A stretch of DNA of 64,000 bases from a virus (Duplodnaviria; Heunggongvirae; Uroviricota; Caudoviricetes), in the IMG/VR virus record IMGVR_UViG_3300012573_000004. One strand, given 5' to 3'. The position numbers and the translations under genes are program-made. Under the pieces are notes generated by a model. That model worked only from the letters and a program-made list of their open reading frames with translations. It ran no database searches and was not told the DNA's origin. Shown here piece after piece: positions 1 to 64,000 of the stretch; positions within the stretch are counted from its first letter, which is position 1; every line of letters starts with the position of its first letter.

Positions 1-13
1 GTTGCTCACCAAA

Positions 14-55
14 AAAGATATCCCCTCTGCGATCATTATCAGAGGGGATATCTTT
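14..55. terminator. Perfect 16-bp inverted repeat (aaagatatcccctctg / cagaggggatatcttt) with a 10-nt loop. An A-run precedes it, so a T-run follows on the minus strand. Likely a minus-strand or bidirectional terminator.
   Basis: Inverted repeat read directly in the sequence. Confidence 0.5.
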
Positions 56-536
56 GTGTGTAGTCCGCAGTTGTCGTTTTTGTTGATCAATCATAACCAC
101 TGTTGTCTACACTTCAAGATGAGTCAAGAGGTACTCACTAACGTATGCACAAAAACCCCAAGACCCACACTGCGCATAACATTACAACTGTTGTCCCTGC
201 ATAAACTCTGGGTTAAAAACCAAAAAGTTGATCATTAAATAAGAACCAATCATCCCTGAAACTAAAGATTTTGGGGCTTTTTAGATGATTTTCTTGATAA
301 ACCTCAAGATTGAGTTGCTTAGTTGAGGTTTAATCTCACTTATGGGATAAGGATTTACTCCACAGACGAATGCTAAATTGTCTACAAGGTGCATTGCTCA
401 TGCACTAACACGTACCTCTAGAAGGAGTTGCACCCTCACAAGCACCTTATAAGAGTGCTGTGCTAACCGTTACACCACAGAGTCTTAACTTCTACATGAA
501 ATCATTCTGGCAAATAATATGGTCTCATGTAGAGAG

Positions 537-610
537 CGCCCCTGAGAGGATTCAAACCTCCAACCTTCCCTTTAGGAGAGGGGTTCTCTATCCCGTTGAG
601 CTACAGGGGC
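537..610 (-). tRNA. tRNA-Arg (anticodon CCT); CCA not encoded
   Basis: Reverse complement folds as a cloverleaf: acceptor GCCCCTG/CAGGGGC, anticodon loop CTCCTAA, T-arm GGAGG-TTTGAAT-CCTCT. Confidence 0.7.
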
Positions 611-758
611 TTGTATGACTAGATATCCACTGTGTCAACCACTATGGCTATCTAGTTGTTATGTGGAAGATAATCACTTGCCATGGTGCCTGGTTTATTT
701 TTACTTGTCATAATTGACAAAGGGTGAACACCGGGAAACACCAATGCTAAATAGGAAG

Positions 759-2174
759 TCAAAGATCACTACACACAGAATCATTATTGATTCTGCTATC
801 ATGTACATCATTGACTAATTTGGCACCATTTTTTGAGTGAGACACCCCAGGACATACACCGTTGTCCTGGGGGCTTTTTCTTATATGGCGTGGAAGAACG
901 CTAAGCCCTATTCCTCTTCTAGCAATAAGATAGCTTGCTTTTTGGTGTATGGTTTTTCCATACTTTCTATCATTCCAGAATTGGGTATTTTTAGAAGTAT
1001 TATAAGGACTTACCTTTATGCATTTACCTCCACATATATCCATCTTTCTCTTTAGAAGAGTAGAAAATGTGTGATAAGGGATTTTATTAATAGTTCTATT
1101 TAGAGCTCTTGCACTACTTATAGAACTTCTTTTCAAAAAAGAAAGGCCTTTGAGGTTTTCAATATAAACTGTGCTGCAATGATTCTTTTTCAGCCAGAGA
1201 TAAATGGAATGAACAAGTGTTTCAATATCTTTGGAGTGCTTATGATGAAACTCCCTTTGTGCAATAGGGTTTCCATGTTTGTCTACTATAGTGCAAGAAA
1301 CAAAACCAGAGTTTTGGTCAATACCACATGCTCTTCCAGGTATATGTGATATTCCATGCTTCTTGTACAATCTTTCTTTTTCTACCCTAGTAGTTATATG
1401 TAGTCTCCATACCCTTTTATTGCTATCCCAGCAAAACTGGTATGCAGTTGCTAAACGCTCTTTGATACTATGATAAACATTCTTTTTACCGTGTTTAATG
1501 ACTACTTTGCCAAGCACATATTCTCTTCCTTGTAGTCTTAATGCTTTTTGCATTCCTGAACTAATCTTGATGGTTAGTTCTCCAGTGTCAGGGTTTAACT
1601 TGATGGTGTCATTTCCACATGTTTTTCCTGATTCACCCATAAACTCAAGGAATAATCTCTTGTTATTCCAATCTTCTTTTAATGAATCATCCCAGTAGTT
1701 TTGTGTGATTTTTCTTTGAAGCTTTGAACCACCAAAGCAGCATGATGGTGCTTTGGAAGATGATAGCCTTATTTTCTTGTTAATAACGGCAATAGAATCA
1801 ATGGCATTCTTTTTCTTTAATCCATGCAAAGTGGGAAGTTTCTTGTGAAGACGTGATATTTCTTTGTTCCAACTTCTGATATTTTCTTGAGAAGTTCTTA
1901 ACGCTAGTTGATACTGCTCAGAATTGGAATAAACAACATAGTCTGCTTCTCTTTTGCTAATCCCATATTTTTCCATTAACCGTGATCTACGTTCTAGCTT
2001 AGAAGGAGTATCCTTGTCTTTTCTATGACAAGATACTATGTATGAATAATCATCATTTCTCACGGTACTTAGGAAAAGTCCCACAGTGTGAAGAATATTC
2101 TTTCCCTCTTTGGTGAGATCAAGCTTTGTAGAATAGGTGAATACAAGATAGTCTTTACTTTTCATGAGATTCAC
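759..2174 (-). CDS. tnpB: TnpB-family RuvC-like nuclease (IS607-type accessory). C-terminal zinc finger and RuvC-III look degenerate.
   Basis: RuvC-I-like CGIDQNSGFVSCTIVDKHGNPI and RuvC-II-like VYIENLKGL. Only two Cys (CGGKC) in the zinc-finger region. Overlaps the upstream recombinase ORF. Confidence 0.65.
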   Translation of the reverse strand: MNLMKSKDYLVFTYSTKLDLTKEGKNILHTVGLFLSTVRNDDYSYIVSCHRKDKDTPSKLERRSRLMEKYGISKREADYVVYSNSEQYQLALRTSQENIRSWNKEISRLHKKLPTLHGLKKKNAIDSIAVINKKIRLSSSKAPSCCFGGSKLQRKITQNYWDDSLKEDWNNKRLFLEFMGESGKTCGNDTIKLNPDTGELTIKISSGMQKALRLQGREYVLGKVVIKHGKKNVYHSIKERLATAYQFCWDSNKRVWRLHITTRVEKERLYKKHGISHIPGRACGIDQNSGFVSCTIVDKHGNPIAQREFHHKHSKDIETLVHSIYLWLKKNHCSTVYIENLKGLSFLKRSSISSARALNRTINKIPYHTFSTLLKRKMDICGGKCIKVSPYNTSKNTQFWNDRKYGKTIHQKASYLIARRGIGLSVLPRHIRKSPQDNGVCPGVSHSKNGAKLVNDVHDSRINNDSVCSDL

Positions 2175-2784
2175 CCTTAGATTCTTCTTGAAGGAGATTT
2201 TTTACTCTTTCAGCTCCTCTTTTACCATATAATCTCCCACATGCTGATACCATGAACTCAGTTATTTCTGTTGCTAAGTCATCTTCAACATCATTATCAT
2301 TGGCAACAATGATGTCCCTTCCTTGTGCATTAAGAGTCTTTTTAATGAGATTAAAATTGCTTCTAGCTAGCCTTTCTCTATGTTCAACAATGATGGTGGA
2401 TATAGAAGGATCAGCAAGTATAGAAGATAGTTTCTTTCTATTTTCATTAAATCCAGAACCTACCTCTTCTACACATTTATCAATTGATAATCCATTGTTG
2501 TTAGCATATTCATAGATAGCTAGCTTCTGAAGTGGCAATGACTCTTTTTGCTTAGATGTGCTCACTCTGCAGTAGGCAACTGTGAAATCATCATTATTAT
2601 TTTCTTCATAGGAAGAAATACCAGTGAAGGATTCTGGAACCTCAACTAAAATGATTCTTTCACTAGGGCGAAAAGTGGGAAAAGGTATCTTTCCTTGGTG
2701 ATACCAATTCAAAGCAGTTTGACGTGTTACTGTCATAAGATCTGCATATTCAGAAAGTCTGATTTTCCTTGTTTTCTCTTTCAT
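2155..2784 (-). CDS. tnpA: IS607-family serine recombinase (MerR-like HTH plus resolvase catalytic domain)
   Basis: Catalytic YCRVSTSKQ serine motif. N-terminal HTH (LMTVTRQTALNWYHQGKIP). Start chosen at MKEKTRK, preceded by the SD aaagggg. Confidence 0.75.
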   Translation of the reverse strand: MKEKTRKIRLSEYADLMTVTRQTALNWYHQGKIPFPTFRPSERIILVEVPESFTGISSYEENNNDDFTVAYCRVSTSKQKESLPLQKLAIYEYANNNGLSIDKCVEEVGSGFNENRKKLSSILADPSISTIIVEHRERLARSNFNLIKKTLNAQGRDIIVANDNDVEDDLATEITEFMVSACGRLYGKRGAERVKNLLQEESKGESHEK

Positions 2785-2919
2785 TAGTATCACCCCTTTC
2801 ATACTATAGTGCATTTGTATATATGGTATTATCATTATACCATACCTTTTTCATATTTGTCAAAATAAGTATTGATACAATGTTTTATATTGAAAATACC
2901 ATATTTTAATAGCAGTTAG

Positions 2920-2992
2920 TGCCCCCGGCAGGATTTGAACCCGCGACACATGGGGTAGAAACCCACTGCTCTATCCACTGAGCTACGGAGGC
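2920..2992 (-). tRNA. tRNA-Arg (anticodon TCT)
   Basis: Reverse complement GCCTCCGTAGCTCAGTGGATAGAGCAGTGGGTTTCTACCCCATGTGTCGCGGGTTCAAATCCTGCCGGGGGCA. Anticodon loop TTTCTAC. Confidence 0.8.
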
Positions 2993-3488
2993 ATGTGTTC
3001 AGCCAATGAAAGCAACCTTTCATGACAACTACCATTTAACCACAGTATCATCTTGATGTCAAGAACAACTCTTCCAAGGGTGTTCAAAGTCCTTTGTCAA
3101 GCTGTTCCACGTGAAAGGAAAGACTCAAGATGTATTTGTAGGAAAATTATCCCTACAAATGACACTGATTATCTCAATACTAGATAATCAGTGCGGGAAG
3201 TGCAAGCATCACCCTATCAAAAAGCACACCATCATATTGTGATGCTTATCACTTGTGCGGTTATGAAGTTATCATCAGATGATGAGGAAACAAGGAGGAG
3301 GAAAACAGCACTATTTTCTACAAATAGCGCACCTCATCACCAGTTTCTGGTGCTCTCATCGGCTGACATGAACTACTATAACACTATAAAAAATCTCATG
3401 TCAAATTCTTTACCGTTTTTACTTAAGTACTGCTGTTTTGATACTCTTCAAAGAAGAAAACCAACCTACTAGATAAAGGAAACGATCT

Positions 3489-4622
3489 ATGGCAACTCTT
3501 ACTTTTGATGACTTGACATCTAAAGCACTCAAATGGGTACTTTCTGGTGCAGACAACTCTGACTATGGACACTACATTATAATCTCCATTGACAAGGATG
3601 GATTTACTAAACTTTCCACCAACACTCCCTTTGGACGATCTTTGGAGATGCAGGCTGAAAACACTGAAGGTGAATATTCTGATGTAGCTTTTGCAGCTTC
3701 TACTCTTTCTGGTTTGGCTAAAAGTGTAGAAGAAGGAGATCAGCTCACTTTAAACATTGACAATAAGAAAGATGTTATCTACATCTCACTTGCTTCTACC
3801 ACTATCACAGTAGATAACCTCTATGATGTGTGTCCTGTGGTTGCTAGTCTGCGTGGAAAAACCACTCTTACCACTGTAGATGCTAGCTCTGTAGCTCAAG
3901 CTTTGACTACTGCTACAAAGATGCTTCCCAAAAATGGTGATGTAGCTATTGACTGTGATAGTGATCGTTTGACTGTTTCTGCTATTTCTTCTGAACTTGT
4001 TTCTAGAGAAGAGTTCCCTTCTACTCTTCCTGAAGGTGAAGAGTCTCACATTCTTGTATCAGGAAAGAAGCTTTCTCCTCTTAATGCAGTAGTGCGCACT
4101 GGAATTGTAGAGGATATGAAGATTAAGGAAGAACGTGGAGTGGTAAGTTTTGTCTTCCCTATTCATGATGATTCTATTGGTATTGATGCGTTGTCTATGA
4201 ATGTTTCTACTGCAGTAGAAAACTACAATGGTGAAGGAGGAGAGTTCCTTGATGATGAGGAAGATGAGATCGCTACCTTGTCTATTTCTGAAGTCAAAGA
4301 AGCTCTAGCCCCTTTGACTGCTGTTGTCTCTGATGCCAATGTCACCATTGATACTACAGGTGCTCATGGTGTATCTCTTACTATCACCTCCAAAGGTACA
4401 GCTGCAAAAACCATTGTTCTAGATGCTGAAGTAGCTTCTGGTACTACCTATACAGTTTCTTTGCCAATGTTTATGGCTGCTTTGAAGAATATTTCTACTG
4501 CACAGGTTGTTATTTCTTCCATTTCTGTTGATGATGATCCACAGTGGTACATCTTGACTCCAGATCATGGTGATGATGACAATCCTGGTGAAGATCTCAT
4601 TGTTGCCATTCCTCTTAGATAA
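3489..4622 (+). CDS. DnaN-like DNA polymerase sliding clamp (beta clamp) homolog; orphan
   Basis: 377 aa, the size of a beta clamp. Segment LTLNIDNKKDVIYISLASTTITVDNLYDVCP resembles the domain-I 'SGrsrFsLstLpaedfP' region. RLTVSAISSELVSREEF resembles the domain-II 'lrlvATDghRLa' region. SD aaaggaaacgatctATG. Confidence 0.5.
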   Translation: MATLTFDDLTSKALKWVLSGADNSDYGHYIIISIDKDGFTKLSTNTPFGRSLEMQAENTEGEYSDVAFAASTLSGLAKSVEEGDQLTLNIDNKKDVIYISLASTTITVDNLYDVCPVVASLRGKTTLTTVDASSVAQALTTATKMLPKNGDVAIDCDSDRLTVSAISSELVSREEFPSTLPEGEESHILVSGKKLSPLNAVVRTGIVEDMKIKEERGVVSFVFPIHDDSIGIDALSMNVSTAVENYNGEGGEFLDDEEDEIATLSISEVKEALAPLTAVVSDANVTIDTTGAHGVSLTITSKGTAAKTIVLDAEVASGTTYTVSLPMFMAALKNISTAQVVISSISVDDDPQWYILTPDHGDDDNPGEDLIVAIPLR

Positions 4623-4648
4623 GATGGTGGCTCTATAAGAAAAACAAA

Positions 4649-4692
4649 ATGCACCTTTTTGTTACAGATTATACAAAGAGGTGCATTTTTTA
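4649..4692 (+). terminator. Rho-independent terminator downstream of the clamp gene
   Basis: atgcacct...aggtgcat stem followed by TTTTT. Confidence 0.6.
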
Positions 4693-4735
4693 TGTCCCCT
4701 TTATACCTGTGCAGTGTTCAATGACACTTTGTGTC

Positions 4736-4749
4736 CCTTTTTGAAGATA
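4736..4749 (+). promoter_or_regulatory. TTGTGTCCCTTTTT motif copy. Representative of at least 14 plus-strand copies (a degenerate ATGTCCCCTTTAT copy also lies at 4691).
   Basis: Exact motif read in the sequence. See the findings for the full list. Confidence 0.5.
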
Positions 4750-5042
4750 CCTGATGAAAGCTATTTCCAACAATGATTTTTTCGACCCCCTCCTCTAATA
4801 AGATCAAGGGGAGAATACAGCTTTTTTACAGCATTATTACTTCCTCATTTTTCAAGTTGCCTATTTATATTCAAGAATATAAATGCAATGTGCATGCTTT
4901 GACCTGCTGTTTTATAACCACTACCCCCATTTTCTACCCCCGTAGAAGTCAAAAAACTTGCGCTGTTCATCTTGCTGTGTCATACTAATAACCACAAGGA
5001 AAAACACACCATATCAACACTTCTTAAAGGAGAAAAAATATC

Positions 5043-7610
5043 ATGCGTTATAACACTGGCGTATCTACTATCAGCAATGCACAGTCTAATCTTATGACTG
5101 TAGATCCTGACAAGGCTGCAAAGGTAGCAGCAATGCTTGTCAACAACTACACCTCCTATGTCACCCCTGTGCGAGAGGTCATCATCAATGGTTTGGAAGC
5201 TGTTGAGGGTCAAGAAGATGGTCATGTCACAGTAGAGTTTGATGCTCAACTGAAAAAGGCCACTTCTGTTTTCTCCAACTATGACATCAATGGAGAAAAT
5301 GACTACACCATTCATATCACTGATAATGGCTGTGGCATGAGCCATGACTTTGCTAAGAACAAGTTTGTTCACCTGACTGCTTCCAGCAAGGATGACTCTG
5401 ATGATTCTATTGGTGGCTTTGGTATTGGTGCTAAGGCTGTAGCTTCCATTTCCCACCACACTGTATTCCGCACTGTTCAAGATGGTGTTGCTACTGTCAT
5501 TGTCTTTGGCATGTCTGACAAGGGTGCCACCACCTCTGTTAGTGATCCTATGGAAGTAGATGAGCCTAATGGCACTAAGGTATCTATCCATGTGGATCAG
5601 GATACTTTCTATAGCATCATCTCTGATATTGAAGAACAGTTTCTTGACTGGATTGATCCTGAGACTCCACTAACTGTTTCTTCTCCTGAAAGGGATTTTC
5701 AGGTAGGCAAGAAGTCTCAGGATACATTCCATTCTTATACTCATAGCAATGGTGTTGTAGTTCATATGGTAAAGAACAATGATAAGGGTATGTTTAGTTT
5801 TAATCCTGCTGACTCTATGCTTCGCTGTGTAGGAATGCCTTATCCTGCTACCAACTCTATGAAGAATTCCTATGAGATTGGTGCTTCTTTTGTCAGGGCT
5901 TTGAACGGTGTTATCCCAGGAGCGCAAGTAAGAAACAATAGTTTCTACCTCATCATTGATGTTCCACCACGTGATATCACCATTGACTCTAGCCGTGAGC
6001 GTGTAGCTGATACTGTGCATCTTCGCACTGTCATTGATGAAGCTATTGATGCTGCTGTAGAGGATTATGCTTATAGCATTGCACATAACCTTAAAAACTC
6101 TAAGGATAGCCAGGAGTTTTTTGATAAGATCGTTCAAGGATTCCCCTGTGTTGGACTCACCCTACGTAGTGGAGCATTGGGCAATGCTAACTCTATTGTG
6201 GAAGATTACACTACCTATGTAGAAAAAGATAATGATCTTGAGGGCAAGGGTATCTTTATTATCAATGATGAAGATGATAAGTGCTACAAGAGCGGAAATC
6301 TATATGAAATGGATAATGATTCCATTAGGTACATTCTTGATGCGTGGCGTGCAGAGTCTATTTCTCGTGTTTTTGCAAGCTCTGACAGTATTGATGATGC
6401 TTTGGGTGTTGATACACACAAGTGCTCTTTTGTGGTAGTTGTTGATACCAAGAATGGTGGCTCTACTACACAGATCAACGGTGGCGGTCTCTATGATAAG
6501 ATTCTTCCAGATTCTTTCTTGAGTCTTTTTGATGACAAGGAAGACATTGATCTTACTATGGAACTTGTTAAGTGGCATCTTGACATTAATGCTTATACTG
6601 CACCTAAGAGCTACCATGCTATCCGCAAGTCTATGATGACTCGTGGACGTGGCAAGGGCAAGAATGGTTCCCATTCTAAGCGTGAGATCTTCTCCTATAT
6701 TGACAACAATGGAAATCGCAAGATTGTCACTGCTGGTGATGCCAATGATATTCTTACCCAGTGGAAGAATGATAACATTTCTACCCTTGTTCTACTTCAA
6801 GACAACAATGACAATACTGGTCTTGACTACTATCAAGAAACACTAAAAAACATTGACAAGGTTGTTCAAAAGGTCTATGGCACAGATCACAAGGTAGTAT
6901 TTGTTTCTGCTAAGCGCTGTGATACTGTGGCAAAGAATGTGCGCATCTTGAAAGAAAATGCTGACAAGGCAGTAATGGAAGTCAATGAAGATATCCTTGA
7001 TGGTAAAGATGTCACAAACTCTATGTCTCATATCACCAAGGATATGTCTCAAGGAATGGGTTTCTTGTTCTTTGAAAGCTCTCTAGACAACTTCTTTGGT
7101 GGCGAGTATGTCAATAGTGGTATTGGATACAAGTGGCTAGATGCTGAATATGGCAATGGCACTATCCAGGATATTCTTGTTGATTACTTGAATCTAGATC
7201 CTGAAAAGTATCACAAGGCTAAGGAAAATATCATTGAAACTATCAATGTTGTTTCTGATGACGAACCTCAATCTCCTGATGACACCTCTGTAGATTACTA
7301 CCGTGCTATTACTGGAAGTGCTATTGTTTCTGCATTCCACAAATTCTACTACAGCCTTGGAAACAAGGATAAGACCCTTGACACTGTAGGAAAGCTCTTT
7401 GCTGATGGTGCAGATTACGATGAATACACCCGCCGAGTGCAAATCCTTTTCAACGTTGTAAACTATACTTGCAAAAACCATGTTGGATACAGTGGTATTA
7501 GCAACAAGGAATCTGCTAAGTTTATGGGCAATACCATTGCTACTGCTCAAGAGCTTGCAGACAATCCTGACTCTTTGGCAACTCAAATGATGACAAATGG
7601 CTGGGTGTAA
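5043..7610 (+). CDS. GHKL-superfamily (Bergerat-fold) ATPase; MORC/Hsp90/MutL-like, function unknown
   Basis: N-box REVIINGLEAV. G1 box TDNGCGM. G2 box GGFGIGAKA. SD aaggagaaaaaatatcATG. Confidence 0.55.
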   Translation: MRYNTGVSTISNAQSNLMTVDPDKAAKVAAMLVNNYTSYVTPVREVIINGLEAVEGQEDGHVTVEFDAQLKKATSVFSNYDINGENDYTIHITDNGCGMSHDFAKNKFVHLTASSKDDSDDSIGGFGIGAKAVASISHHTVFRTVQDGVATVIVFGMSDKGATTSVSDPMEVDEPNGTKVSIHVDQDTFYSIISDIEEQFLDWIDPETPLTVSSPERDFQVGKKSQDTFHSYTHSNGVVVHMVKNNDKGMFSFNPADSMLRCVGMPYPATNSMKNSYEIGASFVRALNGVIPGAQVRNNSFYLIIDVPPRDITIDSSRERVADTVHLRTVIDEAIDAAVEDYAYSIAHNLKNSKDSQEFFDKIVQGFPCVGLTLRSGALGNANSIVEDYTTYVEKDNDLEGKGIFIINDEDDKCYKSGNLYEMDNDSIRYILDAWRAESISRVFASSDSIDDALGVDTHKCSFVVVVDTKNGGSTTQINGGGLYDKILPDSFLSLFDDKEDIDLTMELVKWHLDINAYTAPKSYHAIRKSMMTRGRGKGKNGSHSKREIFSYIDNNGNRKIVTAGDANDILTQWKNDNISTLVLLQDNNDNTGLDYYQETLKNIDKVVQKVYGTDHKVVFVSAKRCDTVAKNVRILKENADKAVMEVNEDILDGKDVTNSMSHITKDMSQGMGFLFFESSLDNFFGGEYVNSGIGYKWLDAEYGNGTIQDILVDYLNLDPEKYHKAKENIIETINVVSDDEPQSPDDTSVDYYRAITGSAIVSAFHKFYYSLGNKDKTLDTVGKLFADGADYDEYTRRVQILFNVVNYTCKNHVGYSGISNKESAKFMGNTIATAQELADNPDSLATQMMTNGWV

Positions 7611-7626
7611 CATTTAGTAAATAGAA

Positions 7627-7660
7627 AACCTCTCCCCTTAGTGGGAGTGGTTTTCATTTT
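7627..7660 (+). terminator. Rho-independent terminator after the GHKL ATPase gene
   Basis: Imperfect stem acctctccc/gggagtggt followed by a T-run. Confidence 0.5.
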
Positions 7661-7860
7661 TTATTTTCAATGATTTTGTGTCCCTTTGGAAGTATTCTAT
7701 CCTGCATACTAGACAACATGATTGCTGTATGATACAATTGAACACGTAAGAAAAACACACCAGAAAATATCAAAAAATGTAGTATATCTACTTGTCAGAA
7801 CCATGACTGACTGATATACTAATGAAATATAACCCAATCATTTATGAAAGGAACAAAGAA

Positions 7861-8688
7861 ATGGCACAGCCACTATCTTTTACTATCATTTCTCAAGATG
7901 ACACTTCTATCCTCTCTTTTGTAGATATGACTACAGGACAGTCTGGAAATCTCCCACAGTGGTCTAGTCTTGATAAAAAGTCACAAAACACCATCATGGA
8001 TATCATTAAAAATCCAGATAGTGTAGACGGTGATCCTATCAAGGCTATCTATGATGCAGCAAGCAACTATAACTCCAATGCTATCCAAGAGATCCGCAGC
8101 AAGCTAGGTATCACAGTAGATATTGATAATATCTACATTGGTTCTATTGTTTTGCCTAAGACTTTCCAAAAGCTACTGGGAAATGTTGATACACTAGAAG
8201 AAGCACAAAGCATTGTTGCTTTTGCTAAGGATCTAGAAAACAATCCTGGTGAGCACTGCAAGGAAGCACTTATTGAGTGGCTAGTAGCTAATCCTAGCTT
8301 GTCTTTTGCTCCAGATGGTCGCATCATTGGCTACCGTGCAGTTGATGACAAGTTCCTTTCCTATCACAGTGGTTATGGCATTGTCAATGGAGAAGAGTTT
8401 TCTAACTCTAAGCTAGATAGCACTCCTGGAAATGTTTTGCAGTTCCCTCGTTTTATGGTAGATCAGAATACTGATAAGCATTGTTCTATTGGCCTCCATG
8501 TGGGTACATGGAAGTATGCTTCTACATTTGGACATCAAAAGCACATTTCTGTTGCTTTCAAGGCTTCTGATGTAGTCTCACCACCATCTGATGCTCATCA
8601 GGAGAAGATCCGAGTTTCTGAGTTTGCTGTTCTAGAAGAAATCACTGAACCCTACCATGACACCATTGTTGTAGGTAAAACCTACTAA
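7861..8688 (+). CDS. Hypothetical protein
   Basis: Long ORF. Start moved to MAQPLSF because of the SD aaaggaacaaagaaATG. Confidence 0.5.
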   Translation: MAQPLSFTIISQDDTSILSFVDMTTGQSGNLPQWSSLDKKSQNTIMDIIKNPDSVDGDPIKAIYDAASNYNSNAIQEIRSKLGITVDIDNIYIGSIVLPKTFQKLLGNVDTLEEAQSIVAFAKDLENNPGEHCKEALIEWLVANPSLSFAPDGRIIGYRAVDDKFLSYHSGYGIVNGEEFSNSKLDSTPGNVLQFPRFMVDQNTDKHCSIGLHVGTWKYASTFGHQKHISVAFKASDVVSPPSDAHQEKIRVSEFAVLEEITEPYHDTIVVGKTY

Positions 8689-8732
8689 TAAATCAAGCAC
8701 CATCACTTTTTTAAGAAAGGACACTTTATACT

Positions 8733-9608
8733 ATGTCTAAGATCATTACCATTTTTTCTAATCCTGGAACCTATAGCTCTACGCTTCCATCTTCTTCAGT
8801 ATCTGACAAGGTAGAAGATAACAAAACTCTTACTGCTTTGGGTCATACTGTTGATGAAAAGAATTTTGATAAGTCACGTCATGTAGCATCTCTTTTCAAT
8901 GCTATTTCCCGTGGACGCAATGTTCATGCTACAGCGCAGCGCATTGGTCTTGTTTCTGATCATCCTGGTGAGGGTGGCAATGATATTGAATATCTATCAG
9001 AAGCCATGAAGAATATCTATGGCATTCATGGTGATAACGCCATTCTGGGTAGCATTGAGGTAACAGATGCACAAATGGAGTATCTAGAGTCTAATCCCAA
9101 TGCTATGGAGGTATTTATTGATAATGCAACCATTCAACCTGATAACCTTTCCTGGAATAAGGAAGATGTAGAGCACCGTGAGTCTTTGTGTGAAGAAGTT
9201 CACTCTTTTGCTAATGATGTCAATGATCTCATTGATGTAGCACGTGAAGCAGAAGATGAAGATGATGACTGGACTGATGACTGGGATGATGAAGATGATT
9301 GGAATGACTGGGATGAAGAAGATGATTGGGATGACTGGGATGACTGGGATGAAGAAGATGATTGGGATGAAGATGATGATTGGGGTGAAGATGACTACAG
9401 TGTAGAAGAAGATAATGAGGATTCTAATACAGGAGTCAACTCACCCTCACAGATCAAGGATGATGAATATATCAGCATTGAAGATCTTAGCCCACATGCA
9501 CAGCTTGTAGTTCTAACCCCAGAAGAACTAGAAAAGCTGAAAAAGCACCCACGTTTTGCTAATGCAGAACAGCTAGAGCTTTCCTTTGATGATGTAGATG
9601 ATGAATAA
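8733..9608 (+). CDS. Highly acidic protein with a tandem (D/E)DW repeat tract (DDWTDDWDDEDDWNDWDEEDDWDDWDDWDEEDDWDEDDDWGEDD)
   Basis: ORF with the SD aagaaaggacactttatactATG. Low-complexity D/E/W repeat. Terminator follows. Confidence 0.6.
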   Translation: MSKIITIFSNPGTYSSTLPSSSVSDKVEDNKTLTALGHTVDEKNFDKSRHVASLFNAISRGRNVHATAQRIGLVSDHPGEGGNDIEYLSEAMKNIYGIHGDNAILGSIEVTDAQMEYLESNPNAMEVFIDNATIQPDNLSWNKEDVEHRESLCEEVHSFANDVNDLIDVAREAEDEDDDWTDDWDDEDDWNDWDEEDDWDDWDDWDEEDDWDEDDDWGEDDYSVEEDNEDSNTGVNSPSQIKDDEYISIEDLSPHAQLVVLTPEELEKLKKHPRFANAEQLELSFDDVDDE

Positions 9609-9628
9609 TCTTTCATCTTAAAACTTTA

Positions 9629-9671
9629 CCCCTTGTGCATTATGTGAGGTGATGCACAAGGGGTGTTTTTT
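9629..9671 (+). terminator. Rho-independent terminator (12-bp perfect stem ccccttgtgcat/atgcacaagggg plus T6)
   Basis: Read in the sequence. Confidence 0.8.
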
Positions 9672-9742
9672 GATCATTTATTTTTGTGTCCCTTTTTCCT
9701 ATCAAGATGACACTCCAAGATGCAAAAAAAAATAAATGACAA

Positions 9743-9925
9743 CTAATAGCGCCACTCGTTTTTTGCTAAACTTTTCAAACGCTCAACAAAAGGAGTATAA
9801 GGTCTAGGCTCACGAGATTCCAACTCGTCTAATATGTCACTATCAACCACAGTAACGCTATCTGCTATGGCTTTGTTTCTAGAACATTCTTGGCATTGTT
9901 TTATATGTTCATCATGCTCGTCCAT
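9743..9925 (-). CDS. Small hypothetical protein (MDEHDEHIKQCQEC...)
   Basis: SD aaaggtgag upstream of the ATG. A small minus-strand ORF between plus-strand genes. Confidence 0.3.
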   Translation of the reverse strand: MDEHDEHIKQCQECSRNKAIADSVTVVDSDILDELESREPRPYTPFVERLKSLAKNEWRY

Positions 9926-10112
9926 CAATGATCACTCACCTTTCAAAATATCTTTACTAATCTTATTGATTCTACAGGAATAATCCCCTGTGCTTTTGTC
10001 TATATTGATAGTAGATTTTAGTATAACACCAAAAGGATGTGTAGTCATTTTGTTCTTGGTAAGATAATCCACATATCTTATAATCATCACAAGAAAAGAG
10101 GATAGGTTATCT

Positions 10113-11906
10113 ATGGCAAGAAGAAAGACACGCAAATCACCCGCTAGGCGCTCACGTAAGCGCTCAACATCTTCTAAGAAGTCAACTACCCTTAATAGCT
10201 CACAGAAGTCCTTAAAACAGCGTCAGAAGGCTCCTTGGGATAGGTTGAAATTAGCAGGATACAGTACCCCTATTATCTATCAATTCCCGTGGGAGGATAG
10301 AGCATTATCTAAAGTGGCACAAGCTGAATACTTCCCTGGTATTGGGTATGTATCTTTGAAAGAAAATCCTCTCTTTAAAGACTATAGGATAAAAAACTAC
10401 TCTTGGGAGAAGTTCATAGAAGATAAAACTAGCAATACAACATCTACTCCTTTCCCAGAAGGAGAAGATCCTTATGTTTTAAGAGAAGATCAAAAAGAAG
10501 ATGTTGCAACTATCATTAAAGCTTATAATGCTGGTGCTCCTGAATTCTTGATTGCCAATGCTACTGGTACAGGAAAAACAGTTACTACCCTTGCAGCATT
10601 AGATGAGCTTAATCCTCACAGTGTTCTTATAGTATGTCCTACAGCAGTTATTCCTGTATGGAGAAGACATATTGAAGATATGGGTGATAAGGGAAGGAAG
10701 TATGTTATTATCAACTATGAATCCTTGAAGAAACTTGTGTCCCCTCCTGATGAAGCAGTTAAAGCTAAAAAGGCAGCAACTCAAAATAAACACATTTCTC
10801 TATCAGGAAAACCTTATACACATTTTGATGCAGTTGTCATTGATGAAGCACACAAGACTAAAAACCCTACTGCACAACAATCACGCATATGCTCTATGAT
10901 CTCTGCGCATGCACGCTTTACTCTAAGGCTCACAGCTACCCCTGGAAAGAATCCTTCACAGCTTCATTACTTGTATAGACTTTTATCTTTTAATACTGGG
11001 GATAACATTGAAGTAAAAGATGATAAAGATTTCTCCCGCTATATTTCCTGGTGTAAAAAGCATCATGTTGATGGCATTGTCTCTGCTCCTTTTGGAAATG
11101 GTATTACCTTTGAAGGCGGTAGTGACTCTGTAAGAGCTATGGAGAAGATACTCTATGGAAAAACTACCCACGGTGTTACAACAGCCATAAAGAAGAAACC
11201 ACACAATTGGGATAAAGTAATAAGACAACCCTACCCTATTGACATTTCTGCACAAGAAAAACAGGACTATCAACTTCTAGTAGAAGATGTAAAAAACATT
11301 ATGCTCAATGCTGGAAAATCTAGAAGAATGGATATGTCTAAAGGTATTGCTGCAATGATGAAGATGCGTCAAAAAGCTGGTCTTTTAAAAGCATCACATA
11401 TTGCCAACTACACACAGTATTGTGTTCAAGATCTAGGAGAACAAGTAGTTATATCTACTGTATTTCACAACACTGCAGAAGTCATTGAAGAAAAACTTCA
11501 TTCCTTAAAGATTGACTGTGTAACTATCACAGGAAAAGACTCTGCTGAAGACAAAGAAGATAAAAGACTAGCCTTTCAACAAGGTAGAGTCCCTGTAGTC
11601 ATCACCTCTATTACTACAGGTATTTCCTTACACAGCAATGAAGAATCAGTAGGAGGAAACTCTACTCCTCGCAGGCTCATTGTAGGAGATATCCACTTTT
11701 CTCCTATTGAGCATACACAGCTAGAGGGAAGAATCAACAGGAATGGAGAAAGCGGGATTGTAGTCATTCCTATGCTTGCTGATACAGTAGATGAGAAAGT
11801 TGTATCTACTTTACTTCATGGTGTAGAAACTCAATCTATTCTTCAATCACATGGCGATGAAGATGATATTGCTTTTCTTGCAGATGCACTAGGAGTAAAA
11901 CTTTAA
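10113..11906 (+). CDS. SNF2/DEAH-box superfamily-2 helicase with a basic N-terminal tail
   Basis: Walker A GTGKTVTT. DEAH box VVIDEAHKTKN. Motif VI QLEGRINRNGESG. SD aaaagaggataggttatctATG. Confidence 0.75.
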   Translation: MARRKTRKSPARRSRKRSTSSKKSTTLNSSQKSLKQRQKAPWDRLKLAGYSTPIIYQFPWEDRALSKVAQAEYFPGIGYVSLKENPLFKDYRIKNYSWEKFIEDKTSNTTSTPFPEGEDPYVLREDQKEDVATIIKAYNAGAPEFLIANATGTGKTVTTLAALDELNPHSVLIVCPTAVIPVWRRHIEDMGDKGRKYVIINYESLKKLVSPPDEAVKAKKAATQNKHISLSGKPYTHFDAVVIDEAHKTKNPTAQQSRICSMISAHARFTLRLTATPGKNPSQLHYLYRLLSFNTGDNIEVKDDKDFSRYISWCKKHHVDGIVSAPFGNGITFEGGSDSVRAMEKILYGKTTHGVTTAIKKKPHNWDKVIRQPYPIDISAQEKQDYQLLVEDVKNIMLNAGKSRRMDMSKGIAAMMKMRQKAGLLKASHIANYTQYCVQDLGEQVVISTVFHNTAEVIEEKLHSLKIDCVTITGKDSAEDKEDKRLAFQQGRVPVVITSITTGISLHSNEESVGGNSTPRRLIVGDIHFSPIEHTQLEGRINRNGESGIVVIPMLADTVDEKVVSTLLHGVETQSILQSHGDEDDIAFLADALGVKL

Positions 11907-12004
11907 TCTTTCCTGTGGATTTCACATATATAACTTCGTTATGATATAGTTTTCAACTATGAACATTTGCACATATCTTTTGTCACGAAGAGAAGAGGAA
12001 AAAC

Positions 12005-12388
12005 ATGGCAAAAACTTACCAAACTCATATCATGTGGTCAGGTCACGGAGATGACATCTACAACCAACCTGTCAGTCTTCTAGCTTCTGGAGAAGACAAT
12101 GCACGAGAGATGTTTAGCAACATTGTCTCTGAAGGTCTTGCTATTAAAAATGATGGTCTTTTCCTAGCAGCTGTTTCACCAGAAATGACTGAAGAGGAAA
12201 TCAATACCTATTCTGATGATAAGGAAGCACTCTGTGCAATCATCAAAAGTGAAGATGAAAAGTTCTCTCTTGGATCACTGATTAAAGAATATGCTACCAG
12301 CAATGATGACTGGGCAGAAGGTTCTTTGACTGTTATCTATGATAATGATGAAACTGATGCTGATGTTACTATGACTAACCGTGGATAG
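12005..12388 (+). CDS. Small acidic hypothetical protein
   Basis: ORF with the SD agaggaaaaacATG, followed by a strong terminator. Confidence 0.55.
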   Translation: MAKTYQTHIMWSGHGDDIYNQPVSLLASGEDNAREMFSNIVSEGLAIKNDGLFLAAVSPEMTEEEINTYSDDKEALCAIIKSEDEKFSLGSLIKEYATSNDDWAEGSLTVIYDNDETDADVTMTNRG

Positions 12389-12404
12389 TTCTATACAATA
12401 GAAA

Positions 12405-12442
12405 CCCCCTAGCAAAGAATAATCTTGCTAGGGGGATTTTTT
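12405..12442. terminator. Bidirectional rho-independent terminator (ccccctagcaa...ttgctaggggg plus T6) between convergent genes
   Basis: Read in the sequence. Confidence 0.85.
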
Positions 12443-12464
12443 GTGTCCCTTTTATATAAAGAGA

Positions 12465-13769
12465 CTACTCATTGTCCTTCTCTTCATTGTTTTTCCCTTG
12501 GGAAGTATTATCTTCTGACTCTTTGTTTTCTTGTCTATTATCCTCCAGTGGAATAGCTCCAGCTTTCTCCATAGCTTTGTGATAAGACTTAGCAGCTTTT
12601 TCTTTCTGCTTTCTTCTCTCACGAAGTTGCTGAGTAGACTGTGATTCATCTGTTTCCTGATAACGGAATTGAGGAACAACCCAACCACGGTTTTGAGGGC
12701 TAGAAGAACCTCCTACACCCTTCTTTTTGTTGGTATTAGCAAAACGAGCCTTAGTCAAGGAACGTCCTACCTGTGCAATAGTTCCAGCAAAGTTAACCCT
12801 TTGATCATCAGGGAGATTTTTAGCGTTATTAGCAATCATTCCACGGCGAGTGGTAGCAGCATGAAGAGAATCAAATTCACCCAACTTGACAGTGACATCT
12901 TTACCTCTGGTATTGGTAAGCATATGTCCTAGTTCTTGAGTGTTTTTATCCACTGGAGAAGCATCCTCAAAAGAGGTTGCTACAGTAGTGCGCATTGACA
13001 CAACATACTTGCCATCTTTGTTTTCTGTAATATGCATGTCATGGCGTCCCTCTACTACAGATCCATCTGGCATAGAAAGACGAGTCATTTTAGTCAAACT
13101 GTCAGCAGCTTTACTACCAATCTCTTCTCCATCAATCTTTTTTGGAGGTCTAGTTGACTCCTCTTTTCTCCATGCAGAATCGGCACCAGTTTCTACCCAT
13201 GTAGATGCACGCTGTAGCTGTTCATCACTAAGATCATCAAGTTCTACTTTTTGAGGTTTTCCTGTAGTGTAGTCAATCCCTGATTTGTTGCGTTGTGCTC
13301 TAGGAGAAAACTCTGCACCACGGTTGATTGCTTCTTGTCTAAGTATTGGTCTTTCACTAATAAACTCATGATAGTCCTTATAGGAATCATCCCTTCTAGC
13401 GATACCTTCTTTCAAGAGCTTATCATAACGCTCAATCTTGCCTTGCTTTTCCTCCCACAGTCTTAGAGCACCTTGCTTAGAAGGAGAAGGTTTGCGTTTA
13501 GGCAAAGAGTCTTGCACCTCTTTAATCTGCTCTGCAAGGTACTCTTGTCCAGCTGGAGTAGCATAAAACACACGGTTTGCCTGCTCCATGCGAAGCTCAG
13601 CATTGTGTAGGCTTTTAGCTACTTTTTCTGGCATAGGGTTGTCATTGCCGCCATCTTCAAAAGGTTGTGCTTGTGCTTGTGCCTTTTGAAGATTTTTCCT
13701 TGCTGCTGCATGACGTTTTCTACCACTATTAGAACACCTTGGGCCTGGTCTTGCTCTACACATGTTCAT
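12465..13769 (-). CDS. Hypothetical protein (basic N- and C-termini, Q/K/E-rich)
   Basis: 434-aa ORF with no recognisable motifs. Confidence 0.5.
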   Translation of the reverse strand: MNMCRARPGPRCSNSGRKRHAAARKNLQKAQAQAQPFEDGGNDNPMPEKVAKSLHNAELRMEQANRVFYATPAGQEYLAEQIKEVQDSLPKRKPSPSKQGALRLWEEKQGKIERYDKLLKEGIARRDDSYKDYHEFISERPILRQEAINRGAEFSPRAQRNKSGIDYTTGKPQKVELDDLSDEQLQRASTWVETGADSAWRKEESTRPPKKIDGEEIGSKAADSLTKMTRLSMPDGSVVEGRHDMHITENKDGKYVVSMRTTVATSFEDASPVDKNTQELGHMLTNTRGKDVTVKLGEFDSLHAATTRRGMIANNAKNLPDDQRVNFAGTIAQVGRSLTKARFANTNKKKGVGGSSSPQNRGWVVPQFRYQETDESQSTQQLRERRKQKEKAAKSYHKAMEKAGAIPLEDNRQENKESEDNTSQGKNNEEKDNE

Positions 13770-13928
13770 CCCTCTTTCTTTTATATATTATTTGTTGTAA
13801 TAAGATTACATTGTTTAATAATAACAGTGTCCCCTATCACTGTGCATTAGATGATTTTTGACTTTTTATCCACTTATGTCTATTATAAAAATACACATAG
13901 GAAAACAACTACTAGAAAGGATATACCA

Positions 13929-14273
13929 ATGACTGCACAGTATTTCTTTGTTAAATATGCCAAAGGGCAAGATGGAGGGTTTGGAGATTACCGCTCTCCT
14001 GACTGGGAAAGCGCAGAATATCTTAAAGATAACAATGGAAACCTATTATGGTTTTCTAATGGGGAGGAAGCAGGCAAGTTTGTTCAATCTTGCAATGACT
14101 ATTCTGAAAATGTGTTTTATTCTCATGGTGATCATTATGAATATGATGGTGATTTTCCTGTAGAGTATGCTGTATTTTCTTTTGCAGTCCCTAACACTGA
14201 GTCTGCTGTAGGTGCTGATGCTGCATTTATGGAATACAAAGAGAAGATAAAAGAAGAAGCACTTTCTTGGTGA
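13929..14273 (+). CDS. Hypothetical protein
   Basis: Start at MTAQYFF, preceded by the SD aaaggatataccaATG. Confidence 0.5.
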   Translation: MTAQYFFVKYAKGQDGGFGDYRSPDWESAEYLKDNNGNLLWFSNGEEAGKFVQSCNDYSENVFYSHGDHYEYDGDFPVEYAVFSFAVPNTESAVGADAAFMEYKEKIKEEALSW

Positions 14274-14383
14274 AAGGTTGTGCTGCATAAACAACCATGC
14301 TATGATATAGTTAGTTGTTAACCTTTTATTAACTTTCTATAAACCCAGATGAACATGCACAACAAAAGTAAGGAGATTATATC

Positions 14384-14476
14384 ATGAAGTTCATTGCTAA
14401 GCTCTTCAACATCAAGAAGGATGCCACCCCTGTTGATGCAGCTTATCAGCGTGGATATGTTATGCTAATTCGATAA
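14384..14476 (+). CDS. Candidate 30-aa small protein (MKFIAKLFNIKKDATPVDAAYQRGYVMLIR)
   Basis: Perfect SD taaggagattatatcATG with an intrinsic terminator immediately downstream. Below the 60-aa cutoff of the ORF track. Confidence 0.4.
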   Translation: MKFIAKLFNIKKDATPVDAAYQRGYVMLIR

Positions 14477-14490
14477 AAGACAGCGCAAAA

Positions 14491-14526
14491 ACACCCCTTG
14501 ATAAGGAATCAAGGGGTGTTTCTTTA
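14491..14526 (+). terminator. Rho-independent terminator (acaccccttgat/atcaaggggtgt)
   Basis: Read in the sequence. Confidence 0.7.
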
Positions 14527-14536
14527 TGCCTAAAAG

Positions 14537-15292
14537 TTACATCCTTGGACCTGTGCTTCCTACTGCAACAGCAAAAAGTGATACAATAACAAACAGAAAT
14601 AGCACTATCAATGGTAGCAAGAGTGCTACCCAGTTTATCACCTTAGATGCTTTATCTTTTTCATAGGAGTTATCTAGTATAAATAGGTAGTAGAATGGAA
14701 GAATGATGCCAATTCCAGTAAATAATGACACTACTAGGTTAATAATGGCAAAGAAAAGCTGATTTCCCTGTGTTTTCAAAAACTCAGGCCAGTTGCTACT
14801 ACCATTGCCAGTATCACCAGAATGGATGAAATCTTCATACTGTTGCTTCACCTGAGCAGGTGGAACAGGAGGAACTGGTCCTCCTCCAGTGAAATAAGAG
14901 TTTCCTTGCTGCTGTTGCATCTGGCTATCTTCATCATAGTCATATCCATCATAGTGTGAAGAGGAAAAGTCTTCATACTGTGCAGCATTGGATTCTGGAA
15001 TATTATCTACATCAGCAAAAGGAGTTCTGCGAGGAGTGTATTCTTCTGCAGTGTCTTCTTCCTGGTAATCACTATCATCATTGATGAAATCATCACCAGT
15101 GTAGTATTCATCAAGACCACTGTCAGTATCTGGGTAGTAATCTTGATCTTCAGTGCTATCTTCTTCTGCTACAGCATGTGTATCTTCCTGCTCTGTATAA
15201 GGAGTAGCTGTAGAGTTATTTTCTTCTGTACTATCCACCTCATCATCATAAGGTGCATGGGTGGGGTATTTATTGTTTTGTGGTTGAGTCAC
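14537..15292 (-). CDS. Membrane protein with an acidic Q-rich N-terminal region and two C-terminal TM helices. Start uncertain (possible GTG).
   Basis: ORF 14537..15430. There is no early ATG. A GTG at 15292 has the SD gaaggtga. C-terminus has TM segments LVVSLFTGIGIILPFYYLF and LLLPLIVLFLFVIVSLFAVAVG. Confidence 0.4.
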   Translation of the reverse strand: MTQPQNNKYPTHAPYDDEVDSTEENNSTATPYTEQEDTHAVAEEDSTEDQDYYPDTDSGLDEYYTGDDFINDDSDYQEEDTAEEYTPRRTPFADVDNIPESNAAQYEDFSSSHYDGYDYDEDSQMQQQQGNSYFTGGGPVPPVPPAQVKQQYEDFIHSGDTGNGSSNWPEFLKTQGNQLFFAIINLVVSLFTGIGIILPFYYLFILDNSYEKDKASKVINWVALLLPLIVLFLFVIVSLFAVAVGSTGPRM

Positions 15293-15489
15293 TATGGTGT
15301 CACCTTCCAATTGTGAGGTTAAAAGATTGAAAAAATGTATATAACATATGATAACAGGAAAGGTGCTTATCCTGTTATAGTTGTTACTGGTGTGTTTTAA
15401 AAAAGTTTGTGTCCCTTTTTTATAACACAAAAATAACCTCTTTTCCTTGTAAAAGATTAACCTACAGGGAAAAGAGGTTATGAGCTATC

Positions 15490-16254
15490 CTATGCACTCA
15501 AAGCACGGTGTCCTGAGATGCGTCCAGTCTTTCCTGTGTCAAACTTAGAGCCATCAGCATAACCTGCATTATAAGAGTTCCTATCTACAGAAGATCTAGA
15601 AGAAGTCTTGATATTTCCCTTGCAATCACCCATAGCATATTCTTTAGCTTTTTCCTGATCATTGATAATGGCTACTACACCATCACCATTATTACTACGA
15701 GCTTCAGCTTCATGTCCTCGTAGAGAATCCTTAATAGCAGAAGCATAGCCTACCATGTGGGAAAGACGCTTTTTGCGAACCCCATAGACTCCAGAAGGAA
15801 TAGCCTTCATAGCAGAATCAACCATGGTCAAAGATGCTACAGAGAACAACATCTTCACTCGCTCACGGTCAATATCTCGCCCATAAATATCCACAGTATT
15901 AACAGCTTTTCCTGGGATATTACTTCCCACTGCATAGCAGCCTAGAGCATTAGAAATAACTGTCACTAGAATGTGCTGTTGCTTCTTATAAGGAATATTA
16001 GAGTCAAAGACAATGCTGTCTTTGCCCATTTCATTATTGTTATGTGCATTATGAGTATGAACATCATTTTCTTCAATACCATACTGAGCCATAAGCTTCA
16101 TAGCACGAGATAATGCTGCATCTCCTTCTGCTGTTCCCTGCTGATCATTAGCAAGGTTGAGAAGCTTGGAAATCTTTGCAGTGATAGTAGCACTCTTATG
16201 AGACAAGATATTCTCCTTGATATGGATGGTGTTTTCTTTTGATGCATTTCCCAC
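15490..16254 (-). CDS. DUF2786-like protein (common on phages and plasmids)
   Basis: ISKLLNLANDQQGTAEGDAALSRAMKLMAQYGIEE matches the DUF2786 pattern 'KirKLLakAest...EAeaaLakAqeLMakhGI'. Confidence 0.5.
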   Translation of the reverse strand: MGNASKENTIHIKENILSHKSATITAKISKLLNLANDQQGTAEGDAALSRAMKLMAQYGIEENDVHTHNAHNNNEMGKDSIVFDSNIPYKKQQHILVTVISNALGCYAVGSNIPGKAVNTVDIYGRDIDRERVKMLFSVASLTMVDSAMKAIPSGVYGVRKKRLSHMVGYASAIKDSLRGHEAEARSNNGDGVVAIINDQEKAKEYAMGDCKGNIKTSSRSSVDRNSYNAGYADGSKFDTGKTGRISGHRALSA

Positions 16255-16484
16255 TATATACCACTGTGTTTTTCTTGTCTATCCATATCCCTCATATGGG
16301 GGTGGGTAGAAAATAGCACGAATATAACTATTGACAAAAAGCAATCATTGTGATAGAGTTGTAAGCAACTGCATTGGTTAATCAATAGCAGGAATATATG
16401 TTTTTTCTTTGACATTTTTCAAAGAAATGGTGGAGCTAAAAAAGACACAGGAAAAATCCTGTGTCTTTTTCTATTTATTTTTTC

Positions 16485-16733
16485 TTAATGAGAAACATCA
16501 TCAGGTTGAGGGGTTTGTGACACACCTACATCACGAGAATCAGTATTGTGTTCACTATGACGGGTAGGTCCAGCAAGGATAACAGACATTAATACAACTA
16601 CAAGAATAATGCAAGATACTGCTAAAGAGATAGCAAAATCCTGAGCATTATTTTCTTGTAGAGTTCTGTTTTCCCTATAATACATGTCTTGATAGTCTCT
16701 AATGCTTTGAGAGCTGTCAGTATAAGTGCTCAT
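16485..16733 (-). CDS. Small membrane protein (one TM)
   Basis: ORF with the hydrophobic segment ISLAVSCIILVVVLMSVILAG. Confidence 0.4.
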   Translation of the reverse strand: MSTYTDSSQSIRDYQDMYYRENRTLQENNAQDFAISLAVSCIILVVVLMSVILAGPTRHSEHNTDSRDVGVSQTPQPDDVSH

Positions 16734-16796
16734 GATAAATATTCCTTCACAGTTGATATTTTCTTTTTGACAACCATTATAGCTTCCTTGGATTCT

Positions 16797-17066
16797 TTAA
16801 TCAAGGATATTTTCTTCAGAAGTACTTTCTGGTTCTACCACTTTATCATTCATGGGATCAATGATTTTTCCTTCACTGTTTCTAATGGTATTGCCTGGTC
16901 CAATATTATAGTCTGTGGTTTCCTCTTCTATAGGAGAGCTGTCATTAAAATTTGTTTCTACAGTAACAGATGTTGTTTCTTTATCTCCTTCTACATCAGA
17001 GCAGGCACTAAGAAAAATAGAGCTTATAATGATTGCAGCTGTTGCACGTTGTGACTTTGTAGACAT
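16797..17066 (-). CDS. Small lipoprotein
   Basis: Signal peptide with the lipobox IFLSAC|SD. Confidence 0.5.
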   Translation of the reverse strand: MSTKSQRATAAIIISSIFLSACSDVEGDKETTSVTVETNFNDSSPIEEETTDYNIGPGNTIRNSEGKIIDPMNDKVVEPESTSEENILD

Positions 17067-17123
17067 GTCTTTTATTCCTTTAGACTCTATATGCTTTGTA
17101 CTATTTTAACATAGAAAACATGT

Positions 17124-17357
17124 CTACTTATCTAGCATGTTTGTGTCCCTTTTTCTAAAAGAAGAATGGAATGTGAGAAATGCAGTATAGAGCACTAATA
17201 CCAGTACTATAATACCTCCTCCTCTACCACTATAATGCTCTATAAGGAAGAGCAAAAGAGCACATGTGCAAAACACACATGTGCTCAACAGCATTATCTT
17301 TCTAGCTATCAAAGAAATATCCCTTGATAACATCATAGACATACCAGTATCCTGCAA
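17124..17357 (-). CDS. Small membrane protein
   Basis: ORF with two hydrophobic segments. Overlaps the upstream ORF. Confidence 0.35.
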   Translation of the reverse strand: MQDTGMSMMLSRDISLIARKIMLLSTCVFCTCALLLFLIEHYSGRGGGIIVLVLVLYTAFLTFHSSFRKRDTNMLDK

Positions 17358-17619
17358 GAGGAATCAGCCCTGCAATATTCTCTAGATACACAGTGCCATA
17401 ATAAGCTATGACACCAGGAGTGATAAGAAGAATAGCCAAAGCAACAAACACTGCAATGTTAAATGCATATTGAGATGCCTTATGTTGGATATTCTTTCCA
17501 GAATGGGTGAAAGTAGTCATTGTGGTGCTACATCCTTTTCTTATCAGGAGTTGAACAAGTGAAATGTTCTTTTCTTGAAGAACAACTTTCACTGTAGTCA
17601 CAAAAACACCACAAGTCAA
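17302..17619 (-). CDS. Small membrane protein
   Basis: ORF with the hydrophobic segment IAVFVALAILLITPGVIAYY. Confidence 0.35.
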   Translation of the reverse strand: MTCGVFVTTVKVVLQEKNISLVQLLIRKGCSTTMTTFTHSGKNIQHKASQYAFNIAVFVALAILLITPGVIAYYGTVYLENIAGLIPLAGYWYVYDVIKGYFFDS

Positions 17620-17631
17620 TATTTACCCCAT

Positions 17632-17805
17632 TTAGGGTGTAGTAGTTACTGTTTCTACTTGTTCTACTTGTGTATTTTCAACAGAAGAAGATTCAACCTG
17701 ATGATGAAAATAAATGGCCATTGCAGCTCCAATAGCTAGAATCCCCAGCAAAATCACAGCACAGAGAAAGTCTTTCCCTTTTTCACTTAGTTGTTTCATA
17801 GGCAT
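17632..17805 (-). CDS. Candidate 57-aa membrane protein (MPMKQLSEKGKDFLCAVILLGILAIGAAMAIYFHH...)
   Basis: SD aaaggagaaaaaATG. TM helix. Below the 60-aa cutoff of the ORF track. Confidence 0.4.
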   Translation of the reverse strand: MPMKQLSEKGKDFLCAVILLGILAIGAAMAIYFHHQVESSSVENTQVEQVETVTTTP

Positions 17806-17820
17806 TTTTTCTCCTTTGTA

Positions 17821-18657
17821 TTACCAGCTAGACAGTAGAGAAGAGCCAGAGCTTAGACCAGGAACTGCAGGTTTAGGTGGTGTAGAAGGAATGCCCGGAA
17901 GAGGAGAAGGGGAAGGAGCTGGTGCAGGTGAAGGCTGTGGGATGTTATCTTGTCCAACAACCTCTACACCCCATTGTGCAAAATCTTCAGATACTTCATC
18001 ACCAAAGTTGATATTATCATTGCCGATATATCCACCAGAAAGAGAAGCAATGATATGTGCCTTGCCATTGTCATCTACAGAATAAATAGGAGAACCCGAA
18101 TCACCACCAATAGCAAAAACACTAGCTTCTACACTTCCACGTTGGTAATCAATCTTAGTGACTTTGCCACATGTCTTTTGAGTGCTCCTGCCATATTTGC
18201 ATACATTATCCCACTTCTGTACATCACTGAGGGATTTTGAATTGTCAATAGGAATACCCCCTTCAATAACACCAGAAGTTGTTACTCCAGGTGATAGCTT
18301 GAAAATAGCCAAGTCATTAAATGTCTTTCCATTAGGGTTGTGGTGAAAAGAGTTATCACCATAGTAGTTATTCATAAAAGAATCATCAGAGATAGGAACA
18401 TTGCGAGAAGAAATCTTCTTCACTGGAGATCCATCATCACGCTTCCTCACGCAATGTCCTGCTGTTGCACCGTAAAGATCACCTTTTTTATCTTTTACTA
18501 CTGCAGTAAGAGTGCATAGTGACACCTTGTGGTTAGAAAAATGAATTTCAATTTGATTTCCAGGATTTACTGTAGCAGGTTCAGCATATGCTACAACAGG
18601 GGAAAAGAGAGCAACAGATGCTGCAGAAACAACTGCAGCAAACTTGGCTTTAAACAT
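17821..18657 (-). CDS. Secreted trypsin-like (S1/chymotrypsin fold) serine protease
   Basis: Signal peptide MFKAKFAAVVSAASVALFSPVVAYA. His motif TAGHC. Ser motif GGDSGSP. Pro-rich C-terminus. Confidence 0.8.
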   Translation of the reverse strand: MFKAKFAAVVSAASVALFSPVVAYAEPATVNPGNQIEIHFSNHKVSLCTLTAVVKDKKGDLYGATAGHCVRKRDDGSPVKKISSRNVPISDDSFMNNYYGDNSFHHNPNGKTFNDLAIFKLSPGVTTSGVIEGGIPIDNSKSLSDVQKWDNVCKYGRSTQKTCGKVTKIDYQRGSVEASVFAIGGDSGSPIYSVDDNGKAHIIASLSGGYIGNDNINFGDEVSEDFAQWGVEVVGQDNIPQPSPAPAPSPSPLPGIPSTPPKPAVPGLSSGSSLLSSW

Positions 18658-18881
18658 AGATAAGTGCCTTTCTAGATAGTTTTTGATAGTTCATAGTAGA
18701 ATAGATATTCTTTACAAGAGAGAATAATACTATGCTGCATTTTATCTGTCAAGAAAATAGGAAAGAAATATACATTGTCAATGTGTAAGTTTTTGTGTCC
18801 CTTTTTAAGATTCTATAAAAAACCCCTTTGATCTCTTGTAAAAAATCAAAGGGGAGGATGAAAAGTGGCTTTTGATATCAC

Positions 18882-19082
18882 TTAGAATGTAACACGATCA
18901 AGGATCTCTACATCAGCCTTAGACTCAATAACACCTTCCTCAATAAGCTCACGCTCTAGTGCAGAGATTGCACGCTTGAGGTTGGAGCCATAAATAGCAC
19001 GCTTATGAACGTCCTTGTTAAGGTCAAACTTTCCTTTATCATCTTTGTCCTTTTTGAAAACATAAGCAAAAACGTAGTTCAT
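18882..19082 (-). CDS. Small hypothetical protein
   Basis: Start at MNYVFAYVF with the SD aaaggacaaactatATG. Confidence 0.4.
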   Translation of the reverse strand: MNYVFAYVFKKDKDDKGKFDLNKDVHKRAIYGSNLKRAISALERELIEEGVIESKADVEILDRVTF

Positions 19083-19223
19083 ATAGTTTGTCCTTTGTCT
19101 AGGGTACAGTTTCTTTCTATGTGTTATGTGAAACACATTGCAAGCATTTTATCACCAAAAGGGAACATTTTGCAGAAAACAAAAAAGAAACACCGCTAAT
19201 AGTTTAATCAACGGTGTTTTTGG

Positions 19224-19296
19224 AGCCTTCTATCGGGATCGAACCGATGACCTACGCATTACAAGTGCGTTGCTCTACCATCTGAGCTAAGAAGGC
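19224..19296 (-). tRNA. tRNA-Thr (anticodon TGT)
   Basis: Reverse complement GCCTTCTTAGCTCAGATGGTAGAGCAACGCACTTGTAATGCGTAGGTCATCGGTTCGATCCCGATAGAAGGCT. Anticodon loop CTTGTAA. Confidence 0.85.
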
Positions 19297-19500
19297 ATAT
19301 ATGCTTATCAACCTGTGTTTCTATCACTGTCAATCAGCATGAATACAACTATAACACACAGTTTTTCTACCTGTCAAATTGATGCTCAATATTGTTTCTA
19401 ACCAGGGAAGATTGGAAATAATAGAATAAGAATATCAATTGTTATAATCAATACATTGCAGTACTTTTTAACTTCTACTTTATTTTAAGGATGTATCCCC

Positions 19501-19983
19501 ATGGAGTTTTTTACTACCCCCTCTTGGTCAACATTGAGTGGAATATTTGTTCTATCACTCATTCTTTTTGGAGCTTTCATTGCCATTATCTACGATCAGC
19601 AAGGTGAAGAAAATCATAGAAATGTAAGAATCATCACTGTTATCTATGCAGCCTTGCAAATTGCACTCAAAGTATTCCTCGTCATTGGAATATTCAAAAT
19701 AACAGGTGGAACAGCACAAGCAGGATGGGGGCTTTTCATTGGATATATCCTTGTTCTCGTTGTTGACATCCCCACTATTGCCCTAGCATCTATTAAACGT
19801 CTTTCTCGTGGCTATGAAATATTACAAGATAGCCTGCTTGAAGATGAAGGTGAGTCAGAGGATGAAAACAAAGATGAAGACAAGGATGAAGATGAGGATG
19901 AGTCAGAGGGTGATATTAGAAAGGATGAAGATAAAGATGAAGATGAGGATGACATTGACAAGGATGATGATTCAACCAAATAG
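19501..19983 (+). CDS. Membrane protein (three or four TM helices) with an acidic E/D/K-rich C-terminal tail
   Basis: ORF with hydrophobic segments followed by EDEGESEDENKDEDKDEDEDESEG. Confidence 0.55.
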   Translation: MEFFTTPSWSTLSGIFVLSLILFGAFIAIIYDQQGEENHRNVRIITVIYAALQIALKVFLVIGIFKITGGTAQAGWGLFIGYILVLVVDIPTIALASIKRLSRGYEILQDSLLEDEGESEDENKDEDKDEDEDESEGDIRKDEDKDEDEDDIDKDDDSTK

Positions 19984-20049
19984 ATCTTATCATTCCCACT
20001 TTCACAGCAGGGAATGACTTATACCTTCATCCACATTATGCAGTTAAAT

Positions 20050-20445
20050 CTAGCACTTTAAATGAATCTCTTTGGCAAAAGCACAAGAGACATCCTTGCA
20101 CACAGCATCAACCATAGATCTTTGCACATTTTCCAAATATGACTCATCATCTTCCAATGGAAGCAAAGGGAAATCACGGTTGTATAAGTTCTGCTCAAAA
20201 ATATCAAATCCAATATCTTCTACTACAAACTTAACTGCATCTATTAACTCTTTTGAGATTTCTTGGACAGTTGCACCATATCCAAAGATATCCTCGCATA
20301 AAACATCTTTGATAGCATCCTGGATATCTTTGAAATCCTCTTCATTGATATTGATTCTCATATAGCTTCTAAGGCTATCATCAACAATATCAATGCATAA
20401 CTTCTTGTACATATCCAGATGGGTTTTCACCGCTGTCATTTTCAT
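20050..20445 (-). CDS. Hypothetical acidic protein
   Basis: 131-aa ORF. Confidence 0.5.
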   Translation of the reverse strand: MKMTAVKTHLDMYKKLCIDIVDDSLRSYMRININEEDFKDIQDAIKDVLCEDIFGYGATVQEISKELIDAVKFVVEDIGFDIFEQNLYNRDFPLLPLEDDESYLENVQRSMVDAVCKDVSCAFAKEIHLKC

Positions 20446-20591
20446 TCTCCTTGTTGCAAATCATATCCTTAACAAGGAGGATACAAGAGTATATGGAACA
20501 CAGACATAGCAACACACCTATATGTGATAGAAAAAAACTACCCTGTATAAAATGTTACACAGGGTAGTAAAAGACTGATTAAATATCAGTT

Positions 20592-21695
20592 TTATTCTTC
20601 TTCATCATCACGCTGAGCTTGCACAACAGCTTCTAGAGAGCGAACAATGGTAACAGTAGAATCCTTGGTATAAGGACTTGGTTTCAAGAAAGGATACTCT
20701 GGAATATCAATATCCTGTGTAGCAAAAACCTTGATATCACCTTCATCATCTTCTTCCATAATGAAAGATGCAATAGTGTCAAGGAAATCACCAATTTGAT
20801 CCTTAGCACTTTCAGAAGAAAGACCTTCCACCCAATTGTGAGAAACCTTCCATACAGCAACCATGTTTGTAGGAGATGAATCATCTTCATCAATGTCAAG
20901 ATCAGCGTTGCAAGCAACTACAACATGACCTGGAATAATACCTTCAATAGCACTTAAAACCATTGCGTTATCCACTGCAAGATATCTTCCTTCACCAGTT
21001 CTTGCTATCTGAATATCTCCACTTGTACCAGGAGAGTTATCATCATAGATATCCATTCTATATGCAGAAGACATCATTGCTAGACCTTCATATTCAGCTT
21101 CTTCCAAATAAGAAGTATCAGGAATGAAGAAAAGAGCATACACATCACTTTCATGAGGAATCATCCTAGGGAGAATACTCATTGTTTCAGTATCTACAAT
21201 TGTAGAAAGAGCATCATCTACCTCATCTTTATGAGCTTTCTCATCTGGCTTCTCATCCATGAGTGAATCAAACTCATCCTGATTGAATACTGCAGTAGTA
21301 GAAATCCTTCCCAAGAAATCTACTGCACGTTCACGGTTTAAGATATAACTTTCTTCTTCTACAGAATCAATGATGTCTTCAATCTCTTGCTCTTGGTTTT
21401 CATCTTTGTTCTTTTCATCTTCTAAAAGGTCTACTTCAAAAGGTGGAAGAGAAAATCCATAGTCATCCAACACTTGTTTCATTTCTGAAAGTTGCTCTTG
21501 TGAAGAACAATGAATGAAACATAGATCTTTGTTTTCTACATCTGATACATCAGCTTCCTCTTCAGAAAGGTAGACTCTAGCACTTCGTGACACCACTGCT
21601 AGCGGTGTGAGAACCTTTACATTGGTAAAGTTGGTTGTTTCCAAAAACTTCTCCATAGTGGATAGAGGAGATTGCACTGCAATAATATAAGACAT
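20592..21695 (-). CDS. Hypothetical acidic protein
   Basis: ORF. Start at MSYIIAVQSP (the upstream part begins with TTG). Confidence 0.5.
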   Translation of the reverse strand: MSYIIAVQSPLSTMEKFLETTNFTNVKVLTPLAVVSRSARVYLSEEEADVSDVENKDLCFIHCSSQEQLSEMKQVLDDYGFSLPPFEVDLLEDEKNKDENQEQEIEDIIDSVEEESYILNRERAVDFLGRISTTAVFNQDEFDSLMDEKPDEKAHKDEVDDALSTIVDTETMSILPRMIPHESDVYALFFIPDTSYLEEAEYEGLAMMSSAYRMDIYDDNSPGTSGDIQIARTGEGRYLAVDNAMVLSAIEGIIPGHVVVACNADLDIDEDDSSPTNMVAVWKVSHNWVEGLSSESAKDQIGDFLDTIASFIMEEDDEGDIKVFATQDIDIPEYPFLKPSPYTKDSTVTIVRSLEAVVQAQRDDEEE

Positions 21696-21793
21696 AAAAA
21701 ATTTCTCTTTCTTTCTCAAAAAGCCTATTGTATTTTTATGCTATCATGCTACAGTTATATAAAGCAAGGAAAACAAAACAACAAGGAGAAAAA

Positions 21794-21985
21794 ATGATTA
21801 TTTACACTTCAATCCACAACCACAAAAGAGCGGAAAAGCAGCAGGAAATGCGCAGAAGCAATGCTGCAGGTGTTCATAGCTGTACTGTGTCTCGAAGTGC
21901 AGCTGCACATTCTGACATCTATGACAACCTGGAATCTTTTGGGCTATCCAGTGCTGATGATGCACTAAACCTAGAAAACTGGTGA
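21794..21985 (+). CDS. Small hypothetical protein
   Basis: Strong SD aacaaggagaaaaaATG (MIIYTSIHNHK...). Confidence 0.35.
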   Translation: MIIYTSIHNHKRAEKQQEMRRSNAAGVHSCTVSRSAAAHSDIYDNLESFGLSSADDALNLENW

Positions 21986-22311
21986 TTTATATGATAAAGA
22001 TTTTTGTTGATGACATGAGAGTACCCTTATCCGAAGATTGGGTTTTAGCTTCCACTGTTAAAGAAGCACAAGATCTCATCAAGCAAGGAGGAGATTTTGT
22101 ACTCTCCCTAGATCATGATCTAGGTCAAAGAGAGGGAGATGAGGATAACACACGTTCATTGCTTTTATGGTGTATAGACAATGGATATACACCACAAGCT
22201 GCAGCAGTGCATTCTTCCAACCCCGTTGGTGCTCAATGGCTGAGAGAATGCCTTCTCTATGATTTTCCAGAACCCATTCCTCGTATCACACCTCCATCAT
22301 GGTCTATTTAA
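21982..22311 (+). CDS. cREC-like (cyclic-phosphate-processing receiver-like) domain protein
   Basis: IKIFVDDMRVPLSEDW...VLSLDHDLG matches the hallmark 'ilflDD.R.P ... iSLDHDLG' of standalone phage cREC/REC-like domains. Confidence 0.45.
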   Translation: MIYMIKIFVDDMRVPLSEDWVLASTVKEAQDLIKQGGDFVLSLDHDLGQREGDEDNTRSLLLWCIDNGYTPQAAAVHSSNPVGAQWLRECLLYDFPEPIPRITPPSWSI

Positions 22312-22355
22312 AAAAACTCCCTTCTTATCTTTTAAGAGGGGAGTTTTTCCATCTA

Positions 22356-24593
22356 CTAGGAAAGAGGGTGAACAACCTTCCTTCCAAACATCTGATCTTC
22401 AATCATAGGAGTCAATGTCTCTGCAAAGAGATTAGTAATGTGATGACTATCACGGTACACTACAACATTTCCCACAATGGGATTAACCCACCCATTAGTA
22501 ATAATAGAGTTATTAATATCCATCAAGGTAACCCCAGGAATACCCCTATATGCTTCCAGGGAAGGATCTGTATCATTTAAAAGACCTTGTGAAGAAAATC
22601 CACATTCACTTGAGATATCTTTTCCATCTATCCTAGCCTTGCTGACACAAATGCGCATATCATCATATTTACCATCTTCAGTGGTAGACCATGCAACATC
22701 CCTCATAAGATAAATAGGAATATTCTTATCAGCAAACTTGCGCATAGATTCTACATACTTTTCTGGAACGATCTCTGGTCCTACACCTGTAGCAGTGCTA
22801 GGTCTAGTAGAAGTATGGAAGATACCTTCTGTAGGAGGATTGTTAAGAACATAATCTACAACTTTATCAGAGAAGTCTTTACATCCAGGATAATCTGAAT
22901 TATCCCACTTCTTATCTAGATAAAGAGCACAACCCATCTTAATCAAGGGTATAAGCTTTATACCTCTACGCTTAGCAATATCATCTAAAGCTGGAAGATA
23001 CATTTCAGAATGAGAGCCACCTAGAATATACATTGTCTTATCAGAAGAGGTATCTCCATACTCACAAGGAGTGCCATCCTTTTTGTTAAACACAATGTCA
23101 TTATTTTTGAAATCAGAAAAACAGACATCTTTCTGACTTTGTGGATACATATTATCCACTCCTTCATCAGGATTGGGCATGATATCTACACCATCAGGAA
23201 CAATCTTATTTTCTGTTACAGCCCTAGCTCCAGGATAAGCAACATCTTTGCCACCATTAGCAGCAATAGCATGTTCTACCTGAATCTTTTTAAGATGTTC
23301 CACCCCTGCATAAATGCCAGGAGAAGTAGCAACAGTAGCAATCATTACCACAATACATGTTGCAGCAGAACGCATTGCCACAGAAGGAGATCTACGATGC
23401 TTCCTCTTAGCTTTTCCTGACAACATCTCTTTGAGCGTTGCTCTTTTAGGCTTTTTCTTTTGCCTTAGAGGTTGTTCTACATAAACATGAGTAACCCATG
23501 CAAGAATGCTAGATACACCAATAACCACAATCCCTTGCAGTGGATCAAACTGTGGTCTAGAAGTAATATGTGCAGCTACAATAAGAACCATCCAGTGCCA
23601 CAGATACAAGCTATAAGAGATTTTTCCTAGCCACAACATAAAAGGTGTTTCAAAAATAAGCACTGGACCCATAGTTGCCCATGATTTCTCTTCAGCTTGA
23701 TTATGATTTCCAGAAAAGATAATCAGCATAGCACCAATCAAGGGAACCAAAGTCAAAGGACCAGGGAACTGTTCTACACCATTGAGAACAATGCCTGCTC
23801 CCACAATGAGCACTACTCCTACTAGTGTAGACACCCACCTTAAAAGAGGAGAGAAAACTACTTTATCTAGTACAAATAGACCAATGAGACCACCTAAAGC
23901 AATCTCCCAGAATCTAGAAAAAGTAGAGTAATAGTTTTCCACCTGATTGTGGTTGCCTAACCATATAGCATAAACAAAAGAGGAAGCGGCTAGAATGCCA
24001 ACTACTGTTGCAACAAGGTTCTTAGCATTTTTTCCTGTCTTTTTACACAGTGAAACACATATCACAATAAGAGCAATGAGAAGTGCATAGATCTGAACCT
24101 GAACTGACATTGACCATAGATGCTGGAAGACATCAGCATCACTGCTAGCCCGTGCATAAGAATCACCATCTTGAATAAAAATCCAGTTAATACAATACAG
24201 TGCTGCAGCAGAAGCATGCCTTAGCATATCCTCCCACTGTGCAGGAGGAATAACCATAAGAGACAAGACAACTCCTGTGGCAATCATCACAATCAAAGCA
24301 GGATACAACCTACGCAAGATCCTTAACATAGATTGTGTATAAGAAAGACCATCTTCTTTTTGCGCATTGCGTAGCTGAGAAGAAATCAGCAAAAGACCAC
24401 CAATAAACAAAAAGATATCCACACCAGAAGATACCCTGCCAATAAAGACATGGAAAATAACCACTAGAGCTAGAGCAAAACCTCTAAGACCATCAATGTG
24501 ATGATAATAGCGCCGAGTGGAAGTAGAACTACTAGCCCTGTGACTTCCCCCTTTTCTAGGAACTAGTGTTTTAGGTGTCATCATTGTAGTCAC
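22356..24593 (-). CDS. Acyltransferase family 3 (OafA/YrhL-like) membrane O-acyltransferase fused to a C-terminal SGNH hydrolase domain
   Basis: Hallmark HIDGLRGFALALVVIFHVF. About 10 TM helices. Large C-terminal extracytoplasmic domain. Confidence 0.85.
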   Translation of the reverse strand: MTTMMTPKTLVPRKGGSHRASSSTSTRRYYHHIDGLRGFALALVVIFHVFIGRVSSGVDIFLFIGGLLLISSQLRNAQKEDGLSYTQSMLRILRRLYPALIVMIATGVVLSLMVIPPAQWEDMLRHASAAALYCINWIFIQDGDSYARASSDADVFQHLWSMSVQVQIYALLIALIVICVSLCKKTGKNAKNLVATVVGILAASSFVYAIWLGNHNQVENYYSTFSRFWEIALGGLIGLFVLDKVVFSPLLRWVSTLVGVVLIVGAGIVLNGVEQFPGPLTLVPLIGAMLIIFSGNHNQAEEKSWATMGPVLIFETPFMLWLGKISYSLYLWHWMVLIVAAHITSRPQFDPLQGIVVIGVSSILAWVTHVYVEQPLRQKKKPKRATLKEMLSGKAKRKHRRSPSVAMRSAATCIVVMIATVATSPGIYAGVEHLKKIQVEHAIAANGGKDVAYPGARAVTENKIVPDGVDIMPNPDEGVDNMYPQSQKDVCFSDFKNNDIVFNKKDGTPCEYGDTSSDKTMYILGGSHSEMYLPALDDIAKRRGIKLIPLIKMGCALYLDKKWDNSDYPGCKDFSDKVVDYVLNNPPTEGIFHTSTRPSTATGVGPEIVPEKYVESMRKFADKNIPIYLMRDVAWSTTEDGKYDDMRICVSKARIDGKDISSECGFSSQGLLNDTDPSLEAYRGIPGVTLMDINNSIITNGWVNPIVGNVVVYRDSHHITNLFAETLTPMIEDQMFGRKVVHPLS

Positions 24594-24750
24594 AGTATCA
24601 AGTCACTTCCTTGCATATCTTTTTTATTGGTGTGGTTTATTATTAAAAGATAATATTTTTAACTCTCATTGTATATCAGTATTGTTTAATATCCAACTTT
24701 TTGCAGTTATAGCACTCTTTTGTGGCATTCCATTGAAAAAACAATGATGC

Positions 24751-25128
24751 CTATATCTCTTTGTAATCAATAATGTTTAATGGCCTGCTATAGGGTTCAG
24801 CCCCTGTACCTGTTACTGTAAACTCATACAAAGAGCCTTCTTCAATGTGAGAGAAAATATCATCAGGGTCAGTGCTCAAATACCGCAAAGAAGGCTTAAC
24901 AACCAATGTTCCACATTCTAAAGTGTCAACTTTATATTGCTTTTCATCTTCCTTCCCTTCACCTGAATAGGAAGCTATCTCTTTGCCTGCAACAGTACAG
25001 GGAATGGTGTTTTTATGGCTAGAGTGATAAACCCACAAAGAAAATACCAAAATAGATACAGCACATATAGCTAAAACTGCTAATGCAATCAAGCTGATTG
25101 TATAACTTTTCTTTGTGTTCATCATCAC
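24751..25128 (-). CDS. N-terminally membrane-anchored small protein
   Basis: TM segment ISLIALAVLAICAVSILVFSLWV. Confidence 0.5.
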   Translation of the reverse strand: MMMNTKKSYTISLIALAVLAICAVSILVFSLWVYHSSHKNTIPCTVAGKEIASYSGEGKEDEKQYKVDTLECGTLVVKPSLRYLSTDPDDIFSHIEEGSLYEFTVTGTGAEPYSRPLNIIDYKEI

Positions 25129-25274
25129 TCTTTCTCTCTATGATTTTTTCATCCTTGCAAAAGATAAAAATACCACAAAAATAGCACTAATCTAAATCAA
25201 TCATCTGTGATTTTTAAAATGATATAGTTTTCCAAAGTGCCATTAAACAAATCTTTTCAAGAGGAAACCAATCC

Positions 25275-25946
25275 ATGACAATAACGTTTCTTATTGCTCA
25301 AATCCTAGGATTTTGCGCTGCTGGTGCAGCATGTATGCAACACCCATCTCATGTGATTTACCTTTGGGGACATAGAAAAGATGTTTCTATTCTTAAAGGT
25401 TTATCTCTGTTATCTATCCTTTTTACTACTGCAAACTCTATTGCATGGGGTGTATATGGATTAATGTACAAAGCTTACCCCACAGCACTTATTTCAGTAT
25501 CAGGAACCATTGTCATGGCTATCACAGTAGGAATCCTAGTTAAAGCGCGCATGTGGAAGATTCCTGCACTGATAGGATATATACTTTTTATCTTGCTGTT
25601 GATATTTTTGTCCCTTATAGCACCACAAGATCAACTAGGTTTTTGGGGAAATATGATTTCTATTGAAATGTGGATTCCAGCTGCATTAAAAGTTGTCAAA
25701 GTCAGAAACACACCAGCAGCTTTATCTTATCCTCCTGTAACATCCTGGACAATCATCATCACCAATATTCTATGGATATCCTATGGTGTTCTTTTGCAAG
25801 ATATATGGCTATGGCTTTCTGCACCTTTTTCCATCACGTGTGCTCTCATGATGCTATGGGCATATCACAGCACAAAGAAACACCTTGATGGTCATGCAAC
25901 CCATATCATAGAAGAAGATCACTCTTTAACTTCTGAGAACTCATAA
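25275..25946 (+). CDS. Integral membrane protein (multi-TM)
   Basis: ORF with six or seven hydrophobic segments. Confidence 0.55.
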   Translation: MTITFLIAQILGFCAAGAACMQHPSHVIYLWGHRKDVSILKGLSLLSILFTTANSIAWGVYGLMYKAYPTALISVSGTIVMAITVGILVKARMWKIPALIGYILFILLLIFLSLIAPQDQLGFWGNMISIEMWIPAALKVVKVRNTPAALSYPPVTSWTIIITNILWISYGVLLQDIWLWLSAPFSITCALMMLWAYHSTKKHLDGHATHIIEEDHSLTSENS

Positions 25947-26368
25947 GTCCTATCAGGATCGCTGTCTGGTTGAATCTTTCCTCTAGGGCGCACTTTAAAA
26001 TCATAAGTATGTCCAGGTTTAATAGAGTCGTCTATAACTCTACTATGCAACTCCTCAATACTTACTCTAGCTTCAATATCATGATCGCAGTTATCATCTT
26101 GCTTGGTGTCAATGAGATATATACCTCCAGAATATGATGAGTTATATTGCCCATTTCCAATCAATCTTTTTAGCTTCACTGCATCAGGAGAATCTTCTAC
26201 AGTACAAGTCTTCACTATTTCCTCTGGCTCTACTTGTTCAGCAATATTTTTAGACAAAGAGTTTTCCCCTGAAAACATTCCAGAAGCAACAGCAGTACTT
26301 ACTATCACAACCACTACTGCAAAAAAGAAAAAAGCTACTTTCTTCTTGCTTAGCTTGTTGTTTTCCAT
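25919..26368 (-). CDS. Secreted or anchored small protein
   Basis: N-terminal TM/signal segment VAFFFFAVVVVIVSTAVASG. Confidence 0.5.
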   Translation of the reverse strand: MENNKLSKKKVAFFFFAVVVVIVSTAVASGMFSGENSLSKNIAEQVEPEEIVKTCTVEDSPDAVKLKRLIGNGQYNSSYSGGIYLIDTKQDDNCDHDIEARVSIEELHSRVIDDSIKPGHTYDFKVRPRGKIQPDSDPDRTYEFSEVKE

Positions 26369-26641
26369 ATTGATTTCATGTCCCCTTTATGAGTTGATTA
26401 TTCCTTAAAAATGTGGTTTATATTTTATTTCCTTTTACAGTATAATCACCCAACGCTTTTTCCCATAATCCCACACCTTATCCAACTCATTAAGCTCAGC
26501 AAGTTGAGATTCAGTAAGACCATCTATATATTTTAAAGCAGGATCTTGTTGGAATCTGGAAATCCTATAGTTAAACTTATGCTTTCTTTCCATTCCAACT
26601 TTGTAGTAGTAATCAGGATGAAGATCACCATCAAATATGAA

Positions 26642-28036
26642 CTACCAACTCACTAAAGCTGAGTTGGTTTCCTGCTTCTTAGAGGATACAGTCCCCTGCA
26701 TTGCTGCAGGTTTCTGTAGGTCTACAACCCTCTCACTATGCTCATAGAAAACATAGTCCAATTGGTCCAAATAAGAGTTTTGTCCAATCAGCACAGGCGT
26801 TAATTCCCTATGTTCCATAGGTATATTATGTTCTGATAAACCAAAATCTATCATGTTTTTAGCTGCATGAATATCACGATCTTCTGTAGCACCACAGTAT
26901 TTACATACATATTCTCTTTCTTTCAAAGAGTGTTTAGTGTTTTTATCACATGAAGAACACCATTGTGTAGTAGGAGACCACTTATCCACCATAAAAGCTC
27001 TTGGATGAGCTTTCAAAAGAGATTTAACTCTACCTAGAACACTGTGATGGAGTTTTCTTCCAAAGCGCATCTTCCATGCACTCAAACTTTCATCTTGAAA
27101 GAAGACATACTCATTTTTCATCAAAAGAGAAACTATTTGTTTAGCAAGATTATCTTTCTTGTTATTAAGTTTGTCATATTCCCTGTTTAGTTTCTCCTTT
27201 GTAATGAAGTAGTTATGAGAAAGTGGAATATAAGACAAACCTTCTTGATTCTTTCTCTTTTTTGCTTGTCTATATTGTCTATCTAGTTTCCTTTGTAGTC
27301 TTTTTACCCTTTGTGGCACTTCAATAGTAGTACTTATCTTCTCACCAGTTGATAGGGTTATGTGAGTTGCAATTCCCATATCAATCCCAATAGCAGTATT
27401 AGGAATGAAATCATCTACATCTACTTGTGAGGTATAAGCTGTTATTTTAATGAAGAACCCTGATGCTTTTTTAATGAGTTTAGCATTAGCTAACTCAGCA
27501 TCTTGAGGTATTTGATGCAGTCCATAAACTTTAAAACTTCCAGGTATCTTTTGAATACTTGCTTTCTTTTCTAGAAAGTTTATTTTATAGGTAGTTTTGT
27601 ATTGCTTGAGATCAATACTTTGAACCTTGCGTGCAAATTTCAAACTTCCTACTTTATGTCCCTTTTCTTTGAGTGCTTTCAAAGAAGACAAGTTTCTAGA
27701 GATGGAAGAAACAATAGACTGTTTCAACTGAGAACCTAGATAACAAATCTTCCTATCTTCCATTTTTCCTTCCCTGTTCATCACAGGTACTGTTTTTCCA
27801 GGAATATAAGAAGTTGGTTTATCAGTGTTAAGAGCAGCATTGTATATCCATTTTGCTTCAAGAAACACCTTATCTAGCGCTTCTTTTTGCTGGAGGTTGA
27901 GTTTATCCATATCAACTTTTAGCTCATAAACTTTACATGTTTGTTGAGATCTACGCTTGCGAGTTTCTTGTCTTGTTCTCGCTATTTGTGCATTTTTCTC
28001 ATTTGCATAAACTTTCTTATTTACTATAGCTGACAT
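26642..28036 (-). CDS. tnpB: TnpB (IS605 OrfB) RuvC-like nuclease
   Basis: RuvC-I IGIDMGIATHITLSTGEK. Zinc finger CSSCDKNTKH...CKYCG. RuvC-III DRDIHAAKNMI. SD agaggtgaataataccATG. Confidence 0.8.
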   Translation of the reverse strand: MSAIVNKKVYANEKNAQIARTRQETRKRRSQQTCKVYELKVDMDKLNLQQKEALDKVFLEAKWIYNAALNTDKPTSYIPGKTVPVMNREGKMEDRKICYLGSQLKQSIVSSISRNLSSLKALKEKGHKVGSLKFARKVQSIDLKQYKTTYKINFLEKKASIQKIPGSFKVYGLHQIPQDAELANAKLIKKASGFFIKITAYTSQVDVDDFIPNTAIGIDMGIATHITLSTGEKISTTIEVPQRVKRLQRKLDRQYRQAKKRKNQEGLSYIPLSHNYFITKEKLNREYDKLNNKKDNLAKQIVSLLMKNEYVFFQDESLSAWKMRFGRKLHHSVLGRVKSLLKAHPRAFMVDKWSPTTQWCSSCDKNTKHSLKEREYVCKYCGATEDRDIHAAKNMIDFGLSEHNIPMEHRELTPVLIGQNSYLDQLDYVFYEHSERVVDLQKPAAMQGTVSSKKQETNSALVSW

Positions 28037-28114
28037 GGTATTATTCACCTCTTTTCTGATATTTTGCTATGCTCTTACTTAAAGAGTATAGCACATAAGA
28101 AAGTGATAAGTAGA

Positions 28115-28528
28115 ATGCACAAGGAATATAAATCTCTTAATAGAAACACCACAAGAATCAGGTATCATATTGAGTTGTCATTTAGATATGGATATAAAGT
28201 TGCACAAAGCATAGGAGATGACAATGTGAAAAGCATTATCAACTCAGCCGTAAGTCATTGTGAAGGTGTGAAACTTTTATCAGTGGGAATAGATAAAAAT
28301 CATGTCCATATGGTTATAGATTCACCTCCTTATTGGAGTGTTACTCAATTAGTAGATAGAATAAAACAACTTTCTACTCACAGAGCATGGATGAAGTATT
28401 TTCCTATTGTGAAACAGTTTTGTGGGAAGAAAAAAGTTTTATTTTCTGATGGATATTTTTGTGAATCTATTGGAAATGTTGAAGAAAATGTAGTAATAGA
28501 TTATGTTAAAAATCAAGGGAAGAAATAA
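28115..28528 (+). CDS. tnpA: IS200/IS605 Y1 (HuH) transposase TnpA
   Basis: HuH motif HVHMVI. Catalytic Tyr region SDGYFCESIG. Length 138 aa. Confidence 0.75.
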   Translation: MHKEYKSLNRNTTRIRYHIELSFRYGYKVAQSIGDDNVKSIINSAVSHCEGVKLLSVGIDKNHVHMVIDSPPYWSVTQLVDRIKQLSTHRAWMKYFPIVKQFCGKKKVLFSDGYFCESIGNVEENVVIDYVKNQGKK

Positions 28529-28551
28529 TCAACCACATTCACCCCACCAGC

Positions 28552-30114
28552 TTAAAAGACAGGTGGGCTTTCTGTGGTTGATATGGTAAATCCAAGAGTT
28601 TTATACAGGCTTCCATCAGAAACTGTATTGTCAGAAAATGTCACAATCTTTTCCAAACCATATTCTCTTGCGTAAGACATACCCTTTTTAAGAAGTTTTC
28701 CCATCCCTCCTACTACCACACAAGAGGTTACATACCTATCAAGGTAGAGGATGTTTTTATTCTTTCTCCAAGAAGACACAGCAACTAGATCACCACCTTG
28801 ATCATAGAGACCAATGTATTTACTTCCCTGTGATCTTCCTTGAATGTGGTATTTATCTAGGAAATCTCGTGCTGTAGCAAAATCCACAGAATCAGAAAAT
28901 GTATTTCTAGCATACACCTTTCTATCTTGAGATACTCCAAGTTTATGAGAAATCATAGATTCTACTATTTTTCTTCTCAACATCCAGTCATCTTCCCATA
29001 CCACAATCAACTGAATGCCTTTATCTGCACAAAGCTTCCACTTGATAATGTGCTTATCTTTGGTTTTTCCTACCTTTTCACTGTGCCAATAAAGACCATT
29101 GAACTCTATGGCCAAGTTGTGATCCGGAATATAAATATCTAACTCATGAGTTCTTAAAGCAGATCTATCAGAGGTTTTTACTCCTACTTCTTGTGGAAGT
29201 ATAGATTTAACAAAATCAGCAACTTCAGTCTCCATGGTAGATACCTTCTTGCAACAACGAGGGCATCCACTACCTCCTGTCCTGCCACTTATGATGGCTT
29301 TCCAACTGTGTCCATTCTCACATTTCCACCATACTTTTTTGGTTGATTTAGCAGCAACATCATGTGGTGTGAGAGGAAGATTCTTGCTGGTATCCCATTC
29401 TTTAGATAGTTCTGGGAAAAGAGTAGCAATGTCATTGTCTCCAGGTAATACCTTTTGCCCCACACATACTGGACATCCACTTTTATTCATTGACCTATGG
29501 TAAATAGAAGCTTTATAGCTATGATTTTTCTTTGGACATAACCACCATACTTTTTTATGTGTTCCATAACTATAAGATTCAGGTAGTAAATCATTTTTAT
29601 CATAATCCCATTCTTTTATAAGATCAGGGAATCGTGTTTTAAGATCTGTTTCTCCTACAATCACCCTGTTTCCAGAACAGTAAGGACACCCTGTTCCACC
29701 TGAAACACGAGAGGAGATTTTGGTTTCCCATTCATGCCCCCTATCACATATCCACCACACCTTCTTCCCAGAACTTTGCACTACCTCTTGAGGTTTTAAG
29801 TCATTCCTTTTATAATTCCACTGTGATGCAATTTTAGGATGAATGTATGCAAAGTCATTAAATCCTTGCAAAACTTTCTTCCCTGCACAATAAGGACAGT
29901 TTCTCCCACTTGCCCTACTTTTAATGACAGCAGCCCAACTATGACCTTTATCACATTTCCACCATGCCTTCTTATGCGATCCAGGAAGTACTTGATTAGG
30001 AGAAATGGTATTTTTATCATCATCCCATTGTTGAGCAAGATAAGGATGTAAATAGACAAGGTTATTTTTGCTTGTTACACTCCTGCTTGGTTTAGAAATG
30101 ATATCATTTTCCAT
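28552..30114 (-). CDS. Five tandem treble-clef zinc-ribbon repeats, a Vsr/PD-(D/E)xK-like endonuclease domain, and a GNAT-like C-terminus
   Basis: Five repeats of W(D/N)x(x)KN...P....GS.KK(A/V)WW.C..GH.W.A.I..R..G.GCP.C.G. Then DIYIPDHNLAIEFNGLYWHSE (Vsr/DUF559-like 'EfDG..WH'). Confidence 0.6.
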   Translation of the reverse strand: MENDIISKPSRSVTSKNNLVYLHPYLAQQWDDDKNTISPNQVLPGSHKKAWWKCDKGHSWAAVIKSRASGRNCPYCAGKKVLQGFNDFAYIHPKIASQWNYKRNDLKPQEVVQSSGKKVWWICDRGHEWETKISSRVSGGTGCPYCSGNRVIVGETDLKTRFPDLIKEWDYDKNDLLPESYSYGTHKKVWWLCPKKNHSYKASIYHRSMNKSGCPVCVGQKVLPGDNDIATLFPELSKEWDTSKNLPLTPHDVAAKSTKKVWWKCENGHSWKAIISGRTGGSGCPRCCKKVSTMETEVADFVKSILPQEVGVKTSDRSALRTHELDIYIPDHNLAIEFNGLYWHSEKVGKTKDKHIIKWKLCADKGIQLIVVWEDDWMLRRKIVESMISHKLGVSQDRKVYARNTFSDSVDFATARDFLDKYHIQGRSQGSKYIGLYDQGGDLVAVSSWRKNKNILYLDRYVTSCVVVGGMGKLLKKGMSYAREYGLEKIVTFSDNTVSDGSLYKTLGFTISTTESPPVF

Positions 30115-30277
30115 TAATATTTTTCCTTTATATTTAGTATATTTTTTGATATTCCTCTTATAGAGGATAAATCTCTATGTGCTGCTAATCATATAGTTCC
30201 ATTGTAGCATAAAGAAAAACCCTAGAACAAACATCAACATGCTCTAGGGTTAATATTGCAACTGCATTAACTACTTA

Positions 30278-31159
30278 TTAAACACGAGAGAATTCAGCAA
30301 TGTAGTTATCATTGCTAGACTGCATACAAGTAATAAAGACAAGACGATTAGGCTTCTTCTCATTCCAAATATCTTTGTCTCGTGCAATCAGACCTTTACC
30401 AGCACGGTGAGACTTCTCAAACTTAAACTTAATTCCGCCAACCTCAATAATATCACCAGGGTTAAGCTTAGATTCTCTGCTTACAGGATCATAAAGCCAG
30501 TTTCCTGGTGCTAGTCCTGATAGTGCTCTACCATCAGGAGTGGTGTCGAGCGCATGAGCCGCCAGGTAGGACGTACCTTGTGAGGTCTTATCATACTTCA
30601 CACCACGGTTTTTAATCCAGAACACAGAAGTAAAATTTGTTGGCTCAATGGTTCCGTTTTTTGGCTCCACCAAGGATCCCAATGCAAAATCAGCATTCAA
30701 GGAAGGGATCTTTACTCTTTTACCAGTATTGGAAATCTGTTTCATTTCCTTAGCACTAGGCTTCCTATCAGTCTGCGCTGGGGTGCTTCCCCTGCGATGA
30801 GTATTCTTGTCCCTTTTATTCTTGTTCTTATTATCATTGTGAGGAGATGAGCTGCTATCTCCTCGTCCTGGAAGATCTGAGTGATTAACTGGGTTTCCTA
30901 GAAGATCCACATTCTGGTTAGGATCGTCATCTTTATCTTGTCTTCCTACAGGTGCATCTTTTACTGCTGTTAGCTGTGAAGAATCTTCAGGCACTGTCAC
31001 AGCATTAAATTGGGCACCTGCATTATTAGATACCTCTTGACCCTTATCTGACTTCATAAACATTGTTACTGATCCAACAATAACCAAAATAGCCACCATG
31101 GCTACAGCAATGATGATTGCCAGAGTCTTTTTCTCTTTTGCTCCAATTTTTGATGACAT
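30278..31159 (-). CDS. Membrane-anchored sortase-family transpeptidase (class E/F-like)
   Basis: N-terminal TM LAIIIAVAMVAILVIVGSV. Catalytic His in TSYLAAHAL. Cys in LVFITCMQS. Arg in NYIAEFSRV near the C-terminus. Confidence 0.6.
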   Translation of the reverse strand: MSSKIGAKEKKTLAIIIAVAMVAILVIVGSVTMFMKSDKGQEVSNNAGAQFNAVTVPEDSSQLTAVKDAPVGRQDKDDDPNQNVDLLGNPVNHSDLPGRGDSSSSPHNDNKNKNKRDKNTHRRGSTPAQTDRKPSAKEMKQISNTGKRVKIPSLNADFALGSLVEPKNGTIEPTNFTSVFWIKNRGVKYDKTSQGTSYLAAHALDTTPDGRALSGLAPGNWLYDPVSRESKLNPGDIIEVGGIKFKFEKSHRAGKGLIARDKDIWNEKKPNRLVFITCMQSSNDNYIAEFSRV

Positions 31160-31384
31160 TATACTTTGTGTCCCTCTCTTAGTGTTGTCCTTGTGCTTAT
31201 AAGTATTATACTTTATTTCCTATTATCTTCTCATATTAAGAAGCGTTTACACAAAACTACATTTCTCTCTCAATACAAAAAGATGATCTTCCATACCTGT
31301 ATAGAGTACAACATAGAATCAAGAAAAAGAAAAAGCCACAAAGAAAAGTCATCCTTTGTGGCTTTTTATACAAGCTATCTTTCC

Positions 31385-32503
31385 TTAGTTGTTATCAGAA
31401 GATACTTCCTTGTTGTTATTGTCATCAATGGAAAGAGACTTCTTTAGCTCATTGAGAACAGTGGTGGAAGAAACAGCTAGAGTAGAAAGAGTCTTAGTGA
31501 TATCCTTGTCATCTCCTACAATGGTGAGGTTGGAGTTGGAAAGAGACTTTCCTAGAGACTCCATGATTTCTGGAAGGTACTTAATCATCTCAGCTTGCAA
31601 GGTAACAGAGTTGGAAGAAGACAGTGCTTCTGCTTCCAGCTTGGTAGCCTTTGCCTTGGTTTCTGCAGCAATAGTATCTCGTTTAGATTCTGCTTCTGCT
31701 AACTTGACAATATCAGCTTCATACTCAGCTTGCTTAAGCTCAGCTTCAGCCTGACGGAGCTTGGTTTGTTCTCGTGTCACAGAAAGCTTCTCACGTGCTT
31801 CTGCTAATGGACCTGATTGTTCTGCTTCAGCTCGTGCCTTAGCGGTTTCTACAGTGTTCTGTGAGGTCTTGAGATCAGTTTCTTTCTGGTTTTCAGAAAT
31901 ATCCCTATCAGCTTCTAGCTGTGCTCTACGAATTCGTGCTTGGGAAGCTGCATCTTCCCGTGCTGCATTTTCTGCCACACGAATAAGCTCAGGCTTGGAA
32001 AGGTTCTGGATATGTCCATTATCATCTGTGACACCATTGATCTGGAAAGAATCAATCTTCCAGCCAAATTCTGACATTTTCACTGATACTTCTTCCATGA
32101 CAGAGACAGCTAAAGCCATGCGATCATTGATGATTTGCTCTACTGACAATCCACCAATGAGACCTCGTGTTGCACCCTCAAATACATCAGCTGCTGCTTT
32201 TTCAATGTCATCATCACTATAGTTAAGGAATTTTGCTGCAGCCCTGGTAATACCTTCAATAGAACGTTCTACAGAAAAGACCACAGTAGCAGAGACTTTG
32301 ATCTCCACATTGTCCTTTGTCTGTGCTAGAAGTTTAAAGCTAACATTGTGTGCATCTGTGCGAAAACGCTCCACCCTGTGAAGCAGTGGAACAACCCACG
32401 TTCCTGAACCTACCACTACCTTGAATGGTTGCTTAGGATCTCTTTTGCCAAATCCACCTGTGATGATAATGGCTTCTGTAGCCTTTGGAGTGATAAAAAA
32501 CAT
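31385..32503 (-). CDS. Flotillin-like SPFH/band-7 protein (YqiK/FloT-like)
   Basis: SPFH domain (VVPLLHRVERFRTDAHNVSF...). Long Ala/Glu-rich coiled coil (AEAELKQAEYEADIVKLAEAESK). SD aaaggaaaacaATG. Confidence 0.7.
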   Translation of the reverse strand: MFFITPKATEAIIITGGFGKRDPKQPFKVVVGSGTWVVPLLHRVERFRTDAHNVSFKLLAQTKDNVEIKVSATVVFSVERSIEGITRAAAKFLNYSDDDIEKAAADVFEGATRGLIGGLSVEQIINDRMALAVSVMEEVSVKMSEFGWKIDSFQINGVTDDNGHIQNLSKPELIRVAENAAREDAASQARIRRAQLEADRDISENQKETDLKTSQNTVETAKARAEAEQSGPLAEAREKLSVTREQTKLRQAEAELKQAEYEADIVKLAEAESKRDTIAAETKAKATKLEAEALSSSNSVTLQAEMIKYLPEIMESLGKSLSNSNLTIVGDDKDITKTLSTLAVSSTTVLNELKKSLSIDDNNNKEVSSDNN

Positions 32504-32752
32504 TGTTTTCCTTTCTTTTATGATATATTTTTCATCAGTTAAATACATAGTACTGGATATAGACTGAAAGATCAACAAAAACACATAAAAGCATAATGAA
32601 ATAGTAATGTGGTATTATATGCTTAAAGACTTATATGTGATTGTAATCACATATGCAATATGGTCTTGTTTTTCAGTATAATAGCAGTCTAGTTATAATA
32701 AACCTTAGAAAAAACCATTGAATAAATAGTACTTGCAGAAAGGGATACACCT

Positions 32753-33211
32753 ATGAACTCTCCTAGTGCATCGCTGCGCACTCTTGCTGCAAAGGGTCTA
32801 GTTCCTTTGTCTTTAGTTGCAGCTCTTGTTACTGGAAACCCTACTGTTTCTGCACAAGAAACCACCTCTTATAATAAAAATTACAGCTTTTCCCAAGAGG
32901 AAAAACCACAGGACAAAAAGCCTTCTTATTCTTTTGGAGCTAAACTCTTTGCTCCTTCTTCTTTTGATGGCCATGCTGGAATGTGGGTAGGTAGAAATCT
33001 ATCTACTACATCATCTAAAGATATGAACATACCTCAGCTTCATGAGTATTTTGTCTCCAATGAAGGTGTCTTGTATAAAACCACTATTACTTCTGGAAAA
33101 AACACTATAGATGAAAAACACACTAGTGTTCTTCCTGAAAAGGTATCACAAAGCCTGAGAGAAAAAATGCCTTCTATGCCTGCTGAACTGGTGTTTCAGC
33201 ACTTTTCTTAA
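32753..33211 (+). CDS. Secreted hypothetical protein
   Basis: Signal peptide LAAKGLVPLSLVAALVTGNPTVSAQE. Confidence 0.5.
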   Translation: MNSPSASLRTLAAKGLVPLSLVAALVTGNPTVSAQETTSYNKNYSFSQEEKPQDKKPSYSFGAKLFAPSSFDGHAGMWVGRNLSTTSSKDMNIPQLHEYFVSNEGVLYKTTITSGKNTIDEKHTSVLPEKVSQSLREKMPSMPAELVFQHFS

Positions 33212-33300
33212 AACATAAAAGACACTATGCTACCTCTTTTTAGGGGTAGCATTTTTTTATCTCTTGACAATGTTTTTTCTTCTATGTCATACTATATTCA

Positions 33301-33651
33301 GTGCTTCACACAGCAGGGAAGAATCTTGCTGGATTTAAAAGCACTATGAACTTTGTACAACAACACACTATATCAAGGAGACACCTCGTGTTTAGCTTTA
33401 CTACCCCTGGAATGGAAGAGACTTCTAACGCTATGGAAGACAATCTTGTTGCTTCTGGGGATGACATCACCACCATTGATGATTTTGACTTTGAAGATAT
33501 GGAAGATTCATATGATGATTTTGATGATGTAGAAGAAAATCCATATGAGGAAGAGTACGGTGATCTCAGTGATGAATGGCTAGATGATTGCTATGAAGAC
33601 AACCTTCGCATGAAGTTTTCTCGCAGCGCTCGAAACAATGGTGATTGGTGA
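33301..33651 (+). CDS. Acidic hypothetical protein (start uncertain)
   Basis: ORF with a D/E-rich segment DDFDFEDMEDSYDDFDDVEENPYEEEYGD. Confidence 0.4.
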   Translation: MLHTAGKNLAGFKSTMNFVQQHTISRRHLVFSFTTPGMEETSNAMEDNLVASGDDITTIDDFDFEDMEDSYDDFDDVEENPYEEEYGDLSDEWLDDCYEDNLRMKFSRSARNNGDW

Positions 33652-33657
33652 TATATA

Positions 33658-34362
33658 ATGGCTGGTAAGCCGTCATATAATAAAAAGGATAATGACTATG
33701 TAGATATGCAGCTTTTTACCAAGGAGCATTTTTATCTTTTCCCTGTGATTAAATATGATTACACAGGTGATGATGGTCATATCATTGCAGTATCTTCAGA
33801 AGTTTTTGATGGTGGTCTATCCAACGCTATTGATTACACCCAAGGAAAAGCTCTAGAAGAACAGCAGGTGCAAAAATACACACTGATTACTATTTTACCT
33901 GCTGTTGCTATGGCTTCCTTTATGATTTTATCTGGAGGTATTTTCAACTACATCATTGCTACTGCTTTGATGGTCTCTATCTTTTTGTCTATTAGAAAGT
34001 TCCTTAATGCTGAAGCTTTAGTTACTGTGATGAAAAAGTCTTTTAGAGACAACCGCATTATGGATAAATCTACTGATCTATACAAGATAGCAACAGTAAA
34101 AGAAATACAATCTTTTAACTGTCCCATGGATGTTTCTGAAAATCTCCATCAGATTCCACGCAAAGTATGGGAAGAAGCTGGCTTGGGAACATATTTTGCT
34201 CCTCAAGATATGTTTTCCATCATTGTTTTAATCGCTCTATCTTCCCCTGTAACACACAATGAAGCTGTAAAAATAGTAGAAGATATGATTTATGCCACTG
34301 AAGAAGAAAAAATGAAATGCATTGACAAGCTTTTAGCGCTTATCATGCAGAAAGTAGATTAA
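33658..34362 (+). CDS. Membrane protein (two TM helices)
   Basis: ORF. Terminator follows. Confidence 0.5.
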   Translation: MAGKPSYNKKDNDYVDMQLFTKEHFYLFPVIKYDYTGDDGHIIAVSSEVFDGGLSNAIDYTQGKALEEQQVQKYTLITILPAVAMASFMILSGGIFNYIIATALMVSIFLSIRKFLNAEALVTVMKKSFRDNRIMDKSTDLYKIATVKEIQSFNCPMDVSENLHQIPRKVWEEAGLGTYFAPQDMFSIIVLIALSSPVTHNEAVKIVEDMIYATEEEKMKCIDKLLALIMQKVD

Positions 34363-34410
34363 AAAAACACCCTCTTGAAGAAAAATATTTCTTCAAGAGG
34401 GTGTTTCTTA
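34361..34410. terminator. Bidirectional terminator (acaccctcttgaag/cttcaagagggtgt, A-run plus T-run) between convergent genes
   Basis: Read in the sequence. Confidence 0.8.
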
Positions 34411-34419
34411 TTTATCTAG

Positions 34420-35922
34420 TTAAAAGAATATCTTTTTCACTTTGTCTAGGAAAGATACATTAACCTTTCCACCTGTATTAACTTTAGGTCCTACATTAGT
34501 AGAAATGTCTTCTTTCTTCACAGGTTCAGGTTTATTTATGTCCCTTGATACTTTTTCCTTATGAAAAGTATCATTGTCTTCTTCATCTTCTGTATCATTT
34601 ACTGATGCTGAGAGATCATCTCGTGAAATTTCTCCTTCAGCTGGTTGTGGGGGTTGTATGGTATAGCCATCATCACTATCCTTGCTGGTAGAGGTTGTGG
34701 GTTGGTCAGAATCTGTGTGGCTATCCTCTGTAGATGAAGGAAATGTAGTCTGGCTGGGAGTGGCACTATCTGCATGAGAAGACACTACAGAAGGGGATTC
34801 TTTCTTTGCATTATCATCATCTCCCTGTGGTGGAACTACTGATGGTGATGAGTCAGGAGAAGGATTATTATCTCCTGAGGAAGGCTTATCTTTGTCACCT
34901 GAGGAGGGCTTATCTTTATCTCCTGGAGAAGGCTTGTTATCTCCTGGTGAAGGTTTATCTTTGTCACCTGAGGAAGGCTTATCTTTGTCTCCTGGAGAAG
35001 GCTTGTTATCTCCTGGGGATGGTTTATTATCATCAGAGGATGGTTTATCTTTGTCATCAGGGGAGGGCTTGTTGTCATTTGTATCTTTGTCACCAATGGT
35101 ATTGACAAATACCTCTTTCCCTACTGTCTTTTCAATCCACTCTTTATACTCAGAAACAGGCATGTACATAGTCTTCTTATTTCCTACTGGATCCACACCT
35201 TTTGGAGTTGCTCCAAAGGAAAGAACACCATAGAGTGTATCATTGATAACAAATGGTCCTCCAGAATCCCCTACTGTAGAAATTCCTTTTTTGAAAATAA
35301 CAGGATTAACGTTCATTCCTGGATTAAACTCATCATCTTTTTCTGTCTTATAAGACATTGTTCCATCCAGAGTGTTAAGTTTTTCCAATTTATCCTTTTT
35401 ACCTGGTCCCCAGCCATATCCTTTTCCTTCAGTGTTTTTATTGATGACACCTTCTTGCAGCTTCATAGGGGTAATATTGCTTGCAGGTTTATCAAGGTGA
35501 AATAACGCCATGTCCCTATCTGAAGAGTAGGTCTTTACATTGTCTACTTTATAAACAGGCTGTGATTTGGCACTAGTTCCAAAAGAAATATCTGAATACC
35601 ACTTATCTATTCCACCTTTAGGAATACAATGCTGTGCTGTTAACACCCACTGTGGTGCAACCAAAGTTCCAGAACAAGTCAGAGTATGAATTTTAGGTTT
35701 TTTATCATCTATATCTTCCTTATTTTTCATAAAAATTCGTGCTACTGCACTAGTGGTATCATTATCTGGTGCATCTGTAGAAGAAACCATTGCTGATGCT
35801 GGTGCTATAGAAGCTGTTAGTGCAATAGCAGCTACAGTAGAAGCTGTGTATATTGTGTGTTGTGAAGGCATAAAGAGTAGTCCTTTTTCTAGATGTTGTG
35901 CATTTCTATGCAAATTTTTCAC
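34420..35922 (-). CDS. Secreted trypsin-like serine protease with a (D/N)KPSPGDKDKPSSGD repeat linker and a C-terminal TGG tag (GPKVNTGGKVNVSFLDKVKKIFF)
   Basis: Signal peptide. His motif TAQHC. Ser motif GDSGGPFV. Tandem-repeat linker. Conserved C-terminal tag. Confidence 0.8.
   Translation of the reverse strand: MKNLHRNAQHLEKGLLFMPSQHTIYTASTVAAIALTASIAPASAMVSSTDAPDNDTTSAVARIFMKNKEDIDDKKPKIHTLTCSGTLVAPQWVLTAQHCIPKGGIDKWYSDISFGTSAKSQPVYKVDNVKTYSSDRDMALFHLDKPASNITPMKLQEGVINKNTEGKGYGWGPGKKDKLEKLNTLDGTMSYKTEKDDEFNPGMNVNPVIFKKGISTVGDSGGPFVINDTLYGVLSFGATPKGVDPVGNKKTMYMPVSEYKEWIEKTVGKEVFVNTIGDKDTNDNKPSPDDKDKPSSDDNKPSPGDNKPSPGDKDKPSSGDKDKPSPGDNKPSPGDKDKPSSGDKDKPSSGDNNPSPDSSPSVVPPQGDDDNAKKESPSVVSSHADSATPSQTTFPSSTEDSHTDSDQPTTSTSKDSDDGYTIQPPQPAEGEISRDDLSASVNDTEDEEDNDTFHKEKVSRDINKPEPVKKEDISTNVGPKVNTGGKVNVSFLDKVKKIFF
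34842..35097. repeat. In-frame tandem repeat (about 21-24 bp units) encoding KPSPGD(N/K)DKPSSGD
   Basis: Repeated DNA. Antisense frames give the spurious ORFs 34806..35105, 34836..35108 and 34892..35233. Confidence 0.7.
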
Positions 35923-36033
35923 ATAGTTTTTCCTATTCTAGGATACATTTTTATCCTTGTTTTTGCTGGGATGAGAAAAACCCCTGAATCCTTATAACAG
36001 GAAACAGAGGTTTGATTCTATAAAACTACAACA

Positions 36034-37314
36034 TTAAAAGAGTTGTTTTACCTTTGCAAAAAATGATTTACCTTGTACCTTTCCACCAGTCTTTACTGTT
36101 GGTCCTACAGCTTCCTCTTCTGCAGAATCATTGACACTATTTCTGTCTTCTGTGCTGTCTACTGTAGAACCACCTTCAGTGGTATTTCCTGCAGTAGCAC
36201 TTCCTGTAGTGGTACTTCCTGCAGCAGTGTTTCCTGCGGCAGTGTTCCCTGTGGTAGTAACCCCTGGAACAGTTCCATTGCCAACAACAACAGCTTCATC
36301 AGTATCTTCAGGAGGGTTAATCACTGTTGCATCAGTTACCTTGGAGTCATCTACTTGTGTCCCTTTATTTGTGGAAGACTTATGAGAAGTTGATGGTTTT
36401 GCTGTTTGTGATGTAGAAGGTTGGGAAGACTCATCCTCACTAGGAGTGTCTCCATTGGAGGTGTCTTCCTTAGTGGGAACTTCTGCATCAACAGTTCCAC
36501 CATCTTCTTGTGGTTGTGCATTACCAGAATCTTCCCCTGATGCAGTTACAAAACTATCATTTTGTTCAATGGTTTTTTCAATCCATTCTTTGTATTGAGC
36601 TACAGGCATATATAGTCCATGAGATATTTCTCCCTTGTCAGGAATAGTTGCCATAGACAAAACGCCATATACTGTGTCATCTATAATAAATGGAGATCCA
36701 GAGTCACCCTTTGCAGAATGGCCACCATCAAAGATTACCTCATTAGTGTCCATGTCTTTAAATGGTCCACCATGAACAGCTTCTGGAAGCATTGTTCCAT
36801 TGAGGGTATTGAGAGCTTTGAGTCGTGGTTCATCTATAGGCTTTCCCCATCCATAAGCTTGTCCCTGCTTTTCTTCTTGTATAACACTATCCCAAAGCTT
36901 CAACGGGGTGATATTTCTTACTGGTTTATCTAAATGGAATAGAGCCATATCATCTTGATCAGAGTGCATTTTAACATCATCTATTTTGTACTCTTGTCCA
37001 TCATCAGTGGTCCCAAAAGTAGCAACCCCAGAATACTTATCTAGTCCTTCTTTAACACAGTGTGCAGCAGAAAGAATCCATTGTGGAGCAATCAAAGTTC
37101 CTGTACAAGATGTAACATGCACAATCCCACTACCATTGGCTTGTACTGCATCTATTTCAGCTTTATCACTTAGCTGGATGTGTGTTATAGCATTAGTAGT
37201 ATCATTAGCTTCTGCATTAGTATCACTGACTAGAGCTTGTGCAGGAATGGCCATAGTTGTCAATGCTAATGCTGCTGTTGCAGAAGCTGTAGCCATTTTT
37301 GTTTTATAACCCAT
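36034..37314 (-). CDS. Secreted trypsin-like serine protease with a Thr/Ala/Gly-rich linker and a C-terminal TGG tag (GPTVKTGGKVQGKSFFAKVKQLF)
   Basis: Signal peptide. His motif SAAHC. Ser motif GDSGSPFI. Tag. Confidence 0.8.
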   Translation of the reverse strand: MGYKTKMATASATAALALTTMAIPAQALVSDTNAEANDTTNAITHIQLSDKAEIDAVQANGSGIVHVTSCTGTLIAPQWILSAAHCVKEGLDKYSGVATFGTTDDGQEYKIDDVKMHSDQDDMALFHLDKPVRNITPLKLWDSVIQEEKQGQAYGWGKPIDEPRLKALNTLNGTMLPEAVHGGPFKDMDTNEVIFDGGHSAKGDSGSPFIIDDTVYGVLSMATIPDKGEISHGLYMPVAQYKEWIEKTIEQNDSFVTASGEDSGNAQPQEDGGTVDAEVPTKEDTSNGDTPSEDESSQPSTSQTAKPSTSHKSSTNKGTQVDDSKVTDATVINPPEDTDEAVVVGNGTVPGVTTTGNTAAGNTAAGSTTTGSATAGNTTEGGSTVDSTEDRNSVNDSAEEEAVGPTVKTGGKVQGKSFFAKVKQLF

Positions 37315-37399
37315 GAAAAAAATCCTTCTTTCTCTTATTTTCTATCTCTCTTGTAAAAAATCATGAACTCATGATTGGCAACATGTCTATTGTAGATGT

Positions 37400-38800
37400 T
37401 TACTGTGTTGCATTGTCATAACTGGATGCATGAGCGTTGTGGGTATCTACATCATGGTCATGAGTAACATCTTTTCTCACAGTGCTTTTGTTTCCATAAG
37501 CACTATCTCGTGCAACTTTTTTATGAGAAGAGTTTTTGATTGTCTTGAGACGTTTGTGCAAGCTATCAAATCTCTTACCACTTTTCTTTTCTATTTTGGA
37601 GATTACCTTTTCAGCCAAGGATGCATCAGTTCCTGCCTGAGCATGTGATTGTGCTCCACCTTGTGCTGTTGCATGTGCTGTGTTTTTACCACCAATAGAT
37701 GAAGCATGTGCTGAAGATCGTGATTTGTGTCCCTTATGTGCATGATGAGATGGTTTCTTATTTCCCTTCTTTGCATGATGAGAAGGTTTTTTCCCTGCTG
37801 CTTTAGACTTATGGTGTCCAGATGCAGGCTGAGGAGAAGATACTAGTTTCTCACCTGTAGTCTCGTTAATCCATTTGCCATAAGGAGAAACAAGAGCATA
37901 AAGCACAGTATCAGTAGACTTTTGCCCATCATCACCATGAACAACACCCTGAGACAAAATTCCATAAACTTTTCCATTAATAATAAATGGAGATCCAGAA
38001 TCACCATAGGTAGACTGTCCAGAGTTTAATGTAGCACGCTGAGTTTTCATACCTGGTACAGCACTGTCAGTTTCTACCTTGGGTTGAATCTGTGCAATAT
38101 CAGCAGTGAGATTTTCTGCTTCTGCAGGCACGCCTTGATCATCTACATCACCCCATCCATACACAGAACCAGGGGTAGGAGATTTGACTATGCGGGAAGA
38201 AATCTTTAATGGTTGTGCAGCAGAAGGAGTACTAAGATGAAGAAGGGAAAGATCTACCTTGTCATTGTTGACAACACTATCTACCTCAATTTTATCTGTA
38301 GATTCTGGTGTTTCTCCCAAAGTTACTTCAGAAAATGCTTCTTGTTTATCTACACAGTGTTTTGCTGTAAGAATCCACTCAGGAGCAATGAGAACACCTG
38401 TACAAATAGTAGAACCATATCCTTGACCTGAAGAAATATCATCAGAGTCAGAGGAATCATCAGAAGAATCATCAGTAGAATCTTCCTTATTGTCCTCATC
38501 TTTTACTTCATCAGAATCTTCTTTGTTATCATCATTGTTGCTTGAATCTTCTGAAGATTTTTCATCTGAAGATGTTTCATCTTCTTCATTGGCATAGTTT
38601 TCTGTTTCTTTATCCCCAGTACCAGATTCCTTATTGCTATCTTCTGGGAATGTTGTTTCAACTCTAGCAATAGCACCAACATTTTCTTGATTTTTAGGCT
38701 GAGAGCCATCAACAATAGCAAAAGCAGGTGAAGCAACAACACTTGTTGTTACCACACCTGCACATAGTGCTGCTACATATCTAGACATGTGCTTAGTCAT
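37400..38800 (-). CDS. Secreted trypsin-like serine protease with an acidic N-terminal low-complexity region and a basic His/Lys-rich C-terminal region
   Basis: Signal peptide. His motif TAKHC. Ser motif GDSGSPFI. No TGG tag. Confidence 0.8.
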   Translation of the reverse strand: MTKHMSRYVAALCAGVVTTSVVASPAFAIVDGSQPKNQENVGAIARVETTFPEDSNKESGTGDKETENYANEEDETSSDEKSSEDSSNNDDNKEDSDEVKDEDNKEDSTDDSSDDSSDSDDISSGQGYGSTICTGVLIAPEWILTAKHCVDKQEAFSEVTLGETPESTDKIEVDSVVNNDKVDLSLLHLSTPSAAQPLKISSRIVKSPTPGSVYGWGDVDDQGVPAEAENLTADIAQIQPKVETDSAVPGMKTQRATLNSGQSTYGDSGSPFIINGKVYGILSQGVVHGDDGQKSTDTVLYALVSPYGKWINETTGEKLVSSPQPASGHHKSKAAGKKPSHHAKKGNKKPSHHAHKGHKSRSSAHASSIGGKNTAHATAQGGAQSHAQAGTDASLAEKVISKIEKKSGKRFDSLHKRLKTIKNSSHKKVARDSAYGNKSTVRKDVTHDHDVDTHNAHASSYDNATQ

Positions 38801-38901
38801 GGGTAAATCACACCTTCATGGATAGAAAAACATTTTTCCTTGATATTTTAGCAGGTTGAAGGTGTGATTAGAGTTGCCTTGCTTTTTGCTGTGTATCTTT
38901 T

Positions 38902-39204
38902 CTACAAAGCTGCATATTCTGCAGCAGAACACAACATCTTTCCCCATTGTGCCTGGCTGCTATCTTTATCCTCTTCACCACGGAAGACTTTCCTTCCTAG
39001 CTTATATGCTTCAGCAGAGCTAAAAGAAGCTACCAGTTCTTCTGATGACAGCAATTCAACACTATTGGAGTGTGCCTTGGCCACTACGCTTTTACCTTCT
39101 AGAGACCATGTACAGGTATCACCAATAGATACAGTAGCCTTAATGCGGGGAACATCCCCATTTCTGTAATAGTTCTTCTTGCTCTTATTATGAGTCATTG
39201 TCAT
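38902..39204 (-). CDS. Small hypothetical protein
   Basis: ORF only. Confidence 0.3.
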   Translation of the reverse strand: MTMTHNKSKKNYYRNGDVPRIKATVSIGDTCTWSLEGKSVVAKAHSNSVELLSSEELVASFSSAEAYKLGRKVFRGEEDKDSSQAQWGKMLCSAAEYAAL

Positions 39205-39382
39205 TTCTCCTTTTATTACATGATATATATTGTGCTTGTTGATATTACAGAATAAACAATACCTGATTCCACTTATAAATGCAAGATTGTTCTATTTTTG
39301 CATAACGTAAAACGAGCTGTGAGCTTGTTATTATGATATATGACCTTTTCACATTATAAAAAGATTGGACGTTTAAATACCC

Positions 39383-42073
39383 ATGAAGAAAAACACTATT
39401 TTAGCTTGTACTGCTTTGTCACTTATTCTCCCCTGTGTCCCTGCTCATGCTGCTAATGATATTTACAATATATCACCAGCTTCCACCCCACAGCAGATCA
39501 AAGATTCTACCTCTTCCCAGGTAATGACTATTCATGATAGAGAACGATCTTCAGATCTCACCACCATTTGGATAGCACCAAGGAAAGATTGCAATGATAA
39601 AGCTGATGGTAGCAAAGACAACCCAGTATGTGATGTGTCACAGGCTAGCTCTATTCTTAACAATCTTTACCAACAGGGAAAAGCACGTGGTGATGTAGAC
39701 ATCAGATTCAAAACAGGAAAAGGTGTTGTCTATCAACCTGAAAATGGAAAAAGGTTTGGTGATTTTACCTTCGCTCCTACAGCAGGACATGTAGTGAGAT
39801 TTATTCCTGATTGGTACAACAACATTGATGACTTGAAGAAAATCAATGCTGATAATAGAATCAATGTTAAAGGATATCCAGCTTCACAATCTAAAAATAA
39901 TGACTCTGGGGTAGGTTTATCTATTTCTCCTAAATCTAATAAGGGAGGAACATATCAAATCAGTGGATTCCATTTTGACAACCTGGTAAACCCATTGAAA
40001 GTCATCACTCCTCAAGTAACCAAAGACAAAATATCCAATAGCTCTGATCCAGAAGATATCTATAAAAACATTAGACATTCCCAGAATGCACCTATAGGGA
40101 ACATGCTTATTTCCAATAACGTTTTTGATCATGTAGGTGATGCATACACAGCTGGTGGTGGAAACTACATCTCAGGTGCAATGAGGGTGTGGGGTGCTAC
40201 CAACATGCTTATCAAAGACAACACTTTTATCAATGGAAAAGCAACTTCTAAAAACACTTCTACTTCCCATGTTATCTACAACTATATGACATCAGGAACA
40301 GTCTATGAAGGAAATACCTTCAAAAATAATAACTACTCTTTGATTAGAGCACGCTTGAGCAATGATGATATTATTACAGGAAATAACTTTTCTACATCTA
40401 AGAGTCTTTTTGGAAAAGACAAGGAAGTGATTGGAACATGGTATCAAGGATACCTCTATGGTAAAGGAGGAACAAGAGACAACAAATCTTATGCAGAATG
40501 TAAAGGTGATGGACCTTTTGAGTTCAACAACACCTTTACAGGAAGATACTCCACTGTCTTAAGAAACCTTAAACAGCAACCTTATTGCACAGATAAAAAA
40601 CGCATCACAGCACCCATGTTTCTAGAAGGAATACAAACTGGAGATAAAGAATATTCCCTTCGTTGGGGGGATGCTGATACTAATGGTGATGGAGTGAAAA
40701 ACTACCATGTCTATGTAGGAAAAGCTAATAAGTATGGAACTCCTACTTCTGATGTACCTGTCAAAGTAAAAACCACTCCTTCTTCTGTGCATGAAGCCAC
40801 AATTGATAAATCTATGTTTGACAAAGCTGGTATCAAGCCAGGTGATAACTTCCACTATTATGTGGTAGCAGAATCTACATCTGGATGGTTGTCTTCTAGA
40901 AACCAACTGAAAACATCAGCATTCCTTGATAAAACCTATCAAGGAAGAGACAACTATACTGTAGCTAGAGTGGAATCATGGGATAGAATCACTGATGGTA
41001 AAAAGCCAGAGAAATCCACTTTTAACTATGATCTTGTTTCACACAAGGTATCACCTAGCTATAAGAGTGCAAAAGTAAAACCAGGAGACAAAGCAACACA
41101 GTATGTGTCCCTTTCCAAGGTTCCTGCTTATACTACATTCTCATTGAAGGATTCCACATTTCCTAAAAAGGTATCTATAGATCCACGCACAGGAAAAATC
41201 ACTGCTGACACTGCAAAAGTAAAACCTGGAAAATATACAATAGATGTTGATGTGCAATATGGTGATTGGTCTCATGACACTGCAACATTCAACCTTGAAG
41301 TAGAAGAAGAAACAGTTGACAAGCCTTCTACTGATAAGCCAACCACCAGTACCAGCAAGAAGCCAACCACCAGTACTAGTAAAAAGCCAACCACCAGTAC
41401 TAGTGAAAAACCAACTTCTACTGACAAGCCAACCACCAGTACTAGTGAAAAACCAACCACCAGTACTAGTGAAAAACCAACTTCTACTGACAAGCCAACC
41501 ACCAGTACTAGTAAAAAGCCAACCACCAGTACTAGTAAAAAGCCAACCACCAGTACTAGTAAAAAGCCAACCACCAGTACTAGTGAAAAACCAACTTCTA
41601 CTGACAAGCCAACCACCAGTACTAGTGAAAAACCAACTTCTACTGACAAGCCAACCACCAGCACATCTAGTGACATTTCCAAGCCATCTAGCTCCAATGA
41701 TGTAACAACTAGCAAGAAGCCAACAACTTCTTCCAACAAGAAGACTGCTTCTAGCACTGTAGTTTCTCCTACAGCACAACCTTCTCCAGTAGATAAGGGA
41801 AGCTCTCATCACCCATCACTATGGGAGAAAATAAAGTCTGTCTTTTCTCCACATAAAGAAGATCAATCTTCTTCTAATAACCAAGTAAAAACCCCTTATC
41901 ATGCAGTCAATGCAGAAAATAGTGAAAGCAACGCAAGAGACAGTCATGACTACCACCCTGGTGATGCAAGCAATGATGCAGATACAGGAGAAGGGAAAGT
42001 AGGTCCAGAGGTAAACACTGGTGGAAAGGTGGATAGATCCTTCCTAGATAAGGTTGTATCCATTGTGAAATAG
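39383..42073 (+). CDS. Large secreted right-handed beta-helix (pectin-lyase-fold-like) surface protein with TSTS(K/E)KP tandem repeats and a C-terminal TGG tag (GPEVNTGGKVDRSFLDKVVSIVK)
   Basis: Signal peptide ILACTALSLILPCVPAHA. Parallel beta-helix repeats (NNVFDHVGD...GNTFKNNNYSLIRARLSNDDIITGNNFS). Thr/Ser/Pro repeats. Tag. Confidence 0.7.
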   Translation: MKKNTILACTALSLILPCVPAHAANDIYNISPASTPQQIKDSTSSQVMTIHDRERSSDLTTIWIAPRKDCNDKADGSKDNPVCDVSQASSILNNLYQQGKARGDVDIRFKTGKGVVYQPENGKRFGDFTFAPTAGHVVRFIPDWYNNIDDLKKINADNRINVKGYPASQSKNNDSGVGLSISPKSNKGGTYQISGFHFDNLVNPLKVITPQVTKDKISNSSDPEDIYKNIRHSQNAPIGNMLISNNVFDHVGDAYTAGGGNYISGAMRVWGATNMLIKDNTFINGKATSKNTSTSHVIYNYMTSGTVYEGNTFKNNNYSLIRARLSNDDIITGNNFSTSKSLFGKDKEVIGTWYQGYLYGKGGTRDNKSYAECKGDGPFEFNNTFTGRYSTVLRNLKQQPYCTDKKRITAPMFLEGIQTGDKEYSLRWGDADTNGDGVKNYHVYVGKANKYGTPTSDVPVKVKTTPSSVHEATIDKSMFDKAGIKPGDNFHYYVVAESTSGWLSSRNQLKTSAFLDKTYQGRDNYTVARVESWDRITDGKKPEKSTFNYDLVSHKVSPSYKSAKVKPGDKATQYVSLSKVPAYTTFSLKDSTFPKKVSIDPRTGKITADTAKVKPGKYTIDVDVQYGDWSHDTATFNLEVEEETVDKPSTDKPTTSTSKKPTTSTSKKPTTSTSEKPTSTDKPTTSTSEKPTTSTSEKPTSTDKPTTSTSKKPTTSTSKKPTTSTSKKPTTSTSEKPTSTDKPTTSTSEKPTSTDKPTTSTSSDISKPSSSNDVTTSKKPTTSSNKKTASSTVVSPTAQPSPVDKGSSHHPSLWEKIKSVFSPHKEDQSSSNNQVKTPYHAVNAENSESNARDSHDYHPGDASNDADTGEGKVGPEVNTGGKVDRSFLDKVVSIVK
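41316..41660. repeat. In-frame tandem repeat (27/33-bp units) encoding KPTTSTS(K/E)KPTSTD
   Basis: Repeated DNA. Explains the spurious antisense ORFs 41141..41812, 41272..41757 and 41316..41705. Confidence 0.75.
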
Positions 42074-42089
42074 ATTAAAAAACACACCA

Positions 42090-42124
42090 AAAAAGCGCTG
42101 AGAGCATTTCTCAGCGCTTTTTGT
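42090..42124 (+). terminator. Rho-independent terminator (aaagcgctgaga/tctcagcgcttt plus T-run)
   Basis: Read in the sequence. Confidence 0.85.
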
Positions 42125-42195
42125 CTTCCTATACTACAATCACATCATATTTCTTTTTAAACCTCTTAGAATGTGATACAGAGGATTCTTGTCAT

Positions 42196-42564
42196 CTAGA
42201 AATAAGTAACAAAAGATACATCATTTAAGTTGATGTCATCATCTCCAATGACAGTATCACCTTTGACTTCAGCATAATCCACGGTGAAGTATTCAGGATA
42301 GTCTTGAATCAAAGAGGAGATATCATGGTAATAATCCCCATCCCAGAAAAACCTATCATCTTCATCATAGATATTCTGAGAAGAAATATCACCATAGTCA
42401 TCTTGCAAAGACTCATCTTTGATGAGATTAAAAAGATCAACAAAACCCTCAGGTGCTAGATTGTTGATGTGGCAATCAACTTCAGCAATATAGTCTTGTG
42501 CAATCTCATCATCTTCTACAGTCTTAAATACTCCAGTAAAAGAAAAGACCTTATCCTTGTTCAT
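42196..42564 (-). CDS. Acidic hypothetical protein
   Basis: Start at MNKDKVF with a perfect SD aaggagaaataacATG. Confidence 0.5.
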   Translation of the reverse strand: MNKDKVFSFTGVFKTVEDDEIAQDYIAEVDCHINNLAPEGFVDLFNLIKDESLQDDYGDISSQNIYDEDDRFFWDGDYYHDISSLIQDYPEYFTVDYAEVKGDTVIGDDDINLNDVSFVTYF

Positions 42565-42662
42565 GTTATTTCTCCTTGTTGTGATGGTGTTTTTATCTTC
42601 ACCTTCTACCCTAGACAAGAAAGAACAACATTTCTACCCAACACCCTCTTTCAGGGGTGTTT

Positions 42663-43076
42663 TTAGATTGTGTCTTTGCTGGATTTAATAGTGATATCCT
42701 GAGCATTGTTGCTGTGTTGTGCTGTGGTGAGATCTACTACAACATAGTCATCTTCTCCAGTAAGCTTGCTTTCAATATCCTTGCTTTGAACCTTATGGAC
42801 TACAGCATGTACAGTTCCCATACTTCTATCAGTTTCACGATACTCCATACCTAAGTGAAGAGTACTAAGATAGACCTTAAATACAGTGCGCAAAATAGTA
42901 TTTGCAGCTCCATATGTGCCTATGTTTTTCAACATGGAAGAAAAGAAGTCATCTCCAAAGATCTCTTCTTTTAAAACACTTAAATAGTACTCTGAAACAA
43001 CTGGAGTAGTAACAGTTACTGCTGTAAAAGTATCTTTGTTAATATTACTCTCCATTAAAATATCACATTGTGACAT
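42663..43076 (-). CDS. Hypothetical protein
   Basis: ORF. SD aaaaggaga upstream. Confidence 0.45.
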   Translation of the reverse strand: MSQCDILMESNINKDTFTAVTVTTPVVSEYYLSVLKEEIFGDDFFSSMLKNIGTYGAANTILRTVFKVYLSTLHLGMEYRETDRSMGTVHAVVHKVQSKDIESKLTGEDDYVVVDLTTAQHSNNAQDITIKSSKDTI

Positions 43077-43231
43077 AAGTATCATTCTCCTTTTATTGTA
43101 TTTTTTCTATTGATTTCTATATTACCAAAAATGCAAAAGTGATATGCAAAACACCTCAACATTGGATTTTTAAGACTAGTTGGTATACTTTTTGCATATA
43201 TCAACAATCAAAGAAGAAAAGGTGAAAAAGT

Positions 43232-43759
43232 ATGGATAACACAGAAAAACCCCACAACTCTACTGCTAAAAAGCTTGCCACCATTGCAGCAGTTGTAGGT
43301 GTGCTCATAGCTATAATTGTAGCTTTTGTCATTTTTTCTCAAAAAGATAGTAGTGATTCTGAAAAGAATGACCTTACACAAACACAGCAACCTTCCAATG
43401 AAGATATGCTTCCAGAAGAGTCAAAAACTACCTCTGCACGAGACTTGCTAGAAAAGCATGACGGAAAAGTAACACAGCAGGATAAAGATGCAGTAAAATC
43501 AGCTAAAAAGTATCTTGACAACCCTGGTGGATTTTCTCCTGACACCCTAACAGAAAAGCTTAAAAAAGATCACATTCCTGAAACCTCCATTGACTATGCA
43601 CTAGACAATGCTGATGCAAATTGGAATGAGCAAGCAAAAAATTCTGCACAAGAGATTAAAAACAGCCTTGGGTGGACCAATGAGGAGATTACCAATACAC
43701 TAGTTCTTTCAGGTTTTACTGATGAACAAGCACAATATGCTGTGGATAATATTTCTTAA
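43232..43759 (+). CDS. Membrane-anchored Ltp-like repeat protein (host cell surface-exposed lipoprotein / superinfection-exclusion family)
   Basis: N-terminal TM. Two Ltp-like repeats: AVKSAKKYLDNPGGFSPDTLTEKL and AKNSAQEIKNSLGWTNEEITNTLVLSGFTDEQAQYAVDNI. Confidence 0.5.
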   Translation: MDNTEKPHNSTAKKLATIAAVVGVLIAIIVAFVIFSQKDSSDSEKNDLTQTQQPSNEDMLPEESKTTSARDLLEKHDGKVTQQDKDAVKSAKKYLDNPGGFSPDTLTEKLKKDHIPETSIDYALDNADANWNEQAKNSAQEIKNSLGWTNEEITNTLVLSGFTDEQAQYAVDNIS

Positions 43760-44004
43760 AACGCATATTATACAAGAAAAACAGGGATGAGGATAAAAAC
43801 TTATGTCCCTGTTTTTTCTAATTGAGATGGTATTCCTTTAAAGCATTCTTGATCATTTCCCTGGTGAAACCATCTGCAACTAACATATCTATCATATCAT
43901 TGGTAGATAACCCTGTTGTCTTTTCTATATCCTGTAATGCTTGCTGTATTTCTTTGGTATAATCAACATCAACGTTATCTAGAGCATATTTAATAGCTTC
44001 ATCA

Positions 44005-44277
44005 TCATTGATATCTTTTTTTCAACTTCTCATAAATTTTCTTTTCAGAAACAGAATCACTATCAACATATCCTTGTGCAATACCAAGTGCTTTTTGAGA
44101 CAGTTCAGGAGCTTTTGTTTGCGCAGCTTTTTCTGCAGTAGAAACTATATCTTCTGCAGGTTTAACTTCCTTATCTTTTCCAATATAGGTATCTTTATCC
44201 ATAAGAGTACCACAAGAAGAAATAAGCACAGAAGATACAGCTATACTGCATATCATTATTGTTTTTCTAGAAAACAT
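44005..44277 (-). CDS. Small lipoprotein
   Basis: Lipobox LISSC|G after a hydrophobic N-terminus. Confidence 0.5.
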   Translation of the reverse strand: MFSRKTIMICSIAVSSVLISSCGTLMDKDTYIGKDKEVKPAEDIVSTAEKAAQTKAPELSQKALGIAQGYVDSDSVSEKKIYEKLKKRYQ

Positions 44278-44382
44278 AACTTCTCCTGTGCTATATTATG
44301 ATGCATATATACTTACATATCTATTATATGCATCAACAATATCACAGCTATGCATTTCCTCTTATAGCTATCAACTTACCTC

Positions 44383-44814
44383 TTATTCAACATAAGAGTC
44401 AATAAAAGCAAGAGAATAGGTAACGTTCATGGAATGGCGCTGAAGTTGTGTAGGAGAAATATCACCCATGTTGTTTTCCTTTAGGTGCAAAGACAAACGC
44501 TGATAGTCATCTTCTTCCACTATCAAGTGCTGAGCAGCTTCACTTAAGCTTTGAAACATTCCAATATAGAAACCAAACTGGAATGCTACCAAGTGAGACA
44601 TATTATCTACGCTATATCCTAAAGCATCAGCTATAGTGTAGAACTCATGTTCTCCTACTCCATGAGCTTGAGCATTATCCCCTGTCATCATTCCATGGTA
44701 AATAGGGGTAGAAAACCCATAAAAACGCTCCTTGTCTAAAGCATAAGTATTCATAGTCTCTACCATGTCTTCAAAATTGTTGCGAAGAAAATCAGAAGAA
44801 AAGATATTAAGCAT
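44383..44814 (-). CDS. Hypothetical protein
   Basis: ORF only. Confidence 0.45.
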   Translation of the reverse strand: MLNIFSSDFLRNNFEDMVETMNTYALDKERFYGFSTPIYHGMMTGDNAQAHGVGEHEFYTIADALGYSVDNMSHLVAFQFGFYIGMFQSLSEAAQHLIVEEDDYQRLSLHLKENNMGDISPTQLQRHSMNVTYSLAFIDSYVE

Positions 44815-44996
44815 TGATATTTCTCCTTAAAAAAGTGGTGTGTTTTTTCTGATGCTCCTAGTATAGCCTACACAACAACAATGATCAACAACAATGATTA
44901 ACCTTCTCATAGAGAAAACACCTTCTTAGTGCATTTTTGCACCAGGAAGGTGTTGATTCTTCTAAAAAGAGATGGGATATACCTCTTTAAAGTTGA

Positions 44997-45848
44997 TTAA
45001 ATCAAGTTGGCAAATGTCATAAGAACATTCCTGTCACCTGTAGGATAGACATCAAAATTAACAGATGGTTTGAGGTTGGCTACCTGAGATACAACCTCAA
45101 AAGTCTTATCAGCAGGGAAGGAAACCACTGCTGTTACAAAGGAGTTCTTGTTAACAGTGGAGATAATATCTACTGCTTCTTCTGCGCTGTCAACCTCTGC
45201 ACTATAAGAACGCACATCCTTATCATCTACCTTATTGAGAACAGTGACCACGGTGGGGTTTTCTTTGAGATAGTCTGTAATAAGCTTCTTAGCATTGCCA
45301 ATATGAGAAAGATCCTCATCATAATCAGGATTGTCAATGATAATAACAATCTTGGAATTTTCACCTAGATAGGCAATAAACTCAGTGTCTTTGCTTTCAT
45401 TTTCATCACCAAGAATATCCCACATATTCTTTTTGGTCTGCAGGGTAGCATCACTAACAGTGATAGTCTTGTTCTTATACTTTACCTCAGTAGAGATATC
45501 CTTAAAGCATTGTGAGCACTCTTGTGAATTCTCATTTGAATCTTCTTGAAATTCTGTTTCATCTACAACAGGAAGTCCAGACATCATATCTTCCTCAGAT
45601 GTTGATTCCTTATCACAGCAACAATCACTCTCACACTTGTTGGAAGAGTCTTTGCCAAGAGAAGATTCATTCTTTAGAAGAATAGAAACAGCATCAGGGA
45701 TGGATTCTTTGAGATTGAGGTTTTTAAATCCTCCCTTAGGATCATTGATAATAAAGTTAAAATCCTTTTCAGTCTCTTTTCTAATCTGAGGAAGAGACTC
45801 TTCCACCTGGTCAATAATCATGTTGAGCAAATCTTCAGAATAAGACAT
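44997..45848 (-). CDS. Hypothetical acidic protein
   Basis: ORF. SD aaggagaacatatATG. Confidence 0.5.
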   Translation of the reverse strand: MSYSEDLLNMIIDQVEESLPQIRKETEKDFNFIINDPKGGFKNLNLKESIPDAVSILLKNESSLGKDSSNKCESDCCCDKESTSEEDMMSGLPVVDETEFQEDSNENSQECSQCFKDISTEVKYKNKTITVSDATLQTKKNMWDILGDENESKDTEFIAYLGENSKIVIIIDNPDYDEDLSHIGNAKKLITDYLKENPTVVTVLNKVDDKDVRSYSAEVDSAEEAVDIISTVNKNSFVTAVVSFPADKTFEVVSQVANLKPSVNFDVYPTGDRNVLMTFANLI

Positions 45849-45931
45849 ATATGTTCTCCTTATGTGCTAGAGATAACGTTTACGTTTTCCAACTCTACCA
45901 TAGAGGAAAAAGAGTTATCAACTGCAGTTTA

Positions 45932-46282
45932 CTATGCTGCAGCAATGCAGTCTTTTTCCAGTTGAGGAATCTCAGAAGAAATGCGCTCAATCTTTTCAGT
46001 GGAGCGGTATCCATCTCGTACTAGATAATCACATTCTCTTAAAGCCTTATCTAGTTTTTTGCCTTCTGGAGTATCTTGCAAGGAAATATTTTTCTCTTTT
46101 AGATTTAAGCGCACTTGCTCTACTTGTTGTTGCACTCTATCCCTAATCTTTTTGCTTTTCATGTGTGCTCTTTTCTGCTTCTTTTCCTCATTTCCAGCCA
46201 GAAACAAAAAAGTAACCAGTCCAACCAAGAGAATGATAGCAACTGCAACAATACCAATAGTGATCCAAGTACTTATGCCCAT
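45932..46282 (-). CDS. N-terminally membrane-anchored coiled-coil protein
   Basis: TM segment ITIGIVAVAIILLVGLVTFLFL followed by a charged helical region. Confidence 0.5.
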   Translation of the reverse strand: MGISTWITIGIVAVAIILLVGLVTFLFLAGNEEKKQKRAHMKSKKIRDRVQQQVEQVRLNLKEKNISLQDTPEGKKLDKALRECDYLVRDGYRSTEKIERISSEIPQLEKDCIAAA

Positions 46283-47415
46283 AGAAATCTAATCCTTTTT
46301 TATTGAAAAACTTTTTTGTATATCCCTTCTACTGTAATAACAGACAATGGTATAATCCAAATTTTAACAAAGTCAAGGATGTAGGGTTGATTTTTAAAAT
46401 ATACCAACTATCTTGTACAAAGAACAAAAATGTTACATGGGAAAACCATGTCCCTTTTAGTGATTGCAAAAATAAAAGCTCTATTTTTCATTCTAAGCCT
46501 TTGAAAACACTTATATGGGTATTTGTACAAATCTCTCCTCTGCAACGCTCTCACAGCCACACAGGGTATCTATTTAGCTCATTTTTTATACAGCATCAGA
46601 AGACATCTTTTCTATATAGGATCTTCTTCTCCTTGAGTTGTTTTTCATCTCTTTGCACAAAAAAAGCAAATCCATTTTAAGAAGATAAACTCTTTTCATG
46701 TAGGACCCTACCTAGATCTTGTGCTCAACTTCTTAAAACGTCTCATAGAACAAAAACTTCTATTTTTACCCTTGAAAAATCACAAAATGATAACAGAATA
46801 ATAACAGAATAATATACTTATTTTTCTCAGTTTTTTCTTAGGAAAATATGAACTTCAGTAGGGGGTAATGTTAAGGTTTCAATTTTTACCAATTTTCACC
46901 ATATCAGCAGGTAGATTTATGTTTTTTGCAAAAACTAGACAGAGCTGTCTATAAAGTTATACAAATGTTATCAAAATTAGTGTTTCTGTGAAATACCTGT
47001 GAATCCTGATTTTTGACAGATCTGTGCTTAAACCCAAAAACATTATCTGGAAGAGACATCTAAGAAGTTCATGGAAGTGAATATTCAAGACAACTAGCAA
47101 AGATTGTCTAAAGCTTCATGGAAATAATGTTTCAAGATCTTTACAAGTTTCAAGATAAGTTGTCTTATGTTCATCTGCAGAATCTTTTTTCAAAAGCTTC
47201 AGCAGATGTCTTAAACGGAATGCTAACGCATTCCTAGAGAAGATTACTTAGAGGTGAATCAAATTGCATAATTTTGTTTAATTTAACCCCCCTATAATTC
47301 CCCCCTAAACAATAGTCACGTGGTAAGTAGACCGAGCCGTCTATCAGAGATTTCACAGAATACAAGATTTTCAGACTATCCCCTGGTAGGGGTATGTTTT
47401 TCCACCTGGGAAAAC

Positions 47416-47450
47416 AGTTTATTCACATTTTTATCCACAGGGTTGTGAAT
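47416..47450. promoter_or_regulatory. Cluster of three DnaA boxes (TTATTCACA, TTATCCACA, TGTGAATAA) inside a 1.5-kb gene desert; candidate replication origin
   Basis: Exact or near-exact matches to the TTATNCACA consensus in both orientations within 35 bp. Flanked by AT-rich DNA. Confidence 0.5.
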
Positions 47451-48065
47451 AACTCTAAATAAGCTTTCTACCTGCTGTTATGTAAAAATGTGATCAAACT
47501 CATATAGGGTTGAAAATGACTTGTTTTTATACCTTGAGCTGTAAGTTAATCTTTTGTTAACCTAATGTTCATCTATTATTTTTATTCATAAGCGGTTTTT
47601 TGCGAAAAAAATGACAAAGGGACATGAAAATAGAACCTTTTTTAGTAGTTAAAAATAACGATTTTTATGTGTTCTACTTCACAAAAACGCCCTAAAAATT
47701 CAACCAATTTCTCCATATAAACGATTTTTTATAAGGTCTGCACTTTTGGTATAAAAAGTGCAAAAACTTAACATAATGGAGATGTTTTCTTGGATTTCTT
47801 TTTCTCAAGTATTGTTTTTGTGTCCCTTTCTCCAAATTCTGTTAGTGGATACAACCCATCATTGGATATATCTTCCTATAGCAAAAAATCACACCTAGAT
47901 CTCTTGTTTTAAAATATCTCTGCAACAGAAGTGAAACACCCCTGAAAAACTAAAAAATATAGCCACATGAGGAAAGAAAAACACATTGAGGTATAAATAC
48001 TCACAAAAACACTTTCAACCGCTTAGAAATCAATATAAAGCTTTTGTTCTTTTTTCTTCTAGAGA

Positions 48066-48108
48066 TTAAAAAAAAGAGACTGATCTTTTAAAAAGACCAG
48101 TCTCTTTT
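48066..48108. terminator. Bidirectional terminator (near-perfect 16-bp stem aagagactgatctttt/aaaagaccagtctctt, A-run plus T-run) downstream of minus-strand gene 48152..49135
   Basis: Read in the sequence. Confidence 0.8.
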
Positions 48109-48151
48109 CAACAGTTGCACAAATGCTTATATTTTTCTATAGAGCAGAAAA

Positions 48152-49135
48152 CTACCACTGTCCATAGATTTCAGAATGTGCTCTGATATTCATGTTTCCA
48201 GAAATAATACCTCCATGGCAAACTGTATAATCTAGAACATGAACGTTTTCACATACCATGCTATCTCCTTGGATTGTACAGTGTCCATAAATATGTGAAG
48301 TGCCACACACCTGAGCGTTATCTTTTACTACAGCATTGCCATAGATATGAGATTGTCCATAACACAGTGCTTCCCCTGATACTTCTGCATGTCCATAGAC
48401 AACACTGTTGTTATAGATTTCAGCGCTTCCCTTAATCACACAATGACCATAAGCTTTAGCTTCATCTGATAGACAAGCATGACCAGAAACATGACAATAT
48501 CCTTTAAGCTGAACATTGTCTACAACAATAGAAGAACCATCAACTCGCGCATAGTCTGAAACTACAACATCTCCACAAACATGAGCATTGTTTCCTACTT
48601 GAGCATCATCTTTTACCTGTGCCTTTCCATAGATACAAGCTTTTCCACAAAGATAAGCATAACCATAGATATCAGCACTTCCACTAACTTTCACATTGTC
48701 TCTAACAATAGCCCTTTGATGCACTTGAGCATTATCAAAAACTTGACTGTCATCTCTAATGATTGCACTGCTATAGACATGAGCATTGCCATATACTTGT
48801 GCATTTCCTAGAACAAAAGATTTGCCTGAAACATGAGCTTTATCATACACCTGTGCATTGTTTTTGATAGTTGCATAATCTTTTATTACTGCATTTCCAT
48901 ATACTTGTGCAGTGTCTTTTGCACAGCTAGATCCAGAAAGAACAGCATTGCCATATACCTTAGCATTATCAAAAACCCATGCGTTATCAGAAAGGTTATG
49001 TGGTGATTCTACAAAACCTCCTTTATCTCCTTGAGATACACCCTGATCAGGAATATCTTTGAGTGCTTGAATCCTGTGTAGGGTGTGTCCTGAGACAACA
49101 ATGGTGTCATGGGTAAGTCTAAAATAGGTATCCAT
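48152..49135 (-). CDS. Beta-solenoid repeat protein built from ~10-residue units ([DN]-x-A-x-V-[YFC]-G-[NK]-A-x-V), function unknown
   Basis: At least 25 consecutive degenerate repeats (NAKVYGNAVL, TAQVYGNAVI, NAQVYDKAHV, NAQVYGNAHV...). The same repeats are visible at DNA level. Confidence 0.6.
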   Translation of the reverse strand: MDTYFRLTHDTIVVSGHTLHRIQALKDIPDQGVSQGDKGGFVESPHNLSDNAWVFDNAKVYGNAVLSGSSCAKDTAQVYGNAVIKDYATIKNNAQVYDKAHVSGKSFVLGNAQVYGNAHVYSSAIIRDDSQVFDNAQVHQRAIVRDNVKVSGSADIYGYAYLCGKACIYGKAQVKDDAQVGNNAHVCGDVVVSDYARVDGSSIVVDNVQLKGYCHVSGHACLSDEAKAYGHCVIKGSAEIYNNSVVYGHAEVSGEALCYGQSHIYGNAVVKDNAQVCGTSHIYGHCTIQGDSMVCENVHVLDYTVCHGGIISGNMNIRAHSEIYGQW

Positions 49136-49246
49136 AATTGATAAGCTCTCCTTTTAATGATATATAGTGCTTTTTAACTACCAATGATAGACTTATGTGC
49201 ATCAAAAGTCAATAACATAGACAACATCATTAACATTTTAAGAATA

Positions 49247-49290
49247 GAAAAAATCCCTGTGGAAAAACTCCACAGGGAAAAGTTTTTTTT
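49247..49290. terminator. Bidirectional terminator (tccctgtgg/ccacaggga, A-run plus T8)
   Basis: Read in the sequence. Confidence 0.8.
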
Positions 49291-49423
49291 ATTCTGTGCT
49301 AATGGCTGCTAGTTGCTCGGCTGTAGCAATAAGAACAATGAGACCCCATGCTAAAGCCAATGGCATCATCACAGCACTAACAGCAGCAATAACGGTATTT
49401 TTTACCATATGATATCACCTTTC

Positions 49424-49828
49424 TTAAACAAGATTAGGTTGTGCAGTTTTGTGGAAATCCAGCTCAATAGAGCGCACATCATAAGTAGATGCAGCCTTAG
49501 ACAAGTTGATGATCATGAAGTTATCATCATCACCTGCAAGATTATATACCTCATTCATAGAATCTAGAGCAAAAATATCAGCATCAGTCCAGTTTCGTGC
49601 AGCAGCATTCCTATGATAGTTGTCTTTACCCAAATCCAGCTTGGAGTAATGAATCATGAAGACTTCTTGCAGAATCAGATCCGTTACAGCATGTACTCCT
49701 CGCTTGTTGAGCATCATAGTGATGTCATTGTCATTGAGAACATTTTCAATCAAAGATACAGTGGAATCAAAGGTGTTCTTGGTAGATGCCACCACTCCTG
49801 TGATAACCCCAGCACCCTGGTATTGACA
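49424..49828 (-). pseudogene. 3' portion of a small-protein gene split by the IS605-like insertion. Paralog of 52245..52670. Continues from the 5' fragment at 51902..51925.
   Basis: Translation ...CQYQGAGVITGVVASTKNTFDSTVSLIENVLNDNDI... aligns with the intact paralog from residue 9 onward. No in-frame ATG start: the track ORF 49424..49795 begins at a GTG, and the frame upstream of 49828 hits stop codons. Confidence 0.6.
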
Positions 49829-49879
49829 TTCTCCCCATAGCTAAAGCTAGGAGATTCAGTGTGTTATAGACTATAACTC

Positions 49880-51346
49880 CTAAATGGAGGTGTTATCATC
49901 TATAACCTTGACTGGATTGATAGCATCATTGAAATCAGCCTTGATTGAAGGTTTGAAAAACTCTTCTCTCATACCTTGCGGTATTGTAGGTCTTATAATC
50001 TCTCCACTACCATTCATATGATGTGCATCATATGCGGGCAAGTCAGTGCCCTGTAAAATATACTCATATAGAGCTAGGATGTTGCAAGCAGCATTGGTAT
50101 CAGCATTGCTATCATATCCACAATGCTTACAAAGAAAAATAGATTGACTCTCTCTATTCTTCTTATTTGTATATCCACACTTGCTGCACCTTTGAGAAGT
50201 GTAATAAGCTGGAACATACACTACTTGCTTTCCATTGTTTAAAGCTTTATATTCCAACATGGTACTTATTGTGGAAGGTGAAGCTGAAAGAAAAGATCTA
50301 TTCATTCCTCTCTTTTTCTTTCCACCTTTTTTAGTCATGTTCTTAACCTGGAGATCTTCTAGAACAATCACACCATGTTCTCTAATGATGAAGGTTGTTT
50401 TTTCTTGAAGCCAAGAGTTTTTATATGCAGAAATCTTCTTGGAATAATGAGCACATTTTCTCTTGTTTTCTTGGTAAGTATTTCCCTTCATCACCTTGTA
50501 CATGTTTTCTTTCCCACCAGCTTTTTTAGCTCTAGATCTAGCCTTACCCATTTGCTTTTGATAATACTTCTTCTTAGACTCATACTTATCTAAGAGCTTT
50601 TTATCAAAAGACATAGTTTTTCCATCACTAGTAGCTAGTGGAATGACCCCTCCACGATCAATGCCTACTGCTTTATTAGTTGCAGTAGAGTTCTTCTTAT
50701 TGCAAGCTGGGGTATTAGTAAAAACAACTGTCTTTGAAGACCAATTGACTATGACACTGGTATAGGGGTTAATGTCATCATAGGTTTTTACCCTAATGGT
50801 AATCTTCCAAGAAGATTTGTCCTTGGAGTTTTTCTTTTTATCTTTGGGATTTCTACCACCAATAACAATGACTCCTGTGTTTTTACCAGTTTTATGGTAT
50901 CTAGCATTAGTACCATTGTTATACCAGCATACAAAATATTGATCTTCTTTCTTTTTAGATTTAAATCTAGGCATAGAACCAGGATTAGATACACCTTTTT
51001 CTCTTAATGTTTTTCTTCTTTTTACAGCAGAAAACCATTCAATGTTTTCTTTCTTTTCTGGAGCTTGCAAAATCATTGTTGGAATAGCAGAAAGGAAAGA
51101 ATACTCTATCCTTGCATTTTTGTCAGTGATATTTGCAACATCACTTCCAATGGGGACAAGATTTTTATTCTTGTCATATTTCTTTCTTTTAGATCTATGC
51201 TGATTAAATCTTGTTCTGTATCCATCACATAACCAGTTCATAATCTTATCAGGAGATGTAGTATAAGAGTCAGTACCTTGAATACAACCACGGTAGATAG
51301 GAGCACCTGAGTGTTTAACACTAATGATTTTAGCCTTTTGACTCAT
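49880..51346 (-). CDS. tnpB: TnpB (IS605 OrfB) RuvC-like nuclease
   Basis: RuvC-I AVGIDRGGVIPLATSDGK. RuvC-II VIVLEDLQVKNM. Zinc finger CSKCGYTNKK...CKHCG. RuvC-III SNADTNAACNILA. Confidence 0.8.
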   Translation of the reverse strand: MSQKAKIISVKHSGAPIYRGCIQGTDSYTTSPDKIMNWLCDGYRTRFNQHRSKRKKYDKNKNLVPIGSDVANITDKNARIEYSFLSAIPTMILQAPEKKENIEWFSAVKRRKTLREKGVSNPGSMPRFKSKKKEDQYFVCWYNNGTNARYHKTGKNTGVIVIGGRNPKDKKKNSKDKSSWKITIRVKTYDDINPYTSVIVNWSSKTVVFTNTPACNKKNSTATNKAVGIDRGGVIPLATSDGKTMSFDKKLLDKYESKKKYYQKQMGKARSRAKKAGGKENMYKVMKGNTYQENKRKCAHYSKKISAYKNSWLQEKTTFIIREHGVIVLEDLQVKNMTKKGGKKKRGMNRSFLSASPSTISTMLEYKALNNGKQVVYVPAYYTSQRCSKCGYTNKKNRESQSIFLCKHCGYDSNADTNAACNILALYEYILQGTDLPAYDAHHMNGSGEIIRPTIPQGMREEFFKPSIKADFNDAINPVKVIDDNTSI

Positions 51347-51449
51347 GGTTTTCTCCTTTCTTGGATAAGAATGTTCTTTGTTATATGATGTGTTAGTAGT
51401 ATAACATAAAAAAGAACACTATGCAAATCATTGCTTCAAGGAGTAGCTT

Positions 51450-51845
51450 ATGGATGGAAATATTAAAACAGAAAATCACATTACTTATGACTGCCATTAC
51501 CATGTTGCATGGTGTACCAAGTATAAGCTTGAACTCTTAAAAGATGGGGTTGATGAGCGTTTAAAGGAAATCATTTATGATGTAGCACAAGAGTTTGATG
51601 CTGTTGTTGAAGAGTTAAAAATCACAAAAGATCATGTTCATTTAATTTTGTCATGCTACCCTCATATTACTCACAAAATAATCAGAACAATGAAGGGTAG
51701 ATCTTCTAGTCTTCTACGAGAGGAATACAGTTTCATCAATACTAGAACCCCTTCCCTGTGGACAAGACGTTATTTCATTGCTACTACTGGTGAATCACAG
51801 CTAAGAAATATTAAAAGGTACATAGAAAATCAAAAGAGGAGATGA
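51450..51845 (+). CDS. tnpA: IS200/IS605 Y1 (HuH) transposase TnpA
   Basis: HuH motif HVHLIL. Catalytic Tyr region RRYFIATTGES. Length 131 aa. Confidence 0.8.
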   Translation: MDGNIKTENHITYDCHYHVAWCTKYKLELLKDGVDERLKEIIYDVAQEFDAVVEELKITKDHVHLILSCYPHITHKIIRTMKGRSSSLLREEYSFINTRTPSLWTRRYFIATTGESQLRNIKRYIENQKRR

Positions 51846-51901
51846 CACCACCATTCCTCCCCATGCCTAAAGACAGAAGAATCCTGGTGGTGTGCATAGG
51901 T

Positions 51902-51925
51902 TTTCCACAATAATGAACTTGGACA
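51902..51925 (-). pseudogene. 5' fragment (MSKFIIVE) of the IS-disrupted small-protein gene, with its conserved ~230-bp upstream leader (51926..52140)
   Basis: ATG TCC AAG TTC ATT ATT GTG GAA is identical in sense to the start of the paralog (MSKFVIVE). The reading frame then runs into IS sequence and stops. Confidence 0.55.
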
Positions 51926-52244
51926 TATATCTCATCTCTTTCTGATAGATGGTGTGTTTTCCTCTTGAACAACTTCTATATTAGAAGAAAGAAAGAAAGT
52001 TCCCTGTTTAACTGATACCCCATTGTAGGGGTGGTAAAGAAGAGGGTGATATTGTGTCCCCTTATATCACAGTAGATACGCAACACAAAAATGGATAGAG
52101 CGGTTTGTATATTTTAACCTATTCCCACACAGTACCTCCTCACTCTTTTAGCACGCTAATATAATAAGTGGTGGGGAGTTCATAAAAACAAATAAAGACC
52201 CTTGCAAATCTAGCATCTACAAGGGTTTTTATCTGTTTTCTGTC

Positions 52245-52670
52245 TTATGCATCAACCTTTGCAGGATTGTAGAAATCTAGCTCAATAGAGCGTGCATCAT
52301 GGGTAGATGCAGCCTTGGATAAATCAATAACCATGAAGTCATCATCACCTCCAAGGTCATATATCTCTTGCATGGAATCTAGGGTTAGGATCTCAGCGCT
52401 AGACCAGTTTCGTGCAACAGCATTGGTGTGATAGTCATTTTCACCCATGATATCCAACTTGGAATAATCAATCATGAAAACATCATTCAAAATGAGCCTG
52501 GTAATAACATAAGTGCCACTTTGCTGAAGCAGTGCAGAAATGTCATTGTCATTGAGCACATTTTCAATACGGGAAACAGTAGATTCAAAGGGGTGCTTGG
52601 TAGATACCTCCACTGCCTTGACCATTCCAATTCCATGGTACTGCTGTTCCACAATAACAAACTTAGACAT
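52245..52670 (-). CDS. Small hypothetical protein (142 aa); intact paralog of the IS-disrupted gene
   Basis: MSKFVIVEQQYHGIGMVKAVEVSTKHPFESTVSRIENVLNDNDI... SD ctaggagagaaaacATG. Confidence 0.6.
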   Translation of the reverse strand: MSKFVIVEQQYHGIGMVKAVEVSTKHPFESTVSRIENVLNDNDISALLQQSGTYVITRLILNDVFMIDYSKLDIMGENDYHTNAVARNWSSAEILTLDSMQEIYDLGGDDDFMVIDLSKAASTHDARSIELDFYNPAKVDA

Positions 52671-52886
52671 GTTTTCTCTCCTAGTAGATGGTGTGCTTTC
52701 TTGCTTGAACACCTTTTACTATAGTGGGAAAGGTGTCATCTGTCTACTTGCTACCCCATTTGAGGGGTGAAAAAAGAGGAGGGTGATATTGTGCCACCCC
52801 CCCCTTTTTTTGTCTTGTGGTGAGCACACAACACAAGAATAGACAGAGTGGTCTGTCTATTTTAATATTGATTCATATTTAGTGAA

Positions 52887-52920
52887 ATAAAAACAGCATG
52901 AGATGTTCTCATGCTGTTTT
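52887..52920 (-). terminator. Terminator for tRNA-Asp (aaacagcatgaga/tctcatgctgttt hairpin with a T-run on the minus strand)
   Basis: Read in the sequence. Confidence 0.75.
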
Positions 52921-52923
52921 CTG

Positions 52924-52997
52924 CGCTTCTGACGGGACTCGAACCCGCGACCTCCGCCGTGACAGGGCGGCGCGCTAACCGGCTGCGCCACAGAAGC
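52924..52997 (-). tRNA. tRNA-Asp (anticodon GTC). Notably GC-rich.
   Basis: Reverse complement GCTTCTGTGGCGCAGCCGGTTAGCGCGCCGCCCTGTCACGGCGGAGGTCGCGGGTTCGAGTCCCGTCAGAAGCG. Anticodon loop CTGTCAC. Confidence 0.85.
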
Positions 52998-53131
52998 AAT
53001 AAATATACTATAACACACCTAGAAAAACACTGTCAAGTCCTAGTTTAAAAAACTTTCTCCACACAAGAAAATGCATGCTGCTATGATGAAAAAGAACATT
53101 TATTTCTCTATTTTTCGCAAAGGAAAAGCAC

Positions 53132-53542
53132 ATGGCTAAAAAGAAAAAGAACACCTCTTCATCTACATCTTCTAGAACTGATATTGCAGCATCATTTATT
53201 GCTGACAACATCTACCGTTATAACACCATGACTGTTGAAGATAGATCTGTTACCCCTTGGGATCTAAGAGATGCACTGATTTCAAAAAACCCTGGAAACC
53301 TTTATGAAGTAAAAAACACCTCTGATGGTGATGTGGTATCTATCAACAACAATGACTGTGTTATCTATGCAGGTGATTCTGCTTTTAGTGATGCTGGACA
53401 AAGGGGTTTTAAACTAGATAGAATCATCTATGACCGCATGGGTGGATCTAGAGGGAAAGGATCTGGATCAGGGGGAAGTTTTGTCACTGTTGCACTTGTA
53501 CTTCTTCTTGTCATTATCATTGCAGTGGCTATTTTCTTCTAA
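53132..53542 (+). CDS. Tail-anchored small protein (basic N-terminus, C-terminal TM VTVALVLLLVIIIAVAIFF)
   Basis: ORF. Terminator 53565..53602 downstream. Confidence 0.5.
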   Translation: MAKKKKNTSSSTSSRTDIAASFIADNIYRYNTMTVEDRSVTPWDLRDALISKNPGNLYEVKNTSDGDVVSINNNDCVIYAGDSAFSDAGQRGFKLDRIIYDRMGGSRGKGSGSGGSFVTVALVLLLVIIIAVAIFF

Positions 53543-53564
53543 GTTGTACTTGTTCAATACAGTC

Positions 53565-53602
53565 AAGCTGGTTTTGTTTTTCAACAAGACCAGCTTTTTT
53601 GT
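53565..53602 (+). terminator. Rho-independent terminator (aagctggt...accagctt plus T6)
   Basis: Read in the sequence. Confidence 0.65.
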
Positions 53603-53820
53603 ATCTAGCAAATAAGATAAAAACACCTCTGATAACTCCATACTCTTTCCTGAGATAGCTTGAAACAAGCTCTTTGGATTTTCATACACAAAGAGATTTC
53701 CAGCTGCTTAGAAAGCAATATAGGAGGTATTATTATATTGTGTCCCTTTTACCTTTTCATAAAAAAGAAAAACACCCCTTGGAATACATCTAAGAGGTGC
53801 ATTTAAATCATAGGCTGTTT

Positions 53821-54552
53821 CTATGCAGCCACAGAACTGTGATGATCAATGACTACATCAGCAAAATCCTCCAAAGTGGAAACACGAACACCTGGAAGAT
53901 GCTCATTATATGGCTGATTGTAGATAACAGGGAAAGAATGAGATCGTGCCAGAACATCAATGATGTTTTTAGGTGCATCATCAATGATGTAGTCAAAACC
54001 CATTTCTGACTTGTTCTTCTTATCCATGAAGAACAAACGATCATCAGTGATGTTGATACCATGACGGGAAAAGAAGCGCAAAGTCTCCTTCCTCCATGGC
54101 TCACGGCGGGCTGTAACAGCAAGAACCTTGAATCCATGATCTACAAGCTTATTGACAGCCATAGGTGCAGTAGGATCAGCTAGAGGAATATCTCCTGCTT
54201 TATCCATGACTGAAACATGTGCTTTTTCAAAGTCATCAAAGTTTTCAAACCATCCAGAATCAACAAAGTTATAAGACTCTGGACAGTCAATATCACTTTC
54301 TGCAACAAGAGAATAAGGCTTCATAGCTGCATTAAAATCAGCCATAACACCATCAATGTCTAGTGCTACTACAGGAGACTTCTTAGTAATGGTAAAAGTC
54401 TTTTCTACCATAAGATCTTTGACAAGATGTGCTTCTTTGATCTTTCCTGGAGATACCTGATCTACAGGGAGATGAGAATACGTAGTGTATAAATCCAATG
54501 AGGACATAAGTGATAAAACTCCTTGATAATATAAGTGCTTTTTTAGATACAT
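53821..54552 (-). CDS. HAD-superfamily 5'(3')-deoxyribonucleotidase-like (NT5C-like) protein
   Basis: HAD motif I VVALDIDGVMADF. Motif III/IV region ...YIIDDAP. Start uncertain (several in-frame Met codons). Confidence 0.55.
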   Translation of the reverse strand: MYLKKHLYYQGVLSLMSSLDLYTTYSHLPVDQVSPGKIKEAHLVKDLMVEKTFTITKKSPVVALDIDGVMADFNAAMKPYSLVAESDIDCPESYNFVDSGWFENFDDFEKAHVSVMDKAGDIPLADPTAPMAVNKLVDHGFKVLAVTARREPWRKETLRFFSRHGINITDDRLFFMDKKNKSEMGFDYIIDDAPKNIIDVLARSHSFPVIYNQPYNEHLPGVRVSTLEDFADVVIDHHSSVAA

Positions 54553-54597
54553 GTGTCACTATAGCAGTGTATCTTTGCTTGATCAAGGAAAATGCAA

Positions 54598-54651
54598 AGA
54601 AAAATAAAAACACCCCTCTATGCAGAGATAGATCCTTGCATAGAGGGGTGT
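54598..54651 (-). terminator. Terminator (15-bp perfect stem acacccctctatgca/tgcatagaggggtgt with a T-run on the minus strand) downstream of the TnpB-like unit
   Basis: Read in the sequence. Confidence 0.8.
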
Positions 54652-54705
54652 TTCAGCCCAATAAGGAGTAAATGAACAATAGTTCACTGGATACACCACA
54701 GCATA

Positions 54706-54812
54706 AGCTATAAGTAAGCTTCTGCTGCGTGTATGACTATACCATAAGATAAAAGAAGACAAAAAGAAAAAACACACATGTACTTTTTACTCCTTGGTAG
54801 CGATCTAGCCCC
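54706..54812. repeat. ~100-bp direct repeat, copy 1 (downstream of the TnpB-like gene). Copy 2 is at 56558..56655.
   Basis: gctata..agcttctgctgcgtgtatgactatacca.aaga.aaaagaaga...cacacatgtactttttactcctt..tagcgatc.agccc shared between the two copies at about 90% identity. Confidence 0.75.
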
Positions 54813-54826
54813 CACCACAGTACCAA

Positions 54827-56623
54827 CTACATTAACAAAGAATGCACACAATGCATATCTTTTCTAGCATAGTTGGTTTTAGCAGCCTTTTCAGGGTCCT
54901 GGAGAGTATCGTATCTATCTCCATCCACTAAAACTGTCACATCATCATAGTGTGTAGTGGTGCTGTAAGTATTTCCCACCTCCTCCACAAACTTTTGTCG
55001 TGCTTTCTTGAACTGTCTTCCTTTCTTTTTATTATCACATTTTCCTGTAGGTTTTCCTTTCTTCTTTCCAGTTGATTTATAGGATAGAGTATCCTTTGTT
55101 ATAGGTGTTCTTAGATTCTTTTTATTCTTATCTCTTTTATAAGATTTAGATTTTCTTCTAGTAGAAGACATTTTACAAGCAGTAGGTATTGCTCTTTTTC
55201 CTATGTTGTATGAAGCATTGATATCTCTATCTACATCTTCTTTGCACTGTGTGCAATGAGCATTCTTCCATGTATTAAATGTAAGATTACTTCCACAGAA
55301 ATAGCATTGCGTGCTTGTATAAGCAGGATTGACAGTAATAACTCTTCCACCATTGAGTTCTACATATTCAGTAGTCCTTTTAACTAGTTCCCCTCTATTC
55401 CATCTACCACTGCTCATAGTATTTTCAATCCATGAAAGATCTTCAAAAGCTACAACAGCGTTATCCCATATATGTGATATATAAGCTATTTCACCTGCTG
55501 CAATGATTGCAAGTTGCCTTTTCTTGTTGCTGTTTTTCTTTCTTTGAAGAGATATTTCATTTTTGATATCCATATACTTTTTGTCAAAAATAGATGTCTT
55601 GTCTAACTTTTTATGTAGTGAAGATATTTGTCTAGATGTTGCTTTGATACTATTAGATAAAGAATGCACTCTTCTTGACAAAGATGTACTATGCACCACT
55701 CTTCCATTTTTGTCAATGACTGAAACTACTGCATAGTCACTAATATTGACATCTACGCCAATAAAATAGTTGCTGGTTATATCTTTGTAGATGTAAGGGT
55801 ATTCCATAGAAAAATGGAATAATACTTTGTTGTCTTTCACAGTTATATCAGGCAAGCATACTTTTGATGCTTCAAAAAACCTTGATGTGTCAAAATGAAA
55901 GTATAGCAAATACCACTGTCCATCAATAACCATTCTTAGACAAATATGACCATCTTCAAAAGGATTGTTGGTGATATATGCATAGCCTTTATCAACAATG
56001 CTTAAGCTTATCTTGTCCCTTATATCACAAGGGGTTCCTATATGGGCTGTTCTCTTCCATCCTGAACTGATATATTTATCACTTGATCCATTGAAAGCTT
56101 TTATTCTTTCTAACCATGATGTAGCTTCATCTACTACTCTTCTGTGGTACAACCATTGTCTTCTGGAGTTGCCACTGGTTTTTGATACATTCTTTGTGTG
56201 TTCTTTGTAGGATATACCACCATTTGAATAGCTAATATGAGATTCTTTATGTGATGGAATAACACCTTGTGGAAGATTTAACCCTAGAGAAATACCTATT
56301 TTACTTGCATTGTTGAAACCATTGTACCTTTCCATATCATCAAGCAAGTGGATATCATTTCTCAGTGTCCATTCAGCTGCTGCTGTTATTGATTGTATTT
56401 CTTCTTTCAACCTAGCAAGAATGAGCTTTGTATCATCAACATCTTTTCCTGATAAATCATGAATGGAATAAGGTGTTGCAGTAAAGCTTTTATAACACTT
56501 ATTGCTGTTTTTGCTCAATATAATCACCTGCTTTAGATAACAAGCACAAGCTTCAATCGCTATAGCTTCTGCTGCGTGTATGACTATACCACAAGACAAA
56601 AGAAGAAAAAAGGGGAAGCACAC
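54827..56623 (-). CDS. TnpB-like / Cas12-like RuvC nuclease (598 aa with an N-terminal extension)
   Basis: RuvC-I IGVDVNISDYAVVSVIDKNG. RuvC-II AVVAFEDLSWIE. Zinc finger CYFCGSNLTF...CTQC. RuvC-III DVDRDINASYNIG. The ATG at 56623 has the SD caaggagtaaaaagtacATG, and this start lies inside the direct repeat. Confidence 0.7.
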   Translation of the reverse strand: MCFPFFLLLSCGIVIHAAEAIAIEACACYLKQVIILSKNSNKCYKSFTATPYSIHDLSGKDVDDTKLILARLKEEIQSITAAAEWTLRNDIHLLDDMERYNGFNNASKIGISLGLNLPQGVIPSHKESHISYSNGGISYKEHTKNVSKTSGNSRRQWLYHRRVVDEATSWLERIKAFNGSSDKYISSGWKRTAHIGTPCDIRDKISLSIVDKGYAYITNNPFEDGHICLRMVIDGQWYLLYFHFDTSRFFEASKVCLPDITVKDNKVLFHFSMEYPYIYKDITSNYFIGVDVNISDYAVVSVIDKNGRVVHSTSLSRRVHSLSNSIKATSRQISSLHKKLDKTSIFDKKYMDIKNEISLQRKKNSNKKRQLAIIAAGEIAYISHIWDNAVVAFEDLSWIENTMSSGRWNRGELVKRTTEYVELNGGRVITVNPAYTSTQCYFCGSNLTFNTWKNAHCTQCKEDVDRDINASYNIGKRAIPTACKMSSTRRKSKSYKRDKNKKNLRTPITKDTLSYKSTGKKKGKPTGKCDNKKKGRQFKKARQKFVEEVGNTYSTTTHYDDVTVLVDGDRYDTLQDPEKAAKTNYARKDMHCVHSLLM

Positions 56624-56655
56624 ATGTACTTTTTACTCCTTGATAGCGATCAAGC
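56558..56655. repeat. ~100-bp direct repeat, copy 2. It contains the SD, the start codon and the first ~20 codons of the TnpB-like gene.
   Basis: See copy 1. Confidence 0.75.
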
Positions 56656-57043
56656 CCTCTCACCACACAATAAGGAAAACAACAGCAAAGGGCGATCAAG
56701 CTGGTGGAATAAAAAGCAAACATGTGTGCTTTTCCCCTCTATTTATTTATATGAGCACTATATAAGAAAACATCCTTTCCCTCAAGTGCTGTTTTTAAGC
56801 ATACTACATAGGGTAAAAACGTGTCAAAATAAGGTGTATAAAATAGGAGTTTCTGCAGGTGAAAGGTATAAAATATGTTGATTACTTTTACACATCTTTA
56901 CAACTTTGCAGCTTTACAGCTCTACAGTTTCCCCCTTCTCCTTAGTTGATTTCTCTTTTCCCTAGTGACTAGGCAAAGATATTATTAACAAGTATAATGT
57001 AGATCACAATGGAGTTTATCTTTCAAAAGCAAAGGAGTGCTCT

Positions 57044-57505
57044 ATGGAAAACACAAACTATCTTATTACTACCTCTGATGAGAATATGTATTATCTTTTG
57101 ATAGATAAAAAATACACTCCACAAGAAAGCTTAGAGTACTTCCTGCAGTATGATCTCAATGCTTTGCTAGAGTTTATAGCAACAGTAAAGTCATCTTCTA
57201 CTCTGCTCTACTATTGGAGAGCAATAGAATCATTAGATACCCCCCTAGATTACTTCACTCAGTGTCAAGAACTGCTTTTCTCTTTTGTAGGAAATGATAA
57301 TACTCCCCAAGAAATCATCCATGATGTAGCAAGCAATAACACTGTGCTAAAAGATGATAAGTTGGGAGTAGAGCCTTGTATAGCACATATGTTTGCTACG
57401 CATATTAACTCAACTCAAGAACTTATAGAAATATATCATGATAACTTTGATAACCATGAAGATATACAAGATGATTTTAATGAGTTGATGCTTGCTGCAT
57501 CATAG
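57044..57505 (+). CDS. Acidic hypothetical protein
   Basis: ORF. SD aaaggagtgctctATG. Confidence 0.5.
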   Translation: MENTNYLITTSDENMYYLLIDKKYTPQESLEYFLQYDLNALLEFIATVKSSSTLLYYWRAIESLDTPLDYFTQCQELLFSFVGNDNTPQEIIHDVASNNTVLKDDKLGVEPCIAHMFATHINSTQELIEIYHDNFDNHEDIQDDFNELMLAAS

Positions 57506-57670
57506 ATGATATTTGTGTCCCCTTTTGACTTCTTCCAATAGCACTCTTTGAAACAATGCTATATTCTGCTATCATTGTGTATTCTTAAAAAAGATACCCC
57601 CCCCATGCAATCACTTTTTTCTAGACACGTTCCCACTTAAACTTCATAAACCTCAAGGAGATAACAACTT

Positions 57671-57955
57671 ATGACTACCTCAAATATTTCAAGTATAGAA
57701 GCAACTGAGCTTCTATATAGAAAAGTACGCTATACAGGATACCTTCTTCCTGTGGATAACTACATCATTGCTATTGAACAAACATGGAATGATGAAACTA
57801 GCACCAACAACTTTGATGCTCATATCTTCTCCTATGAAGAAGATCCACAGTTTGTGTCTCACATAACCTCTAGTCTTTTAGAAGACAACACTTTATTTGA
57901 GACAGAAAACGCTGCAGGAAAATGGGCTATTGATAAGCTAAACAAGATTGCGTAA
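57671..57955 (+). CDS. Hypothetical protein
   Basis: ORF. SD aaggagataacaacttATG. Terminator follows. Confidence 0.45.
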   Translation: MTTSNISSIEATELLYRKVRYTGYLLPVDNYIIAIEQTWNDETSTNNFDAHIFSYEEDPQFVSHITSSLLEDNTLFETENAAGKWAIDKLNKIA

Positions 57956-57965
57956 ATGTAAGAAA

Positions 57966-58013
57966 AAACACCCCTTTGGAAGATTATAAAATATCAACCA
58001 AGGGGTGTTTTTC
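57966..58013. terminator. Bidirectional terminator (acacccctttgg/ccaaggggtgt, A-run plus T-run)
   Basis: Read in the sequence. Confidence 0.75.
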
Positions 58014-58023
58014 ATATATTCAA

Positions 58024-58263
58024 CTACAGTGCAACATGAGTAGAAATAACAGTCTTGTCTCCATTGTCTTCTACTTTTACCTTGTCTACAAAAATGAAAT
58101 CATAGCGCAGAGATTGGATGTGTAGCTCTGCTTCTTTTTTGCTCTTCCATTCTGACTCTACATGAGTATCCTTGCTATAAGAATGAGCAACTCTTACTAC
58201 CCACAGGTATCCATCTTCTTGTGGTTTAGATGTTGTTGCTAGAGTATCTAGAACATTAAACAT
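58024..58263 (-). CDS. Small hypothetical protein
   Basis: ORF. SD aaggagaacaagaagatacaATG. Confidence 0.4.
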   Translation of the reverse strand: MFNVLDTLATTSKPQEDGYLWVVRVAHSYSKDTHVESEWKSKKEAELHIQSLRYDFIFVDKVKVEDNGDKTVISTHVAL

Positions 58264-58355
58264 TGTATCTTCTTGTTCTCCTTAAAAACAGTGGCGTGGT
58301 GCTTTTCTTCTAAAAATGATTATTGCATAGATAGCTTTGTTAAAGCAAACAAAAG

Positions 58356-58427
58356 CTCCCCCGGTAGGATTCGAACCTACATATCACGCATTAACAGTGC
58401 GCTGCTTTGCCAGTCAGCCACGGAGGA
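58356..58427 (-). tRNA. tRNA-Asn (anticodon GTT). The D-arm is atypical in my hand fold.
   Basis: Reverse complement TCCTCCGTGGCTGACTGGCAAAGCAGCGCACTGTTAATGCGTGATATGTAGGTTCGAATCCTACCGGGGGAG. Canonical anticodon loop CTGTTAA. T-arm GTAGG-TTCGAAT-CCTAC. Confidence 0.7.
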
Positions 58428-58468
58428 ATGTTTATAAAAAACAGTATAATACATAAAGTGAATCATTG

Positions 58469-59179
58469 TCAAATACCATTCTCACCAGCAGTGTTGCCAC
58501 TATTTTCTGTATTTGGGTTAGGAAGAGGAATATTAGGTAAAGGCTGTTCTCCTACTCCACTGTTGTTATCAGAAGTGCTACCACCACTATTTCCTTGAGT
58601 TGCATTTCCTTGGGTGTTATTTCCCTGATTTGTAGGAGAAGGACTATTTCCATTATTTCTAGGGGTGTTTCCTTGTTGAGCAGGGGTGTTATTTCCCCTG
58701 TCATTTCCCCTGTTGCTATTTCCTCTATCAGGAGTGTTTTTATGTGGTGTATTAGGATTGTTGTGCCTTTGTGGAGTATTCACATTTTCTTCAGGATAGC
58801 TATGTCCATTGGTATTTCTTTTTTGGTTATTACCTTCAGTATTACCACTGTTGTTTTGCTGCTGGTTTCCACCATTTCCTGTGGTATTGTCATTTCCTTC
58901 TTCAGGGATACCAGTAGGTGTTACACCAGTGTTTGCAGAAGAGTCTTCTCCTGGATTATAAGTCTCTACAGTATTTACTGTAGTGGTAGTAGGAGTATTA
59001 TTTTTGATAATAACCTTTTCTATGGGAACAGTGCGCACAATCACAGTATTGACAGTGTGATCTTTTCCTATGTCATAATGATCAAAAGCTTTACCAGTAA
59101 GATAATAAGAGGAGGAAAAAGATATAACTGCTCCTATAGAGTAGATAGCAATAGTTGCTTTTTTACTAGGATTAATCAT
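58469..59179 (-). CDS. N-terminally anchored surface protein with an N/T/G/Q-rich low-complexity region
   Basis: TM segment ATIAIYSIGAVISFSS followed by a highly biased composition. Confidence 0.5.
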   Translation of the reverse strand: MINPSKKATIAIYSIGAVISFSSSYYLTGKAFDHYDIGKDHTVNTVIVRTVPIEKVIIKNNTPTTTTVNTVETYNPGEDSSANTGVTPTGIPEEGNDNTTGNGGNQQQNNSGNTEGNNQKRNTNGHSYPEENVNTPQRHNNPNTPHKNTPDRGNSNRGNDRGNNTPAQQGNTPRNNGNSPSPTNQGNNTQGNATQGNSGGSTSDNNSGVGEQPLPNIPLPNPNTENSGNTAGENGI

Positions 59180-59256
59180 ATTCTTGTCCCTCCTTGAAAA
59201 TAAGTTGTATTTTTTATCTGTGGTGCTTTTACTAGCATATCACTATAACGTAGCAT

Positions 59257-60132
59257 CTACATCATCAGCATCTTATGCGCTATCTCCCTCATAGCTTTTT
59301 CCACAAAGAATACCTGTGTAGAGTAAGGATGTGGGATGAAGGAAAGAGAAGAAAAGTAAGTTTTTGCCAATGTATAGCTATCTGCAGAAAATCCCCTCCA
59401 TTGAGGACCAGTAGCACGAGTACTAACAAGGAGATTTTCTGCTCTAGAGATTATGAAACTTTTGTACTTATTATCACTATTGTACTTTTTCTCATTATCA
59501 ATAGTGGTATAAAAATTGGAATAGTTATTACCAAAAAATCCAATGTATACTCCTAAAAGTCCTTTTCCAGGAATCCATACAGGTCCACCAGAATCTCCAA
59601 GTTTCCCATAAGCTCCAGAGTCTCCTATAATGACATTGCCTGCTACTATTTTGATATTTCCACAGTTAATCTTTTTCTGCACTCTGCTATATACACATAC
59701 TTTTTCACTGCTTTTAACATCAGAAATATCTACTTTTCTATCACCAGAATAGATATTTTCTCCCAAAGAAACATAGTTATTAAGTTTTACAACATTAAAA
59801 TCATTTCCCATAGATTGAGATAAAAGAGTTTTGCTACTTCTGTCAGTGCGAGATTCTATAGTTCCAATGATGTGATCATCATTGTCATATACCACTGATT
59901 TCTTCCCCTTAAAAGAACAGTGATCTGCAGTATAAGCAAGCTTTTCTTTGTGATTTATGTATCCAATAGTGCAAGTTTTCTTTTTATCAATAGAGATTTT
60001 ATCACCTTGCACAATGGTGGGAAGATCCTCAATAGGTGTGGTGTAAATAGGTTGTGCAGAAGCGTGAGCAGGAAAAATAATGATAAAGCAGAAAGCATAT
60101 AATAATGCTATCTGCTTTGTTAAAATATGCAT
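59257..60132 (-). CDS. Secreted trypsin-like serine protease
   Basis: Signal peptide IALLYAFCFIIIFPAHASA. His motif TADHC. Ser motif GDSGGPVW. Confidence 0.75.
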   Translation of the reverse strand: MHILTKQIALLYAFCFIIIFPAHASAQPIYTTPIEDLPTIVQGDKISIDKKKTCTIGYINHKEKLAYTADHCSFKGKKSVVYDNDDHIIGTIESRTDRSSKTLLSQSMGNDFNVVKLNNYVSLGENIYSGDRKVDISDVKSSEKVCVYSRVQKKINCGNIKIVAGNVIIGDSGAYGKLGDSGGPVWIPGKGLLGVYIGFFGNNYSNFYTTIDNEKKYNSDNKYKSFIISRAENLLVSTRATGPQWRGFSADSYTLAKTYFSSLSFIPHPYSTQVFFVEKAMREIAHKMLMM

Positions 60133-60216
60133 AGTAGTTTCTATAACCTTTTTGATGTATCCTAGAATGGCTGAGCTGTTTTAAGCAACTATCCTAGCAC
60201 AATCATTTCACTATGT

Positions 60217-60744
60217 CTATGCAGCACTAACAGTTTCAGGAGGGGTAAGAAGAACATGATCTCTTCCCATGCTTCTGTTGAGGATTTTAATAGCAGCATT
60301 ATGTATGTCTTGTCCCCCTGAGGAAGAACACCATGGTTCTATAATAAAAGTTTTTACTCCCTGATCAAAAAGATCTAGTGCTGTAGCAAGAATGCATCCA
60401 TCAGTATCAAATCCTGCAAGGAATACCTCACAGTCATCTCCCTGCATCTCTATAAGAGGAATAAGCTGTTGTGCCGCACTATAGGTACTTTTGGGAAGGG
60501 AAATATCATAAGCATGCTGGATTTGTTTGATAGAAGCGGTCTTCTCATTTTTAATCATCATGTCATCCCATCCTAGTTGTTTAACAAAAAGGCTAGTTGG
60601 ATCATTGTAGAATGCAGTAGCAGCAACAAGATCAAACCCAGAAAGATCTGCTGATGCAATAGAAGACACTACATCTTGTGTCCCTTGAGTGGTATTAAAT
60701 CCGTCTTGCATATCAATCAAAGCAAGAAGCTGTGGTGAATCCAT
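60217..60744 (-). CDS. Isochorismatase-family cysteine hydrolase (nicotinamidase/PncA-like)
   Basis: LLALIDMQDGF (typical 'LlvIDmQndF'). VFLAGFDTDGCILATALDLFDQGVKTFII (catalytic Cys region). SD acaaggag. Confidence 0.6.
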   Translation of the reverse strand: MDSPQLLALIDMQDGFNTTQGTQDVVSSIASADLSGFDLVAATAFYNDPTSLFVKQLGWDDMMIKNEKTASIKQIQHAYDISLPKSTYSAAQQLIPLIEMQGDDCEVFLAGFDTDGCILATALDLFDQGVKTFIIEPWCSSSGGQDIHNAAIKILNRSMGRDHVLLTPPETVSAA

Positions 60745-60797
60745 AAATATCATCTCCTTGTATCATAAATCACAATCTTGTTTCTCATAACTATATC

Positions 60798-60839
60798 AAA
60801 AAACATCCCCTCTTAAACTATGAAAGCTTAAGAGGGGAT
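60798..60839 (-). terminator. Terminator (atcccctcttaa/ttaagaggggat with T6 on the minus strand) for gene 60888..62714
   Basis: Read in the sequence. Confidence 0.8.
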
Positions 60840-60887
60840 AGCCGTTGCTTGGTAAATATATGTTTTCAATACAGTGAATGTATGAAT

Positions 60888-62714
60888 CTAGGAGAAGATT
60901 CCCTTAACCTTGTCCCAGAAGCTTAGTGTAATGTTTCCTCCAGTATTAACCTCTGGACCAGCTTTAGAATCATTAAGAGGTTGTGTGTCACCGCTTACCT
61001 TCTTTGGTTGATAAGGAGTGGATGGAGAGTTAGGAGTAAAGGAATCATTGCTGTTGCTGTTGTCTCTTATTGGGGAAACAGGAGTGGTTGTAGCAGCAAA
61101 GGAAGGAGTGTTCTCTTCTACTGGAGTTCCTTCATCATTATCACCATTGTGAGCGTTGTCATCTACAGGAGTACTTGGAGTCTTAGAAGTGCTTGGTGTA
61201 GATGGAGTCTTAGAAGTGCTTGGTGTAGCCGTGTCCCTTCTTGGTGTTGTAGAAGTACTTGGAGACTCTGACTTGCCTGGCTTATCTGGAGTACCTGGAG
61301 TATCGGGCTTATCTGGGGTATCAGGAGTATCTGGGGTGTCAGGAGTATCTGGCTTCTCAGGCTCATTAGCTATAGCACCCATACCAAAACTTGCACCAGT
61401 TCTGTCATGGATAATGAACTTCCTAGGAGTACTATCAACCTTATAACCCTTTGGAGCCTTGTCTTCTACCAACTCATATCTTCCCTCAGGAAGAGCAACA
61501 TTGATAAGACCATCTTCTTTGTAGAGATCTTCTAGAGCGTTCTTATCATTATCACCAGGTTTCTTGTTATCTGTAACAGTGAACTCTTCTTTAGTACCAA
61601 GATTCTTAATCTTCCAAGAAGATCCAGAAAGAAGCTTATTATCTTTATCAGTCTTTCTTAGGGTTAGACCATTGTCAGAAGGGTAGAGATAGTTGTCATC
61701 AAAACTCCACGTGCTTTTAGCTCCAGAACCTGTATCTGCTCTTGCAATACGAGACACAGAAGCAGGCTTTATTGTCACCATAGGGTTACAGGAAGCAAAT
61801 ACAGTAGGTTTATGCCAAACTTCCTTCTCCCCTGTTTCTGGGTCTTCTCTGTAATCCCTGCTAGGTTCTAAAAACCTTCCATCTCCTCCTCTGATTCTGG
61901 ATGAAGCTGCTGTTCTATCATAATAAGAAGTGTTAATGGAGAAAACATCATCATGTTTCATGAAGAAATCAAATCTTTCACTTAAAGAAAGACCCTTTTC
62001 TGGAACAAGTTCTGATTTGAGTTCTCTTCTTTTCTTGAATCCGTCTCCATAAGGAGCATAATTCTCAGTATTCATGCCAGCAAAATCTATCCCTCCCATG
62101 GTATGCCCATAACCATTGTATATCTTAGCATTATAAAGATGCCCACTCTCAGGATCTTTCTTCCACTCTACCATCTCTTTAGGAAGGTAGTTTTCTGGTT
62201 TGAACAACCTATAGAAGTATTTTTCTTCAATATTAGGATCTCTATCTTCTTTTTCTACATCAGTAGCAATGAAGTACTTATCCTTACCCTTAACCTTCAT
62301 CAATTTTGGCTTTTTATCATCAGGATATTTTTCCACCAAATAACTATAATCCCCTGGAGCATCCCAACTTGACTCTTCTAGATTATTAAGCTCTTCTTCA
62401 GTAGGGTGCTCATATCCTGGGGCTTCTGGATAACCATCATCAACAATATAGGTATTAATATCACCTACCTCTTTGAGCTTATCTTGAAAATCCTTATCCA
62501 TAATATCTTCACAGTATAACCATTCACCCCACTTCCAACTGTCTTCTGTTTCAGTATCAGATGGGTAGATGTTATCTACATCTCTTTCTTCAGCAGTTGG
62601 GTAAAGTTTTTCTACAGGATCTTCCACTGCAGAAGCTATACCACTTCCACCTATTCCTGCAGCTAGTGCTAGTGAGAGAGCAAAAACACTAGTGGTATTC
62701 TTTTTTAGAGACAT
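60888..62714 (-). CDS. Secreted 608-aa protein with a (PDT)n/PGTPDKP repeat linker and a C-terminal TGG tag (GPEVNTGGNITLSFWDKVKGIFS)
   Basis: Signal peptide VFALSLALAAGIGGSGIASA. PEKPDTPDTPDTPDTPDKPDTPGTPDKPGK repeat. Tag. Confidence 0.65.
   Translation of the reverse strand: MSLKKNTTSVFALSLALAAGIGGSGIASAVEDPVEKLYPTAEERDVDNIYPSDTETEDSWKWGEWLYCEDIMDKDFQDKLKEVGDINTYIVDDGYPEAPGYEHPTEEELNNLEESSWDAPGDYSYLVEKYPDDKKPKLMKVKGKDKYFIATDVEKEDRDPNIEEKYFYRLFKPENYLPKEMVEWKKDPESGHLYNAKIYNGYGHTMGGIDFAGMNTENYAPYGDGFKKRRELKSELVPEKGLSLSERFDFFMKHDDVFSINTSYYDRTAASSRIRGGDGRFLEPSRDYREDPETGEKEVWHKPTVFASCNPMVTIKPASVSRIARADTGSGAKSTWSFDDNYLYPSDNGLTLRKTDKDNKLLSGSSWKIKNLGTKEEFTVTDNKKPGDNDKNALEDLYKEDGLINVALPEGRYELVEDKAPKGYKVDSTPRKFIIHDRTGASFGMGAIANEPEKPDTPDTPDTPDTPDKPDTPGTPDKPGKSESPSTSTTPRRDTATPSTSKTPSTPSTSKTPSTPVDDNAHNGDNDEGTPVEENTPSFAATTTPVSPIRDNSNSNDSFTPNSPSTPYQPKKVSGDTQPLNDSKAGPEVNTGGNITLSFWDKVKGIFS
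61270..61370. repeat. In-frame short tandem repeat encoding PDTPDTPDTPD...
   Basis: Repeated DNA. Explains the spurious antisense ORFs 61156..61446 and 61163..61366. Confidence 0.65.
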
Positions 62715-62916
62715 TTCTTTTCTTTCCCTTCAGAAAAATAAACAAATTGGTATTCAATGTACATATTAAAATATACATTCTATTTTCAGAATACATCATT
62801 TGTGAAAAATATGTACATCTCCCTTTTTTCACAAGACAAATACGATACAGTTCACAAAATAAAAAATCATCACCTCCTCCAGTACAGAGAAGAGGTGATG
62901 ATTTACAAACTGTTAT

Positions 62917-63876
62917 TTAGACATTCAAATGTGGAGTTTTTCCAGAAAGAATAGACATGATGAAAGGTGTCAGAATCACTGCTACTCCAGCAATAGCAGC
63001 AAACCCTAGAAGCCATTCAGATCCACTAGAGCTTCCAGAAAACCCACCTGTTTTAGGAGGAGTAGGTGCAGAAGGTTTATGGGTAGCTGGAGTAGGTGTC
63101 ATCTCAGTATCATTGTCCTGATCACCAATGTCAGGGTTTTTCAACGGGGTTTTCTCTAACACATAAGGAGAGTGTTCAGCATATTGACCAGCAGGACACA
63201 TCTTAGACTCATCTACTGTTCCATCTTCATTAATAGAACCATCACCTTCAGCACAATTCTTGTCATCAATAGAGGTGAAGAAATGTTTACCTCCAATGAT
63301 CAAGGTGTATACACCTACAAACCCTTTTCCTGGAATCCAAGCAGGTCCTCCAGAATCTCCACCAATGCCATTGACATGTTCATCTCCTACTACCAAAGTT
63401 CCATCTACACTTTTAACTTTTCCACAATGAACACTGTTGAACTTCCTACTAAACATACATAGCTTTTCACCAGAAGTGATATCTGCAGTGCTTACCCTGT
63501 TATCTCCAGAATAAGAGTTTTCTCCTGTTTCAACATCATCATAAAGATTGATATAAGCTACATCATTACGAGATTTAGGAATACCCATTTTCCTATCAGA
63601 AAAACGTCCATATGCTTCACCAATCTTTTCCCTGTTACTGTTGTAGATAACACTTTTTTGATGCGCTGGAAGACAATGATCAGCAATATAAGCTTTATGT
63701 GTGTTTTTATCTACATAACCAACAGTACAAGCAATAGCAGTTTCATTGATATATACCTTTTCACCTTGTGAGATAGTTGTCTGGGAAGAATCCTGCTGTG
63801 CATGAGCGATCTGTGGAGATGCCAAAGATGCAAAGAATACTGCACATGCAGTAGTCAAAGATAATACTTTTTTCAT
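62917..63876 (-). CDS. Secreted trypsin-like serine protease ending in an LPXTG-like anchor (PPKTGG, hydrophobic TM, Lys-containing tail)
   Basis: Signal peptide. His motif IADHC. Ser motif GDSGGPAW. C-terminus PTPPKTGGFSGSSSGSEWLLGFAAIAGVAVILTPFIMSILSGKTPHLNV. Confidence 0.8.
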   Translation of the reverse strand: MKKVLSLTTACAVFFASLASPQIAHAQQDSSQTTISQGEKVYINETAIACTVGYVDKNTHKAYIADHCLPAHQKSVIYNSNREKIGEAYGRFSDRKMGIPKSRNDVAYINLYDDVETGENSYSGDNRVSTADITSGEKLCMFSRKFNSVHCGKVKSVDGTLVVGDEHVNGIGGDSGGPAWIPGKGFVGVYTLIIGGKHFFTSIDDKNCAEGDGSINEDGTVDESKMCPAGQYAEHSPYVLEKTPLKNPDIGDQDNDTEMTPTPATHKPSAPTPPKTGGFSGSSSGSEWLLGFAAIAGVAVILTPFIMSILSGKTPHLNV

Positions 63877-64000
63877 GATAGTTTTTGTTTTCCTTTTTTG
63901 ATAAGAGTGATACTTTTTGCTCTTTTATTTTATTATACCTATCAAAAAAGAGCAAGTTTTTTTGGAGAAATACACATTTATGCAGGTTAGTGCTACTCTA

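Follow-up and report, generated by a model that had tools for sequence, protein, structure and literature searches.

The locus raises the question of why four secreted proteins encoded on a phage-like element should end in nearly the same short tail, and whether a sortase-family enzyme encoded on the same DNA is the protein that acts on it. The window (the whole stretch of 64,000 nucleotides analysed here) holds both the tagged genes and the enzyme gene, and we think it likely that the tail is a cell-wall-sorting-type signal of this dedicated sortase carried on the element.

A C-terminal tag on four unrelated proteins

A six-frame scan of the window for TGG no more than 60 residues from the stop, in open reading frames of at least 40 amino acids, gave only five matches, and all five open reading frames of the original prediction are present at the coordinates given below. 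In four of them exactly 15 residues separate TGG from the stop. The first carrier (34420..35922, minus strand) is a secreted trypsin-like protease (Pfam Trypsin, E 2.9e-23) with a linker of Pro/Ser/Asp-rich repeats, its tag, located by the tail scan like the other three, being GPKVNTGGKVNVSFLDKVKKIFF (34420..34491 with the stop, minus strand). The start annotated in related contigs gives this protein a length of 483 amino acids. A second secreted trypsin-like protease (36034..37314, minus strand; Pfam Trypsin, E 1.5e-25) ends in GPTVKTGGKVQGKSFFAKVKQLF (36034..36105 with the stop, minus strand). The third carrier, a secreted protein of 896 amino acids with a RibLong domain (39383..42073, plus strand; Pfam RibLong, E 8e-14) and a linker of KPTTSTS-type repeats, ends in GPEVNTGGKVDRSFLDKVVSIVK (42002..42073 with the stop, plus strand), and the fourth, a secreted protein of 608 amino acids with a SpaA (prealbumin-like) domain (60888..62714, minus strand; Pfam SpaA, E 4.4e-10) and a PDTPD repeat linker, in GPEVNTGGNITLSFWDKVKGIFS (60888..60959 with the stop, minus strand). 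Judged by eye, all four have a signal-peptide-like N-terminus. The Pfam assignments bear out the claim that the carriers are mutually unrelated, and the tails are as alike as was proposed, with GPxV(N/K)TGG followed by exactly 15 residues in each.

The pattern GP.V[NK]TGG occurs four times in the six-frame translation of the window, compared with 5.8e-5 occurrences expected from residue frequencies. Since the codons are identical at only around one third to one half of the residues identical between tails, the tag is conserved at the protein level and is not a recently copied DNA cassette; the motif is selected at the protein level. An orthologue of the first carrier in a related locus (L003) keeps the motif with a diverged linker, and the allele of the fourth tag in a 379-kb contig reads GLEVNTGG.

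The fifth protein (62917..63876, minus strand) is an Rv1815-like serine protease, although its match to NCBIfam Rv1815_serprot (E 2.5e-12) falls short of the curated cut-off. It ends in TPPKTGG, and the 41 residues after the PPKTGG contain a hydrophobic helix and end weakly basic. Its best 19-residue hydrophobicity of 0.85 is like that of true membrane anchors. The LPXTG-like architecture attributed to it is indeed present, but its inclusion among the bearers of the tag does not hold, as both Gly at -5 and Val at -2 are lacking. Being off-motif and probably the substrate of a different (host) sortase, it is a doubtful member of the tag system. The x-(N/K)-T-G-G core originally thought to be shared by all five proteins is replaced by the family-wide motif G(-5)-P/A(-4)-x-V(-2)-x-T-G-G described below.

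The tail is, as was suspected, unknown to the profile libraries searched: no Pfam or NCBIfam model matches it, models of the LPXTG, PEP-CTERM and GlyGly-CTERM types included. The five C-terminal 40-60-mers hit no NCBIfam or Pfam family at E <= 10 except unrelated noise, the tails did not match PEP-CTERM, GlyGly-CTERM, PGF-CTERM, MYXO-CTERM or other NCBIfam C-terminal domains, and the motif strings appear in no relevant paper of the literature searched. With the LPXTG signal of sortase A, C and E substrates the tag shares its C-terminal position on Sec-exported proteins and a proline before a T-G core. It differs in having Pro at -4, Val at -2, an invariant Gly at -5 and GG after the Thr; the L-P-x-T-G pentapeptide itself is absent, with Pro two positions further from Thr and Val at the Pro position. 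A dedicated sortase beside few substrates and a motif other than LPXTG are features in common with sortase B-type signals (NPQTN and the QVPTGV class of pilus-associated class B sortases). The QVPTGV class (TIGR03065) presumably also resembles the tag in its Val two residues before Thr.

The sortase-family enzyme

The gene at 30278..31159 (minus strand) encodes a divergent class-F-like sortase of 293 amino acids, identified by structure prediction and a profile match to Listeria SrtA. An N-terminal membrane helix and a disordered linker precede the C-terminal catalytic β-barrel, and the eight-stranded sortase barrel is present in the predicted structure. His202 and Cys278, each at the end of a predicted strand (196-203 and 272-279, respectively), are invariant across 30 diverse family members, and profile alignment sets LVFITC of the enzyme against ITLITC of L. 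monocytogenes SrtA. Computationally, then, the fold, the His and the Cys of the initial gene call are established, but the Arg proposed near the C-terminus (R292) is not. The canonical His-Cys-Arg triad is not met: neither R292 nor R272 is conserved across the family, and a nearly invariant Asn285 lies opposite the canonical catalytic Arg in the profile alignment to 5hu4. Given Asn in place of the catalytic Arg, transpeptidase chemistry cannot be assumed. The modelled sortase fold, together with the invariant His and Cys, indicates that the enzyme is not obviously a pseudo-sortase, although its catalysis remains an inference. The flotillin reported as its neighbour is real (Band_7 and Flot), with adjacency confined to close relatives.

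The family is a small one, with 308 clusters among 1.84 billion representatives, and existing profiles largely pass it by. The window enzyme matches neither Pfam Sortase (PF04203) at E <= 0.01 nor NCBIfam NF033748 (class F sortase, cut-off 166 bits), a homologue (P0040) and the Nocardioides homologue do not match PF04203 at E <= 0.1, and of the 120 homologues listed for the Nocardioides enzyme only four have a precomputed PF04203 match. Chromosomal members are named "class F sortase" by NCBI. Since the Nocardioides homologue scores just 13.4 bits against NF033748, this name presumably derives from other evidence. The window enzyme aligns with the Nocardioides sp. Iso805N protein (hhalign 99.7%, E 3.6e-26, 36% identity over 135 columns), and a HMMER search with the family retrieves other listed homologues of the Nocardioides enzyme, among them P0057 and P0123, the latter named "class F sortase".

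Class F sortases have been a recognised class for more than ten years. The window enzyme shares with them an N-terminal membrane anchor and sortase β-barrel, the His and the "TC" cysteine, an S/D-N-x-V-V motif in the last strand and a distribution in Actinomycetota. The only characterised member of the class (CDD/InterPro Sortase_F, NF033748) is SrtF of Cutibacterium (Propionibacterium) acnes. That enzyme processes LPXTG like sortase A (PMC8225981), whereas the clade of the window enzyme is coupled to G-P/A-x-V-x-T-G-G. For other class F enzymes substrates and roles are reported to be unknown, and a 2026 study in which all four class F sortases of one actinomycete were deleted found no phenotype (PMC13251363).

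Coupling of motif and enzyme family in other lineages

The tail is not confined to the element, the motif G-P/A-x-V-x-T-G-G being found adjoining homologues of the sortase in distant lineages. The window has four tagged genes in its 64 kb, and 3.3 kb separate the enzyme gene from the closest of them. Where the enzyme is 50% identical (L016/L017), a trypsin-like protease and a cutinase with short GPKVNTGG tails are encoded no more than 10 kb away, and where it is 28% identical (L140) both genes flanking it end in GPAVHTGG followed by 18-19 residues. The enzyme of a metagenomic pilus operon (L005/L012) is 40% identical, and the gene immediately upstream of its own closes with GGPKVITGG, a membrane helix and RxxxRRDD. 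The direct upstream gene likewise ends in the motif and a membrane helix, with an Arg-rich tail behind them, in Nocardioides sp. Iso805N (GPAVNTGG), Microbacterium gorillae (GPHVDTGG), Arthrobacter bambusae (GATVETGG) and Agreia sp. (GPSVATGG); in the last three, which are isolates with called coordinates, the tagged gene abuts or overlaps the enzyme gene.

Of 62 metagenome loci, 36 have the motif, a membrane helix and a basic tail immediately upstream of the enzyme gene, against a background of only 4 among some 2,840 other ORF ends of the same loci. About 40% of surveyed chromosomal loci show no adjacent signal at the thresholds applied, and in an element lineage with enzyme P0031 (L009-L011) the 10 kb on either side are free of tagged genes. 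Gly at -5 is present in all 44 motif entries; it formed no part of the search pattern of the loci survey, while the genome-derived entries came from a pattern specifying G-P. In the chromosomal signals the motif precedes the membrane helix by around 10-20 residues, i.e. it takes the place of LPXTG in a classical signal, and the hydrophobic helix and basic tail that follow are likewise shared with LPXTG signals. The chromosomal substrates bear thioester, T-Q ester and SpaA domains, typical of wall-anchored adhesins.

The coupling of motif and enzyme family is thus computationally tight and, because the tag travels with one divergent sortase branch wherever examined, it is very probably a previously unrecognised sorting signal of that branch. 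The link to class F and the motif together represent a new specificity of a known kind of enzyme, the unusual part being the anchor-less tail on a phage-like element. As the motif lies immediately upstream of the genes of one clade across many genera, what these enzymes do becomes directly testable, and dozens of surface proteins now annotated by domains alone are flagged. If the reading is correct, G-P/A-x-V-x-T-G-G would name the long-unknown substrates of a class F clade in Microbacteriaceae, Micrococcaceae and Nocardioidaceae, and the sortase/tag pair would be orthogonal to LPXTG and useful for protein ligation.

Proposed fate of the short-tailed proteins, and the element that encodes them

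All that comes after the motif in the low-GC giant elements is a short tail of 15-19 residues, which does not span the membrane and ends in a short helix with the consensus S-F-[LFW]-x-K-[VI]-x-x-[IL]-F. The best 15-residue mean hydrophobicity of the window tails is -0.08 to 0.23, and no more than 0.38 across all 12 short tails, whereas true anchors reach 0.70-0.85 over their best 19 residues. The giant-element tags differ from LPXTG signals in being too short to span the membrane, and the window tails, with 15 residues after TGG, do not meet the membrane span and basic tail of the tripartite signal. Classical systems depend on a membrane-spanning segment to retain and anchor the protein (Schneewind 1992, as cited in PMC10924467). 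The anchor-less tag challenges this textbook need for a membrane helix and basic tail in sortase signals.

That the tail is a new C-terminal sorting signal, or marks a new sortase specificity, withstood the library, distribution and pseudo-sortase checks, with cleavage inferred. The four carriers would be exported by the Sec pathway through their N-terminal signal peptides, whereupon the membrane-anchored enzyme, with its putative Cys278/His202 active site and Asn285 for Arg, would recognise G-P-x-V-(N/K)-T-G-G. By analogy with all studied sortases, cleavage would follow the Thr and give a thioacyl intermediate, the protein then being transferred to an amine, most likely of a host peptidoglycan precursor, so that proteases and adhesin-like proteins may end up covalently attached to the envelope of the host cell. 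The retention module of membrane helix and basic tail would in the giant elements give way to the 15-19 residues with their short helix, and this helix presumably keeps the precursor on the membrane surface or bound to the enzyme long enough for processing. No experimental data exist: the scissile bond, the cleavage itself, the acceptor molecule, the attachment target and the role of the short tail are all inferred.

Wall anchoring is not the only fate that recognition of the tag could bring about. The enzyme may instead be a processing or release enzyme that cleaves after the Thr and hydrolyses the intermediate, so that membrane-tethered precursors yield free, mature proteases and cutinases, or else a protein-protein ligase that joins proteins as pilus sortases do. 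The missing Arg is compatible with this, as are the weak retention by the short tail alone, a cargo mostly of hydrolases that might need to diffuse, and the pilin-like substrate of the family member in the L005 pilus operon. Nevertheless, the chromosomal substrates, of wall-anchored adhesin types, have the full classical retention module. Asn also occupies the Arg position in more canonical class-F-like sequences from the metagenome survey, and the characterised class F enzyme acts like sortase A (PMC8225981), although its own residue there was not checked. We regard release or ligation as unlikely.

Less plausible is a non-covalent surface-helix anchor, as in E. coli PBP5/6, with GPxVNTGG a mere hinge and the adjacency to the sortase coincidental. 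As in PBP5/6, an exported enzyme would carry at its C-terminus a short helix, one face of it hydrophobic, and AF2 predicts a helix of 9 residues (pLDDT about 75) at the extreme C-terminus, with hydrophobic moments of 0.4-0.7 and low mean hydrophobicity. In addition, Corynebacterium wankanglinii has a tagged protein, and no family member was found by pattern scan in the reference-genome collection that includes its genome; the scan was strict and also missed the Nocardioides enzyme gene. However, the PBP5/6 anchors are not known to have a preceding conserved cleavage-type motif or any link to a sortase, and the helix of the window tags is only about 9 residues long. The amphipathic character first ascribed to the tail stays plausible, but moments of 0.38-0.69 cannot be told from those of shuffles of the same residues (p 0.03-0.44). 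The motif is better conserved than the helix, and in many genera the same octapeptide stands before ordinary membrane helices encoded beside homologous enzymes, a setting in which a hinge for a surface helix would make no sense. Processing by a host housekeeping sortase of class E or A, the element enzyme having other substrates, has still less to recommend it: a T-G core is common to LPXTG and LAXTG and the PPKTGG protein resembles a housekeeping-sortase substrate, but the register of the tag (Pro -4 and Val -2, not Leu -3 and Pro/Ala -2) is unlike either, the strict adjacency to the enzyme family would go unexplained, and in the L005 operon LPATG and LPVTG pilins and the GPKVITGG protein lie beside two different sortases.

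Returning to anchoring by the element's own enzyme, the broader picture is of a 214-379 kb phage-like element of human-associated Actinomycetota that carries an Arg-less class-F-type sortase with anchor-less-tagged hydrolases and adhesin-like cargo, by which a mobile element or virus would covalently redecorate the host envelope, the motif marking the substrates of a class F clade. Taken as a whole this is tentative, its chances falling a little short of even. If true, the redecoration signal would be invisible to host annotation pipelines. That so large a phage-like element bears the tag, in the company of proteases, cutinases and adhesin-type proteins, suggests an ability of mobile elements to remodel their host's surface. 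A parallel is provided by the Inocles, giant extrachromosomal elements of oral Streptococcus (PMC12340149), which are also hundreds of kb in size, come from human-associated metagenomes and encode their own sortase and sorted surface proteins. The Inocles differ in having Streptococcus hosts and an average GC content of 32% or 24%; Pfam recognises their sortase A, and their LPXTG-like proteins have a membrane helix at the C-terminus. The window element has about 38% GC and actinobacterial-type genes, represented by the Rv1815-like protease and, in related elements, by a cutinase, an Rpf-like transglycosylase and DUF732. T4-type rIIA and rIIB genes are also among the element's genes.

The tag and its carriers

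All five open reading frames named in the original prediction are present in the window, and a six-frame scan of the window for T-G-G no more than 60 residues from a stop codon gave five matches and no others. In four of these the TGG lies exactly 15 residues ahead of the stop; in the remaining one, PPKTGG precedes a hydrophobic helix. The four tagged carriers, whose tails read GPKVNTGGKVNVSFLDKVKKIFF, GPTVKTGGKVQGKSFFAKVKQLF, GPEVNTGGKVDRSFLDKVVSIVK and GPEVNTGGNITLSFWDKVKGIFS, are mutually unrelated: two trypsin-like proteases (34420..35922 and 36034..37314, both minus strand), a RibLong-domain protein (39383..42073, plus strand) and a SpaA-domain protein (60888..62714, minus strand). All four have signal-peptide-like N-termini. 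The motif GP.V[NK]TGG was observed four times in the window against an expectation of 5.8e-5. Since most codons differ at those tail positions where residues are identical among the four tags, their likeness is kept at the protein level and does not reflect a recently duplicated DNA cassette. The PPKTGG protein (62917..63876, minus strand) carries a genuine hydrophobic helix, but G(-5) and V(-2), as numbered relative to the Thr of the tag, are both absent from it, and it probably serves as a substrate for a different (host) sortase.

Upstream of the tags, long, low-complexity tandem-repeat linkers are present in one protease (DKDKPSSGD/NKPSPGD, window 34900-35230) and in the RibLong protein (KPTTSTS(E/K), 41270-41760), and these repeats give rise to spurious long open reading frames on the opposite strand and in other frames. 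The same gene row includes a third secreted trypsin-like protease (37400-38800, minus strand) that has no tag and terminates in a long, highly basic region rich in His, Lys and Ser; the region may serve to retain this paralogous enzyme in another way. In a 379-kb contig (L142, about 12918-12941) the orthologue of the protein at 60888-62714 bears the tag AGLEVNTGG, in which Leu replaces the otherwise invariant Pro at -4, either as a tolerated variant or through an assembly error.

In chromosomal members the motif sits inside a textbook three-part sorting signal. Only 15-19 residues follow the TGG in the window, in related low-GC elements and in one Corynebacterium chromosome. The best 15-residue mean hydrophobicity of these short tails is -0.08 to 0.38, compared to 0.70-0.85 over the best 19-residue stretch of true anchors; they are unable to span a membrane. 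AF2 predicts, with moderate confidence, a nine-residue terminal helix, FLDKVKKIF. The amphipathic character first ascribed to the tail is plausible, but it does not rise above shuffles of the same residues and is statistically unconfirmed.

A short, anchor-less tag (GPVVNTGGAVQESFWTKIVNLFR) also ends a 596-residue secreted hypothetical protein of the cultured Corynebacterium wankanglinii (CP061031.1; L128, 4567-6357), whose gene adjoins restriction-enzyme remnants. This protein has only the linker and tag in common with a window protein (BLASTP E 1e-8, C-terminus).

A sortase-like enzyme and its family

The neighbouring gene proposed as a sortase (30278..31159, minus strand) encodes a 293-residue protein. 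Neither Pfam nor NCBIfam has a sortase model that it matches, and scans of the tails were likewise uninformative. A search of PDB sequences with a profile of close relatives (A1) found nothing, and hhalign against an approximate sequence of Staphylococcus aureus SrtA was not significant. Listeria monocytogenes sortase A was reached, at E 9.4e-4, with the broader family profile alone (A4, 30 diverse members). Across the same 30 members His202 and Cys278 are invariant. The Arg near the C-terminus originally pointed out, R292, is not conserved in the family; in the profile alignment to Listeria sortase A it is the nearly invariant Asn285 that aligns with the canonical catalytic Arg, and S-N-V-V occupies the same place in more canonical class-F-like sequences. 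Arg272 was considered as a substitute and rejected, as it varies across the family. The assignment as a sortase rests on structure prediction and the profile match.

N-terminal to the catalytic domain, residues of about 70-91 form a segment conserved family-wide, APVGRxD...VD-[LM]-x-G-N-x-V, in which D85 is nearly invariant and G88 invariant. Its predicted pLDDT is 80-92, though it lies inside an otherwise disordered linker, and it may fold against the catalytic domain in the manner of the lids or N-terminal appendages found in other sortase classes.

The enzyme family is small and discrete: when 1.84 billion representative proteins were searched exhaustively with HMMER, only 308 relatives came up at E <= 0.001, and the 41 nearest homologues are all metagenomic and unannotated. 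A scan of reference genomes for DNA encoding GPxVNTGGxV produced mostly chance matches and four real ones, one of which is the C. wankanglinii protein; as a background control, the 44 matches to GPxVNTGG in viral contigs were all due to chance. A word-indexed protein search with the tail alignment retrieved one fragment only (P0042). Microbacterium mangrovi has three tagged proteins at two loci, in each of which a membrane helix and basic tail come after the motif; two are thioester/T-Q-ester adhesins and the third, cut by the end of the locus, was not scanned. Nocardioides sp. Iso805N has one tagged protein with the same three elements, and the gene beside it plainly encodes a homologue of the enzyme in the window (hhalign probability 99.7%, E 3.6e-26). 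The pattern scan of reference genomes for the enzyme itself had found none, a false negative, since it missed this Nocardioides homologue, which surfaced later through the tail pattern.

NCBI names the Nocardioides homologue 'class F sortase', as it does relatives in Microbacterium, Humibacter, Leifsonia, Curtobacterium, Clavibacter, Agreia, Arthrobacter and Williamsia. The Nocardioides protein scores 13 bits against the NCBIfam class F model, for which the cut-off is 166, and a Pfam scan of it gave no sortase match. According to reviews and a 2026 study (PMC8225981, PMC13251363), the substrates and roles of class F enzymes are unknown apart from the LPXTG-using Cutibacterium acnes enzyme. At five further metagenome loci (L217, L219, L220, L221 and L222) the sortases are of a more canonical class-F-like kind, with about 30% identity to the studied clade, and the gene upstream encodes a C-terminal membrane helix and ARRR tail with a different motif, (E/S)VPAG(V/I/G). 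It may be that every other class F clade comes with an adjacent substrate and signal of its own.

Coupling of tag and enzyme, and its interpretation

Genomic context was retrieved for homologues at falling identity to the window enzyme. In two giant-element relatives (L016 and L017; enzyme 50% identical) a trypsin-like protease and a cutinase within 10 kb are both tagged, ending in VGPKVNTGG plus 16-18 residues. In a third (L140; 28% identical) the enzyme gene lies between genes for secreted proteins whose C-termini read GPAVHTGG plus 18-19 residues. Metagenome contigs of 47% GC contain a pilus operon with an LPATG tip pilin, an LPVTG shaft pilin and a class C sortase, the last genes of which encode a small pilin-like protein with the C-terminus GGPKVITGG, membrane helix, RxxxRRDD, and then a 40%-identical member of the enzyme family. 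Genes abutting or overlapping the enzyme gene end in AGPHVDTGG in Microbacterium gorillae, PGATVETGG in Arthrobacter bambusae and AGPSVATGG in Agreia sp., the motif in each case being followed by a membrane helix and Arg-rich tail.

Of 79 metagenome loci surveyed, 62 had enough upstream DNA, and in 36 of these the signal lies directly upstream of the enzyme gene; among the roughly 2,840 remaining ORF ends of those loci, just 4 have it. Several further loci have variants below the thresholds used. Pooling the sequences gives the motif G(-5), P or A(-4), x, V(-2), x, T, G, G. G(-5), present in 44 of 44 cases, lay outside the search pattern of the loci survey, while the genome-derived entries came from a pattern specifying G-P. 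The coupling is not universal under the criteria used: about 40% of chromosomal loci have no adjacent signal, one element lineage has no tagged gene within 10 kb of the enzyme gene, and no enzyme was detected, by an insensitive scan, in the Corynebacterium genome with a tagged protein. The flotillin was rejected as part of the system, being adjacent to the enzyme gene only in close relatives.

The central proposal, a new sorting signal tied to the neighbouring sortase, holds, with the tag adjoining enzyme homologues across lineages; fold, active-site Cys and His, motif and coupling were all shown computationally. When tested against known sorting-signal models, neither the window tails nor the chromosomal signals matched anything in Pfam or NCBIfam, and NCBI names the substrates by their domains only. 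The motif strings appear in no relevant paper, although the literature search was incomplete and prior description elsewhere is not excluded.

In the best-supported reading, tagged proteins would be exported by Sec, the element's membrane-anchored enzyme would recognise the tag (candidate substrate peptide VGPKVNTGGKVN), Cys278 would cleave after the Thr and the protein would be transferred to an envelope amine, with the short terminal helix taking the place of the module that normally provides membrane retention. The scissile bond, acceptor and tail function are inferred from established knowledge of sortases. A processing/release or protein-ligase role remains a serious variant because Asn replaces the expected Arg and the cargo consists largely of hydrolases. 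The finding is real: the specificity and the signal architecture are new, but the kind of enzyme is known and this is not a new kind of system. It is of substantial interest for cell-envelope biology, mobile-element biology and protein-ligation tools.

The element, its host and neighbouring genes

The window, of about 38% GC, derives from metagenome contigs of 214-379 kb. Contigs in this size range include ERZ26880571 NODE_2, ERZ1031149 NODE_2 and ERZ27289771 k141_5510. Nucleotide megablast of the window against plasmid and phage records gave no match, nor did tblastn of two window proteins only, the enzyme and the rIIA-like protein, against a phage collection. Homologues of phage T4-type rIIA (5043-7610, plus strand; phrog_612 E 9e-24, GHKL ATPase domain) and rIIB (7822-8688, plus strand; phrog_609 E 2e-30), which are lysis-inhibition proteins, suggest together with the contig sizes a huge phage or phage-like element. 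No structural genes, capsid or terminase included, were seen, and the matter is unsettled. Other window genes encode homing endonucleases, a phage-type helicase and several IS200/IS605 units, to which related contigs add PNKP, RecA-like, SSB and YqaJ genes. A 327-residue hexapeptide/beta-solenoid repeat protein (48152-49135, minus strand), which very strongly matches PHROG families without a known function (phrog_5070, E 5e-87), is further phage-like content. Six tRNA genes are scattered on the minus strand, Ile-TAT (412-484), Arg-CCT (536-610), Arg-TCT (2919-2992), Thr-TGT (19221-19296), Asp-GTC (52923-52997) and Asn-GTT (58355-58427); such sets are typical of large phages or giant elements that help the host to decode AT-rich codons.

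The Rv1815-like proteases, the cutinase, Rpf-type transglycosylase and DUF732 genes of related elements, and the tagged Corynebacterium protein suggest an actinobacterial host, possibly Corynebacterium, an assignment that is inferred. Identification of the window as an Inocle is unsupported, as GC, host-type genes and kind of sortase all differ from those of Inocles (PMC12340149), but ruling it out would take Inocle sequences.

At least four TnpB/Cas12f-like (OrfB_IS605) genes (759-2174, 26642-28048, 49880-51346 and 54827-56623, all minus strand) and IS200-type Y1 transposase genes (28064-28528 and 51450-51845, both plus strand) are present. In a related contig (L003) the flotillin-side genes are separated from the sortase region by an inserted TnpA/TnpB unit, which shows these insertions to be recent and mobile. 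Directly adjoining the sortase gene is that of a 520-residue protein with four DUF4379 treble-clef zinc-finger repeats (28552-30114, minus strand; strong matches to PHROG HNH/homing endonucleases, E 2e-78), and a related element (L009) encodes a 791-residue protein with a weak DUF4379 match about 5 kb from its enzyme gene. An OatA-like acyltransferase (Acyl_transf_3 + SGNH; 22356-24593, minus strand) has a counterpart of the same kind in L009 (7402-9639), where it directly adjoins the sortase homologue in the company of DsbA-like, Rpf-like transglycosylase and LytR_cpsA_psr genes, so that these elements carry a broader set of cell-envelope genes.

Follow-up and report, generated by a model that had tools for sequence, protein, structure and literature searches.

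The locus described here raises the question of what a long intergenic region carrying a cluster of DnaA boxes does in the genome of a very large bacteriophage, and whether it is an origin of replication, as a preliminary description of the sequence had proposed. For huge uncultured phages, hardly any origins, or cis-acting DNA more generally, have been mapped. The DNA analysed (the whole stretch of 64,000 nucleotides, hereafter the window) comes from an uncultured phage of the human gut, about 380 kb in size (contigs of 379-382 kb), that has been assembled repeatedly from human-gut and other metagenomes, that encodes its own replication proteins and that carries rIIA/rIIB, clamp loader and scattered tRNA genes. 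A plasmid, a phage and a chromosome had all been offered as the replicon; rIIA/rIIB, the clamp loader and the contigs of about 380 kb identify it as a phage, not as either of the other two. The element is located at about 272 kb, that is about 72% along the longest contigs (379-382 kb).

DNA and protein searches of INPHARED gave no close relatives, nor did IMG/VR when queried with two flanking proteins and one DNA pattern. Scanning metagenomes with the invariant 19-mer CCCCCCTATAATTCCCCCC added four close relatives, the other 48 matches being unrelated coding or low-complexity DNA, and the hexapeptide-repeat neighbour of the region, used as a homologue query, recovered unrelated repeat proteins only.

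The gene desert extends from 46283 to 48151 (1,869 bp) and a gap is found at the same place in all relatives. It is bordered on the left by a gene encoding a 116-aa membrane protein (45932-46282, minus strand) and on the right by a hexapeptide-repeat gene (48152-49135, minus strand), the flanking genes being co-oriented, all on the minus strand. The preliminary description reported no ORF of 60 aa or more between 46680 and 48151, and we could confirm this, the longest being of 47 aa. The only ORF of at least 60 aa in the desert is a low-complexity one of 125 aa at its left edge (46303-46680); since gene callers skip this ORF, leaving 46283-48151 empty in three public assemblies of identical sequence, the desert is really 1,869 bp long. 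An alternative genetic code hiding a gene was considered and rejected, as reassignment of TGA or TAG leaves the desert free of ORFs of 100 aa or longer; only reassignment of TAA would open one, and 82.5% of the window is covered under the standard code as it is. The region is AT-rich, as had been noted, with 57-74% A+T per 100-bp window. A bidirectional intrinsic terminator with an 18-bp stem (48071-48109) ends the hexapeptide gene and bounds the desert, outside the element. IS elements insert near the desert and, in one relative (L004), even inside it. A TnpB omega-RNA or IS ends were rejected as the content of the desert, because the nearest TnpB gene (49880-51346) is two genes away and relatives without that IS still have the desert.

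Within the desert, a non-coding core of 947 bp (46669-47615) is conserved. In L007 and L008, the most distant relatives, it can be aligned over 99% of its length at 81% identity, against 68% for the adjacent hexapeptide gene and 77-90% for the other flanking genes, and the flanks of the desert are unalignable. In closer relatives, the core is 94-95.5% identical, compared with 85-92% for the flanking genes. Taken over 11 distinct relatives, the core equals or exceeds most flanking genes in conservation. It contains frequent indels of 1-2 nt, which argues against coding. Judged from this pattern of conservation, 46669-47615 is a non-coding control region that acts at the DNA level and is under purifying selection.

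Three DnaA boxes lie within the core. Box 1 (TTATTCACA, 47419-47427, plus strand) is followed after 3 bp by box 2 (TTATCCACA, 47431-47439, plus strand) and, after a further 4 bp (3 bp in L007 and L008), by the inverted box 3 (TTATTCACA on the minus strand, 47444-47452). The cluster in both orientations that had been reported is thus made of three perfect boxes, with an exact span of 34 bp (47419-47452). There are seven perfect matches to TTATNCACA in the 64-kb window, three of them in the cluster, and shuffled sequences give 4.77 per window; from this shuffle rate, our own arithmetic puts the chance expectation of such a triplet within 40 bp at about 2e-5. The 947-bp core also has an excess of box-like 9-mers, with 7 against 1.8 expected at no more than one mismatch and 32 against 15.5 expected at no more than two.

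The variation of the boxes among relatives is informative. Box 1 reads TTAT[T/A/G]CACA, the N position alone varying, and the same holds for box 3; box 2 differs in two sequences only, L034 having A at N and L012 having C at position 1. Over the 11 distinct relatives, substitutions affect 3 of the 3 N positions and 1 of the 24 specified positions (Fisher p=0.0014), and 28% of the columns elsewhere in the core are variable. As substitutions fall at N and spare the specified positions, the three boxes are, by this signature, genuine DnaA sites under selection, to which DnaA presumably binds. Loss of the boxes in related genomes had been named beforehand among the results that would refute an origin; they were kept, with variation nearly confined to the N positions. 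Two weaker boxes reported earlier are also present (46998-47006 and 47846-47854), with two mismatches each, but are not conserved as boxes: the first has lost its box sequence in the relatives furthest removed and the second lies in a stretch that does not align with them.

Around the boxes, the core shows an origin-like anatomy, with two palindromes unique to the desert, tandem A+T-rich 11-mers and the least stable duplex segments. The perfect palindrome TAGACAGAGCTGTCTA (46936-46951) is invariant in all relatives; in the second one, TAGACCGAGCCGTCTA (47328-47343), the 5-bp arms TAGAC/GTCTA are invariant and three of the six central positions vary. These two are the only perfect TAGAC-N6-GTCTA sites in the 64 kb. 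The 11-mers (GAATAATAACA, 3.7 copies at 46774-46814, detected by TRF) correspond to the short direct repeats seen earlier near 46790, and two repeat units are retained in L007 and L008. By nearest-neighbour calculation, no duplex in the desert is less stable than a 40-mer overlapping them (46784-46824), which ranks at the 99.95th percentile of the window and lies 600 bp from the boxes. An A+T-rich tract at 47546-47600, about 95 bp to the right of the boxes and nearly invariant in all relatives, is a candidate unwinding element; its conserved 40-mer 47546-47586, at 95 bp, ranks at the 99.7th percentile for duplex instability. A pair of imperfect direct repeats, about 47 and 55 bp long (TTCATGGAA...TTCAAGA...TTGTCT, 47068-47169) and recognised as repeat family D8 and by reading of the alignment, is weak evidence, since there are only two copies. 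The hairpin or palindrome GGAATGC-TAAC-GCATTCC (47217-47234) is invariant and, having zero variation, is uninformative on RNA versus DNA. The poly-C tracts that had been mentioned are those of an invariant C6-TATAATT-C6 tract (47287-47305). Directly to the left of box 1 stand two terminator-like structures (47377-47416, plus strand), short G+C hairpins with a T run after each; their stems are partly broken in L007/L008 and in L012/L034.

Several features expected of an oriC-type origin were searched for. The published rule for a DnaA-trio array asks for three or more NAN / 3'-GAT-5' repeats no further than 16 bp downstream of a box pair (PMC8287927). By hand check, no in-phase run of three NTN was found within 16 bp of box 2, and neither three [CT]TA nor six NT[AT] occur as a run on either strand of 45000-49500. 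No GC-skew switch was detected, the intergenic skew being -0.07 to the left, -0.10 inside and -0.09 to the right, and the cumulative skew keeps declining past the site, from about 20 kb to the window's end at 64 kb (64 of about 380 kb being examined). Neither does the strongly polar motif GTGTCCC flip at the site, its orientation (20:0) being the same on both sides, and gene orientation shows no switch either, the flanking genes all lying on one strand. Iterons had been suggested as something to look for, but we found neither an array in which a unit of about 17-22 bp is directly repeated three or more times nor an adjacent rep gene, the only repeats being the 3.7 copies of the 11-mer, the one pair of 47-55 bp and the two palindromes. 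The earlier statement that the window has no dnaA gene is borne out by tblastn at E<=10, which gave no DnaA homologue in the 64-kb window or in related loci; the query was a Bacillus subtilis DnaA sequence, and the same query recovered 73 bacterial dnaA genes. The ORF described as DnaN-like (3489-4622) is without Pfam or PHROG match and is 43 kb from the element, and no recognisable initiator gene adjoins the region, the neighbours having no initiator domain. The proposed oriC-type origin is therefore upheld for its DnaA sites, its architecture and its conservation, and fails for the trios, the switch of skew or polarity and the initiator gene. As the DnaA sites are supported but the oriC-type unwinding features are missing, an origin is plausible without being shown.

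Plasmid and P1 origins use DnaA boxes, a precedent for an origin to which the boxes in the non-coding gap of Lactococcus phage 949 (described below) add; on the other side, the phage brings its own replication proteins, and T4-type phages start replication without DnaA. We take the element to recruit DnaA in cis and, tentatively, to be a DnaA-dependent or DnaA-assisted origin of phage replication, the likeliest single reading though at less than even odds, on which the following model is built. After infection, host DnaA would bind the three-box module, a putative high-affinity landing site, and a phage or host factor, acting with DnaA, would occupy the two TAGAC-N6-GTCTA palindromes; together they would open one of the unstable A+T tracts, either 47546-47600 or 46774-46814, and replication of the phage DNA would start at the opened tract. 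DnaA binding, unwinding and the start of replication at the element are inferred.

The closest parallels to the module are found in bacteria. The pattern of box, N3, box, N3-4 and inverted box occurs at 120 or more loci in GTDB genomes, against about 0.01 expected by chance (own arithmetic). Among the matches listed, it lies upstream of dnaA in 67 of 120, in one fixed orientation and mostly in Clostridia, with box 1 facing the gene at a median distance of 256 bp (range 35-1326 bp). In many Bacillota, this dnaA-upstream module belongs to oriC1, the half of a bipartite origin that does not unwind and that adjoins the dnaA promoter (PMC7561715), which tells against unwinding at the phage copy. 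The likeness to the dnaA-proximal module of Clostridia and other Bacillota is close: the order is the same (TTATNCACA, 3 bp, TTATNCACA, 3-4 bp, inverted TTATNCACA), the middle box is usually TTATCCACA, as here, and boxes 1 and 3 have the same N in 78 of 120 among the matches listed, as they do in the window. By contrast, the phage has no dnaA beside its copy, the gene on the side of box 1 encoding the unrelated 116-aa membrane protein at 1.1 kb; the copy is embedded in a phage-specific conserved block of 0.95 kb; and, as a difference from a bipartite origin, a partner oriC2 with DnaA-trios was not found within the window. A captured fragment of a host origin was rejected, since similarity to the 120 bacterial loci stops at the 34-50 nt of the module.

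The comparison with the bacterial oriC BUS, which comprises boxes, a GC spacer, DnaA-trios and an AT-rich DUE, is similarly mixed: the tandem boxes 3 bp apart, then a G-rich spacer (GGG), and the A+T-rich DNA of low stability within 100 bp are shared, but here the inverted third box occupies the place of the trios. In iteron-type plasmid and prophage origins (P1 oriR, pSC101, F, RK2), DnaA acts as a helper. The element resembles them in combining, within one non-coding block, DnaA boxes, A+T-rich DNA beside them and protein-binding sites that recur, and differs from them in that the three or more iterons of 17-22 bp and the adjacent rep gene are missing.

The module is also present in other phages. 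At least 88 IMG/VR contigs carry the three boxes with no dnaA nearby, and the neighbours in these 88 viral contigs include no consistent replication gene, terminase, portal, ligase, clamp loader and endolysin genes all occurring, which counts against an origin. Kinship with the low-GC IMG/VR contigs in which the module stands beside clamp-loader genes was rejected, as tblastn with 51 window proteins gave no matches. The module, full or partial, recurs in long non-coding gaps of these contigs and of cultured phages, namely T5-like, Streptomyces, Microbacterium and Lactococcus phages. Streptomyces phage Wakanda has the same three-box arrangement, with one mismatch in the first box, in a 1.37-kb desert, and Lactococcus phage 949 has seven perfect TTATCCACA boxes (an inverted pair and five more) in a 1.06-kb non-coding gap where clusters of small genes diverge. 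The desert resembles those of Wakanda and its relatives and of the 949 group in being a box-bearing non-coding gap, of 1.0-1.4 kb in those phages, among small genes; by contrast, neither shares sequence or protein homology with the phage of about 380 kb, and 949 further differs in having seven boxes instead of three and diverging instead of co-oriented flanks.

In T5-like Salmonella phages, the module query matches inside the terminal repeats. The iss region of T5 is long and untranslated, is better conserved than coding regions and contains repeats, inverted repeats and palindromes, as well as consensus DnaA boxes paired at 3 bp (10.1101/866236). Its proposed function, an injection stop, is a hypothesis, and the origins of T5 have been mapped near the genome centre, away from the terminal repeats (10.1101/866236 and mapping cited therein), an argument against an origin here. 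The element studied here is like iss in its untranslated core, conserved at least as well as most neighbouring genes, and in the 3 bp between boxes 1 and 2; T5-likes, however, have about eight boxes, set in four large, paired inverted repeats (IRC/IRD) inside the terminal repeat, against three perfect boxes here.

These parallels suggest a cis element that binds DnaA without serving as an origin, as in T5-like and other large virulent phages, a reading that we consider somewhat unlikely but that is the main rival of an origin. Host DnaA, which is largely membrane-associated, would hold or pause the phage DNA, following the injection-stop idea of T5, or else many phage copies would soak up host DnaA and block host initiation, as a datA-like sink. 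The resemblance to the description of iss, with tandem boxes at 3 bp in a well-conserved long untranslated region (10.1101/866236), the matches in the terminal repeats of T5-like Salmonella phages, the varied gene contexts of the 88 IMG/VR contigs without dnaA, the module in the Wakanda desert, the lack of a trio element and of a skew switch at the element and the non-unwinding nature of the bacterial counterpart, an oriC1 or dnaA-promoter site, all point this way. However, the T5 function is itself hypothetical, three boxes are few for a titration locus, a position about 272 kb into contigs of 379-382 kb is not terminal-looking if contig ends are genome ends, and a simple sink leaves 900 bp of extra conserved sequence, the palindromes and the unstable tracts unexplained. 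Control of early transcription, which we regard as improbable, would have DnaA act as a transcription factor at a promoter adjoining the boxes, as at the bacterial dnaA promoter, and make expression of the downstream minus-strand genes (those for the 116-aa and 283-aa proteins among them), or of a non-coding transcript lacking structure, depend on the state of host replication. Box 1 faces the co-oriented minus-strand genes as bacterial box 1 faces dnaA (median 256 bp), but no gene starts closer to them than about 1.1 kb, compared with 35-1326 bp (median 256) in bacteria. The box-bearing gaps of Wakanda and 949 precede arrays of small, early-looking genes and, in our element, terminator-like hairpins adjoin the boxes and an invariant TATAAT stands between the C tracts; nevertheless, there is no convincing sigma-70 promoter (10 weak matches against 8.7 expected), the TATAAT has by eye no -35 at workable spacing and the C-tract motif occurs once in the window. 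C6-TATAATT-C6 was thus rejected as a phage promoter consensus, since it is not reused in the window.

Two further explanations make the DnaA boxes incidental. Phages are known to carry large RNAs, GOLLD and ROOL among them, and a large structured non-coding RNA gene on the minus strand, which is the orientation of the flanking genes, would agree with the folding of that strand beyond shuffles (z=-5.2, against -2.3 for the plus strand). We nevertheless hold it to be very improbable: Rfam, searched up to E<=10, gives only tRNAs, with nothing better than E=0.21 in the region; RNAalifold gives an unfavourable covariation term of +2.1, with 6 of 258 pairs doubly changed (10 sequences of at least 81% identity, hence of limited power); L007 and L008 disrupt dozens of the pairs; the conserved stems are invariant perfect palindromes, as expected of protein-binding DNA; and box variation at the N positions alone is a signature of DNA-protein contact. 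That decayed gene remnants or neutral spacer should carry DnaA-like words by chance is barely conceivable, even though the region is A+T-rich, IS elements have inserted nearby and inside (L004) and the flanks of the desert are poorly conserved, as the core exceeds the hexapeptide gene in conservation and is comparable to other genes, the triplet is expected by chance at only about 2e-5 and substitutions respect the DnaA consensus.

A broader proposal, to which we give a rather low probability, is that the module is not an origin but a portable DnaA landing pad, taken from the dnaA-proximal half of bacterial origins by large virulent phages. These may comprise gut Bacillota phages, Streptomyces, Microbacterium and Lactococcus phages and T5-likes, with unrelated hosts. 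Such a pad may capture, titrate or sense host DnaA, for example for the shut-off of host initiation or the timing of the phage programme, and the surrounding 0.9-kb block may bind phage factors at the two palindromes. What the analysis provides is a precisely bounded element of 947 bp with a clear candidate ligand, host DnaA, and the module shared by dnaA-proximal regions of Bacillota and non-coding gaps of phages may matter more than the element itself. If it were an origin, it would offer a handle for replicon building and for coverage-based estimates of the activity of gut megaphages. If it were not, it would reveal a widespread and unexplained use of the host initiator by phages and would make the old question of the T5 'injection stop' testable across many systems.

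Some minor features of the desert can be added. Part of the core is enclosed by the arms, at 46884-46915 and 47467-47498, of a 32-nt inverted repeat of 75% identity that decays in L007/L008. The less conserved right part of the desert contains one copy of the window-wide polar 12-mer TTGTGTCCCTTT (47818-47829, plus strand), and the motif core TGTCCCTT at 47617-47624 (minus strand) is the sole reverse-oriented copy in the 64 kb, in agreement with the earlier remark that a copy of TTGTGTCCCTTT and its only inverted copy both lie in this region. A reverse copy of the 12-mer at two mismatches is within chance, and GGGAC alone of the reverse core copy is kept in all relatives.

The preliminary description placed a gene desert with a tight cluster of DnaA boxes at 46680-48151, and both features were borne out: this interval contains no ORF of 60 aa or more, and gene callers left the wider interval 46283-48151 empty in all three identical assemblies (ORF 46303-46680 was rejected as a gene, being low-complexity noise). 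The boxes lie at 47419-47427 (+), 47431-47439 (+) and 47444-47452 (-) and are numbered 1 to 3 here. The window has only seven perfect matches to TTATNCACA, three of them these boxes (shuffled sequences give 4.77), and the calculated chance expectation for three perfect boxes within 40 bp is about 2e-5. The 11-mer repeat, the poly-C tracts and a copy of TTGTGTCCCTTT with its only reversed copy are also present in the desert, as had been described. The two weaker boxes exist too, with two mismatches each; in the most distant relatives one no longer qualifies as a box, and the sequence around the other is not alignable with them.

All relatives share a gap at this position, immediately downstream of the hexapeptide-repeat gene. 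Within it lies a core with sharp limits (46669-47615), which can be aligned at 81% identity even in the most distant pair, L007 and L008; in this pair both flanks of the desert are unalignable and the hexapeptide-repeat gene next door reaches only 68% identity. Closer relatives match the core at 94-95.5% identity, versus 85-92% for the flanking genes. The alignment of the core comprises 11 distinct sequences and shows numerous 1- and 2-nt indels, and the core is therefore non-protein-coding. The preliminary description had made conservation of the boxes in related genomes a check on its proposal, and across these 11 sequences only one of the 24 specified box positions varies, compared with 28% of the remaining core columns (Fisher p=0.009), whereas all three N positions vary (T/A/G in box 1, C/A in box 2, T/C in box 3; specified versus N positions, Fisher p=0.0014). 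Boxes 1 and 2 are invariably 3 bp apart; boxes 2 and 3 are separated by 4 bp, or by 3 bp in L007 and L008. As judged from their sequence, the three boxes are real DnaA sites, and the region is well supported, with high probability, as a selected, DNA-level element predicted to recruit host DnaA.

Using the module pattern TTATNCACA-N3-TTATNCACA-N3-4-TGTGNATAA, we scanned one genome per GTDB species and obtained at least 120 matching loci (about 0.01 expected by chance, calculated). The taxa among the matches listed are mostly Clostridia and other Bacillota, the rest including Selenomonadales and Rubrobacteraceae. The module stands upstream of dnaA, in one fixed orientation and at a median of 256 bp from its start, in 67 of the 120 matches listed, and six show other arrangements near dnaA; among the remaining 47, 21 are too short on the relevant side for a decision, and 26 have enough flanking sequence and no dnaA nearby. 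These 26 could be prophages or other DnaA-box clusters. The location upstream of dnaA corresponds to the rpmH-dnaA spacer, known from the bipartite origins of C. difficile and B. subtilis as oriC1; unwinding occurs in their other half, oriC2 (PMC7561715). Outside the module, the bacterial loci listed and the phage desert have no sequence in common.

The pattern was also found, mostly intergenically, in 88 IMG/VR contigs (G+C 26-66%), none with dnaA near the module; the genes around it in these contigs are of various kinds (terminase, portal, ligase, clamp loader, primase, endolysin). A BLAST search with the commonest viral version (33 nt) matched 122 GenBank phage records, 67 with query coverage of at least 80% and the others over part of the query only, including Streptomyces phages of 125-133 kb, Microbacterium phages and the Lactococcus 949 group. 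Non-coding gaps of at least 1 kb in large virulent phages often hold the module, as in Streptomyces phage Wakanda (1.37-kb gap; L275 8000-8032). Lactococcus phage 949, in which seven perfect TTATCCACA boxes (L276 4001-4375) share a single 1.06-kb gap between diverging small-gene clusters, is a stronger oriC-like parallel. The phage element belongs to a class already known, clusters of DnaA boxes in non-coding DNA of mobile replicons. The wider finding, which merits follow-up, is that many Bacillota, in the dnaA-proximal half of their origins, and many large phages, in long non-coding gaps, have one precise three-box architecture in common, the phages in full or in part.

The window uses the standard genetic code (G+C 37%) and encodes six scattered tRNAs, rIIA and rIIB homologues (5043-8688), a SNF2-type helicase, a clamp-loader-like protein, three TnpB and one IS200 TnpA. 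Three metagenome contigs, the longest of 378,967 bp, carry the 48152-49135 protein within 100% identical DNA, and relatives sit on contigs of 382,212, 380,901, 363,210 and 332,648 bp, several from samples labelled human gut. From this gene content and these contigs we conclude that the replicon is an uncultured phage of about 380 kb; searches of INPHARED (DNA and protein) and of IMG/VR (two flanking proteins and one DNA pattern) gave no match to it.

The proposal of a replication origin is supported in part. In its favour are the selected boxes and the anatomy of the conserved block around them, which is origin-like: it includes the palindromes TAGACAGAGCTGTCTA (46936-46951) and TAGACCGAGCCGTCTA (47328-47343), the sole perfect TAGAC-N6-GTCTA sites in the window, and A+T-rich 11-mers in tandem (46774-46814), and the least stable 40-mers of the desert lie at 46784-46824 (99.95th percentile of the window) and 47546-47586 (99.7th). 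Moreover, oriC-like regions have been predicted in silico for phage G and a Pseudomonas phage (PMC12484599, PMC11512268). Against it, the unwinding module of bacterial origins, by a published rule, has DnaA-trios by the boxes (PMC8287927), and this site departs from the rule, with no trio-like array anywhere in 45000-49500 and the inverted third box in the place expected for trios. Within the 64 of ~380 kb covered, the anticipated GC-skew minimum was not seen, cumulative skew falling steadily through the site (intergenic skew -0.07 to the left, -0.10 inside, -0.09 to the right); the polar motif GTGTCCC does not change orientation at the site, both flanking genes are on the - strand, and no initiator-like protein adjoins the desert. 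The window indeed lacks dnaA, and ORF 3489-4622, called DnaN-like in the preliminary description, matches no Pfam or PHROG family. A unidirectional or DnaA-assisted origin would be compatible with these negatives, seen in 64 of ~380 kb.

We tentatively consider a phage replication origin to be the single most likely consequence of DnaA recruitment. Its main rival, possible and somewhat less probable, is a T5-type DnaA site that would serve as anchor, sink or sensor rather than as an origin: the conserved untranslated iss region of T5-like phages has eight boxes, in pairs with 3-bp spacing, and the preprint that describes them argues against their being an origin (10.1101/866236); in T5-like Salmonella phages the BLAST match lies inside the terminal repeat. 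An early promoter region under DnaA control ranks after this and seems unlikely. A structured RNA is very improbable: single-sequence folding is better than that of shuffles (z=-5.2 on the - strand, z=-2.3 on the + strand), but the RNAalifold covariation term is unfavourable (+2.1), compensatory change affects a mere 6 of the 258 pairs, many of the pairs are disrupted in L007 and L008, and no Rfam family matches the core. The stems retained among relatives are invariant perfect palindromes and look like protein-binding DNA. Neutral DNA, for a core that equals or exceeds most flanking genes in conservation, is scarcely credible.

Several minor observations were made. The left edge of the core is a rearrangement hot spot, with an insertion in the relative L004 (7532-9127; window ~46705) carrying a 294-aa ORF and a TnpB fragment, a 283-aa gene paralogue and a resolvase/TnpB-like pair in L012 (10001-12899), and an additional gene of 239-241 aa in L007 and L008 (~8664-9395). 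One invariant 19-mer of the phage core, CCCCCCTATAATTCCCCCC, recurs in apparently coding sequence of a family of human-gut contigs unrelated to the phage; this was judged a sequence coincidence, and homology was rejected. A divergent intergenic spacer (13769-13851) holds TAATGCACA, which differs from a DnaA box at one position and stands 16 nt upstream of a short trio-like TTATTATTA run (- strand); it is a weak candidate. The tRNA-Ile at 412-484 has the anticodon TAT, unusual in bacteria. The TnpB (Cas12f-like) genes, three in 64 kb of phage genome (26642-28048, 49880-51346, 54827-56623), are polymorphic among relatives, and that at 49880-51346 is paired with the IS200-type TnpA (51450-51845).

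The desert has the same contig coordinate (~270-274 kb) and orientation in k141_5510 (378,967 bp) and NODE_1 (382,212 bp), which come from different samples and assemblers, and its orientation is common to all five long contigs; this suggests that contig ends are non-random and may reflect defined genome termini or a terminal repeat. Finally, TTGTGTCCCTTT has 17 copies in the window with at most one mismatch, all on the + strand (0.6 expected), and regardless of gene strand the +:- counts are 20:0 for its core GTGTCCC and 21:1 for TGTCCCTT. Exact intergenic copies lie at 4729, 7676, 9684, 12441, 17141, 18793, 47818 and 53738 (all +), and a ninth at 15407 (+) overlaps the 5' end of ORF 14537-15430, whose TTG start is doubtful. 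Most exact copies directly follow terminators of + strand genes, and the motif resembles Chi- or KOPS-type orientation signals in its behaviour.

Follow-up and report, generated by a model that had tools for sequence, protein, structure and literature searches.

Genetic content of the interrupted locus

The window, that is the whole 64-kb stretch of DNA analysed here, is part of a large lytic phage. Among its genes are rIIA and those of a helicase and of an HNH homing endonuclease, and a 337-kb contig (L001) shares synteny with it. The region of interest carries an intact small gene and, in tandem with it, a second copy of this gene that is split by an insertion sequence with a G+C content of 35% and a length of about 2,077 bp, or 2,074 bp with the left end placed at 51896 (Table 1). 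Read on the minus strand, the element is composed of a left end (LE), tnpA in reversed orientation, tnpB and a right end (RE), an organization with divergent tnpA and tnpB that corresponds to the IS605 layout.

The TnpA product displays the HUH motif (H62-V-H64) and a catalytic tyrosine in R-Y124-IENQ. Its nearest solved relative is the TnpA of ISHp608 (IS608) from Helicobacter pylori (2a6m, E 7e-33), with the HUH motif and the catalytic tyrosine aligned and RYIENQ opposite KQYIENQ. All RuvC residues are present in TnpB, namely D230 (GIDRG), E330 (LEDL) and D416 (NADTNAA), together with a complete CxxC...CxxC zinc ribbon (C387/C390 and C406/C409), and matches in the PDB were to TnpB and Cas12f chains. 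Searches returned 101 TnpB homologs, the best being 95% identical; none was found in genome_contigs, which hence gave no clue to the host. With tnpA, tnpB and a predicted guide-RNA scaffold (see below), the element is an intact, textbook member of the IS200/IS605 family and resembles IS608 in its TnpA and right end.

The host gene, of 141 or 142 codons, is broken after codon 9 or 10 by an element lying in the orientation of the gene, and the interruption leaves a product of about 19 aa. In silico excision of the element yielded an in-frame ORF of 141 or 142 aa, whose product is nearly identical to P0009, encoded without interruption on the syntenic 337.5-kb contig L001. These data bear out a preliminary description of the locus, in which an IS605-like element was proposed to split a small gene whose two fragments rebuild a protein collinear with the paralog: the TnpA and TnpB domains were recognized, and the alignment held without frameshift. 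The 5' fragment nevertheless starts at 51926 and not, as first proposed, at 51925. Likewise, the intact paralog is real, but the two copies are adjacent, and the distance of 3 kb formerly given between them is the element itself.

Sequence conservation between the 3' fragment and the intact gene reached 60.6% identity over 132 aa (tblastn E 4e-50), while comparison with the L001 ortholog gave a dN of 0.020 and a dS of 0.222 (dN/dS about 0.09). Since the 3' fragment has accumulated neither frameshift nor stop codon, and mostly synonymous changes separate it from the ortholog, we read the insertion as recent. Empty sites are found in relatives, L001 and about nine other contigs, the gene being uninterrupted and syntenically placed in L001/L002 and L004-L012. 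Orthologs in L001, L004, L009 and L011 read straight through the site, in agreement with the absence of a target-site duplication claimed earlier.

The small protein matched no Pfam domain and no PHROG family, and only three proteins were returned when 1.84 billion representatives were searched with a profile. No relative was detected in viral_contigs, and a DNA search with 49200-53000 against the GenBank phage collection matched tRNA-Asp only. The AlphaFold2 model built on a 9-sequence alignment was unusable (pLDDT 38).

Table 1. Features of the interrupted locus (positions in the window)
Feature	Position	Strand	Description
Split gene, 3' fragment	49424..49822	-	132 codons and stop; no frameshift, no internal stop
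Right flank, putative guide	49807..49822	-	TACCAGGGTGCTGGGG; begins directly after TCAA
Right end (RE)	49823..49857	-	GAAT 49857..49854; imperfect hairpin CTCCTAGCTTTAGCTATGGGG 49853..49833; 10 nt ending in TCAA 49826..49823
Predicted omega-RNA scaffold	49823..50074	-	Overlaps last ~190 nt of tnpB; runs to right end
Insertion sequence	49823..51899	-	RE from 8 independent copies; LE from 6-left-end alignment; empty sites in L001 and L004-L011
tnpB	49880..51346	-	488 aa; Pfam OrfB_IS605 and Cas12f1-like_TNB
tnpA	51450..51845	+	131 aa; Y1 HUH transposase; Pfam Y1_Tnp, E 7.5e-33
Left end (LE)	51852..51899	-	Spacer 17-20 nt; GATT 51883..51880; hairpin CTTCTGTCTTTAGGCATGGGG 51879..51859; motif GGGGAGGAATG 51862..51852
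Split gene, 5' fragment	51897..51926	-	ATG TCC AAG TTC ATT ATT GTG GAA AAC (CTA) = MSKFIIVEN(L)
Cassette, split copy	51925..52034	-	Same parts as intact copy; -35 TAAACA 52010..52005; spacer 21 nt; -10 TAATAT 51983..51978
Terminator-like hairpin	52198..52226	-	Directly 3' of intact paralog; homologous to hairpin that follows this type of allele in L003 and L011
Intact tandem paralog	52245..52670	-	141 aa; lineage-restricted ORFan; function unassigned by Pfam or PHROG
Cassette, intact copy	52669..52769	-	Stem-loop ACCCCTCAAATGGGGT; -35 TAGACA 52746..52741; 17-nt spacer; -10 TATAGT 52723..52718; conserved AAAGGTGTTCAAGCAAGAAAGCACACCATCTA; RBS; ATG
Distal upstream region, intact copy	52770..52920	-	tRNA terminator 52890..52920; hairpin AATAGACAGACCACTCTGTCTATT 52861..52838; A7-G8TGG...CCACCCTCC-T6 hairpin
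tRNA-Asp(GTC)	52923..52997	-	Upstream neighbour of locus; conserved in L001, L003 and L011

Tandem alleles and their upstream cassettes

The gene is present as a single copy in all 10 other contigs, and two allelic versions in tandem were observed in the present phage alone, an arrangement known from one assembled sequence. The intact copy is similar to the allele type of L003/L011, the split copy to that of L001, and the two are as divergent as alleles sitting singly at the same locus in other phages. An intact paralog with a similar upstream region was correctly recognized in the preliminary description, but because the copies differ as much as these single alleles, duplication of the gene and its leader ahead of the insertion is one reading among others, and a second allele may equally well have been captured by recombination.

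Two strain alleles of one locus, one of them carrying the insertion sequence, might also have been joined in series during assembly. Such an artefact would account for the single copy in the other contigs and for the match of both copies to allele types found singly elsewhere, and six contigs break inside the neighbouring tRNA-Asp, indicating a region that is hard to assemble. We consider it very unlikely, however. No shared repeat occurs at the join. Next to the intact copy comes a terminator of its own, a homolog of that in L003 and L011, and ~70 nt of unique sequence then separate this terminator from the distal part of the second upstream region. The second gene copy brings its own cassette, and the join lies in the unique sequence between the terminator and the distal upstream region.

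The two upstream regions align far better than shuffles (alignment score 63.5, against a shuffle mean of -9.7). The ~80% identity first reported for these "leaders" corresponds to 78% at ungapped positions and to 65% over all columns. These regions had been put forward for testing as a riboswitch or attenuator, and a transcribed regulatory leader or other cis-acting RNA specific to the gene family would be consistent with the 215 nt upstream of the intact copy folding far beyond shuffles (z = -6.3), as well as with pairing that is kept between alleles by differing sequences at two hairpin positions (CCCC/GGGG vs CTCC/GGAG, and CACCTTT/AAAGGTG vs AACTTC/GAAGTT). The other evidence speaks against this reading, which we regard as very improbable. 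No Rfam family matched the upstream region even at a permissive threshold, apart from the tRNA and chance-level matches, and RNAalifold on a MAFFT alignment of seven upstream regions gave a weak consensus (19 pairs, covariation term -0.39). The strong hairpins resemble terminators with A/T tracts; the distal part forms a row of such hairpins, of which A7-G8TGG...CCACCCTCC-T6 is shaped like a bidirectional terminator. In addition, a good predicted sigma-70-type promoter, whose spacer measures 17 nt in 6/7 versions, is situated inside the "leader" at 47-75 nt upstream of the ATG, so that most of the "leader" would lie outside the mRNA.

Finally, copies of the proximal ~105 nt also precede unrelated genes, and nhmmer detected more than 12 further full-length ones in related contigs. 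Matches to the cassette model, each ending at a start codon, included 13 in the 14-kb contig L019, where the same architecture precedes three unrelated genes, three in L001 and four in the window. From these predicted parts, we regard the "leader" as a repeated cassette of stem-loop, sigma-70-like promoter and conserved 5'UTR, hence a terminator-promoter cassette and not a riboswitch; its promoter is probably early. The intact copy's promoter scored 10/12 in the promoter scan (nhmmer cassette model E 1.6e-23). That of the split copy, whose spacer has increased from 17 to 21 nt through a (TTTC)n expansion, was not called by the scan. Because this spacer grew by 4 nt besides the insertion, the split copy is probably silent.

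This cassette architecture recalls the promoter-early stem-loops (PeSLs) of T4-type phages, short repeated intergenic elements in which a stem-loop with G/C tracts is joined to a sigma-70-like promoter, an RBS and a start codon, and which mostly precede small ORFans in variable regions where genes are gained, lost or replaced between close relatives (PMC2839356, PMC4122927). The present cassette has the same components, in predicted form for the promoter and terminator, and is likewise multicopy and mostly located before small ORFans. It differs by having no sequence relationship to published PeSLs, by an additional conserved segment of ~30 nt that is predicted to be transcribed (GTTGTTCAAGAGGAAAACACACCA), and by the join between the two tandem copies, which is not inside a cassette. 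The idea of composite terminator-promoter cassettes flanking shuffled ORFans would thus be extended to an unrelated lineage of large phages.

Ends of the element and predicted guide RNA

The right end was fixed by eight independent copies, which all finish in ...GGGGAGAATGTCAA (last base 49823) beside unrelated flanks; their agreement stops straight past ...GAATGTCAA. The bounds formerly given, 49829..51901, consequently have to be corrected, although the element itself stands. As the right end is 49823 and not 49829, the "TGT = C" codon once attributed to the gene is part of the element, and TAC (49822) opens the 3' fragment. In 8/8 copies, the cleavage tetranucleotide TCAA is 10 nt from the hairpin foot. 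The resulting geometry (GAAT, hairpin, 10 nt, TCAA) equals that of IS608, in which GAAT lies on the 5' side of the hairpin and TCAA is found 10 nt 3' of its foot (PMC3201880). Other loose matches to right-end motifs occurred at about chance frequency and were discarded, and no copy of the right end was found in viral_contigs.

The LE hairpin and the motif GGGGAGGAATG are common to the six copies of the left-end alignment. The left boundary is 51899 (tetranucleotide AAAC) or 51896 (CCTA) rather than 51901, the junction being placed to within 3 nt with non-isogenic empty sites. Spacing and the shared "AC" favour 51899, while under the guide/cleavage pairing rule of IS608, GATT would favour CCTA and a start at 51896. 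Members of the IS200/IS605 family insert 3' of a family-specific tetra- or pentanucleotide that doubles as the transposon-adjacent motif. In five other copies, the tetranucleotide situated 18-20 nt 5' of the left hairpin is TCAC or TCAT, and the present copy, with AAAC or CCTA, thus occupies an off-consensus site. Terminal inverted repeats are lacking, both ends having instead subterminal imperfect hairpins, conserved in 6-8 copies and each followed by GGGGAG(G/A)AATG. In the present LE, GATT replaces the GAAG of relatives, and the hairpin contains three T.G pairs when compared with the family hairpin CCCCTGGCTTTAGCCATGGGG. With these changes, this copy may be impaired for excision.

Although the elements are overall ~75% identical, the scaffold segment is almost invariant. 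In an alignment of seven copies (A3), the structure of the last ~250 nt comprises 83 pairs, with 99.1% of cells paired (slid controls, 35-43%) and compensatory changes in 8 pairs (slid controls, 0-4), the structure having been derived from the very alignment on which pairs were counted. The single-sequence fold of the scaffold reached -73.6 kcal/mol (z = -4.3). By analogy with ISDra2 and related TnpB systems, this conserved predicted structure fits a TnpB omega-RNA.

Guide, target and intact homing site had been thought to occur together at this locus. The putative guide has 6/16 mismatches with the uninterrupted paralog, four of them within the first 12 positions, and the paralog has ...GCAG where the TAM (transposon-adjacent motif) should be; because of these mismatches and of the different adjacent motif, the paralog is not a homing site. 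No other match to the guide at <=3 mismatches was found within the 64-kb window. With the right flank as guide, the paralog would be out of reach, and the predicted guide could direct TnpB only at an isogenic empty allele, such as that of a sister phage genome after excision.

Proposed history of the locus and known relatives

Our preferred reading, to which we assign a probability of roughly 0.85, is a recent insertion of an IS608-like element into one of two tandem ORFan alleles, each with its cassette. In related phages, the locus consists of one small ORFan gene downstream of tRNA-Asp, predicted to be driven by a cassette with terminator or stem-loop and sigma-70-like promoter. In the present phage, two allelic versions lie in tandem, each with its own cassette, and the element has entered codon 9/10 of the downstream copy, by single-strand "peel and paste" by TnpA if it behaves like its family. 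The product of the downstream copy is thereby truncated; its function is presumably provided by the intact paralog upstream, unless the gene is dispensable. The last ~250 nt of the element would be expressed as an omega-RNA guiding an active TnpB nuclease, with the right flank as guide.

That the insertion is harmless because it is removed from the mRNA, as in IStrons (IS605/IS607 elements fused to a group I intron, whose ribozyme lies at the 5' end of the element), is highly improbable: tnpB does share the orientation of the interrupted gene, as in IStrons, and the 3' fragment is free of decay, but none of the models for group I and group II introns reached its gathering score in the window, the only weak regional match had 18 bits (E 0.95) with none significant at E up to 10 in 49700..53000, the space of an IStron ribozyme is taken by tnpA on the opposite strand, and the promoter spacer of the split copy is 21 nt.

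Besides its TnpA and right end, the inserted element shares with IS608 the absence of both target duplication and terminal inverted repeats, and the position of its left cleavage site, 17-20 nt 5' of the left hairpin compared with 19 nt in IS608. In contrast to IS608, where tnpA and tnpB are co-directional and overlapping, they are divergent here; the family target is TCAC/TCAT rather than TTAC, and the host replicon is a large phage. The present TnpB is also longer, has no HTH_OrfB_IS605 domain (Pfam) at its N-terminus and shows no more than a distant relationship to characterised TnpBs. Its similarity to the ISDra2 TnpB is low (E 3e-13, restricted to the RuvC half), and the present copy lies beside an off-consensus tetranucleotide. 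The two systems nonetheless have in common an intact RuvC D-E-D and zinc ribbon, and a conserved structured RNA extending from within the 3' end of tnpB to the right end, so that the guide would be the right flank.

Taken together, the eight independent copies delimit the right end and the predicted omega-RNA scaffold of an uncharacterised clade of ~490-aa TnpBs on large phages. With one occupied site and several sequenced empty sites in close relatives, this natural material would permit TnpB homing to be tested in a multicopy, recombination-proficient phage replicon. It is conceivable, though unlikely in our view, that the IS605/IS607 TnpB elements of this lineage of huge phages act as RNA-guided homing elements, or gene drives, between co-replicating or co-infecting genomes, and that the two-allele tandem is the scar of a TnpB break repaired on a heterologous phage template. 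This is at most suggested by the occurrence of four IS605/IS607 TnpB elements inside the 64-kb window, at least two of which (the present element and a 598-aa TnpB gene) are missing from the syntenic L001, and by other elements at differing nearby sites in relatives.

A mobile element within a small phage gene

The splitting of a small phage gene by a mobile element is well supported. The element carries divergent tnpA and tnpB genes (see table), and its TnpA has the ISHp608 transposase as closest solved relative (E 7e-33), with which the HUH motif and the catalytic tyrosine align. In TnpB, D230, E330, D416 and both CxxC pairs are all retained. On the minus strand, the left end is followed by tnpA (reversed), tnpB and the right end, which is the IS605 layout. 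The initial assignment to an IS605-like element with a Y1 tnpA and a tnpB is thus borne out by Pfam domains, catalytic residues and gene order; it adds a new member to an already known family, and nothing at the locus is unexpected.

Features of the split gene, its intact paralog and the associated cassettes
Feature	Position	Strand	Description
tnpB	49880..51346	-	488-aa ORF; Pfam OrfB_IS605 and Cas12f1-like_TNB
tnpA	51450..51845	+	131-aa ORF; Pfam Y1_Tnp, E 7.5e-33
Intact paralog	52245..52670	-	141 aa
Left end, first option	51899		target AAAC; 20-nt spacer to hairpin; rebuilt protein 141 aa
Left end, second option	51896		target CCTA; 17-nt spacer to hairpin; rebuilt protein 142 aa, the length of homolog P0009
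Predicted excision junction of split gene			...GTGGAAAAC(CTA) on the 5' side, TACCAGGG on the 3' side
Further cassette	42563..42659	-	found by nhmmer
Further cassette	17565..17642	-	found by nhmmer

The 3' fragment of the split gene was placed by tblastn at 49439..49831 and is 60.6% identical to the intact paralog over 132 aa (E 4e-50), without a frameshift. The collinearity claimed in the preliminary description therefore holds, with the start coordinate, which was one base off, corrected to 51926. Homologs of the small protein are scarce, with only nine among the 5.8 billion proteins searched and only three representatives among 1.84 billion in a profile search; no domain was recognisable with Pfam or PHROG, and structure prediction yielded no usable model. 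One homolog, P0009, differs very little from the reconstructed split gene. Its contig, L001 (337.5 kb), shares synteny with the window at 86-92% identity and has one uninterrupted copy between tRNA-Asp and a 39-aa gene. A single uninterrupted gene also occurs in nine further contigs, and the empty sites looked for in related phages therefore exist; the tandem pair is present in the window alone. Because the 3' fragment has neither stop nor frameshift and its changes are mostly synonymous (dN 0.020 versus dS 0.222 against L001), the insertion is recent compared with the time since these phages diverged.

The small protein also has a distant paralog (28% identity over 96 aa, E 5e-8), encoded at 42666..43085 within a cluster of domainless ORFs of about 140 aa in which 42196..42618 and 44383..44814 are perhaps also paralogous.

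Element ends and predicted guide RNA

Right ends were compared among eight independent copies of the element (the window, L013, L015, L018/20, L019, L021, L023 and L024). All eight terminate in GGGGAGAATGTCAA, and from the very next base the flanks bear no relation to one another, which places the right end at 49823; given this boundary, a TGT initially read as a Cys codon of the split gene is in fact element sequence. The terminus consists of GAAT, a 21-nt imperfect hairpin and 10 nt finishing in TCAA, a geometry matching that published for IS608 (PMC3201880).

A common left-end hairpin, with GGGGAGGAATG after it, is present in six copies; in five of these, TCAC or TCAT stands 18-20 nt 5' of the hairpin foot, at the point where the copies cease to resemble each other. 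At the corresponding position, the left flank in the window reads ...GTGGAAAAC, CTA, TGCAC, leaving two options for the boundary. Under either of them the rebuilt gene is in frame, the lack of a target-site duplication reported earlier is upheld, and the target occupied is off-consensus. The window copy also differs from its relatives by GATT in place of GAAG before the hairpin and by three stem positions that are T.G.

Hardly any variation is seen over the final ~250 nt of the element, in copies that are only ~75% identical elsewhere. Prediction of an omega-RNA (the TnpB guide RNA) at the 3' end of tnpB returned a conserved RNAalifold structure of 83 pairs, eight with compensatory changes. 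Scored on the same alignment that yielded the structure, 99.1% of cells pair, versus 35-43% with partners slid by 1-3 columns, and these slid controls gave 0-4 compensatory pairs. The single-sequence fold has a z of -4.3, and no Rfam family matched. This predicted RNA has the form expected of a TnpB omega-RNA scaffold, with the right flank, TACCAGGGTGCTGGGG, as its presumptive guide.

The proposal that the intact paralog serves as a homing site did not survive comparison with this guide. Its homologous stretch, TACCATGGAATTGGAA, mismatches the guide at 6 of 16 positions, four of them in the first 12, and is preceded by GCAG; no other match within three mismatches was found across the window. 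Orthologous empty sites of other phages differ at 3-4 of the 16 positions, and the guide therefore fits the isogenic empty allele only, which is normal for the IS200/IS605 family and not special to this locus. The locus would provide handy material for testing TnpB homing in phage.

A predicted promoter cassette preceding the small gene

Similarity between the two upstream regions stands: they share 78% of ungapped positions, and their alignment scores far higher than shuffled sequences do. Their interpretation as a conserved leader RNA (riboswitch or attenuator) does not, since a predicted promoter lies inside and part of the region is repeated before unrelated genes. The predicted sigma-70-type promoter, TAGACA-17-TATAGT, is found 47-75 nt upstream of the intact copy's ATG, and its -35, 17-nt spacer and -10 are kept in six of the seven locus versions. 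The split copy has TAAACA as -35, a spacer lengthened to 21 nt by (TTTC)n expansion and a degenerate distal palindrome. The distal region of the intact copy is a row of hairpins, one of them shaped like a bidirectional terminator (A7-G8TGG...CCACCCTCC-T6).

BLAST of L019, an unrelated IS-bearing contig, against the window matched a 40-nt piece of the upstream region three times. Before three unrelated genes, L019 exhibits the succession of an ACCCC...GGGGTA stem-loop, TTGACC, 17 nt, TAATAT, AGAAGTTGTTCAAGAGGAAAACACACCA, an RBS and ATG. An nhmmer model built from eight seeds detected full-length, non-seed cassettes in L019 (ten), L001 (two) and the window (two). The closest described counterpart is the promoter-early stem-loop (PeSL) cassette of T4-type phages, which combines a terminator with an early promoter and precedes ORFans in hyperplastic regions (PMC2839356; PMC4122927). 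The cassette described here, with its predicted promoter and terminator, is a neat parallel to PeSLs, but the two have no sequence relationship.

Cassette copies or fragments were also observed upstream of 5043 (rIIA), 44814 and 16254, and the cassette motif precedes some ORFs of the ~140-aa cluster. Several window genes have an A-rich ...AAAACAC(AC)CAT motif 19-32 nt ahead of their start codons.

Origin of the tandem pair and neighbouring mobile elements

The tandem, similar copies agree with a duplication preceding the insertion, as first proposed, but in-situ duplication is only one of the possible origins. Recombination between related phages is as good an explanation as an old duplication, because both copies correspond to allele types found singly elsewhere and one homolog is mosaic. 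In this homolog, P0002 (L003 10001..10429), the intact-type allele is matched exactly over residues 1 to ~81, and the next stretch agrees with the split-type and P0004 alleles, which points to intragenic recombination. A simple assembly chimera at a repeat is argued against by what separates the copies, as the intact one is followed by its own terminator (homologous to that of L003/L011) and ~70 nt of unique sequence before the second upstream region. Six contigs from different sequencing runs (L004-L008 and L010) all start inside the tRNA-Asp anticodon arm, ~300 nt upstream of the small gene; assembly thus breaks repeatedly at this point, suggesting strain-level structural variation there.

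The window encodes rIIA, a helicase, an HNH homing endonuclease and six scattered tRNAs, and apart from the tRNAs no nucleotide relatives were found in the GenBank phage set. TnpB is already described as frequent in phages (PMC12607003); the window contains three additional TnpB-type elements, and in related contigs, elements of the IS605 and IS607 types are found elsewhere around the locus. A second IS605-layout element (26642..28528; 468-aa TnpB and divergent 154-aa Y1 TnpA), distantly related to the one studied, directly adjoins the HNH homing-endonuclease gene (28552..30114). At 759..2835, an IS607-like pair (serine resolvase and a 468-471-aa partner without Pfam match) lies 84 nt from tRNA-Arg (2919..2992). 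The 598-aa ORF 54827..56623(-) lacks a transposase partner and has a zinc-ribbon domain of the TnpB type; the ~1.7 kb that it occupies, 54819..56543, is missing from L001, which makes this a second polymorphic insertion, 2 kb away from the studied locus.

IS607-like relatives occur downstream of the small gene in L007 (1002..3084, between the 39-aa and 327-aa genes) and L010 (1008..3089). Another, L009 3576..5652, occupies the expected place of the 5' part of tRNA-Asp, and ARAGORN found no tRNA at that site. The conserved 327-aa neighbour, 48152..49135(-), is built of hexapeptide/beta-solenoid repeats, with Pfam matches to Hexapep, a YdcK-type solenoid and bactofilin. Relatives of the studied TnpB, 73-75% identical and without tnpA (L021 3001..4470, L022 1842..3311 and L023 2530..3999), retain its right end and RNA scaffold, and in L023 the left-end motif as well; they look like non-autonomous IS1341-like derivatives.
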